A program made the translations under genes and the position numbers. Positions 1-46,783 of a stretch of 46,783 bases of DNA are shown in pieces. The notes under the pieces were generated by a model. That model was not told where the DNA came from and did no database searches. It saw only the letters and a program-made list of their open reading frames with translations. The number at the start of each line of letters is the position of its first letter. Positions within the stretch are counted from its first letter, which is position 1. The DNA lies in assembly GCA_043822065.1 (NCBI GenBank), contig JBDRCC010000019.1, forward strand, positions 1 through 46,783, read 5' to 3'. Source of the DNA: an archaeon (GTDB lineage: Archaea > Undinarchaeota > CAZHTU01 > JBDRCC01).

Positions 1-164
1 ACAAGCTCGCAGGCGCGCCCGAGCTCGGACGCCTGGAAGCCGAGGCGCTTGAACCTGCTGGCGTAGCCGCCAAGGAGGGTCGGGTCAAATCCTTTTATCT
101 TGTCCAGGCTGGCAATGTCTATGCTCCCGCTTGATTTTTTCCTCCGGAAGGACTGGTTTTTCAT
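1..164 (-). CDS. dys: Deoxyhypusine synthase, N-terminal part (runs off window edge)
   Basis: Hand translation from ATG at 164 gives MKNQSFRRKKSSGSIDIASLDKIKGFDPTLLGGYASRFKRLGFQASELGRACEL. GFQAxxLGxA is the characteristic DHS N-terminal motif. Not in the ORF track. Confidence 0.75.
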   Translation of the reverse strand, partial: MKNQSFRRKKSSGSIDIASLDKIKGFDPTLLGGYASRFKRLGFQASELGRACEL

Positions 165-177
165 GGATAGATTATCA

Positions 178-744
178 CTAAGGCGGTTTTAGTAGTTTCG
201 CTAACTCTTTGCCCCTCTCGCTGCCAGGGTAGGCTGAAATGAAGCCTGACGCGCCCTTGCCAAGTATGCGCAAGGACGCAAGGTAGAGGATTGCAATTGA
301 GTTTTCTATGCTTGATACTATGAGGTTTAAGATGTCGTAGTCGGATTTGTCAAAGAGCTCGTCGACTTCGCATGCAAGCTTCTGGTTTGCTGAAAACTCC
401 TCAAGCAGGGACAGCGGCTTCTGCTTCCTTTCCTTTTTTGAGAGCTCGGCAGAGAACCGGGTGAGGAAGGAAAGCGAGCTTTTTACGAGCTCTTCTAAGG
501 CAGATATCAGGTCTGCGGGCACAGTATACTGCTTAGAATATTTTTCCTTTTGCTTCATGCGCGGGACGGCAGCTTGCTGGAGCTTCACATACCGGTTGTC
601 CATGTAGTCGTGAGCCCTGCCAAGCTTTGCCTCTGCCATCTCAAGCAATGCGGAATCTTGGCTGATAGGTGGCGCCAAAGAGTCCTTGATAATCTGGATT
701 AGAAGCATAGTATCGACCTGTACAGTTGGTTTCCAGCGGTCCAT
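178..744 (-). CDS. Hypothetical helical protein (188 aa)
   Basis: ORF packed between the KaiC-like gene (1 nt gap) and the DHS gene on the same strand. No recognisable motif. Confidence 0.65.
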   Translation of the reverse strand: MDRWKPTVQVDTMLLIQIIKDSLAPPISQDSALLEMAEAKLGRAHDYMDNRYVKLQQAAVPRMKQKEKYSKQYTVPADLISALEELVKSSLSFLTRFSAELSKKERKQKPLSLLEEFSANQKLACEVDELFDKSDYDILNLIVSSIENSIAILYLASLRILGKGASGFISAYPGSERGKELAKLLKPP

Positions 745-745
745 C

Positions 746-2539
746 TCAGATCTGCTCGAAGACCTCTGCGGAGGGGTAGACTTTTATCCCAGAGCCGGTG
801 TTGATTGTCATCGGGACAATCTTCTGCTTGTGCTCTGCGCCCCTCAGCTTCAGGATTTCTATCGCCCTTGAGCGGAGGTTGCCCTTCGTGACGTTGTACA
901 TGACAATCACGCCGTCGGCTAAGAACTCCTCGATTCCGGTCTTTGAGTAGGTGTGCTCGGTGAAGACGGTTTCCGATATGAGGAAGCTCGTGGAGCCGAT
1001 TTTCTTGAGGTAGTTGAACAGCTGCTCGACATAAATCCTGTACTCCGCGTCTTTTTCCGTGAAGGCTGCCGCCAGCGCAGAAATGGAGTCGATTATTATC
1101 CTGTCCGGCTTAATCCCGGAGGGTATCAGGTCGCCGATTTCGCCGATGTCTATGCGTATCTCGTTTCTTGCCTTGGCAAGCAGGCCGGCGATTGAGCGCG
1201 AGACTGAGAACGGGTCGATTTTGTGGATCGTCAGTTTACCCTGCTTTTCGTATTTCCGCGGATCCCAGCCGAAGTCCTCCATGTGCTGCCGGAGGCTATC
1301 AGGCGGCTCCTCGAGCGTGATGTAGAGGCAGGTTTCGCCGCTTTCAAGGCCGTGGTAGAGCGTCTGGAGGCAGAATATTGTCTTGCCAGAGCCGGGGCCT
1401 CCTGCGACAAGCATGGTCGAGCCTTTTGGTATGCCCTTCGTAGTGAGTTCATCGAAGCCGGGTATTCCAGTTGTAACCCATTTAGATGGCTCGGCTTTCA
1501 GCTTTCCTTTGGGTGCCTGGGCTGCTGCAAGCTGGCGGAGCTGGTTGGATGGTATCATTTCCTGGTCAGTGTCCTCCTTTTTTGTTTCGTGAACGTCCTC
1601 TGCGGATACGCCGTCCGTAGCCCGTGCCCTATATGCCTGCCGCTCTTTTATTTTTTGCTGTTTCGCCTTCTCCTTCTGCAGGCGCAGTTCCCCCTTCTTG
1701 CGGAGCTTCGCCGCTTTTGCCTCCCCGGCCAGGCGCGCCTTTTCTGCCTTTGCCATTTCCTTGAGGCGCCGTATCTCCACCTTCTTCTTTTCGGCAATAA
1801 ATTTCCTGTTCTGGCGCTCTGTTTTGCCCCTTTCAAGTGAGCGTGATATGCTCTTAAGGAGGGATGGCCTGCGCTTTTTTTCCATCTCCCGCTTAAGGCG
1901 CGTTTCTTCGGCCTGGGCCTGCTTTTTGCGCTGCTCCTCGGCTTTTTTCTTTTCCTCGGCAAGGCGGAACTTTTCCCGCTCGAGCCGCTTTCTTTCACGC
2001 TCGCGCGTGAGGGATGCGAAGAAGCCTTGCTTTTTCTCCTTTGCAAGCGCCTTCTGGCGGCGGAGCTCCTCCTTTTCACGGAGCCTGGCTTTTTTGGCTT
2101 CCTCTTTCACGCGGTGCTTTTCCTCTTTTTCACGGAGTTTCTCTTTTTTGAATTCTTCCTTGTGGCGGAGGTGCTCGGCCTTTTCCTCCTGCCTTGCCCG
2201 CTCTGCATGCCCCTTGAACTTGATTTTCTGCTGGAGCTCAAACCTCCTTTTTCGCTCTGCCTCGAGCTTTGCATTGCGCTTGGCTGCGGCTTCCCGCTTC
2301 CTTGCGAGCTCTGCCTTTTTTAGGGCGTCGGCTTTCTTGCGCTTCTGCAGCGCAGCTTTGCGCTCGGATTCGAGCCTCTTCTGCCTCTTTGCGTCAGCTG
2401 CCTGCTTCCGCTCGAGCTCGCGCTTCCGTTTCTCTGCTATTTTAGCCCTCTGGCGCTCAAGGCTCCTTTTTTTCAATGAGAGCGTTACACGCTTTAGAAA
2501 GGGCATCTTCTCCTTTTTTTCGCGCCGTCTTTTTGGCAT
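746..2539 (-). CDS. KaiC-like (RecA superfamily) single-domain ATPase with about 340-aa N-terminal K/R/E-rich helical extension
   Basis: C-terminal TGIPGFDE, Walker A GGPGSGKT, YITLEE, Walker B IIIDSIS, EEFLADGVI and RAIEILKLRG. The N-terminus is low-complexity and charged. Confidence 0.85.
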   Translation of the reverse strand: MPKRRREKKEKMPFLKRVTLSLKKRSLERQRAKIAEKRKRELERKQAADAKRQKRLESERKAALQKRKKADALKKAELARKREAAAKRNAKLEAERKRRFELQQKIKFKGHAERARQEEKAEHLRHKEEFKKEKLREKEEKHRVKEEAKKARLREKEELRRQKALAKEKKQGFFASLTRERERKRLEREKFRLAEEKKKAEEQRKKQAQAEETRLKREMEKKRRPSLLKSISRSLERGKTERQNRKFIAEKKKVEIRRLKEMAKAEKARLAGEAKAAKLRKKGELRLQKEKAKQQKIKERQAYRARATDGVSAEDVHETKKEDTDQEMIPSNQLRQLAAAQAPKGKLKAEPSKWVTTGIPGFDELTTKGIPKGSTMLVAGGPGSGKTIFCLQTLYHGLESGETCLYITLEEPPDSLRQHMEDFGWDPRKYEKQGKLTIHKIDPFSVSRSIAGLLAKARNEIRIDIGEIGDLIPSGIKPDRIIIDSISALAAAFTEKDAEYRIYVEQLFNYLKKIGSTSFLISETVFTEHTYSKTGIEEFLADGVIVMYNVTKGNLRSRAIEILKLRGAEHKQKIVPMTINTGSGIKVYPSAEVFEQI

Positions 2540-2624
2540 GGGATGGAAAGATAATTGGGGCGGCTTTTATACGTTTTTTTGTCCCTTAGATAACATTAAA
2601 TATGCCAAAAACGAAGAATTCTGC

Positions 2625-2837
2625 ATGGAAAGCCTAAACGCCAGGTTCGTGGACGCCCAGAAGGCTTTGGAGGAGTTCGCGGGCAAAAAGTGCTGGTTCT
2701 GCGCAGCTGAGCTTGAGAATGAGAACAAGTGGGAAAAGCACGGCCACGTTTGCACTGACTGCGGCAGAGAGGTTGGGGCGGAGCTTACGCTCGACTGCGG
2801 AAGGCTCGCCTTCAAGCCGGCACTCGACATAGAGTAA
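2625..2837 (+). CDS. Small putative zinc-finger protein (70 aa)
   Basis: MESLNARF...CWFC...HVCTDC...ALDIE contains two CxxC pairs, with AT-rich ATTAAATA upstream. It is the real 3' part of the 1698..2837 track ORF. Confidence 0.6.
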   Translation: MESLNARFVDAQKALEEFAGKKCWFCAAELENENKWEKHGHVCTDCGREVGAELTLDCGRLAFKPALDIE

Positions 2838-2869
2838 TCTTGATATATTAGTAGCCCGTTTTTGAATAC

Positions 2870-3604
2870 ATGGCTAGCCTACTCCTGACAATAATTGGTG
2901 CAAGCGTCATAATAAGCCTTATCTCTCTGGTCGGCGTCTTCGGGCTTGCGGTTAAGGATGACATTCTCAAGAAGCTCCTCCTCGTGCTCATTGGGCTTGC
3001 GAGCGGCGGCCTGCTGGGCGGGGCATTTTTCCACCTTCTTCCCGAGGTGATGGGCGCGGGCGAGATAATTTTTGTTTATCTGATGGTGGGCTTCGTCCTG
3101 TTTTTCATTACTGAGAAGTACCTGTACTGGAGGCACTGCCACGATGGCAAGTGCGAGATACACACGTTCACATACATGAACATGATAGGGGACATGATAC
3201 ACAATTTCATCGACGGGCTTGTAATCGCTGGGAGCTTCCTTGTGGGCACCCACGTCGGCTGGATAACCACGCTTGCGGTTGCGATGCACGAGATACCCCA
3301 GGAGCTCGGCGACTTTGCGGTTTTTGTATATGGCGGCTTCAGCAAGTCCAAAGCACTTGTCTACAACTTCCTCAGCGCGCTTACCGCCGTTGCCGGCGCG
3401 GTTTTCGGGTTTTACCTCGGCGGGCATGTTGAGGGCCTAACCGTATTCCTCCTCCCGTTTGCGGCGGGCGGGTTCATATACATCGCTAGCTCTGACCTAA
3501 TACCTGAGCTGCACAAGGAGCCAGACAAGAAGAAGAGCATGATTTCCTTCCTTATGTTCGTAGTCGGGCTGGTCCTCATGTGGGGGCTGACCCTCCTCGA
3601 GTAG
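2870..3604 (+). CDS. ZIP family divalent metal (zinc) transporter
   Basis: Multiple TM helices; FFHLLPE, His-rich loop WRHCHDGKCEIH, HNFIDG, HEIPQELGDF, FIYIASSDLIPELH. Confidence 0.92.
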   Translation: MASLLLTIIGASVIISLISLVGVFGLAVKDDILKKLLLVLIGLASGGLLGGAFFHLLPEVMGAGEIIFVYLMVGFVLFFITEKYLYWRHCHDGKCEIHTFTYMNMIGDMIHNFIDGLVIAGSFLVGTHVGWITTLAVAMHEIPQELGDFAVFVYGGFSKSKALVYNFLSALTAVAGAVFGFYLGGHVEGLTVFLLPFAAGGFIYIASSDLIPELHKEPDKKKSMISFLMFVVGLVLMWGLTLLE

Positions 3605-3610
3605 CGCCTC

Positions 3611-3629
3611 ATAAATTATATAAATTATT
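3611..3629 (+). promoter_or_regulatory. Probable archaeal TATA box upstream of aclBA
   Basis: ATAAATTATATAAATTATT in the short intergenic gap. Purine-rich GGGGGT just before the ATG is RBS-like. Confidence 0.45.
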
Positions 3630-3661
3630 CTAGGTTAGCTTAGAGACTTTAGGGGGTATCA

Positions 3662-4936
3662 ATGGCGCAAAGGGGTATTCGAGAGTATGACGGCAAGAGG
3701 CTTATGGCAAAGTTTGTCCCGGACTATTGGAAGGGCTTCAACTACCCGGGAAAGATAGTCTTCGTCGACCCGAAGACTGACATGAAAAAGCTGGCTGAAC
3801 AGAACAAGTGGCTCCAAAAAGACAAGCTCGTGGTAAAGCCTGACCAGCTGTTTGGAAAGCGGGGGAAGCACAAACTTCTTCTACTGAATGCGAACTATCC
3901 CGAGGCGCAGAAATGGATTAAAGAAAGGATGAACAAAAAGTTCACTGTCGGAAAGACCACTGGAATACTCACGGACTTCATGATAGAGCCGTTCGTCCCG
4001 CACGACGGGAACGAGGAGTACTACGTCGCGATAAAGACTGAGCGGGAGGGGGACACGGTTTACTTCTCCACCAAGGGCGGGATATTCGTAGAGGAAAACT
4101 GGGACAAGGTCTCTTCGGCAAGCATACCAATCGGTGGAAGCCTCGACCCGAAGACGCTTGAAAGCCTGGTATCCAAGGCTCCGCCGAAGCGGAGGGAAGA
4201 GATAAAGAGCTTCATAGGCGCGCTTTACAAGTTCTTTGCCGACCTGAACTTCACCTACCTGGAGATAAATCCGTTCACCTTTTCAGGAAAGGAGCTGATG
4301 CCCCTTGACCTGGTCGCAAGGGTGGACGACACGGCCGAATTCGAGAGCGGCTCGAAGTGGGGGAAGCTAGCCTTCCCGGCTCCATTCGGAAGGGTTCTCT
4401 CTGAAGAGGAGGCATACGTAAAGAGCCTTGACGAGAAGACTGGCGCAAGCCTGAAGCTTACTATCCTGAACAGGGATGGGAGGATATGGACCATGGTCGC
4501 CGGCGGAGGCGCAAGCGTGATATTCGCAGATACCGTCGCAGACCTCGGGTTCGCAGGCGAGCTCGCAAACTACGGCGAGTACTCAGGCGACCCGGACGAG
4601 GAGTTCACCTACCTTTATGCGAAGACCATACTCGACCTGATGACGATGAAGAAAGACCCGCGCGGTAAGGTGCTGATAATCGGCGGTGGAATTGCGAACT
4701 TCACCGACGTCGCGGCCACCTTCAAGGGGATAAACAGGGCCCTGCGGGAGCATGCGAAAAAGCTCAGGGAGAACAAGGTCAAGATATACGTCCGCAGGGG
4801 CGGACCAAACTACCAGGAGGGCCTGAAGCAGATTAAGGACGTCGCAGAGGAGTGCGGGCTCAACATGGAAGTCTACGGGCCGGAGATGCACATGACGCGT
4901 GTGGTTTCAATGGCGCTCAAAGGGGGTAAAAAATGA
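3662..4936 (+). CDS. aclB: ATP-citrate lyase small (beta, ATP-grasp/citrate-binding) subunit
   Basis: AQRGIREYDGK, LVVKPDQLFGKRGK, YLEINPF, SLKLTILN, WTMVAGGGASV, ANYGEYSG, IGGGIANFTDVAATFKGI, VRRGGPNY. Confidence 0.93.
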   Translation: MAQRGIREYDGKRLMAKFVPDYWKGFNYPGKIVFVDPKTDMKKLAEQNKWLQKDKLVVKPDQLFGKRGKHKLLLLNANYPEAQKWIKERMNKKFTVGKTTGILTDFMIEPFVPHDGNEEYYVAIKTEREGDTVYFSTKGGIFVEENWDKVSSASIPIGGSLDPKTLESLVSKAPPKRREEIKSFIGALYKFFADLNFTYLEINPFTFSGKELMPLDLVARVDDTAEFESGSKWGKLAFPAPFGRVLSEEEAYVKSLDEKTGASLKLTILNRDGRIWTMVAGGGASVIFADTVADLGFAGELANYGEYSGDPDEEFTYLYAKTILDLMTMKKDPRGKVLIIGGGIANFTDVAATFKGINRALREHAKKLRENKVKIYVRRGGPNYQEGLKQIKDVAEECGLNMEVYGPEMHMTRVVSMALKGGKK

Positions 4937-6783
4937 GGGAATACGAGCTTTTCAGCAGGGACACCCAGGCGGTAATTTACAACAACCAGAGGAACGCGGT
5001 ACAGCGGATGCTCGACTTTGACGCACTGTGCGAGAGGAAGACCCCAAGCGTTGCGTGCATAGTGAACGAGACGCGCGGAGGGTTTGAGAAATTCTTCTTC
5101 GGCAGGAACGAGCTGCTCATACCGATGTACAGGACGCTGGAGGAAGCGCTGGAAAGGCACCCGAACGTAGACGTGATGATAAACTTCGCCTCGTTCAGGT
5201 CGGCCTACGCCACAAGCAAGAAGGCGCTCGAGTCGAAGAAAATCAGGACGGTCGCGATAATCGCCGAAGGCGTGCCGGAGAGGCGGGCAAGGGAGCTTGC
5301 GGCCCTGGCGCGGAAGAATGGCAAGGTCATAATAGGGCCTTCGACAGTCGGCGGGCTTACAGCAGGCGCATTCAAGATAGGCAACACAGCAGGGACGATT
5401 GAGAATATCTTCGCCTCCAGGCTTTACAGGCCGGGGTGCGTCGGCTTCGTCTCGAAGTCTGGCGGCATGCTGAACGAGGCGTTCAACATCATATCGCGGA
5501 ACTCGAACGGCGTTTACGAGGGGATAGCCATCGGCGGGGACAAGTACCCTGGCTCGACCCTTATGGACCACGTCGTGAGGTATGAGAAGAACCCGAACAT
5601 AAAGATGATAGTGGTCCTAGGGGAGCTCGGCGGCAAGGAGGAGTACAGGATTGTCGACGCCATGAAGGCTGGCAAGGTAAAGAAGCCCCTCGTCGCGTGG
5701 GTGACCGGGACTTGCGCAAAGGTCTTCCCGTCGGAAGTCCAGTTCGGGCACGCCGGGGCAAAGGCGGGCGCCCAGGAGGAGACTGCCGATGCAAAGAACG
5801 CAGCCCTCAAGGCGGCTGGCGCGATAGTGCCGAAGTCGTTCGACGACTTTGACGATGCAATAAGCAAGACGTACCAGTCCCTCAAGAAAAAGGGCATTGC
5901 CAAAGACATCCCTGACAAAGAGGGGCTCACTTTCCCGCTTGAGTTCAACAAGGCAGTGAAGGCAGGGGTTGTCAGAAAGCCCACGAGCTTCATCTGCACA
6001 ATTTCCGACGAGCGCGGGGACGAGCACGAGTATCTAGGCAAGCCGATAACCGAAATAATCGCGGAGAACCGCTCAATCGGGGACATCGTCGCGATGCTCT
6101 GGTTCGGGAGGGAGCTGCCGAAGTGGGCGACCAACTACATCGAGCTCATAGTGAAAATCGTCGCTGACCACGGGCCCGCGGTTTCGGGGGCGCACAATGC
6201 GATAGTCGCATCGAGAGCCGGCAAGGACGTAATATCCTGCCTCTGCTCAGGGCTGCTGACGATAGGCCCGCGGTTCGGAGGCGCAATCGACGGCGCTGCC
6301 AAGTACATGAAGGACGCCTGCGACGCCGGAATGACCCCGGAGCAGTTTGTCAGGGACATGAAGGACAAGGGGATACTCATCCCGGGGATAGGGCACAGGA
6401 TAAAGAGCCTTGAGAACCCTGACAAAAGGGTTGAACTCCTGAAGAACTACGTCAAGAAGAACTTCCCGAAGACGAAGTACCTCGACTATGCGATTGAGGT
6501 TGAGCAGGTTACGACCAAGAAGCGCAACACGCTGATACTGAACGTAGACGGCTGCGTCGGGGTGACGTTCGTCGATCTGATGAACAGCGTCGGCTTCAGC
6601 CAGGACGAGATAAGCAGGTTCATCGACATGGGCGTGCTTAACGCGCTGTTCGTCTGGGGAAGGAGCATCGGCTTCATCGGGCACATCCTCGACCAGAAGA
6701 GGCTGGACGCGGACCTTTACAGGCACCCGTGGGACGACATCCTCTTCATAAAGCCGGAAAAGAAATCCAAGGGCAAGAACTAA
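4933..6783 (+). CDS. aclA: ATP-citrate lyase large (alpha) subunit with citryl-CoA lyase domain
   Basis: QRMLDFD, INFASFRSA, IIAEGVPE, phospho-His motif QFGHAGA, ADHGPAVSGAHN, GPRFGGA, GIGHRIKS, LNVDG, LYRHPWDD. ATGA overlap with aclB. Confidence 0.93.
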   Translation: MREYELFSRDTQAVIYNNQRNAVQRMLDFDALCERKTPSVACIVNETRGGFEKFFFGRNELLIPMYRTLEEALERHPNVDVMINFASFRSAYATSKKALESKKIRTVAIIAEGVPERRARELAALARKNGKVIIGPSTVGGLTAGAFKIGNTAGTIENIFASRLYRPGCVGFVSKSGGMLNEAFNIISRNSNGVYEGIAIGGDKYPGSTLMDHVVRYEKNPNIKMIVVLGELGGKEEYRIVDAMKAGKVKKPLVAWVTGTCAKVFPSEVQFGHAGAKAGAQEETADAKNAALKAAGAIVPKSFDDFDDAISKTYQSLKKKGIAKDIPDKEGLTFPLEFNKAVKAGVVRKPTSFICTISDERGDEHEYLGKPITEIIAENRSIGDIVAMLWFGRELPKWATNYIELIVKIVADHGPAVSGAHNAIVASRAGKDVISCLCSGLLTIGPRFGGAIDGAAKYMKDACDAGMTPEQFVRDMKDKGILIPGIGHRIKSLENPDKRVELLKNYVKKNFPKTKYLDYAIEVEQVTTKKRNTLILNVDGCVGVTFVDLMNSVGFSQDEISRFIDMGVLNALFVWGRSIGFIGHILDQKRLDADLYRHPWDDILFIKPEKKSKGKN

Positions 6784-6974
6784 AGCTTCTTGTCCCTTGC
6801 GAAATTTTCGAACGACCTGTCGTACGTGGCTTCAGCCGCAGGCGAGAAGCAGCAGGCAGGAAGCTCGTCACTTTTAATGTGGTATGCCAGGCAGTCGCAG
6901 CAGCGCCCCTTCCTCGGGCATGGCTCATACGTGCAGGGGCAGTTTGAGACGTTCTTATTTATGTTGCACTCCAT
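6780..6974 (-). CDS. Small Cys-rich protein (DUF6485-like)
   Basis: CPCTYEPCPRKGRCCDCLAYH...ELPACCF...TYDRSFENF pattern recalled from a conserved small-protein family. Overlaps the Nudix gene end. Confidence 0.7.
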   Translation of the reverse strand: MECNINKNVSNCPCTYEPCPRKGRCCDCLAYHIKSDELPACCFSPAAEATYDRSFENFARDKKL

Positions 6975-7368
6975 TTTTCCTCCTCTTGAAGTCTCTGAGT
7001 ATTATTGCGTGGTCGAACGCCAGCTTTGGAAGGCGTTCCAAGTCAAACCACTGCGGCTCGGTTTCGTTCGACTCCTTGAGCCTGCCGGAAACGATTCTTG
7101 CAGAATATGCGGCAGCGGCAGTGTGCCGCTTTGCATCGCGTTTCGGGTCGGAATATACCCCAAGAAGCCCGGTCAGCCTGACCTTGAGCCCTGTCTCCTC
7201 AAAGGCCTCACGGACGGCAGACTGCTCGGCAGTCTCGTGCGGCTCGACGAATCCGCCTGGAATGGCCCAGCAGCCCTTGTATGGCGGGAATTTCCTTTTG
7301 ACAAGGGCGACCCTGCTGCCTTTGGTTATGATAATGTCAACTGTCAGCGGGCGGGATTTCCTCTGCAT
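6955..7368 (-). CDS. Nudix hydrolase (ADP-ribose pyrophosphatase-like)
   Basis: Nudix box GGFVEPHETAEQSAVREAFEETGL; YSDPKRD; LAFDH. Confidence 0.9.
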   Translation of the reverse strand: MQRKSRPLTVDIIITKGSRVALVKRKFPPYKGCWAIPGGFVEPHETAEQSAVREAFEETGLKVRLTGLLGVYSDPKRDAKRHTAAAAYSARIVSGRLKESNETEPQWFDLERLPKLAFDHAIILRDFKRRKNGVQHK

Positions 7369-7374
7369 TTCTGA

Positions 7375-9099
7375 TTATTCTGCAAGCGAGCGCTGGTAGT
7401 AGCCCCTGACTTTTTTCTTGTCTTTTGCCGTAAGGCTCCTCTTGTAGAACTCTATCTTTTTGTCAGGGTTCTTCTTGTGCCATTCCGCCCAAGGAGTTGC
7501 AAATTTTGCCTGGACTTTGTCGCGGTATAGCGATGGAAGGACGTTGAACGCGCAGAACGGGACGCGCCTGCCGTCAGGCATTGCGTAATGGATGTTGCAC
7601 CGCTCCACCCTGTCGACATCGTAGTTGTAGAGGTCCATGAAGTGCATCATCCCGACGAATATGCTCTTGTGGTGGAATTCCCGGAGGCCATCATAGTCCC
7701 CTTTTACCATGGCGTCGTATAGCATCTTCCCTATTTTAAGGCCCTCCGGGACCTTTTCCTCGTCGACGAAGGACTTTATCTTGACAAGGAGCTTGGCAGT
7801 CGCCTTTGCTTTTGCTGTGTTGCCGCGCCCCCGCATCTCATTAGTGAGCGTGTCCAGGTATGCAAAGAATCCTTCGACGTCGAAGAACTGCGGAAGCGGG
7901 ATAAGCTCGCCGTTCTTGTCCCTGAACAGGTAGGTCGCCTTCCCGCAGGCAAAGTGGTTTGAGAACCTGTATCTCTGCCGCCCGGACAGCTCGTCCATGA
8001 AGTCAGAGACGCTCCGTACGCAGGGTATCGGGAAGAAGTCCTCCTTGCGTATTTTGCCCTTGCTCTGAATTTCTATTTTTTTTATGGCATCGGGTATTGT
8101 GATGCGCATCTGCCTGCGCTTCGCCCGCGGGGTCCTCCCGACGATGGATATCGGCTGGAAGTTTATTGCGCGGACTACGTCAACGTTTTTCCCGGCAAAG
8201 CGGATTATGTCCCAGAGCTCGTGGTCGTTCACGCCGTTGATGACCGTCGGGACCAGGGTCGCCATCAGCGGCAGGCCGCGCGGGCTTGCCGAAACGGACG
8301 CGCGCATGTTGTCAAGTATTCCTGGGATTTCCCAGTAGTTCTTCGGGTTGGACTCTGGGGAGACGCCGTCAAAGCTCAGGTAGACGGTGTTGACGTCTGC
8401 TGCGACGAGCGACTTTACAAAGGTCGGGTTCCGGTACATCTCTATCCCGTTGGTGTTGAACTGTATGTGGTCGTAGCCCTCCTCCTTTGCTATTTTCAGG
8501 ATTGCGATTATATCCTCCCTGACTGCAGGCTCTCCACCGGTGAACTGGACTGCGTTGCAGCCGACCGGCTTCTGGTTCTTCAGCTCCCGGAGCATTTTGC
8601 GTATCTGCTCAAGCGTCGGCTCGTATATTGCCTGGCCCTTCTTTGCATAGAAGAAGCAGTACCAGCAGTTTAGGTCGCAGCGGTTTGTTACGACGATATT
8701 TGCAAGCGCGGTCTGGGACTTGTGGTACGGGCACAGCCCGCAGTCCAGGGGGCAGTTGTGCTCTGATTCTGAAACGCGGACGCCTGGGGTCTCAATCTTT
8801 ATGCCCTTGTCCTGGAAGCGCTCGGCCCTGCGATACATGTCATAGTCGCCCCAGTAAAGCTCGTCGAATATCCCGTGCTTGGGGCATTTCTTTTTTATCA
8901 TGACGTTGTCTGCGTCGCGGTAAACCACTGCAAGAAGCTTCATTCTGGAGTATTTGCCCTCTTCTGCGCACTCGGGGCAGAGGCTCTGGGTAATCTTGAT
9001 TATGTCCGTTGTGTCATCTATAATCTCATGGACATTGCTCTCCCTAAGCTGTTTTGGCTTTATGTTGGGGCTTAGGTACTTCGAGAGGTTTTTTTTCAT
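7375..9099 (-). CDS. tes: Radical SAM tetraether (GDGT) lipid synthase Tes / MJ0619 family
   Basis: TQSLCPEC...KKCPKHG, CPLDCGLCPYH, CxxxCxxC in VTNRCDLNCWYCFFYA, YEPTLEQI, QFTGGEP, YLSFDG, NFQP, RITIPD, HFACG, MHFMDLYNYDVDRVERCNIHY...PFCAFN. Confidence 0.85.
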   Translation of the reverse strand: MKKNLSKYLSPNIKPKQLRESNVHEIIDDTTDIIKITQSLCPECAEEGKYSRMKLLAVVYRDADNVMIKKKCPKHGIFDELYWGDYDMYRRAERFQDKGIKIETPGVRVSESEHNCPLDCGLCPYHKSQTALANIVVTNRCDLNCWYCFFYAKKGQAIYEPTLEQIRKMLRELKNQKPVGCNAVQFTGGEPAVREDIIAILKIAKEEGYDHIQFNTNGIEMYRNPTFVKSLVAADVNTVYLSFDGVSPESNPKNYWEIPGILDNMRASVSASPRGLPLMATLVPTVINGVNDHELWDIIRFAGKNVDVVRAINFQPISIVGRTPRAKRRQMRITIPDAIKKIEIQSKGKIRKEDFFPIPCVRSVSDFMDELSGRQRYRFSNHFACGKATYLFRDKNGELIPLPQFFDVEGFFAYLDTLTNEMRGRGNTAKAKATAKLLVKIKSFVDEEKVPEGLKIGKMLYDAMVKGDYDGLREFHHKSIFVGMMHFMDLYNYDVDRVERCNIHYAMPDGRRVPFCAFNVLPSLYRDKVQAKFATPWAEWHKKNPDKKIEFYKRSLTAKDKKKVRGYYQRSLAE

Positions 9100-9176
9100 G
9101 CTTAATCGCTAGAACTCCTTGGAGTTAGAGGTTGTAATAAGCCAAAGTTTATATGAATTTCCTTGATTTGCAGGAC

Positions 9177-10100
9177 TTACTTTTCCCCGCAGAGCCTGAG
9201 AAGCTCTTCCCAGTCGCGGTCGACCTTCTGCTTGAGCTTTTCGAGTATTTGCTTGTTCTCCGGGGCGAGGAGGTGCTTGAACCTGCCCTGCGGCTTGAGG
9301 AAGTCCTCGAGCGGCTTTTTCTGGGCTGGCTTGTAGTTGAGCTTGTACTTGCCGTTCTCTATCTCGTAAAGCGGCCAGAAGCATGTGTCTGCTGCGAGCT
9401 TGGTTATCTCAACAGTCATGTCAGTGGGTATCTTCCACATCAGGGTGCATGGCGAGTAGATGTTCAGGAACGCCGGACCGTCAGCATTGAATGCCTTCTC
9501 TGCCTTCTGGATTATGTCGCGGAAGTTGTGGACTGCGGACTGGCCGATGTATGGGATGTTGTGGGCTGCGACTATCTTGGTCAGGTCCTTCCGGAAGAGG
9601 TCCTTGCCCTTTTTGACAGCCCCGACCGGGGTCGTGGATGTCTCCGCGCCGAACTCGGTTGCGGATGAGCGCTGGTTTCCGGTGTTCATGTATGCCTGGT
9701 TGTTGTAGCAGACCAGGACGACGTTGTGGTTGCGCTCAAGCGTCCCGGAGAGGCTCTGGAGACCTATGTCGTAGGTGCCGCCGTCCCCTGCAAATGCAAC
9801 GAACTTGATGTCCTTGGTGACCTTGCCCTTTTTCTTGAGAGCCCTGAAGGCAGTTTCTACACCAGCCATCGTGGAGTGCGAGTTGCCGAAGCAGCTGTGG
9901 ACGAAAGGTATGTTCCACGCATTGTTAGGGTAGGTCGTGGATGTGACCTCAAGGCAGCCCGTCGCAGCTGCAGCAATTATTGGGTTTTTTGTCCCACGCA
10001 GGACGTTCCTGACGACTATCGGTATCCCGCAGCCGGAGCATGTCGCATGCCCTGGGACGAACTTCCTTTCCTGCTCTATGATTTTTTTTATGTCTTCCAT
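9177..10100 (-). CDS. porB: Pyruvate/2-oxoacid:ferredoxin oxidoreductase beta subunit
   Basis: PGHATCSGCG, ATGCLEV, TPP-binding GDGGTYDIGLQSLSG...YNNQAYMNTG. Confidence 0.92.
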   Translation of the reverse strand: MEDIKKIIEQERKFVPGHATCSGCGIPIVVRNVLRGTKNPIIAAAATGCLEVTSTTYPNNAWNIPFVHSCFGNSHSTMAGVETAFRALKKKGKVTKDIKFVAFAGDGGTYDIGLQSLSGTLERNHNVVLVCYNNQAYMNTGNQRSSATEFGAETSTTPVGAVKKGKDLFRKDLTKIVAAHNIPYIGQSAVHNFRDIIQKAEKAFNADGPAFLNIYSPCTLMWKIPTDMTVEITKLAADTCFWPLYEIENGKYKLNYKPAQKKPLEDFLKPQGRFKHLLAPENKQILEKLKQKVDRDWEELLRLCGEK

Positions 10101-11266
10101 TATCTCACACCTATGAACCTAAGATTGTCATCGACGCTGCCCTTGAGCATGTCGTCGAATACCTTCCGTATCTCTGTCTTGAATATGTCCCTTCCGCCTA
10201 TGCCGAAGATGTAGCTCTGCAGGTTCGGCTTGTCGGACTCGTTTGCAAGAGCTGCGCGAATGTCAGTGTATATCGGCGGATATGCGCCGTACGCCTCCGA
10301 CCTGTCAAGGACTGCGACATTCTGTATCGGCTTAAGCGCCTCAACTATCTCCTTGTATGGGAACGGCCGGTACAGCCTTGGCTTCAGCAGCCCGACTTTC
10401 TTGCCCTTTGCGCGGTACTCGTCGATGACGTCCTTTGTCATTCCGGCGGTTGAGTTTAGGACAACTATAGCCGCTTCGGCGTCGTCAAGCATGTATGATT
10501 CAAAGAGGGGGTGCTCATGGCCCGTGATTTTTGTGAGTTCGCTGGCAAGCTTCGGGTAGACCTTTAGGGCGTTCTCCATCGCGAGCGTCTGCTGCCTCTT
10601 GTTCTCGTAGCAGTACTCCTTGAGCTTCATAGGGCCGACGCACCAGCGCTTTTCCAGGTCAAACAGGGGGAACGGCGCGTTCCACTCGCCAACGTATTTC
10701 TTTATCTCGGCATCGTCAAATATTTCGACGGCAACCATGTTGTGGCTTGTGATGAATCCGTCCTGGCAGATCATTATTGGAAGGAGCACGTCCTTGTGCT
10801 CTGCGAGCCTTAGTCCGAGCAGGGTGCCCTCGTATGCCTCCTGCGGGTTCTCATTGTACAGCTGGAGCCAGCCAAGGTCGCGGCAGACCATTGAGTCCGT
10901 AGTGTCGCAGTGGATGTTGATTGGAGAGTTCAGCGCCCGGTTGCCCACGTGCATAAGTATCGGGAGCCTCAGGCCGGACGCGACCGGGAGGACCTCGTAC
11001 ATGTAAGCAACGCCCTGGGACGCCGACGCGGTCATCGCCCTTGCGCCTGCCGCAGCCGCGCCAACGCAGCCGCTCATTGCTGTGTGCTCTGATTCCGCTA
11101 GAAGCATTTCAGTGTCAACCTTTCCGTCAGCGACAAACTCGGCGAACGCCTCGACTATCGGGGAAGCCGGAGTCATGGGGTAGGCTGAGACAACGTCCGG
11201 GTTTATCTGCCTCATCGCCTCGGCTGCCGCACCATTTCCAGTCAGCGGCTTGATTGTCTTTTTCAT
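10100..11266 (-). CDS. porA: Pyruvate/2-oxoacid:ferredoxin oxidoreductase alpha subunit
   Basis: Start taken at MKKTIKPLTGNGAAA (overlaps porD stop); AYPMTP, ESEH, TASASQG, QDGFITSH, RPFP, GIGGRD. Confidence 0.92.
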   Translation of the reverse strand: MKKTIKPLTGNGAAAEAMRQINPDVVSAYPMTPASPIVEAFAEFVADGKVDTEMLLAESEHTAMSGCVGAAAAGARAMTASASQGVAYMYEVLPVASGLRLPILMHVGNRALNSPINIHCDTTDSMVCRDLGWLQLYNENPQEAYEGTLLGLRLAEHKDVLLPIMICQDGFITSHNMVAVEIFDDAEIKKYVGEWNAPFPLFDLEKRWCVGPMKLKEYCYENKRQQTLAMENALKVYPKLASELTKITGHEHPLFESYMLDDAEAAIVVLNSTAGMTKDVIDEYRAKGKKVGLLKPRLYRPFPYKEIVEALKPIQNVAVLDRSEAYGAYPPIYTDIRAALANESDKPNLQSYIFGIGGRDIFKTEIRKVFDDMLKGSVDDNLRFIGVR

Positions 11267-11535
11267 TTCAGCTCGCTCTCCATTGCTATGCATTTGACAG
11301 GGCAGATCTTCACGCATATGCCGCAGCCCTTGCAGTAATCGAAATCAGTTTCGGCACGCTTCCCGCCCTTGTACGGAATGCAGTCCTCTGGGCAGTAGTA
11401 GGAGCAAAGCGCGCAGTTGATGCACTTCTTTGAGTCCCAGACAGGGCGCTCGGATCTCCATGAGCCTGTTTTGTTCCTGAGCGAGGTCGCGGGTTCGTTC
11501 ACGCCGCCAATCCTCGTAGTCTCCCATTCGCTCAT
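11263..11535 (-). CDS. porD: POR delta subunit (2x[4Fe-4S])
   Basis: NKTGSWRSERP, CINCALCSYYCP, DYCKGCGICVKICP. Confidence 0.93.
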   Translation of the reverse strand: MSEWETTRIGGVNEPATSLRNKTGSWRSERPVWDSKKCINCALCSYYCPEDCIPYKGGKRAETDFDYCKGCGICVKICPVKCIAMESELK

Positions 11536-12101
11536 TTTATCTGGTAGCCCTCCGCCATTGCCTTGAGGTTTGCCTCTACCAGCTCAGGCTTTAGCCTGCC
11601 TGCGTAGTTCTCCTTGAAGAGAGTCTGGAGAGTCTTCAGGCTTACCAAGCCGGTGAGCTTTGAAAGCGCACCGAGCATGATGACGTTCGGGAAGTTCTTC
11701 CCCATGAGCCTGAATGCGATTTCCGTGGCATCAACTGTGTGGATGTTGCCGCTGAAGCCGGTCTTCTTGCGTATAACGTCCGGCGCCTGGTTGGTGTTGA
11801 TTATGAACAGGCCGTCTTTCTTGAGCCCGTCTGCAACCTTTATCTTATCTAGCAGGGAGGAGTCAAGAACGAGGAGTACGTCCGGCTCGATTACCTGTTC
11901 AGTCGTCCTGATTTGTTTCTTGGAAATCCTGACAAATGTCCGCATCGGGGCGCCGGTCCGGTCCGCGCCGTATTCCGGGAAGGCCTGGATGTATTTTCCA
12001 TCGAGGAGCGCGCCTTCAACAAAGATGTTTGAGGCGACTTTTGCGCCCTGTCCTGCCCTCGCATGGAACCTAATCTCAACCGTCTCTTTGTCAAGAACCA
12101 T
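11532..12101 (-). CDS. porC: POR gamma subunit
   Basis: EIRFHARAGQGA, QAFPEYGADRTGAP, VDATEIA, PNVIMLGAL. Confidence 0.92.
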   Translation of the reverse strand: MVLDKETVEIRFHARAGQGAKVASNIFVEGALLDGKYIQAFPEYGADRTGAPMRTFVRISKKQIRTTEQVIEPDVLLVLDSSLLDKIKVADGLKKDGLFIINTNQAPDVIRKKTGFSGNIHTVDATEIAFRLMGKNFPNVIMLGALSKLTGLVSLKTLQTLFKENYAGRLKPELVEANLKAMAEGYQIK

Positions 12102-12127
12102 AGGCGGTAGTATTGGTATCGCAGGTT

Positions 12128-12958
12128 TTAAAGTTTTTGGTATAAACCGCGCATCAGCATGGCGTCGCCTTCAATATTCGGGCTTTCAGAGATTGCACAG
12201 CCGGAAATATTGAATTCCTTCCAGGCGGAGAGGAGTTCTTTGTACTTCAGGTCGGACTCTTCCAAAGTGAGATGGTTGAGTTCGCCCTTTTTGGAGTAGT
12301 TTATCCCGGAGAAGTGGATGTGCATGTTTTTGAGGGCTTCATGCCCGAGAGACTTCTCGATTTTTTCGAGAGTTGACCTGAACTCGGCAGCGGAGTTCTC
12401 CTTCCCGCCGCTCCGTGAATGGAGATGGGCAAAGTCAACGCAGGGGAGGACCTGGTCTATTTCGGAAGACAGCCGGAGTATCTCATCAAGGGAGCCGAAC
12501 TGCGAAGGCTTGCCTGTTGTTTCCGGCCGGAGCCATACGTCGTTTTTTTCTGACTTTAGGGTGGAAACAATGCCTTCGAGCTGCTTCTTGACCGCCAAGT
12601 AGACGTTCTCAGGCGGCATGCCAAGGTAAAAGGCGGCGTGGAACGTGCAGGACCAGCCGCCGCATTTTTTCAGGACCCTTGCAGTCTCCAGGATCCGGTT
12701 TGCGCTTGCCCTGAGCTTTTCCGGCTCCTTCGCATTGAGGTTTACGTAGTAAGGCCCGTGGGCAGTCATGGTTATGCCTGCCTTTTTCCGCGCGGAGCTG
12801 ACTTCGGACGCGGTTTCATCGCCCATCCTTACCCCATGGACGAATTCAAGCTCCATACAGCCGAGGCCAAGCTCGCCTACCCGTATTATTCCAGCCTGGC
12901 TTGAGTGCTCCTTGGCTGAAATTGGGACTCCGGCGGTTCCGAACAGAAGCTTTTCCAT
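12128..12958 (-). CDS. nfo: Archaeal-type endonuclease IV (AP endonuclease 2 TIM barrel)
   Basis: FGTAGVP, MELEFV, HGPYYVNLN, FHAAFY, PETTGKPSQFGSLDE, CVDFAHLHSR, HIHFSGI, ISESP. Confidence 0.85.
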   Translation of the reverse strand: MEKLLFGTAGVPISAKEHSSQAGIIRVGELGLGCMELEFVHGVRMGDETASEVSSARKKAGITMTAHGPYYVNLNAKEPEKLRASANRILETARVLKKCGGWSCTFHAAFYLGMPPENVYLAVKKQLEGIVSTLKSEKNDVWLRPETTGKPSQFGSLDEILRLSSEIDQVLPCVDFAHLHSRSGGKENSAAEFRSTLEKIEKSLGHEALKNMHIHFSGINYSKKGELNHLTLEESDLKYKELLSAWKEFNISGCAISESPNIEGDAMLMRGLYQKL

Positions 12959-13082
12959 TGCCTACACTGAAAACAGCGATTTTGATAAATCTTTTGAAAT
13001 GAAAATTTTTCAGGTTTTTTGACAGACAGCTTTAAATAGTTTCAAGACTTTGGATTTCCCGCTATTTAGGGTGGTTGGTTGC

Positions 13083-15188
13083 ATGATAAAAACTAAAATC
13101 AAGAAGATTCAAAAGCGGGATGGGCGGATAGTCGATTTTGAGCAGCAAAAGATAACAAACGCCATATTCAAGGCGGCGCAGTCGGTCGGCGGGGAGGACA
13201 TTACTCGCGCAGAGGAGCTTTCTGACAAGGTAGTTGGGATACTTGACAAGCGGTTTGAAAAGAAAATGCCTACCGTTGAGGAGATTCAGGATGCAGTCGA
13301 GAAAGTCCTCATAGAGGAAGGGCACGCAAAGACCGCGAAGGCTTACATAATTTACAGGTACAAGCACACCGAGCTCAGGGAGGCGAAGTCCCTGCTTGGG
13401 GTGGAGGACGACGTAAAGCTTTCCTACAATGCAGTTAAGGTGCTGGAGAACAGGTACCTGAAAAAGGACGAGAACAGGAACGTCATCGAAACCCCGAGCG
13501 AAATGTTCAGGCGGGTCGCCTCGAACATAGCCAAGGCGGACAGGATATACCACAAGAAGGCGAACCTCAAGAAGGCGGAAGAGGAGTTCTACAACATGAT
13601 GGTCAACCTAGAGTTCATGCCGAACTCCCCGACGCTCATGAACGCCGGGACTGACATCCAGCAGCTTTCTGCCTGCTTCGTCCTGCCGGTTGAAGACAAC
13701 ATGGAGAGCATTTTTGAGACTCTCAAGAATACCGCCATAATACACAAGAGCGGGGGCGGGACCGGGTTCTCTTTCTCAAGGCTCAGGCCGAAGAGCGACG
13801 TGGTAAAGACTACAGGGGGCATTGCCTCCGGACCGATTTCATTCATGGGCGTTTATGACGCCGCGACAGAGGTTATAAAGCAGGGCGGAAAGAGGCGCGG
13901 CGCCAATATGGGCATACTCCGTGTCGACCACCCGAACATCATGGAGTTCATAACCGCAAAGGAGCGGAACGACGTCCTGAACAACTTCAACATATCAGTG
14001 GCCATAACTGACAAGTTCATGAGGGCTGTTGAAAAGAACGAATACTACGACCTGCTGAGCCCGCGCACAGGCAAGCCCTGCGGCAAGCTGCACGCCGGGA
14101 AGGTCTTCGCACTGATAGTCGCAATGGCGTGGAAAAACGGCGAGCCTGGCGTGGTATTCATCGACAGAATAAACAAGTTCAACCCGACGCCGCGCATCGG
14201 GCAGATAGAGAGCACAAACCCGTGCGGGGAGCAGCCGCTTCTGCCGTACGAGTCCTGCAACTTAGGCTCGATAAACCTTGTGAAGATGCTGAAGGGCAAG
14301 GACGGCAAGTACGAGATTGACTGGGAAAAGCTGAGGGGGACGATATGGAAGGCGGTGCACTTCCTTGACAACGTCATAGACATGAACAGGTACCCGCTCC
14401 AGAAGATAGAGAATATGACCAGGGCAAACAGGAAAATCGGGCTCGGGCTCATGGGCTTCGGGGACATGCTCATACTCCTTGGCATCCCGTATAACTCGGA
14501 GGGGGCGGTAAAGGCTGCCGAGAAGGTGATGAGATTCGTAGACGAGGAGTCGAAGAAGGCGTCGGTAGACCTTGCGAAGAAGAGGGGGGTATTCCCAAAC
14601 TTCAAGGGGAGTGTTTTCGACAAGCCGGGCGGGACGAGGATTAGGAACGCGACGACGACGACAATCGCCCCCACAGGGAGCATATCCATAATCTCGAACA
14701 CCTCAAGTGGGATAGAGCCGCTGTTTGCGATATCGTACGTAAGAAATGTGATGGATGGGACGGAGCTCATCGAGGTCAACCCGGTGTTTGAGCAGATAAG
14801 CAAGAGGGAGGGCATATACACCGAGGACCTCCTTAGAAGGATAACCAAGCGCGGCAGCATCCACGACTTTGAAGAGATACCTGAGCACATCAAGAAGGTC
14901 TTCGTGACTGCACACGACATCGAGCCGGAGTGGCACGTGAAGGTGCAGGCGGCTTTCCAGAGGTATGTCGACAACGCGGTTTCGAAGACGGTCAACTTCC
15001 CCAACACCGCAACAACCGCGGACGTTGAGGCGGTTTACCTGATGGCATACCGGCTGGGGTGCAAGGGCGTGACAATCTACCGGGACGGAAGCCGCGATGG
15101 CCAGGTCCTTAATATAGAGACGGTCAACAAGGATGCGAAGAAAGTTTCTGCGACCTACTCTGGCGGATGCCCGACCTGTGACCTATAA
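13083..15188 (+). CDS. nrdJ: Class II (adenosylcobalamin-dependent) ribonucleotide reductase with N-terminal ATP cone
   Basis: ATP cone [11 protein letters not shown]...VEEIQDAVE; [63 protein letters not shown]; C-terminal CPTC. TTTAAATA at about 13031 upstream. Confidence 0.93.
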
Positions 15189-15763
15189 TGGTTAGGAAAA
15201 TACAGAGGATACGGGAGAAGCTGGGCTTAGTACACGTTTATACCGGGACGGGCAAGGGGAAGACCACAATGTCCCTTGGCATTGCTTTCAGGGCGCTGGG
15301 CTACGGGCTGTCGGTGTGCATCATCCAGTTCATGAAAGGCCCCATAATCACGGGGGAGCTCAAGCTGCGGAGGAAGTTCCCGACGCGGCTGAGGGTCAGG
15401 AGCTACGGCACGAGGTGCACAAGCCATGAGCCAGACGTGACCTGCCCGAACTGCTTCGTGGAGAAGGAAGGGGATATGCGGGAGGCAAAGAGGGCGTTCG
15501 CATATGCGAAAGGGGTCCTGGAGTCCGGAAAGTTTGACGTGGTCATACTCGATGAGATAAACGTTGCCGTCGCAATGCGGCTCATCAAGCTGGAGCAGGT
15601 TGCCAGGCTGGTAAAAAACAAGATGCCGTGCACCGAGCTTGTCCTGACTGGCAGGGGGGCGCCAAAGACGCTCATAGACCTTGCAGATGTCGTGACCGAG
15701 ATGCGCGAGATAAAGCACCCGTTCGCAGACGGAGTCGTGGCTAGAAAGGGTATAGACTACTGA
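15188..15763 (+). CDS. cobO: Cob(I)yrinic acid a,c-diamide adenosyltransferase (CobO/BtuR/CobA type)
   Basis: GLVHVYTGTGKGKTT, IQFMKG, VILDEINVA, ELVLTGR, EMREIKHPF, ARKGIDY. TAATG overlap with nrdJ. Confidence 0.9.
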   Translation: MVRKIQRIREKLGLVHVYTGTGKGKTTMSLGIAFRALGYGLSVCIIQFMKGPIITGELKLRRKFPTRLRVRSYGTRCTSHEPDVTCPNCFVEKEGDMREAKRAFAYAKGVLESGKFDVVILDEINVAVAMRLIKLEQVARLVKNKMPCTELVLTGRGAPKTLIDLADVVTEMREIKHPFADGVVARKGIDY

Positions 15764-15836
15764 CGCTTTCTTGGTGCAGCTTCTTTTGCAAAGAAGGTGC
15801 GGCGGCGTGGTCGCCAGAAAGGGGATAGACTACTAA
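15731..15836 (+). repeat. Imperfect direct repeat of the last 11 codons of cobO flanking a hairpin
   Basis: 15731-15763 GGAGTCGTGGCTAGAAAGGGTATAGACTACTGA and 15804-15836 GGCGTGGTCGCCAGAAAGGGGATAGACTACTAA both encode GVVARKGIDY*. A hairpin GCA-G-CTTCTTT-TGC-AAAGAAG-G-TGC lies at 15776-15800. Confidence 0.8.
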
Positions 15837-16276
15837 ACCTCGTCCAGGACTATTATCGTGTTAGTGCTCTCGACGCCCTGAATTTTTCTGAGGGTGTGTA
15901 TCGTGAAGTCGTTCATTTCCCGGATGTTCCTGTACCTCGTCTTCAGGAGCAGGTCGCTTGTGCCGGTTATGATGTAGGCGCTTTCGACTGCGGGATATTT
16001 CCTAAGCTTTAGCGCGAGCTTTTTCTGGTCTACGACCCCGGCCTCGTCCTTGTATGCCGCGCTCATGAGTATGAATGCGCATATGCCCTTGTCAAGCTTC
16101 TCGTAGTCAAGCTCTACTGTGAACTTCTTTATGACGCCGGACTCGACAAGCCGCTTTATCCGGTTGTGGACTGTGGTTATGGGTATGCCCGTCTTTTTTG
16201 CAATCTGGTTGGTCGTCAGCCTGGCGTTTTCCTTCAGCGCCCCGAGGATTTTCAGGTCTTTTTCATCTACACCCAT
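15833..16276 (-). CDS. Lrp/AsnC family transcriptional regulator
   Basis: DEKDLKILGALKENARL...IAKKTGIPITTVHNRIKRL...GVIKKF HTH; YIITGTSDLLLK RAM domain. Start moved to MGVDEK. Confidence 0.92.
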   Translation of the reverse strand: MGVDEKDLKILGALKENARLTTNQIAKKTGIPITTVHNRIKRLVESGVIKKFTVELDYEKLDKGICAFILMSAAYKDEAGVVDQKKLALKLRKYPAVESAYIITGTSDLLLKTRYRNIREMNDFTIHTLRKIQGVESTNTIIVLDEV

Positions 16277-16280
16277 GATT

Positions 16281-16295
16281 TGGAATAATATTCCA
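16281..16295. promoter_or_regulatory. Perfect 7-1-7 palindrome, candidate Lrp operator
   Basis: TGGAATA-A-TATTCCA between the divergent lrp and asparagine synthetase genes, next to TATATAAA. Confidence 0.55.
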
Positions 16296-16372
16296 TATAG
16301 TATATAAAAGTTACTATTTTTTGCAATATATTTCATTTTTTTAGAGAAACGTATTTTAACCGGGACGGACAA

Positions 16373-17284
16373 ATGGTTGGCATGGAAAAGGAAAGGGCAT
16401 ACCAGCAGATTACGTCAGAAGTGCTAAGGCACTCCGTGGAATTTTTCCACCGGAAGGGGTTCACCCAGCTCCTGCCAGTCATGCTTTCGCCAGTCACTGA
16501 CCCGCTCGGGCCTGACCCGGGAAGCTCGGTGATAAAAACCGGGACGGTCGAATACCTCGGCCAGACGCTGTCCCTGACGCAGTCGATGGTACTCCACAAG
16601 CAGATTGCAGTCACGCGCGGGATTGAAAGGCTGTTTATCGTATCGCCGAACATAAGGCTTGAGCACCCGGACAGGGGAAAAAGCGGAAAGCACCTCTTTG
16701 AGTTCTCGCAAATAGACTTTGAGATTGCGCACGGCAAAATGGGGGATGTCTTCGGGCTTATGGAGGGGCTTTTGTGCTGGCTGATGGGGAGCATCAGGCT
16801 CAGCTGCGGAGATGAGCTGAAGCTTGTTGGAAGGGAGCTGCCTCACTTCAGGGCGCCGTTTAAGAGGCACACCACCCACGAGCTTGAAGAAAAATATGGA
16901 AAGGACTGGGAAATCACCGCGTCCCTTGGCGCGAAGGAGCCGTTCTGGGCATTGTGCCACAAAAGGGAGTTTTACGACAAGGAGGACCCGGCTGAGCCTG
17001 GGCATTACCTGAACTATGACCTGATTTACCCGGAAGGGTTCGGGGAGGCGCTGTCCGGTGCGGAAAGGGAGTACGAGTACTCCGCCCTGTTAAGGAGGAT
17101 AGGAAAGGACAGGCTTGACAAGGGGGATTACAGGCCGTACCTTGAAATGGCAAAAGCTGGCTTTGTGCCGTCTGCAGGCGCAGGCTTTGGCGTCGAGAGG
17201 CTTGTGAGGTACATAGCAGGCGCGAAGCATGTTGGCGAGGTTCAGCTGTTCAGCAGGGTGCCTGGAGTAGCTGTAGTCGTATAA
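16373..17284 (+). CDS. Archaeal asparagine synthetase (AsnRS catalytic-domain paralog lacking anticodon domain)
   Basis: LLPVMLSPVTDPL, LTQSMVLHKQ, SPNIRLE, HLFEFSQIDFE, REFYDKED, YDLIYPEGFGEALSGAEREYEY, SAGAGFGVERL; only 303 aa. Confidence 0.88.
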   Translation: MVGMEKERAYQQITSEVLRHSVEFFHRKGFTQLLPVMLSPVTDPLGPDPGSSVIKTGTVEYLGQTLSLTQSMVLHKQIAVTRGIERLFIVSPNIRLEHPDRGKSGKHLFEFSQIDFEIAHGKMGDVFGLMEGLLCWLMGSIRLSCGDELKLVGRELPHFRAPFKRHTTHELEEKYGKDWEITASLGAKEPFWALCHKREFYDKEDPAEPGHYLNYDLIYPEGFGEALSGAEREYEYSALLRRIGKDRLDKGDYRPYLEMAKAGFVPSAGAGFGVERLVRYIAGAKHVGEVQLFSRVPGVAVVV

Positions 17285-17335
17285 GCCGGCAGTCTGCAGG
17301 GTAGTGAACTGAATATGGTGTGCCCGTTAATGGGA

Positions 17336-17515
17336 CTATTCAACCATGCTTATTGCTTCGGACGGGCAGACAGAGACGCACGCGCCGCATCCAATGCAGG
17401 CACCAGGGTCAACTTTTGCCTTGTTTTTGACCATGGATATCGCCTGGACGGGGCAGGTGTTTACGCATGCCTGGCATCCGGTGCATTTTTTTGGGTCAAC
17501 TTTTGCTTTTGCCAT
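17336..17515 (-). CDS. 2x[4Fe-4S] ferredoxin (59 aa)
   Basis: Hand translation: MAKAKVDPKKCTGCQACVNTCPVQAISMVKNKAKVDPGACIGCGACVSVCPSEAISMVE*. Two CxxCxxCxxxCP motifs; below the ORF-track length cutoff. Confidence 0.93.
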   Translation of the reverse strand: MAKAKVDPKKCTGCQACVNTCPVQAISMVKNKAKVDPGACIGCGACVSVCPSEAISMVE

Positions 17516-17541
17516 GTTATCCTGAGAGTAGTGCAGGGTAT

Positions 17542-17817
17542 TTATTCTTTTTGATTTGAGGCTCGCACAAGCTTTAGCTCTTCGTTGAGCTGGCTGAGGA
17601 GCTTTTTGGCGTCCGCGCCCTCGCCTGCGACGTCCGAGACGGTCTCAAACGCAGCCATGTGGCAGCCGAAGCAGTGCAGGCCGTGCTCGATGAATATTGG
17701 TATTGAGCTAGGGAGCGCCATTATTACGTCCCTGAGCTTCATGTCCGCAGTTATTCTTGCGGGGAGCTTTATCGCTTCTACAGACTCGTTTTTTGCTGGC
17801 AGTTTTTTCTTTGGCAT
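17542..17817 (-). CDS. DUF1858-domain (hybrid-cluster-associated redox disulfide) protein
   Basis: ITADMKLRDVI...IFIEHGLHCFGCHMAAFETV matches the ITxDMxI...GxxCxGC...ETl pattern. Confidence 0.8.
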   Translation of the reverse strand: MPKKKLPAKNESVEAIKLPARITADMKLRDVIMALPSSIPIFIEHGLHCFGCHMAAFETVSDVAGEGADAKKLLSQLNEELKLVRASNQKE

Positions 17818-17894
17818 GGAGGGGATATGGGGCTGCGGTTTTTAAAATTGGCGAATCGCGAAAAGGTTAAATAAGCTTGGCGGAAAATGGTAGC

Positions 17895-18005
17895 ATGGGT
17901 GCTTTTGAGTTACTTAGTCCTATCCTGCGGAGTGCAGTTGGCGGAAGGTTTAGGTCCGAGACTGGGGTCCAGAAGAAGGCGATTCCCGAGGTCCTGGGCG
18001 GGCAG
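17895..18005 (+). pseudogene. Possible truncated remnant of an Lhr/DEAD-type helicase N-terminus
   Basis: MGAFELLSPILRSAVGGRFRSETGVQKKAIPEVLGG resembles a Q-motif region (F..L...R.....T.VQ.KAIP.iL.G), but no Walker A follows and the ORF runs into iscU antisense. Confidence 0.45.
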
Positions 18006-18074
18006 AGGATAAACAGGAACGGATTCCTATGGCCTTACTCTAAGTACATATGCACGAAGGACGCCGAAGTCTAC

Positions 18075-18572
18075 CTAACTGACGGGACGTTTTTTGGGGG
18101 GCTTGGCAGGCTTTCCGGAGAGCTCTGACTCCTCGCTGCTTGCGGTCTCAGAATAAACTTCCTCGATTTTCGGTATCTCAAACGGCGGCTTCATGCCCTT
18201 TTTGTCGAAGTAGTTTTTCACCGCAGCACGCAGCCCGTCGGAAGCAAGGTTTGAGCAGTGCATCTTTATGGGCGGGAGGCCGCCGAGCTCGCCTGCAACG
18301 TCCTGCTTTGTGATTTTAACAGCCGCTTCAAGGGTTTTGCCCTTCGCAAGGTCGGTTATCATGCTTGATGTCGCAATCGCCGCTGCACAGCCGAATGTCT
18401 CGAACTTTATGTCGGCTATCTTGTTGTCTTTTACCTTGATGTAGATGAACATTACGTCTCCGCACACGGGGTTCCCGACCTTTCCTATCCCGTCCGGCTT
18501 CTCCATCCTGCCCATGTTGTGCGGCTTCCGGAAAAGGTCCATCACTTTTTCAGAGTAGAGTCCTGGCGTCAT
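18075..18572 (-). CDS. iscU: Fe-S cluster scaffold IscU/NifU
   Basis: YSEKVMDLF..PHNMG, GNPVCGD, FETFGCAAAIATSS, LGGLPPIKMHCSNL. Confidence 0.95.
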   Translation of the reverse strand: MTPGLYSEKVMDLFRKPHNMGRMEKPDGIGKVGNPVCGDVMFIYIKVKDNKIADIKFETFGCAAAIATSSMITDLAKGKTLEAAVKITKQDVAGELGGLPPIKMHCSNLASDGLRAAVKNYFDKKGMKPPFEIPKIEEVYSETASSEESELSGKPAKPPKKRPVS

Positions 18573-19720
18573 TTCTTGAATGGGGAAAGCTCCCTGAGCT
18601 TATCCACGACCCCCTTTACGGATTTGATTGTGAAGTCAATTTGCTCTTTTGTGTTTTCCCTGCCAATGGTTAGCCTCAGCGAGCCGTGGGCTTCCACATG
18701 GCTCAGGCCGGTTGCGAGCAGCACGTGGCTCGGCTCAAGGGATTTTGTTGAGCATGCAGAGCCGGTTGAGGCGGAAATGCCGCGGTCGTCTAAGTGCAGT
18801 ATGAGCCCCTCCCCTTCGATGTACTTGAATCGGAAGTTGGCGTTCCCAGGAAGGCGCTTCTTTGGGTGCCCGTTCAGGTGCGAGTCCTCGATTTCAAGGA
18901 TGCCTTTTATCAGCCTGTCCCGGAGTAAAGTCTCAGTTTTGATCCTGCCATCCATTTCGTTGATTGCAAGCTCGCAGGCTTTTGCGTATCCGACGATTCC
19001 TGCGACGTTTTCAGTCCCGGAGCGGAGATTTCTCTCGTGCCCGCCGCCGTGGAGTATTGGCTCGAGCTTAACTCCGTTGCGGACATAGAGCGAGCCGACG
19101 CCCTTCGGCCCGTAGAGCTTATGAGCCGAGGAAGAAAGCAGGTCGAGGTTCAGTTTCTTTACGTCGATTGGAATGTGGCCTGTGGCCTGGACTGCATCGG
19201 TGTGGAACAAAACTCCGTGCTCTCGCGCGATTTTCCCGATTTCTGAAATGGGCTCGATTGTGCCGATTTCATTGTTTGCAAGCATCACCGAAATGAGGGT
19301 TGTCTTTGGGGTGATTGCCTTCTCGACGTCGGCAGGCGAGACCAAGCCGTATTTGTCGACCGGCAGGTAGGTGATCTTGAACCCATTTTTTTCGAGGTAC
19401 TGGCAGGTGTGGAGGACTGCATGGTGCTCGATTGCGGAAGTGATTATGTGGCTGCCTTTGCCGCGGTTGGCGTATGCCGCGCCTTTGACGGCGAGATTGT
19501 CGGACTCGGTTCCGCCTGAGGTGAAACAGATTTCCTCCTGTGCGCAGTTGATGAGCTTTGCAACTGTTTTCCTTGAGGACTCGAGTGCGCCCTTCGCCTC
19601 CGAGCCCATTGAGTATAGGCTTGAGGCGTTGCCGTATTTGCCTGAGAAGTAGGGAAGCATAGCCTCTGTTACCCGGCTGTCGACTGGGGTGGTTGCGGCG
19701 TGGTCGAGGTAAACATTCAT
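18569..19720 (-). CDS. iscS: Cysteine desulfurase IscS/NifS
   Basis: Start at MNVYLDHAATTP; FTSGGTESDN, HTDAVQ, SAHKLYGPKG, RSGTENV, STGSACST. Confidence 0.95.
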   Translation of the reverse strand: MNVYLDHAATTPVDSRVTEAMLPYFSGKYGNASSLYSMGSEAKGALESSRKTVAKLINCAQEEICFTSGGTESDNLAVKGAAYANRGKGSHIITSAIEHHAVLHTCQYLEKNGFKITYLPVDKYGLVSPADVEKAITPKTTLISVMLANNEIGTIEPISEIGKIAREHGVLFHTDAVQATGHIPIDVKKLNLDLLSSSAHKLYGPKGVGSLYVRNGVKLEPILHGGGHERNLRSGTENVAGIVGYAKACELAINEMDGRIKTETLLRDRLIKGILEIEDSHLNGHPKKRLPGNANFRFKYIEGEGLILHLDDRGISASTGSACSTKSLEPSHVLLATGLSHVEAHGSLRLTIGRENTKEQIDFTIKSVKGVVDKLRELSPFKK

Positions 19721-19808
19721 AGCTGTTTTTATAACTGAGTTATATTTATAACTATTGGTGGGCATTGCTAAGAGGAACGTATAAAAATTTGCGCAGGATA
19801 GGCTTGTT

Positions 19809-20225
19809 ATGAAGTACAAGCTTCTTGAGGGGCTGACCTCGGATGTGATGTTCGAGGCGTACGGAAGCGGCTTGAAGGAGCTTTTCGCTAATTGCGCCGA
19901 GGCGCTTTTCTCCATTATGTGCAGCATCGAGGATGTTGGCGGGGACAGGGAGGTTGAAGTGTCGGTGTCCGGGGATGACGAGGAGGCCCTCCTGCACAAC
20001 TGGCTGTCCGAGCTGCTGACGAGGGCGGATACTGAAGAGATATTTCTCAAGAGGTTTGAAGTGCGGGAAATCGGGGGCGAACCGCTGTCGCTGAAGGCGG
20101 TTTGTTACGGGGAGGCGGCGTCGGTTGAGAAGGGAAGGACGTACATAAAGGCGGTAACCTACTACAAGTTCAGGATTGAAAAGACTGCAAAGGGCTACAA
20201 GGCTACGGTGGCTCTCGACATCTGA
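19809..20225 (+). CDS. Archease
   Basis: TSDVMFEAYG, ELFANCAEAL, LLHNWLSELL, IKAVTYY, VALDI; directly upstream of rtcB. Confidence 0.9.
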   Translation: MKYKLLEGLTSDVMFEAYGSGLKELFANCAEALFSIMCSIEDVGGDREVEVSVSGDDEEALLHNWLSELLTRADTEEIFLKRFEVREIGGEPLSLKAVCYGEAASVEKGRTYIKAVTYYKFRIEKTAKGYKATVALDI

Positions 20226-20254
20226 GGGGCACGCTTAAAAGATTTGTTGAGATA

Positions 20255-21709
20255 ATGGTTAGGATGAAGGAAAAACTGGAGTGGATTGACGATTTCAGGG
20301 CTAAGCTGCCGGCTGGCTCGCGCGACGGCATGCGCGTTTCTGCGGTTGCGTACGCCTCAAGGCAGCTCATGGAGGCTGCAGAGGATTCCGCAGTCGAGCA
20401 GCTGACGAACGTCGCCTGCCTGCAGGGGGTTGTCGAGCCGGTGCTCGGGATGCCTGACATGCACTGGGGGTACGGCCTGCCCATGGGCGCGGTCGGGGCG
20501 TTTGACGCGAAGGAGGGTATAATCTCCGCAGGCTGCACCGGCTTTGACATAAACTGCGGGATTCACATGCTCAGGACTGACCTCACAAAGGACGATATCA
20601 AGCCAAGGCTCAAGGAGCTTGTCGACCTGCTTTTCAGGAACGTCCCTTGCGGTGTCGGGTCAAAGGCGAAGGTCAGGCTGAACAGCTCTGAGCTGAATGA
20701 CGTCCTGCTCAACGGCGCAAGATGGGCGGTGGAGAAGGGGTACGGCACAGAGGACGACCTAAAGAGGATGGAGGAGAACGGGATGATAAAAGGCGCGGAC
20801 CCGTCAAAGGTTTCGCCGGAGGCATTGAAGCGCGGCGCGCCGCAGGTCGGGACGCTCGGCGCCGGGAACCACTTCCTTGAGGTCCAGGCCGTAAGCGACA
20901 TTTATGATGCTGAAACTGCGAAGGTCTTCGGCATCGGCAAGAAGGACCAGGTCACGATAATGGTGCACTGCGGCTCGAGGGGGTTCGGGCACCAGGTCGC
21001 ATCGGACTACCTTAAAATCCACCATGCTGCCTCGAAAAAATACGGGATAAAGCTCCCTGACCCGCAGCTTGTCTGCGCGCCTGTTGACTCTAAAGAGGGG
21101 CAGGACTATTTTGCCGCGATGAAGTGCGCGGTTAATTACGCATTTGCAAACAGGCAGATGATAGCGCACTGGATAAGGCTGAGCTTTGAGGAGATTTTCG
21201 GGAAGGACTGGGAGAGCCTCGGGATGCACACGATATACGACGTCTGCCACAACATCTGCAAGCTTGAGGAGCACACTGTCGGAGGGAAGAAACGGAAGCT
21301 TTACGTCCACAGGAAGGGCTCAACGCGGGCATTCGCCCCTGGGCACAAGGACGTGCCCGAGGTATACCGGAAGGCAGGCCAGCCCGTGCTGATAGCTGGC
21401 TCGATGGGGACTGCATCATACGTACTCAAGGGGACGGAAAGGGCGATGGAGGAGACGTTCGGCTCGACCTGCCACGGCGCCGGAAGGTGCATGAGCAGGA
21501 ACGAGGCGATGCGGAGATTCAAGGGGCAGGAAATAAAGGCGGACCTTGAAAGCAGGGGCGAGGTAATACGCGCGACGCACCCGTCAGTGCTCGCAGAGGA
21601 GTCGCCGGACGCCTACAAGGATGTTGACCTGGTCATAGAATCCGTGCACGGCGCAGGGATTTCAACCAAGGTCGCAAGGGTCGTGCCGCTCGGAGTGGCA
21701 AAGGGCTAG
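20255..21709 (+). CDS. rtcB: tRNA-splicing ligase RtcB
   Basis: MPDMHWGYGLPMG, GFDINCG, GTLGAGNHFLEVQ, HCGSRG, YDVCHN, VHRKG, GSMG, STCHGAGR, EESPDAYK. Confidence 0.96.
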   Translation: MVRMKEKLEWIDDFRAKLPAGSRDGMRVSAVAYASRQLMEAAEDSAVEQLTNVACLQGVVEPVLGMPDMHWGYGLPMGAVGAFDAKEGIISAGCTGFDINCGIHMLRTDLTKDDIKPRLKELVDLLFRNVPCGVGSKAKVRLNSSELNDVLLNGARWAVEKGYGTEDDLKRMEENGMIKGADPSKVSPEALKRGAPQVGTLGAGNHFLEVQAVSDIYDAETAKVFGIGKKDQVTIMVHCGSRGFGHQVASDYLKIHHAASKKYGIKLPDPQLVCAPVDSKEGQDYFAAMKCAVNYAFANRQMIAHWIRLSFEEIFGKDWESLGMHTIYDVCHNICKLEEHTVGGKKRKLYVHRKGSTRAFAPGHKDVPEVYRKAGQPVLIAGSMGTASYVLKGTERAMEETFGSTCHGAGRCMSRNEAMRRFKGQEIKADLESRGEVIRATHPSVLAEESPDAYKDVDLVIESVHGAGISTKVARVVPLGVAKG

Positions 21710-21997
21710 CTACCTTGCGCAGGCGCAGGGATTTGAATCGCAGTAGGTGCATTTTCCCGGGTACTTTTTCTTCAGGAGCTCCTCAAGGTCCATATCCAAA
21801 AGGTTTGCAATGGTTGCGCTCCATGCGACAACATCGGCAAGCTCCTCCTTTATGGACTCCCTGTCCTTTTTGCGGATAGCCTCGGACAGCTCGCCAACCT
21901 CCTCGACAAGCCACATGTAGGAATGGTCGACCCCGCGCTTTTCGTCCCATTCCTGGTAGAGGTCTTTTATGAGCTTCTGGAATTCTCGTATTTCCAT
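21710..21997 (-). CDS. MazG-like nucleotide pyrophosphohydrolase
   Basis: WLVEEVGELSEAIRK...EELADVVAW; C-terminal KYPGKCTYCDSNPCAC. Confidence 0.88.
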   Translation of the reverse strand: MEIREFQKLIKDLYQEWDEKRGVDHSYMWLVEEVGELSEAIRKKDRESIKEELADVVAWSATIANLLDMDLEELLKKKYPGKCTYCDSNPCACAR

Positions 21998-22000
21998 GGG

Positions 22001-22579
22001 TTAGGTAGTTTTAGAAAGCTTATCTAGGTTTTCCCGGGTGGTGCTGATGAACTGCCTGAGATAAAGCCCTGCGGCAAGAATCGGGTAAAGGGCGATCAGC
22101 GGTATGGAAAGCCCGATTGCCCAGAAGAATATCCAGCCGAACGGGCTTGATGCCCCTTGTATGAATGGGAGCGTTATGAGGAACCCAGGGATGCATAGCG
22201 CAAGGCTGAGGAAAAGGTTGTAGGGGGACGGGACAGTAAAAGATGTGTCCTTTCGGATTATTGAGTTGAATGCATAAGCCATTCCTATCCCGAATATAAG
22301 GCCGGTCGCAACGCGGAGGTGGAAGCTGCTCTCGCGCAGACCGACTAATTGGGTGAAGCCGTCAATCCCAAGCGGCACGATAAATAGGAGGAGGTATTTT
22401 GTCGTCTTCCTGTACCTGTATTCCCCAGTGATATAAAGGGAGAACAGCCCGATTAGGAAGCCAAGGTGCATGCCGACCTGGCGGGCGCAGAGCGGGAACT
22501 GGAGCCCGTTGAAGAAGTGGGAGGAGGGTATCATCTGGTGGCAGATGAAGAATCCGAGGTTGTAGATTTGCTCTATCAC
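22001..22579 (-). CDS. DUF2085-type membrane protein
   Basis: ICHQ...QFPLCARQVG, PLGIDGFTQLVGLRES...RVATGLIFG; several TM helices. Confidence 0.8.
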   Translation of the reverse strand: MIEQIYNLGFFICHQMIPSSHFFNGLQFPLCARQVGMHLGFLIGLFSLYITGEYRYRKTTKYLLLFIVPLGIDGFTQLVGLRESSFHLRVATGLIFGIGMAYAFNSIIRKDTSFTVPSPYNLFLSLALCIPGFLITLPFIQGASSPFGWIFFWAIGLSIPLIALYPILAAGLYLRQFISTTRENLDKLSKTT

Positions 22580-23025
22580 GCGTACACCTCAGAAGAGATT
22601 TCTGACATGCTGGCATCGTATGCGATGAACAGGACAGGTGCTGGCGGGTGGGGCGCTATGAAGCCGTCCCTGCTGGATTCGTGGGGGGAGACCATGACCA
22701 CCCAGATGGATGGAAGCTCGCCCTTGTCAACAGGAAGATCCAGAAGGAAATCCAAAAGCTGGTCAGAAGAGTACTTCGACATAAACTCAGCATCGCTTTG
22801 AAGGGAGCCGAGCGCCCAGAGCCCCTTGGGGGCTGGGTGAAGGACGGAGACGCGGGAGGAGGGGTATTTTTCCATGAATTGCCGGTATTCTGGAGTGGAC
22901 GCGGCATCAGCCTTCAGGTCTGAATAAAATGAGCCCAGGCGGACGGTTTCCAGGTAGGCAAGGGGGATAAAGGCAAGTATTAGGATAAGAACTGCAATTT
23001 CCTGCCAGTTTGAGTGGAACGCCAT
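22576..23025 (-). CDS. Hypothetical protein with N-terminal TM helix
   Basis: Hydrophobic IAVLILILAFIPLAYL; 4-nt overlap with the DUF2085 gene; TTATATAA just upstream. Confidence 0.55.
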   Translation of the reverse strand: MAFHSNWQEIAVLILILAFIPLAYLETVRLGSFYSDLKADAASTPEYRQFMEKYPSSRVSVLHPAPKGLWALGSLQSDAEFMSKYSSDQLLDFLLDLPVDKGELPSIWVVMVSPHESSRDGFIAPHPPAPVLFIAYDASMSEISSEVYA

Positions 23026-23090
23026 CTGGTATTAAGGGATACAGATAAATTATATAAATTGAGTGGTGATAGGATTTTGGGGGTTGGATT

Positions 23091-24701
23091 ATGACTAAGA
23101 GTTCAAAGAAAAGCAAAGACACTATAGAAAAGATAGAAACTGAGGTTCAGACCGCAGAAAAGAGGGGGATTAAGCTCCTGAAGTCTGGGGACACTGTCAA
23201 GCTCCTCTCATTTTTCCTTAATGCAATACTCATAGTTTCAATCCTGTTCATTGCGATGAGCCCGGGCGCCGCCCTTAGCGACGTCCTTAGCGGCGTTCGC
23301 GATGCCAGGCAAATGATAGAGAGCGGAGACTGCCAGGGCGCAGCAACCGCGCTTGCCGTCCTTGAGTCAAGGCTTTCACCCCCGACGGTCTCAGGCTCTG
23401 GGGAGGCGGTTGTAATGGAGGTTTATTCGGAATACCTCTGCCCGTACTGCAAGAGGTTCTCCGATGAGGTTATCGTTAAAGTGAGGGAAGACTACGCAGG
23501 CAGGGTTGAGGTTGAATACAAGAATTTCATAGTCCACCCACAGGCGCAGAAAGCCTCCGAGGCGGCTGAGTGCGCGCGAGACCAGAGCAAGTTCTGGGAG
23601 ATGCACGACATCATGTTTGAGAATCTCGGGACTGTCGATGTTGACAGCCTAAAGGGATATGCTAAGGACATCGGTCTTGATACCGAGGCGTTCAATTCCT
23701 GCCTTGACAGCGGAGAAAAGGCAGATGGGATAAACGTTGACACTGCAGAAGGCAGAAAAGCAGGAGTAAGCGGAACCCCCTCGACAGTCATAGCCGGGAA
23801 GACTATAGTCGGCGCGGTAGACTACGCGACGATAAAAGCTGAGTTGGACAAGGCGCTGACTGGAGAGGTTGAACCAGTAAAAGCGGACCCGGACTTTGAG
23901 CTGATTATACTAAATGACGCTGGATGCGAGCTGTGCGACACCACCCAGCTTGAGCAGGCGATAAAAGAACAGTTCTTCCCGACTGCGCAGATACGGACGG
24001 TCCAGTACGACTCCGCCGAGGGCAAGGCGCTTGCAGAGGAGATGGGCGTTATAGCCCTTCCGGCGCTGGTGTTCGGGGAAGAAGTCACAGAGACGCTGAA
24101 CTATGACAAGATAGCCTCCGCCATGGAAAAAGTCGGAAACAAGTACATCCTTGACCACGCCGCAGGCGGGGCAGTCATGTACCTAAACCCGCCGACCGCG
24201 GACGACGATGCGTTTGTAGGTCCGGAAGACGCAAAGGTCGTTGTGATTGAGTTCTCAGACTTCCAGTGCCCGTACTGCCAAAAGTTCAGGGCTGAAACAT
24301 TTGACCAGATAATAGCAGAGTATGGGGACCAGATTAAATTCGTATACCGGGACTTCCCGCTGAGCTTCCACGAGAACGCGCAGAAGGCTGCGGAAGCGGC
24401 GGAGTGCGCCCACGAACAGGGCAAGTTCTGGGAGATGCACGACAGCCTGTATGAGAACCAGGCGGCGCTTGCGGACGAAAACCTGAAGCAGTATGCGTCT
24501 GACATCGGGCTCGATACGGCAAAATTCAACGACTGCCTGGACACTGGCAAGTATGCTGAAGAGGTTGCTGGCGACGTGAAGGACGCCATCGCTGGCGGGA
24601 TAAGCGGAACTCCAGCATTCTTTGTGAACGGCATAAAGGTTACCGGAGCCCAGCCTTTCGAGAGCTTCAAGCAGGTAATAGACTCTGAACTTCAGAAATG
24701 A
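23091..24701 (+). CDS. Membrane-anchored multi-domain DsbA/thioredoxin-fold oxidoreductase
   Basis: TM helix, then DsbA domain (EYLCPYC...AAECARDQSKFWEMHD...GTP), middle CELC domain, and second DsbA domain (DFQCPYC...FVYRDFPL...GTP). Confidence 0.9.
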   Translation: MTKSSKKSKDTIEKIETEVQTAEKRGIKLLKSGDTVKLLSFFLNAILIVSILFIAMSPGAALSDVLSGVRDARQMIESGDCQGAATALAVLESRLSPPTVSGSGEAVVMEVYSEYLCPYCKRFSDEVIVKVREDYAGRVEVEYKNFIVHPQAQKASEAAECARDQSKFWEMHDIMFENLGTVDVDSLKGYAKDIGLDTEAFNSCLDSGEKADGINVDTAEGRKAGVSGTPSTVIAGKTIVGAVDYATIKAELDKALTGEVEPVKADPDFELIILNDAGCELCDTTQLEQAIKEQFFPTAQIRTVQYDSAEGKALAEEMGVIALPALVFGEEVTETLNYDKIASAMEKVGNKYILDHAAGGAVMYLNPPTADDDAFVGPEDAKVVVIEFSDFQCPYCQKFRAETFDQIIAEYGDQIKFVYRDFPLSFHENAQKAAEAAECAHEQGKFWEMHDSLYENQAALADENLKQYASDIGLDTAKFNDCLDTGKYAEEVAGDVKDAIAGGISGTPAFFVNGIKVTGAQPFESFKQVIDSELQK

Positions 24702-25339
24702 AGCCGCCGCTGAAGGTTAGCAAGAACCGGCTTTATGCCATAGGGACGGTCATCGCCCTGTTTGTTGTGCTGATGCTGTTCCTGCTTAGGGAGCCGAACG
24801 GAGGGGCCGGAGTGTCCGTGGCAATAAATACGCTTGACGACCCTGCAAAGGGCCCTGCGGGCGCAAACGCGACCATCATTGTGTTCTCTGACTTTGAGTG
24901 CTCGGCATGCAGGAAGTTCTACATAGTGATGAAGAATGTTGACGCAGAGTATGGGGATAGCGTAAGAGTCGTGTTCAAGGACTTCCCCATTTTGGATATC
25001 CACCCCAGCTCAATGGCTGCGGCTGAAGCGGCAGAGTGTGCTGACGAACAGGGCAAGTTCTGGGATATGCACGACAGCCTGTATGAAAACCAGTTCGCGC
25101 TCGATATGGAAAGCCTTTACCAGCATGCAGAATTCGTCGGGCTCGACATGGACAGGTTTGATACCTGCATGAAGAGCGGGATAATGGCGGTTGAAGTAAG
25201 GGGCGACATCAAGGATGGGATTGCTGCTGGCGTAAGCGCAATCCCGACTTTTTTCATCAATGGCGCCAAGTACGTTGGCGTGTACGACTACGCCAAGGTG
25301 AAGGGGATTGTAGAGCGGGCGCTAAAGACTGCTAAATAG
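24698..25339 (+). CDS. DsbA family protein with N-terminal TM anchor
   Basis: DDPAKGP, FSDFECSAC, FKDFP, AAECADEQGKFWDMHD, IPTFFING. Confidence 0.9.
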   Translation: MKPPLKVSKNRLYAIGTVIALFVVLMLFLLREPNGGAGVSVAINTLDDPAKGPAGANATIIVFSDFECSACRKFYIVMKNVDAEYGDSVRVVFKDFPILDIHPSSMAAAEAAECADEQGKFWDMHDSLYENQFALDMESLYQHAEFVGLDMDRFDTCMKSGIMAVEVRGDIKDGIAAGVSAIPTFFINGAKYVGVYDYAKVKGIVERALKTAK

Positions 25340-26602
25340 CTATTCGCCAGAAAATGCATACAGCCTGCCGTCCCTGGCAGGTATCACTAAGTAGTTGCCG
25401 AGCGATGCGGGCGAGATGCCCTTTCCGCCCAAGTCGTACTCCCAGACCTGCGTTCCGGTCGCCTTGTCTAAAAGGTATATCTTGCTGTCGTCTGTCCCAA
25501 AGGAGACATAGCCCCCCGCAGCTATTGGATCTGAGTTTATGAAATTCTTTACGTCGAACTGCCATTTCAGCGTACCTGTCTCAAAGTCAAGGGCGTAAAG
25601 CATCTTGTCCCGTGAGGGGGCGTAGACCATTGAGCCGTCCGTCGCAACCGCCCTTACGAGCCTCGGCTCGAGGTTGTAGTTAATCTGGACTGTAGAGTTA
25701 ACCGTTCCAGGGGGTGTTGTGGTGTATTTGCCCATTGTCCCAAAACCCGCATCGTACTTCCAGTTTTGAGCCCCTGAAGAGGCGTCCAAAGAGTATACGA
25801 ATCCGTCGCCTGCGCCAAATATGACAGAGCCGGAGTGGTATACTGGCGAGTGAATCTGCTGGCTCAGGCTGAACCTCCAGAGCTCGTTGCCGTTCAGGGG
25901 GTTCAGGGCAAGAAGCCCCTTGTAGTTTACCCCGATATATGCCCTGTCTTCGCCAAGGGCTGGGGAGGAGTACACATCAGAGCCGGCTTCGAACGCCCAC
26001 ACAAGCTGGCCTGTGTCGGCGTTAAGGCCGAATATCACGTCGGATGCTGCGTTTGCAGAGATTAAGATAGACTCGTAGAGGGCAGGTGCGGAGTGGACCT
26101 TTGCGCCGGAGTCGTGCTTCCATATCATCGTGCCAGTGCCCTTGTCAACTGCGTAAACATCCCCGCTTAGGGAGCCAACATAGACCTGGTTTTCAGTGAC
26201 GGTTGGCTTCGTAGTGAGCTTGTAATCGGTTGCAAACTCCCAGATAAGCTCGCCTGTTTCCAGGCTGTATGCCTGAAGCCGCCGGTAGTCCGAGGAGACA
26301 TAAACAACGCCGTCTTCTATCGTTGGAGGGTTTATCCAGCCGATTGAGGCAGACGGAAGGACTATCGCCATCCAGACAAGATTGAGCGGAGGAGTAAGGG
26401 CTTCGGGAATAGCCGCTTCGGGGGCTGACTCTGGCAGAGCTGGTGCCTCTGGCGGCTCTAACGCCTGATCTGATGGAAGGGTGCCGACGCCCTCTTCAGA
26501 TATTGCGTCCCCAGCTATATCCTCTGCAGTCTGCCCATCGGGAGGCTGCTGGACGCAGCCTAAGACAAGGAGGATGAGCAGAATCGGCAATAGTTTCCTC
26601 AT
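25340..26602 (-). CDS. PQQ-like/BamB-type beta-propeller surface protein with lipobox-like signal
   Basis: Start MRKLLPILLILLVLGC; Pro/Glu linker; repeated YAxDxxTGxxxW blades. Confidence 0.85.
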   Translation of the reverse strand: MRKLLPILLILLVLGCVQQPPDGQTAEDIAGDAISEEGVGTLPSDQALEPPEAPALPESAPEAAIPEALTPPLNLVWMAIVLPSASIGWINPPTIEDGVVYVSSDYRRLQAYSLETGELIWEFATDYKLTTKPTVTENQVYVGSLSGDVYAVDKGTGTMIWKHDSGAKVHSAPALYESILISANAASDVIFGLNADTGQLVWAFEAGSDVYSSPALGEDRAYIGVNYKGLLALNPLNGNELWRFSLSQQIHSPVYHSGSVIFGAGDGFVYSLDASSGAQNWKYDAGFGTMGKYTTTPPGTVNSTVQINYNLEPRLVRAVATDGSMVYAPSRDKMLYALDFETGTLKWQFDVKNFINSDPIAAGGYVSFGTDDSKIYLLDKATGTQVWEYDLGGKGISPASLGNYLVIPARDGRLYAFSGE

Positions 26603-26721
26603 GGCATCAGTTAAGGGGCTGGTATTTAATAAATTTTCTAAGGGCAAAATAAGACGGGGCGTGAGGTAGGAAACGTTTTTATAGGGTAACCCCTTAAGCA
26701 TGAGACTTGGGGGTTTTTCAA

Positions 26722-27843
26722 ATGAAGACTACTGTTTCAATTATAAAGGCTGATGTGGGCTCTGTGGCTGGGCACATTGTCTGCCCGCCTGAGCTGCTGG
26801 ATATTGCTGACTGCAAGCTAAACGAGGCGCTTGACAAGGTAATCTCTGACTATTATGTCACTAGGTGCGGGGACGACCTTGAGCTTATAATGTGCCACTC
26901 GAACGGGGCAAACAGCCCGAAGGTCCACAAGCTTGCCTGGGACACCTTCACCGCCTGCACAGACGAGGCAAAGAAGTTAAAATTGTACGGCGCCGGGCAG
27001 GACCTGCTGAAGAATGCGTTTTCCGGAAACGTGAAGGGGATGGGCCCAGGAGTCGCCGAGCTCGAGTTCGAGGAGCGGAAATCAGACCCGATAGTGTGCT
27101 TCATGGCTGACAAGACAGACCCTGCGGCATTCAACCTCCCAATCTACAAGATTTTTGCAGACCCGTTCAACACTGCCGGGCTCGTAATAGACCCCAAAGC
27201 CCACTGCGGGTTCAAGTTTGAGGTCTACGACATCTACAAGTCCAAGAAGATAATGCTGTCGTGCCCGGAGGAAATGTACGACCTCCTGTCGCTTATAGGC
27301 ATAACGTCAAGGTATGTGGTCAAGCGCGTGTTCTCGAGGGAGAACGAGCCGGCGGCCACGATTTCGACTGACAAGCTGTCAAGGATAGCCGGCGAGTACG
27401 TCGGCAAGGACGACCCGGTCGCAATTGTAAGGGGCCAATCGGGCTTCCCCGCAATCGGGGAGGTTGTCGAGCCGTTTGCATTCCCGCACCTGGTTGCCGG
27501 ATGGATGCGCGGAAGCCACAGGGGGCCGCTGATGCCGGTCTCTGAGGAGGACGCAACCCCCAGCAGGTTCGACGGGCCGCCAAGGATAATGGCGCTCGGG
27601 TTCCAGGTGTCAAACGGCACGCTGATAGGGCCTGTTGACATTTTCGCTGACAAGTCTTTCGACAATGCCAGGCAGAAAGCCCTGGACATAGCGGATTACA
27701 TGAGGAGGCACGGCCCATTCCAGCCGCACCTTCTCGACATGGAAGACCTTGAATACACAACCGTCCCGGCGGTGCTGAAGAAGCTGGAGAAGCGGTTTGT
27801 CACATTGGGCAAAGAGGAGAGCCGGTCGTTTAGGAAGGGCTAA
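26722..27843 (+). CDS. fbp: Bifunctional fructose-1,6-bisphosphate aldolase/phosphatase (class V)
   Basis: SIIKADVGSVAGH, GDDLELIM, LYGAGQDLL, ADKT, FADPFNTAGL, YVGKDDP, GWMRGSH, RFDGPPR, EYTT. Confidence 0.95.
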   Translation: MKTTVSIIKADVGSVAGHIVCPPELLDIADCKLNEALDKVISDYYVTRCGDDLELIMCHSNGANSPKVHKLAWDTFTACTDEAKKLKLYGAGQDLLKNAFSGNVKGMGPGVAELEFEERKSDPIVCFMADKTDPAAFNLPIYKIFADPFNTAGLVIDPKAHCGFKFEVYDIYKSKKIMLSCPEEMYDLLSLIGITSRYVVKRVFSRENEPAATISTDKLSRIAGEYVGKDDPVAIVRGQSGFPAIGEVVEPFAFPHLVAGWMRGSHRGPLMPVSEEDATPSRFDGPPRIMALGFQVSNGTLIGPVDIFADKSFDNARQKALDIADYMRRHGPFQPHLLDMEDLEYTTVPAVLKKLEKRFVTLGKEESRSFRKG

Positions 27844-27967
27844 GCGGCAGATACTGCAAGGTTTCAGTTAAGCTAACATAATACCCAGCCGAAGGCAGCG
27901 AAGCAGCTTGCCCACAAGCCTGCGGAGTTAATAGTGGGCATAAGAAACACGGAATAAGCTGGAACTA

Positions 27968-29413
27968 TTAAGCCTCGGCAGGAGCGGTTTCTGCAACAGC
28001 AGTTCCAGAGGGAGTGGGCGGTGGCGACCGGAATGGCGCTTCCTGTTTGCTGTCCTCGCGCCGGAGGCCTGCAATATCCTCTGCCTCTAATGCCGGCTCT
28101 TTCTCCCCTGATTCTGATATTTTCCTTGTGAGCTTGTTCATCCGTGCAGCCTGGAACTTGCCTTTCCAAAGGTTGTAGGACGCTATCTGCTCGAACCCCT
28201 TGAGCAGCTCCTCCTTAAGCGCTTTGTCTGCCTCAGCCTCGAATTCGACACCCTTGAGCATGCCTGCTGTGTTTTCGGCGTAGTAGACGATTATCGCCAG
28301 CTGGTGGAACACCGAAAGCGCCTCTGCAAGCTTTGCGCGCTTTACAATCTCCTTTGCTGGAATCTTGTAGGCTTCACCCAGCTTGTCGGCGTACTTCCGC
28401 ACCAGGATTGACAGTATCTCAAGGTATATTGTGGTCACGAGGTTGTCCATGCCCCTCTTTACAAGGTTCAGGCTCTCCTTGTTCCCGGTTTTTATGAAAT
28501 CATCGTAAAGGTTGAGTATGTTCCTGCCCTCGACGCCCCAGAATGAGTTTCTGGTCGCCTCGTTCTCCATAAGGTCGCTGCACCGGTTCTGTGAAACCAG
28601 GTCAGCCGCAGATATGTGCATCTGGTGCCTAAGCCTGCGGAGCTCTAAGCTCTGGCCGGAGAGGGCCCCTTTGAACCCTACTGCCTGCTCGAATTTTGAG
28701 AGTGTGAAAAGCGCGTGCGGGCAGACGTAGGCGAGCGCCTGGATTGCGTATTTGCCCTCGGCGCGCAGGCCGCGCTTTATTATAGGCTCCTTGAACTCGA
28801 CGTCTTTGTTTAAAGTCTGCTCCATTTTGTCAAGGTATTCAAGGAACTGCTTTTGGCTCCCGTCCTTGCCGTGGTCTTTTTCGAGGTTCTTTAGCGCCTC
28901 GGAGTAGTGGGACTTTATCTCCTTGTCGAGCTTCATCAGCTTTTTTCTCGTCTCTATCTCGAATTTTAGCGTGCTTCGGGATGACCTCTCGCTGACGTTG
29001 CTGTATATTATCCTCTCAAGAAGGCGGTTTAGGATAAGGAGCTCGAGTGCAAGGTTGCCAAGGTACTCAAGCTCGAAGTCCTTGAGTATGCCAGCCTTGG
29101 ACAGGCTGTCCTTATCCTTCCTGAGCTTGTCATAATCTGAGTTTTCTGCAACGATTGTGCCAACGAGGGAGCAAAGCGGGAATGTGGTCTTCTGCTTTCC
29201 CTGTGCCTGCAGCTCGCGCCTGACGAATGGGCAGCCAAAAACGCGCTGGGTGTTCAGGACATCAAGCGGGTGGCCTATTGTCTCCATCGCAAGCGGGCAG
29301 GCGCACTTAATCTTGTCTACCTGGTTGTAGCCTTTGGTGTGCAGTTTTGTCTTTAAGTCGGTTATTTTCTTCTCTACGTAGCTGTTTACATGCCCAGTTA
29401 TGTCTTCGCCCAT
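27968..29413 (-). CDS. Hypothetical protein (481 aa), predicted helical, N-terminal Cys cluster
   Basis: Long ORF with host-like codon use; CACP...GCPF...PLC; Pro/Ala/Glu tail. No family recognised. Confidence 0.75.
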   Translation of the reverse strand: MGEDITGHVNSYVEKKITDLKTKLHTKGYNQVDKIKCACPLAMETIGHPLDVLNTQRVFGCPFVRRELQAQGKQKTTFPLCSLVGTIVAENSDYDKLRKDKDSLSKAGILKDFELEYLGNLALELLILNRLLERIIYSNVSERSSRSTLKFEIETRKKLMKLDKEIKSHYSEALKNLEKDHGKDGSQKQFLEYLDKMEQTLNKDVEFKEPIIKRGLRAEGKYAIQALAYVCPHALFTLSKFEQAVGFKGALSGQSLELRRLRHQMHISAADLVSQNRCSDLMENEATRNSFWGVEGRNILNLYDDFIKTGNKESLNLVKRGMDNLVTTIYLEILSILVRKYADKLGEAYKIPAKEIVKRAKLAEALSVFHQLAIIVYYAENTAGMLKGVEFEAEADKALKEELLKGFEQIASYNLWKGKFQAARMNKLTRKISESGEKEPALEAEDIAGLRREDSKQEAPFRSPPPTPSGTAVAETAPAEA

Positions 29414-29424
29414 TGTTCTTCAGT

Positions 29425-30927
29425 TCAGGCAGGTGAGGGCATTCCAGCCCTAAAGGCTGAGCCCTTTGAGGGAGTTGAAGGCTCGGACGGAGGTGCTGCC
29501 TCGCCAGCCGGCTCAAACCCGCTGTCAAATTTCACGCCCTGCTGCTCCATTTGCAGAAGGCTCGTGATTACGCCGTCTATCGGCTTCTTTGTAGTCTGCC
29601 CGGTTACAGTCTCGGTTATTGCCTTCGGCAGGTTTGCCACCGTGGCGACTATCCTCGAGACGAAGTTGATTCCGGTGCGGTAGCGCATGGTGTACTGCGC
29701 AAGCTGCGTCCGTATAAGCCTCTGTTTCAGCTCGTACTTCTTAGGAAGCGCAAGTACTGCATTTATGGTGTTTGCGCAGACGTTTATCATGCTGATTAGC
29801 ATTGAGGAGAAATCCTCGTAGGTCGTGAGGATTGCACTGCCAAGAAGTATCCTCTCGTTCTTCGAGAGTGAGGCTATGAGCCTCCGGACATTGCTGCTTC
29901 CGCTGAGAAGCCTTGCTGCGGAGCGGCATCCCTCGATGCTTATCTCCCCCGTGAACCTGACTTCAGAGAGCCTGCCCATGACGAAGTCAGAAACTTTTGT
30001 CGCCTCGTCTACGGTACAGTCAGCAAGGTTTACCCCCGCAAGCTCCTGGGACTCCTTTATCAGCTTAAGTATTGCGGCTATTGTGTGCAGGCCGCTGTCG
30101 TTGTACATGTTTACAACTGCCCTGGACTTCATCATTATGCTTCCGCCGGTGACGTAGTGGACAAACATTACCTGGTCGTCTATGTCCAATTTTGCGCCGC
30201 CGAAGCCAGCCCTTTCGGCAAGCCGCCTGGAAACCCCCGCATATTTCTTTGAGACCTCGCCCAAGACTACATCCTGCGATTTTACAGGCAGGCGGATGAC
30301 GCGCCCGATAACCTGGTTGTCGATTACCTGCAGGTACCTCAGCGTAGGCTTGAACTGGCTGCCCACGTCAAGAAGGCGGTTCATCCTCCTTGCGTCGAGG
30401 TTGATTGACTCGTCGTTGAGCCTGACCCACTCTCGCCACAGGTCGGCGATTAGGTAGGACATTATTACCCTCTCATGCTCTGGCCTAGACTGGAACTTGG
30501 CAGCCTCGCCCTTGTCAAGGAGTAGCTTCGAGATGAAAGCGAACATGCCGATGAAAGGCAGGTCGCCGTTGTCCTCGTATTTGTCTATTACCTTGAACAG
30601 GTATACGGTCTGGTCGTTTTTCGAGGAATAGTCAACATCTGCAGCTGTCTTGACCTTCTTGCCCTTTGGCATCCCCTTGTAGAACTCGGAGAGCATTTTC
30701 TGGTAAGTTTCAAAAAAGACGCGGTAGGCGCCCCAGAACTGGTCCACTACAAGCCTGTTTTGTTTTCCGCTGATTGGGAGGCCGAAATATATGCCCTCGG
30801 TCATCCGCATTAGGGCGCCAGCCTTGCCGCCAAGCGCCTGGGTCCTTCCCCAGAGGGAAAAGACATGGCTGCGCAAAAAATCCTGCGCGACTAATTCATC
30901 AAGCCGGTTTATTGGTCTGAGCCTCAT
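29425..30927 (-). CDS. Hypothetical protein (500 aa), predicted helical
   Basis: Long ORF 11 nt upstream of the 481-aa gene; Pro-rich tail; TTTTATATA about 20-30 nt upstream of the ATG on the minus strand. Confidence 0.75.
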   Translation of the reverse strand: MRLRPINRLDELVAQDFLRSHVFSLWGRTQALGGKAGALMRMTEGIYFGLPISGKQNRLVVDQFWGAYRVFFETYQKMLSEFYKGMPKGKKVKTAADVDYSSKNDQTVYLFKVIDKYEDNGDLPFIGMFAFISKLLLDKGEAAKFQSRPEHERVIMSYLIADLWREWVRLNDESINLDARRMNRLLDVGSQFKPTLRYLQVIDNQVIGRVIRLPVKSQDVVLGEVSKKYAGVSRRLAERAGFGGAKLDIDDQVMFVHYVTGGSIMMKSRAVVNMYNDSGLHTIAAILKLIKESQELAGVNLADCTVDEATKVSDFVMGRLSEVRFTGEISIEGCRSAARLLSGSSNVRRLIASLSKNERILLGSAILTTYEDFSSMLISMINVCANTINAVLALPKKYELKQRLIRTQLAQYTMRYRTGINFVSRIVATVANLPKAITETVTGQTTKKPIDGVITSLLQMEQQGVKFDSGFEPAGEAAPPSEPSTPSKGSAFRAGMPSPA

Positions 30928-30987
30928 AGTTAGGTATATCTACGCCAGTATATAAAAGCCTTTTCATCTGCTGCCAAGAGGGCAAAT

Positions 30988-31221
30988 TTATATGCCCAGG
31001 CGGATGAACGTCCTGTAAAACCAGACACAGAAGGCAGGCACGATTACAAACAAAAGTGTAAAGGGGCTACATTCGTTTACCATGCACCAGCCGGACTTGA
31101 CTATCTGGATGGGTATGGAATCAGTTTGGGTCTTCGCAACCGCCCTTGCGGCTAAGGAAAGGCCCTGCAGGAGGAGGATTCCAATGAGGGGCGAGTAGTT
31201 CCTAAGCCTCATTCGCATCAC
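30988..31221 (-). CDS. Small membrane protein (2 TM)
   Basis: Two hydrophobic segments with GWCMVNEC between them; 4-nt overlap with the upstream gene. Confidence 0.55.
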   Translation of the reverse strand: MMRMRLRNYSPLIGILLLQGLSLAARAVAKTQTDSIPIQIVKSGWCMVNECSPFTLLFVIVPAFCVWFYRTFIRLGI

Positions 31222-31589
31222 TTTTTTTTCTCAAGACCTTTTATCTGGGTCTCGCCAAGATATACCAGGATTATCCCTATCAGCAGGAGCACCAGTATTC
31301 CGACGATTGCCTGGGCAACTACGAAGATGTAGGCAACCCAGAGTATTCCCGCAGAAAGGCAGAATATCCCAGACAGGGAGAGCGCCTCCCAGATGAATCT
31401 GTGCTTCTTGTCGTGGTGCTCGGTCAGGATGAGCTCGCCGCCGACAGCCAGCACAAACCCGATTACTGCAAGTGCAACTGCGGCAAACCTAGACTCGATA
31501 AACGAAACGCCGAAGATAATTGTCAGTGCGGCAGCAAGGAAAACTAGCCACCAACCGGCAAAGGTAAAAACTCGCCATACTTTTTTCAT
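31218..31589 (-). CDS. Membrane protein (about 4 TM)
   Basis: Four hydrophobic stretches; AGGTGA RBS-like sequence just upstream on the minus strand. Confidence 0.7.
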   Translation of the reverse strand: MKKVWRVFTFAGWWLVFLAAALTIIFGVSFIESRFAAVALAVIGFVLAVGGELILTEHHDKKHRFIWEALSLSGIFCLSAGILWVAYIFVVAQAIVGILVLLLIGIILVYLGETQIKGLEKKK

Positions 31590-31638
31590 GATATCACCTT
31601 TTTAATGAAGAAGGGGGATTAATATATAAGTCTTTTTG

Positions 31639-32874
31639 ATGATGAACGGGGATGAAATTAGGGACTATTACAGCAGGGAAGTATGCGCGGCTATTTTTGA
31701 GTGTTCCAGGGATAGGGAGATAGGCTCGGTGCGGGAGGACGGCAAGTACGCATCCAGGCCTGCGGCGGTAAACTACCCGGAGGACATCCAGTCGATAGTC
31801 AGGAAGGGCGCGGTCTCATTCCACGGCTCGATAGAGAGGTGGAAGCAGCCGATGATGCTTTCCACGGGCCTGCCGAAAAGGGAGCTGGACGAGATGCGGC
31901 TTGGCTGGGACTTCGTCATAGACATAGACTGCGATTCCGGGCTGAAATTTGCGTCCCCTGCGGCGGAGGCGTTCATTGACGCGCTCGAGAAGCACGGGAT
32001 AAGGGACTGGTCGGTAAAATTCTCTGGGAACAGGGGGTTCCACATCGGCGTCCCGTTCGAAGTTTTCCCAAAGCACATAGATTTTGAGCCGACTGCGAAG
32101 AAGTATCCCGCCCTGCCGGCTAAGGTGGCAGAGTACCTGAAGGAGTACTGCAGGGAGGACATAAAGAAGAACATAAGGAAGCTTGTCGGGGATGGCCCGT
32201 TTGACCCGTACCAGTATATAGACATTGACATTGGGGTTTTCGCTTCAAGGCACCTGTTCAGGCTGCCGTACTGCCTCCACCAGAAAACCTGGCTTGCGAG
32301 CATCCCGATAAGCAGGGGAGAACTGAAGGATTTCGACAGGGAGAGCGCAAAGCCTGAGAACGTCGAGGTAAAGCTCAGGTTCCTTGAGAGGAGATCATCT
32401 TCCGACGCGTCGCGGCTTATACGGAAGGCGACGTACTGGGCTCCTGAGAAGGAGGCTTCGGAGGAGAGGGAGTTTGAGCCGATAGGCGAAAAGATTGACA
32501 GCGCCAATTTCCCCCCGTGCATCAAAAACATACTCAATGGAATAGAAGACGGGAAGAAGAGGAGCGTGTTCGTCCTGACCTGCTTCCTTCTGAACCTCGG
32601 CTGGAGCGCAGAAGACGTGAAAAAGGTGCTCCTCGAGTGGAACAAAAAGAACCAGGACCCGCTGAACGAGAACGTCCTGCTGTACACCCTCCGCGACCAA
32701 AAGAGGCGCGGCAAGCCGCTGATGTGCCCGAACTGCGACGCGGAAAATTATTATAAGGCATACGGCGTTTGCACTCCTGACAAGCTCTGCGGAAACATAA
32801 AGAACCCGGCAGGGTATGCGCTTGCGAGGCGGAAGGAAAAGAGGCAGGGCAAGAAGAAGGGGAAAAGCAAATGA
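31639..32874 (+). CDS. priS: Fused DNA primase (PriS catalytic + PriL C-terminal Fe-S domain)
   Basis: PriS motifs GWDFVIDID, KFSGNRGFHI, RHLFRLPYCLH; PriL-CTD FPPCI...CPNC...C....CGNIKNP; sits upstream of GINS. Confidence 0.88.
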   Translation: MMNGDEIRDYYSREVCAAIFECSRDREIGSVREDGKYASRPAAVNYPEDIQSIVRKGAVSFHGSIERWKQPMMLSTGLPKRELDEMRLGWDFVIDIDCDSGLKFASPAAEAFIDALEKHGIRDWSVKFSGNRGFHIGVPFEVFPKHIDFEPTAKKYPALPAKVAEYLKEYCREDIKKNIRKLVGDGPFDPYQYIDIDIGVFASRHLFRLPYCLHQKTWLASIPISRGELKDFDRESAKPENVEVKLRFLERRSSSDASRLIRKATYWAPEKEASEEREFEPIGEKIDSANFPPCIKNILNGIEDGKKRSVFVLTCFLLNLGWSAEDVKKVLLEWNKKNQDPLNENVLLYTLRDQKRRGKPLMCPNCDAENYYKAYGVCTPDKLCGNIKNPAGYALARRKEKRQGKKKGKSK

Positions 32875-33356
32875 TAACTTTTGAGGCTGTGAGAAATGTG
32901 AAGCGGGCTGAGGACGGGCCTTCGCTCTCGAAGCTTCCAGATGGATTTGAGGATGAGATTAAGGGCTATCTCAAGGGGCTTGACCCAAACGACACCGAGC
33001 TCAAGAACGCAAAGCGCGAGCTTGAGAAGATATACGAGAAGCGCACCCAGAAGATAGTCAGGATGGCGCTCATTGAGGACGGCGGCGGGGCTGCCGACAG
33101 GGGCAACATGACAGAGGGTGAGCGGCGCATGTTCGAGTCCATGGCTGATGCAATTGAGAAAAACAGGAAACGCTTCTTCGATGGGGAAAAGGATAAAAAG
33201 GAGGAGAAAGAATATCTAAAAGTTCTCTTTCTCGAGGACCTTCCAGCGTTCATAGGCCCGGATGGAAAGAGCTACGGACCATACAAGAAGGAAAAGGAAG
33301 CTGACCTCCCGATAGATGTCGCAACCCTTTTAATTAAGAAAAAGCTGGTGAAATAG
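32871..33356 (+). CDS. GINS complex subunit (Gins51/Gins15 type)
   Basis: LSKLPDGF, IYEKRTQKIV, NMTEGERRMF, B-domain FLEDLPAFIGPDGKSYGPY...LP..VA..LI; conserved primase-GINS-L44e gene order. Confidence 0.8.
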   Translation: MITFEAVRNVKRAEDGPSLSKLPDGFEDEIKGYLKGLDPNDTELKNAKRELEKIYEKRTQKIVRMALIEDGGGAADRGNMTEGERRMFESMADAIEKNRKRFFDGEKDKKEEKEYLKVLFLEDLPAFIGPDGKSYGPYKKEKEADLPIDVATLLIKKKLVK

Positions 33357-33357
33357 C

Positions 33358-33636
33358 ATGAAGATAAAGAAAAACGTAAACCGGTACTGCCCGCACTGCA
33401 AGAAGCGCACAAAGCAGACAATCGAAGAAATAAAAAAGAGAAAGGCAAGCGAGATGAGGCAGGGGCAGAGGCGGTTCAGGCGGGTCACTGCAGGATACAG
33501 GGGGTTCCCGAGGCCGAAGCCTGACACGGGCAAGCAGACGAGGCGGAGAAACCTAGGGTACACCTGCACAGTCTGCAAGAAAATCAGCCAGCGCTCATTC
33601 CCAAGGGTAAAGAAGTTTGAGATTGTGAGGGATTAG
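33358..33636 (+). CDS. rpl44e: 50S ribosomal protein L44e
   Basis: RYCPHCKKRT, GQRRFRR..GYRGFPRP, YTCTVCKK. Confidence 0.93.
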   Translation: MKIKKNVNRYCPHCKKRTKQTIEEIKKRKASEMRQGQRRFRRVTAGYRGFPRPKPDTGKQTRRRNLGYTCTVCKKISQRSFPRVKKFEIVRD

Positions 33637-33637
33637 A

Positions 33638-33808
33638 GTGGCAAAAGGCAGATTTATAAAAGTTGAATGCCCGGGCTGCGGCGGAAAGCAAGTCGTATTC
33701 GACAAGCCAGCCAGCACCGTAAAGTGCCAGTCGTGCGAAGAGGTCCTTGTCAAGCCGATGGGCGGCAAGGGAAAAATAATAGGAAAAGTTCTCCAAGAAT
33801 TAGGTTAA
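33638..33808 (+). CDS. rps27e: 30S ribosomal protein S27e (56 aa)
   Basis: Hand translation from GTG: MAKGRFIKVECPGCGGKQVVFDKPASTVKCQSCEEVLVKPMGGKGKIIGKVLQELG*. Missing from the ORF track. Confidence 0.93.
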   Translation: MAKGRFIKVECPGCGGKQVVFDKPASTVKCQSCEEVLVKPMGGKGKIIGKVLQELG

Positions 33809-34560
33809 TGGCTAAGAAGATACCTGAAGTAGATGAGTTGGTTGTAGGCACCGTCACGAGAATTTTCCCTCACGGGGCTTTCGTGAAGATAGAAGGGTAC
33901 GACGTCGAGGGAATGGTCCACATCTCTGAGATTTCTCCCAAGTGGATAAAAAACATCACGGACTTCGTGCAGGAAGGCAAAAAAGTTGTTGCGAAGGTCC
34001 TGAAAATTGACCATGAGAAGGGGCACATAGACCTCTCAATGAAGAGGATAAGCGACAGCCTGAAGCGCGACAGGATGAAGCAGTGGAAGAATGAAGGCCG
34101 CGCCACTAAGCTGATGGAGCTTTGCGCAAAGAGCCTCAAGGGCGAGAAGTCCCTGGAGGAAATAAGCGACAAGCTTGCCGAGGCATTCGGGAGCAGGTTC
34201 GGCGCATTCGAGGACGCCGCTGCAAACGGCACTGTGAATATAGTAAAGGCAGGGGTGCCAAAAGAATGGGCCGCAGAGATAGAGAAAATGGCCAAGACGA
34301 ACATAAAGGTCAAGCGGGTGACTGTCGCGGGATATGTTGAGCTGCGCTCGAGCGCACCAAACGGCGTTGTGCTGATAAAAAAGGCGCTTGGCACTGGCTC
34401 AGACATACAGTATGCAGGCTCGCCGTATTACAGGATTAAGGTCGAGGACGCGAATTACAAGAACGCAGAGAAGCGGCTGAAGGCGGTTGCTGACGGAATA
34501 ATAGAGAAGATGTCCAAGTCCGGCGGGGAAGGCACGTTCCACCGCGAGCTGAAGCATTGA
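33808..34560 (+). CDS. eif2a: Translation initiation factor 2 alpha subunit (aIF2a)
   Basis: S1 domain PEVDELVVGTV...EGMVHISEI...KGHIDLSMKR; YAGSPYYRI...YKNAEK. Start at MAKKIPE (TAATG coupling). Confidence 0.93.
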   Translation: MAKKIPEVDELVVGTVTRIFPHGAFVKIEGYDVEGMVHISEISPKWIKNITDFVQEGKKVVAKVLKIDHEKGHIDLSMKRISDSLKRDRMKQWKNEGRATKLMELCAKSLKGEKSLEEISDKLAEAFGSRFGAFEDAAANGTVNIVKAGVPKEWAAEIEKMAKTNIKVKRVTVAGYVELRSSAPNGVVLIKKALGTGSDIQYAGSPYYRIKVEDANYKNAEKRLKAVADGIIEKMSKSGGEGTFHRELKH

Positions 34561-34609
34561 GCCGAAGCCATAATTACATAAACATTGGCGGCTTTCTGAA
34601 AATCCTGAG

Positions 34610-34792
34610 ATGAGCCATAATATACATAAATGCCCTACGTGTTATAGGTACACGTTAAAGGAGAAGTGCCCGGTTTGTGCTGCTGAGACGATAATCCCGG
34701 CTCCTGCAAGGTTTTCTCCGGATGACAAGTACGTCAAATACCGGCTCGAATGGAGGTTGAAAAATGGAGATACTGATAAAGATAACGGCTAA
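34610..34792 (+). CDS. nop10: H/ACA RNP protein Nop10
   Basis: KCPTCYRYTLKEKCPVC...PARFSPDDKYVKYR. Confidence 0.92.
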   Translation: MSHNIHKCPTCYRYTLKEKCPVCAAETIIPAPARFSPDDKYVKYRLEWRLKNGDTDKDNG

Positions 34793-35540
34793 GCCGAAAT
34801 TCAAGAAGAGCCCGATACTGATTGAGGGCCTCCCTGGATTTGGGCAGGTGGGAAGGGTCGCAGTCGAGCACCTCATAAGCGAGCTGAAAGCCAAGAAGTT
34901 TGCAGAGCTTATCTCCCCAAGCTTTCCGCCGGAGGTTTTTGTTGACAACACCGGCATGGTACGGAGGGTGAACAACGAGTTTTATTACTACTCCGGGAAG
35001 AAGAATGACCTTATACTCCTAATAGGCGAGACGCAGGCGTCCGACGTGCGCGGGCAGTACGAGCTGGTTGAGGCTATTGTGAAGCTATCGAAGAGGTACA
35101 AGGTCAAGGAGATGATAACCTTGGGCGGATACGCTACCGGCGCCTTGAAGGAAAAGCCCCAGGTGTACGGCGCTTCAACCTCAAAGAAGTTCATTGAGAA
35201 ATACGAGAAGCACGGCATAGTGTTCAAGAGCAAGACCGAGCGCGGCGGGATTGTGGGCGCGAGCGGCCTGCTCCTTGGGATAGGCCAGCTTTATGGGATT
35301 GAGGGCGTGTGCCTTATGGGTGAGACGCCAGGGCATCCGCTTTTTGTAGACGCAAAGTCGGCGGAAGCAGTCCTGAAGAAGCTGATGAAGATACTTGACA
35401 TGAAGCTAGACCTGAAAAAGCTTGACAAGCGTGTCAAGGAGATAGAAAAGTTCAGGACCACCATACAGCAGCTGATGCAGAAGGCTATGGAAAAGCCTGA
35501 AGAGAAGCCTGATTTGGAAAAGGTCAGATATATAGGGTAG
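34764..35540 (+). CDS. Proteasome assembly chaperone PAC2 family protein
   Basis: PILIEGLPGFGQVG, ITLGGY, GIVGASGLLLG, CLMGETPG, C-terminal YIG. Confidence 0.9.
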   Translation: MEILIKITAKPKFKKSPILIEGLPGFGQVGRVAVEHLISELKAKKFAELISPSFPPEVFVDNTGMVRRVNNEFYYYSGKKNDLILLIGETQASDVRGQYELVEAIVKLSKRYKVKEMITLGGYATGALKEKPQVYGASTSKKFIEKYEKHGIVFKSKTERGGIVGASGLLLGIGQLYGIEGVCLMGETPGHPLFVDAKSAEAVLKKLMKILDMKLDLKKLDKRVKEIEKFRTTIQQLMQKAMEKPEEKPDLEKVRYIG

Positions 35541-35542
35541 TT

Positions 35543-38326
35543 ATGGGAAAGCGCCCCACTTTTGACGCAGACCTCCACCTCCACGGAAAGTACTCACGAG
35601 GGGTGTCGCACAGGATGGAAATCCCAGTAATTGCAGAACAGGCGATTTACAAGGGGCTTGACATTGTCGGCACGGCGGACTGCCTCCACGCAGGCTGGCT
35701 CCAGCACCTTGAGGCGAACCTTAAGGAGGTCGCGCCAGGGACGTACAAACATGGGGGCTTTGAGACAAGGTTCATCCTGCAGACTGAGGTTGAGGGGCTG
35801 CACAGAATACACCACCTTGTTTTCCTCCCAGACTTTGAAGCGGTCAGGCAGCTCAGGAAGGAATTCAGCAGGCATGGGAACTTGGACACTGACGGCAGGC
35901 CGAAGCTGAGGCTTACCGGTGAGGAGATAGCCGGAATGGTGCTTGAAGCCGGCGGGATGGTGGGGCCGGGGCATGCATTCACCCCGTACACCGCAGTCTA
36001 TTCAGCATTCAACTCGTTAAGCGATTGCTATGGAAAGCACATAGGCGACATTCATTTTCTTGAGCTCGGGCTTTCAGCAGACAGCGAGATTGCCTCCGGG
36101 ATAAGGGAGCTGGACAGGATAACTTTCCTTTCAAATAGTGACGGTCATTGTTTACATCCGGATACATCAATATTACTAAGTAATGGAATGCCAGTAGAAA
36201 TAAAAAATCTTGACGACCCCGAAGTATGTTCAATGGCATTTGATACTGATTTAAAACTTAAAAAAGCCACTCCGATTAAAATGATAAGACGTCCGGCTCC
36301 GCCATTTTTGTATAGTATAAAATCAAAATCACGGGCCATAAAAACTACGGAAGACCATAGATTTTTTGTTTTAGATGATGATAGAATAGTAGAAAAATTT
36401 GCTCATGAGTTGAAGAAAGGTGATTTAATAGCATGTCTACGTAATTTTCCTTTCGAAAATAAGCCTTTTATTCTACCGAAATTCGCTCTCAAACGATACT
36501 ACAGGATAAAGCCAGCTGGTTTGGTATATCTTTCTAAAAAACGGAAAAAAATCGCACTTACCCAAAAAGATGTCGCAACTCGCCTTAAAATCCATGAACT
36601 GCAGTACCATTTTATAGAGAAGGGACGAATAAAATGTGAAAAAAATATATTGAAAAAACTGTGTAGATGTTACAAGATTAGATTTAGAGATTTCAAAAAG
36701 AGATTCATAAGCAACGGATATCCTACATTCAAAAACACAAGATATGCCACTCAAAAGTTGTCCCAAATAGTTGGTTATGCCTTGGGAGATGGTAGTCGGG
36801 AGATAGGTAAAAAAGTAAGAGGATTTTCGATAGCAGATAAAGATAAAAAATTGTTGGAACTTTATCAGAAAAAAATTTACGACGTTTTCAATGTAAGGGG
36901 GTGCTTGGAGAAACGCAGCAAACAGAAATCCTACCGTTTGAGACTCCCATCATGCCTTTTAGACTATATAACGCTCATGGCGCCCGAAATTTTTGTATAT
37001 TCGCCGGATCGTAAGATTCCAGAATTTGTTTTTGATTTGCCTAGAAACCAAGTAGGTTCCTTTCTCAAGGGTTTTTTTGATGCTGAAGGGAGCGCAGAGC
37101 ACCATGGTATTTCTGTCTGTTCCTCCAGTCTTATACTATTAAAACAGATGCAAGCGCTATTGCTTAGGTTTGGTATAGTCTCCTATGTGTATCCATATAT
37201 TTTAGAGAAAAAGAAGAAGAGGTATAGACATAGGTTATACATTTATGGTAAGGATTCATTAGATATTTTTAAGAAGAGGATAGGCTTTGATTCTGAGAAA
37301 AAAATGCAGAAGTTACTTGAATATACTTCCTCAGTGAAACAAACATCAAAAGACGCATTTGTGGATTATCTCCCGTTAAAGAATACCATCCGGGAGTTGA
37401 TGGATTTGCTCGATATGCGAATCAGTCACTTCCCGAAGAGGTTGCAGTATCACATATACAAAGGCAGAACTTTGAGGCGCCGACATTTAAGGGATTTAAT
37501 AGAAATATTCCAAAAACACTCAAAAGATGAGAATGCAAATTCACTAATAAACAAATTAAAAAAATTTGTAGAGAGTGATATAATCTGGGAGATGGTAAAG
37601 GAGGTAAAGAAAATTGACTCGGATTGTGAGTATGTATATGATTTGACAATACCCACTTATGAGAATTATATTGCAGAAGGTATAATTGTACATAATTCGC
37701 CCTGGCCGGACAAATTGGGGCGCGAGTTCAACAGGCTGGAGATAAAGGAGCCAATTTACGCCGAAGTAATCAAGGCGCTGAAAAATGAGGGCGGCAGGAG
37801 GGTTGCGCTTAACGTAGGCGTGCCGTGCATTTACGGGAAGTACCACCTGACGCGATGCACGAAGTGTTTGGCGTTCTACTACTTGGAAGACGCAATCCGG
37901 TTCGGCTGGCGTTGCCAGAAGTGCAAGGGCATAATCAAGAAGGGGGTAAAGGACAGGATAGCTGAGATGGCCGGCGGAGGGGACAGGTCAAGGCACCCGC
38001 CGTATCTGTCGATAACCCCGCTTTCGGAAATAATCGCACTTTCGAAGGGCGTGTCAGGGACGCACACTGAAAAAGTCCAGGGCATCTGGCGCAAGTTCAT
38101 TGAGCTTGGAACTGAGATTGAGGTTCTTATTGACCTGCCTGTCGAAAGCCTGCGCAAGGTTGACGCGGACGTCGCAGGAATAATAGGCAGGTTCAGGCAG
38201 AAACAGCTGCATTACATCCCTGGCGGCGGAGGGGAATACGGCAAGCTCGTCCTTGAGAAGCCTAAGAAGCTTGATTTCTACGACTCGAAGCAGAAGACAT
38301 TGGGAAGCTGGGCTAAGACCCCTTGA
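35543..38326 (+). CDS. Endonuclease Q family PHP-domain nuclease, intein-containing precursor (411 aa after splicing)
   Basis: DLHLHGKYS, KGLDIVGTADCLH, QTEVE, RIHHL, HAFTP, LELGLSAD, LSNSDGH|SP, LGREFN, GKYHLTRCTKC...CQKC, KKGVKDRI, PGGGGEYG. Confidence 0.87.
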   Translation: MGKRPTFDADLHLHGKYSRGVSHRMEIPVIAEQAIYKGLDIVGTADCLHAGWLQHLEANLKEVAPGTYKHGGFETRFILQTEVEGLHRIHHLVFLPDFEAVRQLRKEFSRHGNLDTDGRPKLRLTGEEIAGMVLEAGGMVGPGHAFTPYTAVYSAFNSLSDCYGKHIGDIHFLELGLSADSEIASGIRELDRITFLSNSDGHCLHPDTSILLSNGMPVEIKNLDDPEVCSMAFDTDLKLKKATPIKMIRRPAPPFLYSIKSKSRAIKTTEDHRFFVLDDDRIVEKFAHELKKGDLIACLRNFPFENKPFILPKFALKRYYRIKPAGLVYLSKKRKKIALTQKDVATRLKIHELQYHFIEKGRIKCEKNILKKLCRCYKIRFRDFKKRFISNGYPTFKNTRYATQKLSQIVGYALGDGSREIGKKVRGFSIADKDKKLLELYQKKIYDVFNVRGCLEKRSKQKSYRLRLPSCLLDYITLMAPEIFVYSPDRKIPEFVFDLPRNQVGSFLKGFFDAEGSAEHHGISVCSSSLILLKQMQALLLRFGIVSYVYPYILEKKKKRYRHRLYIYGKDSLDIFKKRIGFDSEKKMQKLLEYTSSVKQTSKDAFVDYLPLKNTIRELMDLLDMRISHFPKRLQYHIYKGRTLRRRHLRDLIEIFQKHSKDENANSLINKLKKFVESDIIWEMVKEVKKIDSDCEYVYDLTIPTYENYIAEGIIVHNSPWPDKLGREFNRLEIKEPIYAEVIKALKNEGGRRVALNVGVPCIYGKYHLTRCTKCLAFYYLEDAIRFGWRCQKCKGIIKKGVKDRIAEMAGGGDRSRHPPYLSITPLSEIIALSKGVSGTHTEKVQGIWRKFIELGTEIEVLIDLPVESLRKVDADVAGIIGRFRQKQLHYIPGGGGEYGKLVLEKPKKLDFYDSKQKTLGSWAKTP
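36149..37696 (+). mobile_element. Intein (516 aa) with LAGLIDADG homing endonuclease and XRE-type HTH insert
   Basis: Block A CLHPDTSILLSNG; block B IKTTEDHRFF; LAGLIDADG IVGYALGDG and FLKGFFDAEG; block F YVYDLTI; block G IIVHN followed by Ser+1. DNA is visibly AT-rich relative to the flanks. Confidence 0.95.
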
Positions 38327-39284
38327 TTGTCAGGGATGTGGAGGTTTCGGCGACGTAGACATAGTCTGCGGTTATCACAAAGTCAGGGTATATTTCGCTG
38401 CCTGCAGATAGGTCGGCAACCAGCTCGAAGGTGCAGGAGAGCTGCCTCTTCTGGTTTGAGTAGAGCTCGACGCATCCGAGTTCAAGCGTGCCAGTTCCAG
38501 CTGGACCAAAGGGGCACTCTTTACAGGCATTGCCATTGCAGACTGGTTCGACGACTGCAGAGTCATATTTTATCCTGAGGTAATCTATCCTGTTGAGGCC
38601 GCCATCGGCGCCGAGGTCATTCTTGCTGCAGGAGTTGATTTCGTTTACCATCACAAGGGTCCCGTCTGGATTAACAAGCCCGTCCGATTTAACATACCCT
38701 GGAACAGCTTTAGATAGCTCGAGCGTTATCGGTATCTCGCCCTCATAGACGAAGTTCGGGGTTAGCAGGTCAACCTTGACGGGGCCTATTGACGAGTCAA
38801 CAATTTTCGCAGGAATTGTGTTTTCCTGGACGTGCTCCTGGTAGGAGCCCTCGGTCAGGACTGGGACCTCGGCAGTTACGACGGTGCGGTAGCCGTATAT
38901 TACCCTTGCGCCGACGTCTGAGACGACCCTCTGGTTTTTCCCAGCTATAGTTGGCGCCGTAGCTCTGAGTATCGCCTCACCAGTCTGGCCAGGAAGGTTT
39001 GAGACTACGTCAGGCTTGTTTAGCTTTCCTATTTGGCTTGTGAGCGGAGTAATGACAAGATTAGATGGGCGGAATATTTCGACTCTTGTGTTCAGCGCGT
39101 CCGCCTCGCCGACGTTCTGGACCTGGACTCTGAGGTCAACTGCCTTACCTGAAAGGATTTCGCTTATTGCCGGCTCGAAAGACAGTATCTTGACGCCCTC
39201 CGGCGAGTAGGAAGTGACACCGCGGCCGCCTGCGACGCATCCAAGAATCAGAAGGACAAAGACGAAGGGAAAATATTTTTTCAT
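38313..39284 (-). CDS. Surface-protein array paralog 1 (lipobox-like signal, two beta-rich domains)
   Basis: MKKYFPFVFVLLILGC; GVKILSFEP, VQNVG, YGY, GPVKV, LSCTF, DYVY. Confidence 0.85.
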   Translation of the reverse strand: MKKYFPFVFVLLILGCVAGGRGVTSYSPEGVKILSFEPAISEILSGKAVDLRVQVQNVGEADALNTRVEIFRPSNLVITPLTSQIGKLNKPDVVSNLPGQTGEAILRATAPTIAGKNQRVVSDVGARVIYGYRTVVTAEVPVLTEGSYQEHVQENTIPAKIVDSSIGPVKVDLLTPNFVYEGEIPITLELSKAVPGYVKSDGLVNPDGTLVMVNEINSCSKNDLGADGGLNRIDYLRIKYDSAVVEPVCNGNACKECPFGPAGTGTLELGCVELYSNQKRQLSCTFELVADLSAGSEIYPDFVITADYVYVAETSTSLTIKGS

Positions 39285-40243
39285 CTAGACACCACCAAGA
39301 CGCTGGTTGAGCCGCGGACATGATAGGTGTATGCGGCGTCCACCTTGACCAGAGGAAATACTTCATCAGTCGCTAGCGGCTTCATCTTGAGGGTGCACTT
39401 CAGCTGGGCGTAGGTGCCGTCAATAAGGTTAACGTTTGCTTTTGACCTGCGCGTAGCATCCGTGCCCGTAAAGTCGCACAATGTCGGGTCGCTCGCTATC
39501 TCAGCTGCGGTCGGGAATGTTAGCTCGGAGGGTATAACAAGGGTTACGCTGTCGACGCAATGCGTCCGGCTTTTGCCGCATTCGGACCCGATAGAGGGAT
39601 CGGCGCCCATTTGCACAAAACCCTGGTCGACCTTTTCTAGAAGAACGGTCAGTGTTACGGTATTAGTGTCTGCAGAGTATACCACCGGCTCGTAAACCTT
39701 TATGTCCATCATGAGCGGAGCAGGCTGGACTCCTGATTTGGAGGACGGGAGCTGCTGGCTTGACGCGCGGAGCTCGTTTACCCGTGACTGCTTGAGAATT
39801 GGAAACTCCTTCCAGGCTGAGGACGTGTAGTCGTAGCTGATGTCTGTAGAGAACGTGAACGGGTACTGCATCTCACCCTCGACAATGTCCGGCGCCTGGA
39901 GCTTCCAGACGAACTCGTGGGTTTCGCCCTGGGATTTTAGCTCGATGTTCGGCCCCCTGATGCTTACTTTATCACTAATATAGGTCGTGCCGGTCCCGGG
40001 GTAGGGCTTGAAGTTTCCGTGGAGGAAAAGGTCTGCCTGGACGTTTTCTGCCCGGAAGGCGCCGCTGTTCTGGACTATCAGGGAAAGGTCGACCCGGTCG
40101 TTTTCAGTGACCTGAGGGAGGGACGGGGTAAAGCTGACGATTTCGATTGCCGTCGCCTTCTGGATGACTGACCCGCCTCCAGTAAGGCATCCTAAGACAA
40201 GGACTACGAGCAGTGGCAGTGCGTATTTCATGCTGTTGTTCAT
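39281..40243 (-). CDS. Surface-protein array paralog 2
   Basis: MKYALPLLVVLVLGC; IEIVSFTP, VQNSG, WKLQAP, YDY, CDFTG, LKCTL, YTY. Confidence 0.85.
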   Translation of the reverse strand: MNNSMKYALPLLVVLVLGCLTGGGSVIQKATAIEIVSFTPSLPQVTENDRVDLSLIVQNSGAFRAENVQADLFLHGNFKPYPGTGTTYISDKVSIRGPNIELKSQGETHEFVWKLQAPDIVEGEMQYPFTFSTDISYDYTSSAWKEFPILKQSRVNELRASSQQLPSSKSGVQPAPLMMDIKVYEPVVYSADTNTVTLTVLLEKVDQGFVQMGADPSIGSECGKSRTHCVDSVTLVIPSELTFPTAAEIASDPTLCDFTGTDATRRSKANVNLIDGTYAQLKCTLKMKPLATDEVFPLVKVDAAYTYHVRGSTSVLVVSR

Positions 40244-41157
40244 GGCTCTACGTTAATATTAATGTTTTTGTTAATTGCGTAGCGGTAGTTCGCCTTCGCG
40301 ACGATGACTGGGAAGCCTTCGGTGTAGTTGCAGGATTTTATTGTTGGATCATATGTCATGTTTATGTCTAGTATACAGCTTACCCTTGCGTTCTGGCCTT
40401 TCCAAAGGGAAATAGAGCTGACGGTTACGGGAGCCCAAATAGTGCCTTTTTTCAAACCGCTGCAGTTGAATGTATTATTGTGCCAATCGCTTTGGAGCTC
40501 AACCTCGACGAAATCCACTACGTTGAGGCCTGCTGCGCCCTTTACCGAGCCGCCGCCGACATTGTTAAGGATTATCTCGAAAGCAGTTTGTGAACTGCAG
40601 TCCTGGTCGACCTGTATCGGATCCTCAATCTGGAGGTCGAGGGATATCGGGCCCATGGTTTTCTGGGTCGTCCCCTTCTTCGCCTCATAGGTGCTCTCCC
40701 TGAGCTCGTTGAGGCGGTCGATTGTGAAGACCGGGACTTCGCGCATTATCAGTGTGGAGTAGTCGTATGCCAGCTCGACATCAACGCTCTGCGCCTCCGG
40801 AAATTCGACGTCTGGAGCTTTCACTGAGAAGTAAGTCTGGGAGGTTCCGCCAGGCACCCTTGCGCGCTCGTCCGGGGCGAACAGGTCGGTCTCGCCCCCA
40901 GAGACTTTTGTGACGGTAAGGCGGCCTGCCCTCTTGCTTGCGACGCCTATATTCGCGGCATCCGAGCCGCCGACATTCTGGTATTGCAGGAAAAGCCCGA
41001 TTTCCTCGCCGGCGCGCATCGGGTTCTTGTCAAGCTCGAAAGAGACTACCCTAAGCCCCTCAGGAGATAAAGTGAATGTGTCTGCGCCGCCTCCCTGCTG
41101 GTTCAGGCAGCCTAAGGCAAGGACAATAAGGACCAATGCAAATGCGTGTCTGCGCAT
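40240..41157 (-). CDS. Surface-protein array paralog 3
   Basis: MRRHAFALVLIVLALGC; GLRVVSF, YQNVG, YDY, GPISL, LNNVGGGSV, VSCIL, YRY. Confidence 0.85.
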   Translation of the reverse strand: MRRHAFALVLIVLALGCLNQQGGGADTFTLSPEGLRVVSFELDKNPMRAGEEIGLFLQYQNVGGSDAANIGVASKRAGRLTVTKVSGGETDLFAPDERARVPGGTSQTYFSVKAPDVEFPEAQSVDVELAYDYSTLIMREVPVFTIDRLNELRESTYEAKKGTTQKTMGPISLDLQIEDPIQVDQDCSSQTAFEIILNNVGGGSVKGAAGLNVVDFVEVELQSDWHNNTFNCSGLKKGTIWAPVTVSSISLWKGQNARVSCILDINMTYDPTIKSCNYTEGFPVIVAKANYRYAINKNININVEP

Positions 41158-41199
41158 GCTATCCCCTAAGGCGTTGATAATATAAAGATTTTCTTATGG

Positions 41200-42219
41200 C
41201 TAAGACGGCGCCAAACCGCCAGTGCCGACGACTTTTATGTTTGTCTTGCCCTCTATCTGGTAGTTGTAGGATGCAATGGCGTAGGCGCTGTACAGCCGCT
41301 CGAAGGAGGGGTCAACGTCGTCAGGCAGTGTCACGTTGAGGTTGCAGGTGACGTAGCCTGTCTCCGCGCCGACCATCTGAAGCTTGGGTATGTCTACGAC
41401 ATATTCGCTTCCAGATGATGTTGCCAGAACATCATTGCACTCCATGAGCGCGTAGTACTGTGGGTTTGGCTTTGTCATCCGGATAGTGACCTTGTCAATG
41501 CAGCCGAGCTCGTCGTGGCAGCCGGTGCCCTTGTCAATGGCTTTTACCACGCCGGTGCCGACGTCCTTGATGTTGATTGTTATCGGGACTATCCGCTCAG
41601 AGTAGGAGCCGGTCTCATCCTTCGAGACAACTATCTGCGACTGCGGGACGACTATCTCAACTGAGACAGGGCCTGCGCTGGAGGACGCGGAAGTGCCCTG
41701 CGGCTCGGTGCTCTGCTTCCGGTGCTCATAAAGCCGCTGCCTGGTCAGCATGACAAAATCAGCCCTGCCCTCGCTGATGTAGTTGTAGGTGACAATGCCG
41801 CGGATTTCATGCTCGCGCGTGCTGATGTCTGACGGCGCCAAAACCTCCCAGAAAACAAGCGCGGCGTCGCCAGGGAAGTTGTTCGTAACGTCCGGCGGGT
41901 CCATGTCGGATGGGGCGCCGCGCGGCCCTGCCTGGAGGGAGAAGCCGCCGGGGAGTGAAAGGCGCGGGCCTATCTGGCTCGCCTTTGCGTTCCCGACATT
42001 GAGCAGGTCCATTGATATTGTGAATACCTCGCTGGAGTAAATCTCCTCGAAGTCAGGCTGGAAGTAGTTAATCTTGATGCCATGCCCGTATTCAACAACT
42101 GCGTCGGAAGGCCGGACTGGAAGGTTGCCCCTGCTGGTTTCTGTGAGGCACCCTAGTACAAGGAATAGTGCAAGAATGCAAAGTGATGCTGTTTTCGTCA
42201 TAGGCAAGCTAAAGCGCAT
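41200..42219 (-). CDS. Surface-protein array paralog 4
   Basis: LALFLVLGC; GIKINYFQP, LLNVG, WEVLAP, YNY, GPVSV, KDVGTGVV, VTCNL, YNY. Confidence 0.85.
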   Translation of the reverse strand: MRFSLPMTKTASLCILALFLVLGCLTETSRGNLPVRPSDAVVEYGHGIKINYFQPDFEEIYSSEVFTISMDLLNVGNAKASQIGPRLSLPGGFSLQAGPRGAPSDMDPPDVTNNFPGDAALVFWEVLAPSDISTREHEIRGIVTYNYISEGRADFVMLTRQRLYEHRKQSTEPQGTSASSSAGPVSVEIVVPQSQIVVSKDETGSYSERIVPITINIKDVGTGVVKAIDKGTGCHDELGCIDKVTIRMTKPNPQYYALMECNDVLATSSGSEYVVDIPKLQMVGAETGYVTCNLNVTLPDDVDPSFERLYSAYAIASYNYQIEGKTNIKVVGTGGLAPS

Positions 42220-42242
42220 GGTATTTATGTTTTTTGCCCCAG

Positions 42243-42265
42243 GAGGGGATTAAGAAAATCCCCTC
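42243..42265. terminator. Inverted repeat with T-rich tract downstream of paralog 5
   Basis: GAGGGGATT-AAGAA-AATCCCCTC is a 9-bp stem. On the minus strand it follows CCCCCTTTTATTTTTT right after the stop codon. Confidence 0.5.
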
Positions 42266-42296
42266 AGGAGAGGGCCCCGCAAAAAATAAAAGGGGG

Positions 42297-43226
42297 CTAA
42301 ATTGTCTGTGTGCCGATTATTACAATCGTGGCGTACTCGTCTATCTGGTACCTGTACCTTGCGACCGCGGTGAACTCGTAGGTGTTCTCCGTGTCCTTGT
42401 TCAGCGCCCTGAGCCTGCAGGTCAGTGACCTGTGCTTGCCGCTTAGAAGCTGCAGCCTCTGCGGGTCAAGCTGGAGGGTCAGAAGGCCTCCGCCAGCGCC
42501 GAGCGTTCCTGAAAAGTCGCAGTACTCGCCAATCTCGAACCCTGCTGGAACTATTAGGTCCACGGCGTCCATTATGTCGTATCCGCCGTCAACGTACGAA
42601 TACTGCTGCGAGCGGACTGCGCCGTTGCCTATGTTCTCTATGTCGACCGAAATCGTAAAGGTGTCAAACCTGTCCGAAACGATGACCGGGTTCTTTGTCG
42701 ACTGGATGGTTACCAGCAGCGGACCCTCTGACGAGGACATCTCGAGCGGGTAGTTTGTCAGCCCGAGGTCCTTCTTCGCATCCCATTCGGCTTTGGGGAC
42801 TACGGGGACGTCGACTCTTCCAAAGGAGGTATAGTCGTACTGGATTCTTCCAGTAAGGGTTACAACGTCCCTAAGCCCTAGTTCCCGTTTGGGAATTGTG
42901 AAGATGAAGGAGTAGTCCTGGACTTCCCCTTCGCTCACGTCACTGGGCGGGTCAAGGCTTCCGAGTTCGGCAGTCGTTGTCCCGATGAAGTCCTCGAAGT
43001 TGAGGACCTCTGCGTGTATGTTCGAGGCAAGCGAATCGCCGACGTTCTGGAGCTCCAGGAAAACCTCGAACGTCTCCGTTCCTGTTCCCTGGAATTCCGA
43101 GGACTCGGGCTCAAACTGGGTTATCACTAACCCAGTCCTTGTCCCTGTATACTGCGGCCCGGAGGGTGCGGTTTCGATGCACCCGAGCACTAATACCAGC
43201 GCAAGCAGCGGTAGGTATTTCTTCAA
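42297..43226 (-). CDS. Surface-protein array paralog 5
   Basis: Probable TTG start (GAGGTG RBS 6 nt upstream), MKKYLPLLALVLVLGC; GLVITQFEP, LQNVG, YDY, GPLLV, IENIGNGAV, CDFSG, LTCRL, YRY. Confidence 0.85.
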   Translation of the reverse strand: MKKYLPLLALVLVLGCIETAPSGPQYTGTRTGLVITQFEPESSEFQGTGTETFEVFLELQNVGDSLASNIHAEVLNFEDFIGTTTAELGSLDPPSDVSEGEVQDYSFIFTIPKRELGLRDVVTLTGRIQYDYTSFGRVDVPVVPKAEWDAKKDLGLTNYPLEMSSSEGPLLVTIQSTKNPVIVSDRFDTFTISVDIENIGNGAVRSQQYSYVDGGYDIMDAVDLIVPAGFEIGEYCDFSGTLGAGGGLLTLQLDPQRLQLLSGKHRSLTCRLRALNKDTENTYEFTAVARYRYQIDEYATIVIIGTQTI

Positions 43227-43240
43227 GTTGTACACCTCGC

Positions 43241-44680
43241 TCACTGGGCGTCGACTTCTATGCCGTCGACGGTCCTGGAAGCTGACTGCCCTTTGTACGA
43301 CACCTGCATGGTAAGCTTGTCCGGCTTGGCATATATCATGTCCGTTGAAGCCGGTACCTTGCCGAATGCGTCGACCGGGAAGTCGAGGTAGACCCTGAAC
43401 GGCCCAACATCGTCGGCGTTCATTCCGCCGGTAGTGCCAGCCGCCTCTTCAACCTTGTTTACCACAAGCTTGTAGGTCTTGCTGTCGTCGTTCCTTATGG
43501 TCGCTGACCACGGGGAGTTGGCGCAGTTTCCTGCAGTGCACTCGAAGAAGCTCGCGTTGGAGGAGCCGCTGTAAGCAGCGTCAACCGTCAATACGAGGTA
43601 GTTTCCGCTCGGGTCGCGGTTTGCGTCGCCTATTACCCACGGGTTTGCTGTCGAGCTCATCGGCAGGAGAGTGGATGTTGCTGCATCCCAGACCAGCACG
43701 GAGTAGTCGAACCCGTCCTGGATGTAGCCGAGTAGGTTGTCGACATGGTCACCCTGCGTGTCAAGGCTTACGTATGTCGCCTCGGAGAGGATGTCAAGGT
43801 TCGTTGTCTGCTCAAGCTCGTACCTGTAGTTGAGTATGGCGGTTATTGGGTACCTGCTCTCCCTGAGCGGCGCGTTTGACAGCTCAAGCCTGCAGGAGAA
43901 GTATTTCTCTCCGCCAATAAGCCTGAAGTTGTGTGCGCTCAGGATTGCACCGTTGGTCCTCGGGCCTGTGAAGTCACAGTCCGAAGTCCTGTGCAGGTCG
44001 TCCGGCAGGTCGATTGTTACTGAGTCGACGACGTCAATCTGGCCAGCGGCGTTCTTCACTATGCCCGTGCCGTCGTTGGAGACCAAAACCCTCAGGGTTA
44101 CGGTTCCGGAAGCTCCCGGGTCCGTCCTAAGCGGGTTCAGCGGCAGGACTGTGACCGCAATCGGCCCGTTCGAGCACTCCATGTTGGAGTCAAGCCCGAC
44201 GTCGCCGGTCTTCTGCCTCTGCCTCCATTCGTCGGATGGCATGTAGATTACATCTGCCTGGCCTGTCGAGACGAAGTCATAAGAAAGCCTGCCCCTTACG
44301 GTTGCAGTCTTTTTCTGGAGCGTCCCAATGTCTGAAGGCGCGTAAAGTACCCAGTCGGCTATGTCCGGTGCCGGGGCACCCTCGACGTATGCGTCTAGGT
44401 CAGATATGGTCTGCACTAACTCTTCGGTTCCCCTGTCAAGGCCGCCGAGGCTCGTCAGCTCTGCTGCGATTGACGATGCCGGCGAAGAGCCGAAATTTTC
44501 AACCTCCATTGTGAAGGTTATGCCCTCACCAATGTAGGCGCTTGGTATGCCAGCCGAGAAGGCATTTATCAGGACACCGTCCATGACTTCCGGCTCGCAT
44601 CTCTGTATTGTCCCGCCTCCGCTTGTGCCGCCTACGCAGCCCAAGACGAGAAGGGGCAATAGCAATAGTAGACGTTTCAT
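43241..44680 (-). CDS. Surface-protein array paralog 6 with extra C-terminal domain
   Basis: MKRLLLLLPLLVLGC; GVLINAF, VENFG, WVLYAP, YDF, GPIAV, SNDGTGIV, CDFTG, FSCRL, YRY, then about 180 additional aa. Confidence 0.85.
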   Translation of the reverse strand: MKRLLLLLPLLVLGCVGGTSGGGTIQRCEPEVMDGVLINAFSAGIPSAYIGEGITFTMEVENFGSSPASSIAAELTSLGGLDRGTEELVQTISDLDAYVEGAPAPDIADWVLYAPSDIGTLQKKTATVRGRLSYDFVSTGQADVIYMPSDEWRQRQKTGDVGLDSNMECSNGPIAVTVLPLNPLRTDPGASGTVTLRVLVSNDGTGIVKNAAGQIDVVDSVTIDLPDDLHRTSDCDFTGPRTNGAILSAHNFRLIGGEKYFSCRLELSNAPLRESRYPITAILNYRYELEQTTNLDILSEATYVSLDTQGDHVDNLLGYIQDGFDYSVLVWDAATSTLLPMSSTANPWVIGDANRDPSGNYLVLTVDAAYSGSSNASFFECTAGNCANSPWSATIRNDDSKTYKLVVNKVEEAAGTTGGMNADDVGPFRVYLDFPVDAFGKVPASTDMIYAKPDKLTMQVSYKGQSASRTVDGIEVDAQ

Positions 44681-44687
44681 ATGCTAT

Positions 44688-44735
44688 ACCTCCTTTGGTA
44701 TTGGTATCATTATTCTTGCTTTTGGTCTATTTAAA
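44688..44735 (-). promoter_or_regulatory. Internal promoter and strong RBS for paralog 6
   Basis: Minus strand TTTAAATA (44728-44735) and AGGAGGT (44688-44694), 7 nt before the ATG. Confidence 0.5.
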
Positions 44736-44764
44736 CGTTGTTGTTACTGTTTGGGGACAATTTT

Positions 44765-46075
44765 TCAGCCAACTGCCTCTCCCCTGACAGTTACGAGGGT
44801 GTCCCTCGTGGCTGAATAGTAATAGTCCGCACCGGCGCGTATGCCGACGAGCTGCTGGAGGCTGACGGCATCCTTGTCGACGTTGAACCAGAGGACGTAG
44901 GTGTTGTACGTGCCTCCGCCGAGGAGGTCAAGGCTGTACCTCATATAGTTAAGGGCTTCGGCGTCACCAACAGGGGGCAGAGCCAGCAAAACCCATCCCT
45001 GTAGAGGTGGGGCTGGCCCTGGATCCGGAGTAGTGCCGGGGCTGGGGCTGACTTGAGTGGTAGATAACCCAACATACTTCCCTGCAGAGCAGGATAATAG
45101 ACTGGAACTAGGTAACATCGCTGGCTTGCAGAGCGTCTTTGTGAATATGTAGTACTCCGAATTTGAGGTGTCGTCGAACAGCCAGAGGTAGTCCCAGTTG
45201 ACCGAGCTTAGGGCATAGTCCGTTCCAGAAGCCGCGGAATTGTTGCAGTCCTTCTTGGCGCAGTACAGCATGCCAGCATCGGTGTCGGTCACGTTTGTGC
45301 CTGCCGGGATTACATACGCCTTCGGCACCTTCACCTGGATGGACTCAATCTTGTCAAGGTTCTGCTCGGCTACAGGGCCAGAGCCTTTGGCGGACATGAC
45401 CTTGCCCCCGCCGGAGTTTGTCAGGTCGATTCTTATTGGGAAAGAAGTGTCTGTGGCTGCCTGGAGGTCTGAGTAGTACATCACTGGCGCCGCCTTTATG
45501 TCGACGACCAGCGGGGCCTTGGTGTGCCCGCCGGAAGCCTGCGCCTGCCCGCCCTGCTCAGCCTGAACCTTCACTTCCTCTTTCTGGGTTATCAGGATGT
45601 CAGCCCAGCCCTCTGCCTTGTACCTGTAGTCGACACGGACGCCGAGGTTGTAACCCTGGGTGCCCATGAGGCCTTCAGGAGCCATAAGGTGCCACACCCA
45701 TTCGCGCTTGTCAGATGGGACTCCAGTTTCCAGGTCAAGCGGGTCAAGGTCGCTTGGAGCCCAAGAGGTGATGGTAGTTCCGCCAGCGCCCATTAGCTTG
45801 CCCATCCGGTAGAGGCTCGCAGTAACCTCCTTTGCAGGGTATTCCCCGTTGTTCGCAATCTCAAGGTTTACGCCGACGGTGTCCCCGGCGGCAATCTCCT
45901 TTTGGTCAGGGTAGAACTCTATTATCGCAAGCCCGGGCGCGGCAATGAGCGCCCCGCCCTTGCCAAGCTTGCTAGGCGAGAAGTTGAGCTTCCCTGACAT
46001 AACGAAGTAGAGCACGCCGGCTAGTATTAGTAATACTATTAGTGCGGCTGCTATGGGCGTCTTTTTATCCGACAT
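44765..46075 (-). CDS. Surface-protein array paralog 7 (TM anchor, no lipobox Cys)
   Basis: MSDKKTPIAAALIVLLILAGVLYFVMSG; GLAIIEFYP, IANNG, WHLMAP, YRY, APLVV, LTNSGGGKV, YYY; long Cys/Pro-rich insert. Confidence 0.85.
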   Translation of the reverse strand: MSDKKTPIAAALIVLLILAGVLYFVMSGKLNFSPSKLGKGGALIAAPGLAIIEFYPDQKEIAAGDTVGVNLEIANNGEYPAKEVTASLYRMGKLMGAGGTTITSWAPSDLDPLDLETGVPSDKREWVWHLMAPEGLMGTQGYNLGVRVDYRYKAEGWADILITQKEEVKVQAEQGGQAQASGGHTKAPLVVDIKAAPVMYYSDLQAATDTSFPIRIDLTNSGGGKVMSAKGSGPVAEQNLDKIESIQVKVPKAYVIPAGTNVTDTDAGMLYCAKKDCNNSAASGTDYALSSVNWDYLWLFDDTSNSEYYIFTKTLCKPAMLPSSSLLSCSAGKYVGLSTTQVSPSPGTTPDPGPAPPLQGWVLLALPPVGDAEALNYMRYSLDLLGGGTYNTYVLWFNVDKDAVSLQQLVGIRAGADYYYSATRDTLVTVRGEAVG

Positions 46076-46783
46076 TTGTTATCATCACCGGCTTTGTCTG
46101 GTAGACGACGTTCATCGTGTATTTTGCGTTGACAGTTACCTTGAAGCTGTCCTGTGTAAATGTTTGCGGATTTAGAGGGGAGTCTGTAGTCGTGTAATCT
46201 GGGTTAGGCGCAATCCATATGACGTACTGCTCCGGGCGGCTTGACATGGTGCTGATTTTTGCAGGGCGGAGCTTCATAATCTGGTAGTCTGGGTAGCTGG
46301 TGAACAATAAGCATTTCCCAGTATCCGGGTCGACGCCGTCGTCCCAGCACCCATGGCAGTTATCCGTCTGCTTGGTTCCTCCGCAGTATGCCCTCCCGCC
46401 TGCGATGTGCTCCTTTGGGACAAAGACAAAGCCGTCGTCAAGCTCTATCGTCAGTTCCTCGACGCAGTTCGGGATTATCCCCTGCGCCAGGCTGTTCGTC
46501 GCGTAGCCGCAGATGTCACGGATTTTTGATGCATCATCAGTATCAGCTAATGCCGTAAGAAGCGAACCTAGGGGTGGTTGCGTAACCGTGCCGTCGAAGT
46601 CTGCATCAATTTGGTCGGTGTTTACAACAGCAAACACCTCGCCGCTGAGGGCATATTCGAGGGTTATCTTGATTGGGATGATGTTCTGCTGGTCTTCCCA
46701 GCCGCCGTAGGTGCCTGACCCTGGCTTATAGTTGAGAATGACCGGGCGCGCCGGGACGTCGACCTTGACGCGGACCGGCGCTG
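46065..46783 (-). CDS. Surface-protein array paralog 8, C-terminal part (starts beyond window)
   Basis: Frame is open to the window edge: APVRVKVDVPARPVILNY...IPIKITLEYALSGEVFAVV...CVEELTIEL...YVIWI...NAKYTM, which matches the second-domain motif order. Confidence 0.75.
   Translation of the reverse strand, partial: APVRVKVDVPARPVILNYKPGSGTYGGWEDQQNIIPIKITLEYALSGEVFAVVNTDQIDADFDGTVTQPPLGSLLTALADTDDASKIRDICGYATNSLAQGIIPNCVEELTIELDDGFVFVPKEHIAGGRAYCGGTKQTDNCHGCWDDGVDPDTGKCLLFTSYPDYQIMKLRPAKISTMSSRPEQYVIWIAPNPDYTTTDSPLNPQTFTQDSFKVTVNAKYTMNVVYQTKPVMITNVG

Follow-up and report, generated by a model that had tools for sequence, protein, structure and literature searches.

A tandem array of divergent archaeal genes encoding predicted membrane-tethered proteins with two beta domains

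Introduction

The domains that come closest to those described here are CARDB (PF07705) and DUF11 (PF01345, TIGR01451), with which both domains of the array proteins share the strand-turn motif xLxVxNxGxxxA and an all-beta sandwich; the motif aligns with CARDB profile positions 11-55 and with 2kut. However, the alignment covers only about 45 of the profile's 101 positions, no array protein reaches the cut-off, and a fixed unit of two domains joined by a helix linker, the Cys pair and the YxY hairpins are the family's own. With regard to membrane attachment, the AliA/AliB-dependent lipobox lipoproteins of Haloferax volcanii resemble six of the proteins (g1-g6) in their h-region, G-C at -1/+1 and flexible linker, and differ in that the -2 Leu of g1-g6 is off consensus and their lipidation is predicted from sequence. 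The Haloferax AliA/AliB work, in its available text, does not cover the array family.

Several bacterial systems follow a related logic. Bacteroidota type V pilins (FimA/Mfa1) start out as lipoprotein precursors, contain two beta-sandwich domains and conserve the C-terminal strand, features that recur in the array; the array proteins nevertheless lack a conserved cleavage site after the Cys, a free terminal strand or groove in the model, and any pilin match in sequence or listed folds, as well as the context of such pilins, i.e., an outer membrane and a gingipain-type protease. The MSCRAMM adhesins (ClfA, SdrG, SdrE, FnBPA, Cna) are, as the array proteins are predicted to be, surface-anchored chains, about 300 aa long, that have two Ig-like domains, and Foldseek matches them at E 1.8e-5 to 1.9e-4 and probability 0.69-0.97, with query-normalised TM of 0.17-0.20 and 5-9% identity. 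The MSCRAMM anchor is a C-terminal sortase signal, whereas the N-terminal lipid predicted for the array would place the anchor at the opposite end, and no latch motif was identified in the array. Small-genome, host-dependent bacteria such as Mycoplasma (Vlp/Vsa) and Borrelia carry multigene families of surface lipoproteins that, like the array, consist of tandem paralogous genes in a cell probably attached to another. The array paralogs, in contrast, are ancient and in part apparently translationally coupled, and a reading of ORFs and spacers found no repeats or switch elements among them.

Finally, exported DPANN proteins with Ig-like folds, putatively of the surface or S-layer, are exemplified by MJ1_0160 and MJ1_0707 of the cultivated Nanobdella aerobiophila (Nanobdellota). 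Set against the array by description, these differ in being 900-1300 aa long, heavily N-glycosylated, and TM-anchored or unanchored; the available text on Nanobdellota Ig-fold surface/S-layer proteins gives their host-contact roles as unknown (bioRxiv 10.1101/2023.10.27.564410).

Organization of the gene array

Within the window (the whole stretch of DNA that was analysed, 46,783 nt), the ORF list places eight co-oriented minus-strand genes at 38313-46783. The features below derive from the ORFs (g1-g8) and a signal scan (g1-g7), with an alignment added for g6 and g7, a domain-2 HMM for g8 and sequence reading for the spacers.

38313-39284, minus strand: g1, 323 aa, lipobox; last gene of the array
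39281-40243, minus strand: g2, 320 aa, lipobox
40240-41157, minus strand: g3, 305 aa, lipobox; opens the overlapping trio g3-g2-g1
41158-41199, minus strand: g4-g3 spacer, with a TTTATATTA box about 27 nt ahead of the g3 ATG
41200-42219, minus strand: g4, 339 aa, lipobox
42220-42296, minus strand: g5-g4 spacer, with an oligo-T tract and hairpin-like repeats (terminator-like) and an AT-rich box ahead of g4
42297-43244, minus strand: g5, 315 aa, lipobox, GTG start
43241-44680, minus strand: g6, 479 aa, lipobox; two-domain core to about residue 305, then a C-terminal extension
44681-44764, minus strand: g7-g6 spacer, with an AT-rich TATA-like box and the strong Shine-Dalgarno-like AAGGAGGT
44765-46075, minus strand: g7, 436 aa, hydrophobic N-terminal anchor without a lipobox Cys
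46065-46783, minus strand: g8, visible 238 aa from an ORF at 46065-46781, 5' end beyond the window edge; first gene of the array in view

Neighbouring genes overlap at four of the seven junctions, by 4 nt each at g2/g1, g3/g2 and g6/g5 and by 11 nt at g8/g7; the start of g2 thereby overlaps the stop of g3, and the GTG start of g5 that of g6. The 3' end of a convergent intein-bearing gene overlaps the 3' end of g1 by 14 nt. For g4, Met7 (42201) is the likelier start and yields 333 aa; residue 7 is the first residue of the Atlas record, and a TATA-like AT-rich box lies about 30 nt upstream of this ATG in the spacer.

TATA-like boxes were called on the basis of the archaeal promoter consensus. 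Together with AAGGAGGT, which lies 7-14 nt ahead of the g6 ATG, the box in the g7-g6 spacer suggests that g6-g5 form a transcription unit of their own, and TTTATATTA is a possible promoter for g3-g2-g1. The oligo-T tract and hairpin-like repeats stand directly 3' of the g5 stop, where terminator-like sites fall at 42274-42259; the scan overall gave 7 such sites against a shuffle mean of 8.8, i.e., no excess.

Paralogy and age

With phmmer, 19 of the 21 pairs among full-length g1-g7 match (E 1.1e-06 to 1.5e-25, Z=8), the lowest value being that of g5 and its nearest paralog, g6. After removal of the signal peptides, 15 of 21 pairs match in at least one direction (E 3.8e-07 to 6.5e-24). Because these E-values are significant, the seven are confirmed as paralogs, well above chance, at 19-28% identity over aligned columns. 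The best pairwise match of g7 is g2 (E down to 4.1e-19), and its 304 bits against the family HMM are circular, since that HMM was built with g7 among its sequences. In all but one of the seven, terminal branches are longer than 2 changes per site (the g6 core has 1.26), and the duplications are therefore not recent.

An earlier sequence-only reading had proposed eight divergent tandem paralogs; seven are borne out, and the eighth is probable. g8 has no phmmer match to g1-g7 and reaches E=0.76 against their HMM. Its visible residues 1-51 align at the start of domain 2 (hhalign E=0.001, probability 21%, 40 columns), and three collinear segments score 7.4 bits against the domain-2 HMM, a value reached by none of 1000 shuffled versions (maximum 6.6; 855 shuffles scored). 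Its AF2 model is poor (pLDDT 51.8), and among the six Cys of the visible part, the family Cys pair is represented by its first member only. g8 is probably a divergent family member whose visible part is domain 2 with insertions and, if so, its domain 1 would probably fall past 46783.

Domain architecture and predicted fold

The shared, ordered motifs noticed at first sight reappear in the alignment consensus, which runs GxxIxxFxP, QNVGxxxAxNI, DLDxPD, WxxxAP, YDY and GPxxVDI, followed by LxNxGxGxVK, DxV, C, LxxG..CxL and AxYxY, with 13 invariant columns in the family alignment. Domain 1 (111-119 aa) and the inter-domain helix plus linker (22-23 aa) are strictly conserved in length at 11-26% identity, whereas domain 2 (135-251 aa) bears nearly all of the length variation, with 173 of 284 columns gapped as against 30 of 129 in domain 1. 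The upper extreme is the enlarged domain 2 of g7 (251 aa, a Pro-rich insertion included). The C-terminal extension of g6 (about 175 aa, 43241-43765) does not match the core in hhalign (E=0.62); its Atlas matches (feature score 0.84; structure TM 0.42-0.54 to assorted beta-sandwich clusters) are leads only, and it is possibly a third beta-sandwich.

The AF2 model of g4 (pLDDT 83.7, pTM 0.80) comprises two all-beta domains separated by a single short helix at 136-144. Two beta domains had been expected, and homologous ones; the model supplies the domains, and homology between them is weakly backed (hhalign E=4.3e-4, probability 34%, NxG and YxY motifs in register). A Cys pair in domain 2, previously counted in six members, is kept in all seven of g1-g7 in alignment A2 and shrinks to a single invariant Cys column in A6, so that the count varies with the alignment. 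The conserved first strand (GxxIxxFxP) is modelled within domain 1 at pLDDT of at least 90, and the C-terminal strand pairs with the YxY strand before it in a tight hairpin (pLDDT blocks 90, 95 and 86). Neither a free donor strand nor an open groove is apparent in this model, which depicts a self-complete chain, as far as a monomer model can show, and so speaks against the strand exchange raised earlier as an analogy.

The best 50 PDB rows from Foldseek are Ig-like multidomain surface and adhesion proteins (integrin alpha legs, ClfA/SdrG/Cna, RbmA, VesC), with no pilin among these 50. Query-normalised TM is at most 0.25 against PDB and at most 0.27 against BFVD; the matches are generic and do not single out adhesins.

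Relatives in sequence and structure databases

As the sequence-only reading anticipated, the family is uncharacterised: Pfam, NCBIfam, PHROGs, PADLOC and PDB sequence searches returned no named family, neither pilin signal nor ATPase or enzyme family was found in Pfam and NCBIfam, and no viral or defence family matched (including PHROGs, PADLOC and BFVD). Sub-threshold CARDB/DUF11 matches occur in six of eight proteins, at the NxG motif of either domain, and in the remaining two there is none; the best Pfam/NCBIfam score is 18.1 bits against a cut-off of 22.7, and the best PDB sequence match is the CARDB-like 2kut (E=0.049). Together with the AF2 model, these matches support a CARDB-like architecture of two beta domains.

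All 30 listed ESM Atlas feature matches are unnamed archaeal clusters, of which the top three score 0.96 and have 59-210 members. Structure matches reach TM 0.64-0.69, in clusters commonest in Aenigmatarchaeota and Nanobdellota, with CARDB/DUF11/NPCBM_assoc clusters in rows 4-9 (TM 0.33-0.34); the taxon labels rest on small numbers of members, and this very genome may be the source of the Atlas record. One matching cluster is auto-named 'Lipoprotein family protein'. These look-alikes, and a fused PriS-PriL primase in the window, make the proposed DPANN setting plausible. With about 54% GC and a wealth of metabolic genes, among them those for ATP-citrate lyase, PFOR and Tes, the window is unlike the published Aenigmarchaeota MAGs, for which the available text gives 25.5-47.9% GC (PMC8407114).

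Export and anchoring signals

An h-region and an L-G-C lipobox are present in six of the seven visible N-termini (g1-g6), that of g8 lying outside the window. Each of the eight proteins has an even number of Cys (2, 4 or 6) and the mature chains are acidic throughout, which agrees with the secreted, lipoprotein-like precursors first proposed; export of g1-g8 is accordingly a prediction from sequence. The post-Cys linker (12-22 residues, mean identity 17%) holds no conserved basic or other cleavage motif in the family alignment. Genes for thioredoxin/DsbA-like membrane proteins are found at 23091-25339.

Leu occupies lipobox position -2 in six of six, outside the [A/S/T/V/I] quoted for archaea, and N-glycosylation sequons number 0-4 per protein, and both weigh against a surface-lipoprotein reading. 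Sequons so few are unusual in exposed archaeal surface proteins. An LVLGC signal is also present on an unrelated PQQ beta-propeller protein (25340-26701), and therefore seems to be the organism's general lipoprotein signal. The available text of the preprint that quotes the consensus (10.1101/2024.08.27.609747; published as PMC12462473) describes lipobox proteins as widespread in DPANN and, outside haloarchaea, mostly Sec-dependent.

Discussion

The reading put forward here, at even chances, is that the array encodes surface proteins tethered to the membrane, a multigene family specific to its lineage, with envelope or adhesion roles, in an archaeon that is probably DPANN and close to Aenigmatarchaeota. 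A Sec-type signal peptide would direct the export of each precursor; the lipobox Cys of g1-g6 would be lipidated and the signal cut off, as in described archaeal lipoproteins, while g7 would keep an uncleaved hydrophobic segment as its anchor or be cut elsewhere. The two domains would then form a rigid stalk outside the membrane, held at its outer face by the flexible linker.

It is possible, if on balance doubtful, that the paralogs are instead subunits of one membrane-anchored hetero-oligomeric structure (a sheet, ring, cone or platform) in which each has a fixed position, for example, an envelope layer close to the membrane or a component of the apparatus by which a DPANN cell attaches. Very old paralogs have been retained side by side, start/stop overlaps typical of translational coupling join four of seven junctions, and domain 1 and the helix-linker keep their lengths, i.e., a constant inter-domain geometry, despite low identity; a stoichiometric complex fits these observations at least equally well. 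The many separate Atlas look-alike clusters are likewise expected if the paralogs have their own orthologs, and the available text of PMC11420986 states that it is unknown which proteins make up the attachment organelle of Nanobdellota. Against a single structure, as many as four transcription units seem to divide the array, g5 and g4 being separated by a terminator-like T-tract, and no ATPase, secretin-like or scaffold gene lies nearby within the window, to 46783.

Improbable, by comparison, is a role in capturing glycans, lipids or other nutrients, with the beta-sandwich domains as binding modules. SusE/SusF, the surface glycan-binding lipoproteins of Bacteroidota, follow a comparable logic, and a host-dependent archaeon would need aids to uptake. 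Lipid-anchored beta-sandwich chains, as predicted here, would suit such a role, and Foldseek matches include glycoside-hydrolase accessory domains and the sialidase Ig-like linker plus carbohydrate-binding module of 2bzd and 1eut (E=4e-5 to 1.5e-4); yet TM scores are low, no carbohydrate-binding family matched in Pfam or NCBIfam, and the array has no uptake gene next to it, whether for a transporter, a glycosidase or another function.

A role as the cell's S-layer or main coat is very unlikely. The chains are predicted to be exported, Ig-like proteins of an archaeon, and candidate DPANN S-layer proteins have Ig-like folds as well, but those candidates, as described in the available text, are about 1000 aa long with 4-5 Ig-like folds and 13-17 N-glycosylation sites (bioRxiv 10.1101/2023.10.27.564410), as against about 300 aa and few sequons here, and seven or eight equally diverged paralogs contrast with the usual one- or two-protein pattern (PMC5744192, available text). 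Least credible of all is a donor-strand-exchange filament formed after proteolytic loss of the lipidated N-terminus, as in type V pili: lipoprotein-type precursors, two beta domains and a C-terminal YxY-then-strand motif in all members recall it, but every subunit with a visible N-terminus keeps its own predicted anchor (six lipobox, g7 hydrophobic), the linker has no conserved cleavage motif, the first and last strands are modelled in domain 1 and in a hairpin (pLDDT 86-95), respectively, neither the 50 listed PDB rows nor Pfam/NCBIfam yield a pilin, and the visible neighbouring genes include neither a dedicated protease nor an usher-like gene.

Returning to a family of tethered surface proteins, the paralogs would be old, non-redundant variants, co-expressed from two to four short transcription units. 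Domain 1, CARDB-like, would be the membrane-proximal, constant part of each stalk, and domain 2, with its Cys pair read as a putative disulfide, the distal, variable part pointing outward. As a function proposed from architecture alone, the distal domain may be the working end, which would bind the surface of a host or neighbour, a glycan, or the cell's own envelope layer.

Gene organization of the array

The region at 38313-46783 encodes a real, uncharacterized family of two-domain surface lipoproteins arranged as a tandem array. All eight ORFs lie on the minus strand, and transcription proceeds from the window edge toward 38313.

Genes of the array, in the direction of transcription
46065-46781, minus strand: g8, 238 aa visible, 5' end cut by the window edge
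44765-46075, minus strand: g7, 436 aa
43241-44680, minus strand: g6, 479 aa
42297-43244, minus strand: g5, 315 aa
41200-42219, minus strand: g4, 339 aa
40240-41157, minus strand: g3, 305 aa
39281-40243, minus strand: g2, 320 aa
38313-39284, minus strand: g1, 323 aa

Four of the seven junctions have overlapping start and stop codons, by 4 nt at g3/g2, g2/g1 and g6/g5 and by 11 nt at g8/g7. The array looks native to the genome because its G+C content (0.535-0.567) matches that of the rest of the window (0.515-0.573, except for a block at 36001-38000 with 0.392). Read against the general archaeal promoter consensus, the spacers ahead of g6, g4 and g3 contain TATA-like, AT-rich boxes, and there is an oligo-T tract after g5, so that the array may comprise two to four transcription units; a sigma-70 promoter and terminator scan, unsuited to archaea, was used only for hairpin coordinates. 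For g4, a start at 42201 is likelier than the annotated ORF start, since its record in the ESM Atlas begins at residue 7 and an AT-rich box lies approximately 30 nt upstream of that ATG.

Paralogy and family membership

The sequence-only reading had counted at least eight paralogs, and for g1-g7 the paralogy is confirmed by phmmer searches within a database of the eight proteins. Full-length sequences matched in 19 of 21 pairs (E 1.1e-06 to 1.5e-25) and, following removal of the signal peptides, 15 of 21 pairs still matched in at least one direction (E 3.8e-07 to 6.5e-24). Pairwise identity among g1-g7 is 19-28% over aligned columns. Their seven-row alignment has 13 invariant columns, and its consensus reproduces the ordered motifs described previously. 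In a maximum-likelihood tree, six of the seven paralogs sit on terminal branches of more than 2 changes per site, and the groups (g4, g6, g5), (g1, g3) and (g2, g7) receive moderate support (80-89). Judged by their sequences, the array genes are ancient duplicates, with no recent expansion.

The truncated protein g8 is a probable further member of the seven-protein family. It has no pairwise phmmer match and an E-value of 0.76 against the g1-g7 family HMM. Its first 51 residues align with the beginning of the distal domain (domain 2) of the array proteins (hhalign E=0.001, probability 21%), and it scores 7.4 bits against the domain-2 HMM in three collinear segments, a value that none of 1000 shuffles attained (maximum 6.6). 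When g8 is added to the alignment it shares the P, G, V, C and Y columns common to all seven, without the second Cys of the pair; its AlphaFold2 (AF2) model, built with the domain-2 alignment, is poor (pLDDT 51.8).

Within the window, the g1-g7 HMM recovered no further members outside the array among 359 stop-to-stop ORFs. Scans of genome contigs for relatives elsewhere returned 124 pattern matches with g4 alone and 34 with the g6/g5/g4 alignment, of which tblastn confirmed none; this result is silent on absence.

Export signals and mature chains

Six of the seven visible N-termini carry a hydrophobic region followed by x-L-G-C. Specifically, g1-g6 begin with a short, charged stretch, followed by a hydrophobic core and then the motif, with the Cys at residues 15-24, and g7 has a comparable hydrophobic segment without the Cys. 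An archaeal lipobox consensus of [L/V/I][A/S/T/V/I][G/A/S]C is quoted in an excerpt of a recent preprint, which also describes lipobox proteins as widespread in DPANN archaea (10.1101/2024.08.27.609747). Positions -1 and +1 of g1-g6 fit this consensus and position -3 is V, I or A, whereas all six have Leu at -2, outside the consensus as quoted. The LVLGC signal of the array is also found on a PQQ β-propeller encoded at 25340-26701, a secreted protein unrelated to the family, and so looks like the organism's general lipoprotein-type signal.

The mature chains are acidic, contain 2, 4 or 6 Cys and 0-4 N-glycosylation sequons (NxS/T) each, and stop right after the last strand without a C-terminal anchor signal. 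Class III signal peptides, by comparison, consist of a short charged N-terminus, G or A at position -1, and a hydrophobic helix retained in the mature protein. The earlier observation that no such pilin signal is present holds: g1-g6 are of the lipobox type, and g7 has K-K-T-P before its hydrophobic segment, with no G or A at -1. On this reading of the N-termini, the array proteins do not fit archaeal type IV pilins or archaellins.

Fold and domain architecture

Modeling of mature g4 by AF2, with the paralogs as alignment, gave a pLDDT of 83.7 and a pTM of 0.80. Residues 1-19, the linker after the Cys, are disordered, and are followed by an all-β domain (24-135), a helix (136-144) and loop, and a second all-β domain (154-307). 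Each domain is closed by a hairpin with the YxY motif on its first strand, the last hairpin being modeled at pLDDT 86-95. Two homologous domains had been proposed from the sequence. The model bears out two all-β domains. When their profiles are compared, the NxG and YxY motifs fall in register, but the match is weak (E=4.3e-4, probability 34%), and an internal duplication is plausible.

Nearly all of the length variation lies in the distal domain. Domain 1 measures 111-119 aa in all seven paralogs, and the helix and linker measure 22-23 aa in all seven, although identity there is 11%. Domain 2, by contrast, spans 135-251 aa and holds most of the gapped columns, with gaps in 173 of its 284 columns. 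The protein g6 has an additional approximately 175 C-terminal residues that are unrelated to the core (hhalign E=0.62), for which the Atlas provided only leads scoring below 0.9, with TM of about 0.5 to assorted β-sandwiches.

Comparison with known families

Sub-threshold matches to CARDB (PF07705) or DUF11 (PF01345) were found in six of the eight array proteins, the best CARDB score, 18.1 bits (E=0.0032), falling short of the 22.7 cut-off; g3, g4 and g8 had no CARDB match in Pfam. NCBIfam yielded TIGR01451 in g6 only, at 15.9 against a cut-off of 24, and otherwise nothing meaningful. No array protein reaches a curated CARDB or DUF11 cut-off in either database. The best PDB match in a profile search was the CARDB-like 2kut (E=0.049 over 32 residues). 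Both modeled domains are all-β and may resemble solved CARDB-like domains; the Foldseek and Atlas matches are generically Ig-like, with TM of at most 0.36 for named Atlas clusters.

Foldseek returned 93 PDB matches at E <=0.001, the best 50 having query-normalized TM of 0.14-0.25. These 50 include integrin alpha legs, MSCRAMM adhesins, RbmA, VesC and sialidase linker-CBM units, and no pilin, S-layer or cannula protein. Fold matches from BFVD are equally generic. A viral or defence origin was rejected, given that BFVD offered Ig-like matches only, tblastn against phages found nothing, and PHROGs and PADLOC each matched none of the eight proteins.

All 30 Atlas feature matches of g4, whose own Atlas record may come from the same genome as the window, fall in unnamed archaeal clusters, the top three scoring 0.96 and having 59-210 members. 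The nearest Atlas structure clusters (TM 0.64-0.69) are commonest in Aenigmatarchaeota and Nanobdellota, by labels drawn from few members, and one has been automatically named "Lipoprotein family protein".

Neighboring genes

The window is archaeal housekeeping DNA, encoding class II RNR, RtcB, IscS/IscU, aIF2-alpha and GINS in addition to the features listed below.

Other features of the window
746-2539, minus strand: KaiC/ArlH-like ATPase protein, 597 aa, single ATPase domain at residues 355-591
3662-6783: ATP-citrate lyase
7375-9099, minus strand: tetraether lipid synthase Tes, 673 bits (cut-off 450)
9177-12101: PFOR
23091-26701: gene cluster for redox proteins of the envelope and for secreted proteins
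26707-27843: archaeal FBPase
27968-29413 and 29425-30927, both minus strand: two adjacent proteins, 481 and 500 aa, helix-rich in appearance, with Pro/Ala/Ser-rich C-terminal tails
31636-32874, plus strand: fused primase, 412 aa, PriS at residues 95-225 and PriL at 264-389
35543-38326, plus strand: TIGR00375-family PHP-domain protein, 927 aa, LAGLIDADG intein at about residues 203-719

No ATPase, secretin, protease or glycosyltransferase gene adjoins the array in the window, which ends within g8. On the other side, the PHP-domain gene converges on g1 with a 3' end overlap of 14 nt, and its intein-bearing block (36001-38000) is the low-G+C segment (0.392 vs. approximately 0.53 elsewhere). The redox cluster encodes thioredoxin/DsbA-like membrane proteins at 23091-25339 and the PQQ/BamB-like β-propeller protein at 25340-26701, which shares the array's lipobox. 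A 536-aa protein has two thioredoxin/DsbA-like units and matches the NCBIfam Rcas_1661 thioredoxin-like lipoprotein family (235 bits), and a 213-aa DsbA-like protein also belongs to the cluster. The 481- and 500-aa proteins have no signal peptide and no Pfam or NCBIfam match, and the N-terminal half of the 597-aa protein (about 350 aa) likewise matched no family. Neither tRNA genes nor Rfam families at gathering score were found anywhere in the 46.8-kb window (1-46783).

The relatives of the surface proteins suggest a DPANN genome, yet it encodes Tes, whereas DPANN archaea are commonly regarded as dependent on lipids from their hosts. Together, Tes, ATP-citrate lyase, PFOR and archaeal FBPase suggest a less reduced metabolism. 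A PriS-PriL fusion of this kind is typical of Nanoarchaeota/DPANN.

Proposed function

The array proteins are most likely membrane-tethered surface proteins. Following Sec export, the precursor would be lipidated at the lipobox Cys; a short, flexible tether would then lead to a constant, membrane-proximal CARDB-like domain, and a fixed-length connector would carry a distal, disulfide-bearing, length-variable domain facing outside. Because the paralogs are old and have been retained together, they argue for non-redundant roles.

Each protein may work alone, as an adhesin or envelope strut, or the paralogs may be fixed parts of one complex. The latter reading is kept alive by coupled translation and conserved geometry, and we consider it rather unlikely; a predicted complex of g3, g1 and g2 with paralog alignments gave an ipSAE of 0.00 in both runs, which, without controls, speaks neither for nor against binding. 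It is more improbable still that the paralogs are building blocks, each with its fixed place, of a DPANN-specific, membrane-anchored, hetero-oligomeric surface structure. Hypothetical examples would be the cone or portal of the Nanobdellota attachment organelle or a membrane-proximal lattice of Aenigmatarchaeota. "Assembly" is a hypothesis rather than a finding.

Polymerization by strand exchange, as in the type V pili to which the sequence-only reading had likened the array, is disfavored. The likeness to type V pilins (FimA/Mfa1) is one of layout only, namely a lipoprotein precursor with two β-sandwich domains, and no Pfam or NCBIfam pilin family, PDB sequence match or pilin among the best 50 Foldseek matches supports a FimA/Mfa-class relationship. 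In type V pilins, cleavage at a conserved protease site beyond the lipidated Cys takes away the first strand and leaves an open groove, and C-terminal strands are donated to the next subunit. In the array, every visible subunit has its own anchor signal. The linker (length 12-22, 17% mean identity) has no conserved Arg/Lys and no conserved protease site. The monomer model packs both terminal strands with confidence: the conserved first strand lies within domain 1 at pLDDT >=90, and the last is paired with the YxY strand in a tight hairpin (86-95), in a type of model that by itself is compatible with exchange.

S-layer glycoproteins are one or two large, abundant, heavily N-glycosylated lattice proteins, whereas the array has seven or eight of about 300 aa with 0-4 sequons each, a poor fit in protein size, paralog number and sequon scarcity. 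MSCRAMM adhesins combine two DEv-IgG domains and a latch strand with an LPXTG anchor at the C-terminus; the array proteins do not match this plan, with a query-normalized TM of only 0.17-0.20 and no C-terminal anchor signal.

Significance

A large part of archaeal diversity belongs to DPANN archaea, most of which live attached to other cells, and to our knowledge their surface molecules are almost unknown. In cultivated Nanobdellota, a host-attachment organelle has been seen by cryo-ET, and its proteins are stated to be unknown (PMC11420986). Likewise, Aenigmarchaeota-specific protein families without functional prediction, many of them predicted to be membrane-bound or extracellular, are described in an excerpt of another study (PMC8204110), and these modules may include the array family. 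Our literature searches turned up no account of such a family; it may figure as an anonymous cluster in the supplementary tables of PMC8204110.

The labels of the look-alike Atlas clusters suggest that the family is common to both Aenigmatarchaeota and Nanobdellota. It is compact and models well, at about 300 aa with two domains and a predicted lipid anchor. For proteins that act singly, the result would be a useful annotation of a new family of surface lipoproteins; for proteins that assemble, it would put names to components of a new surface structure in archaea.
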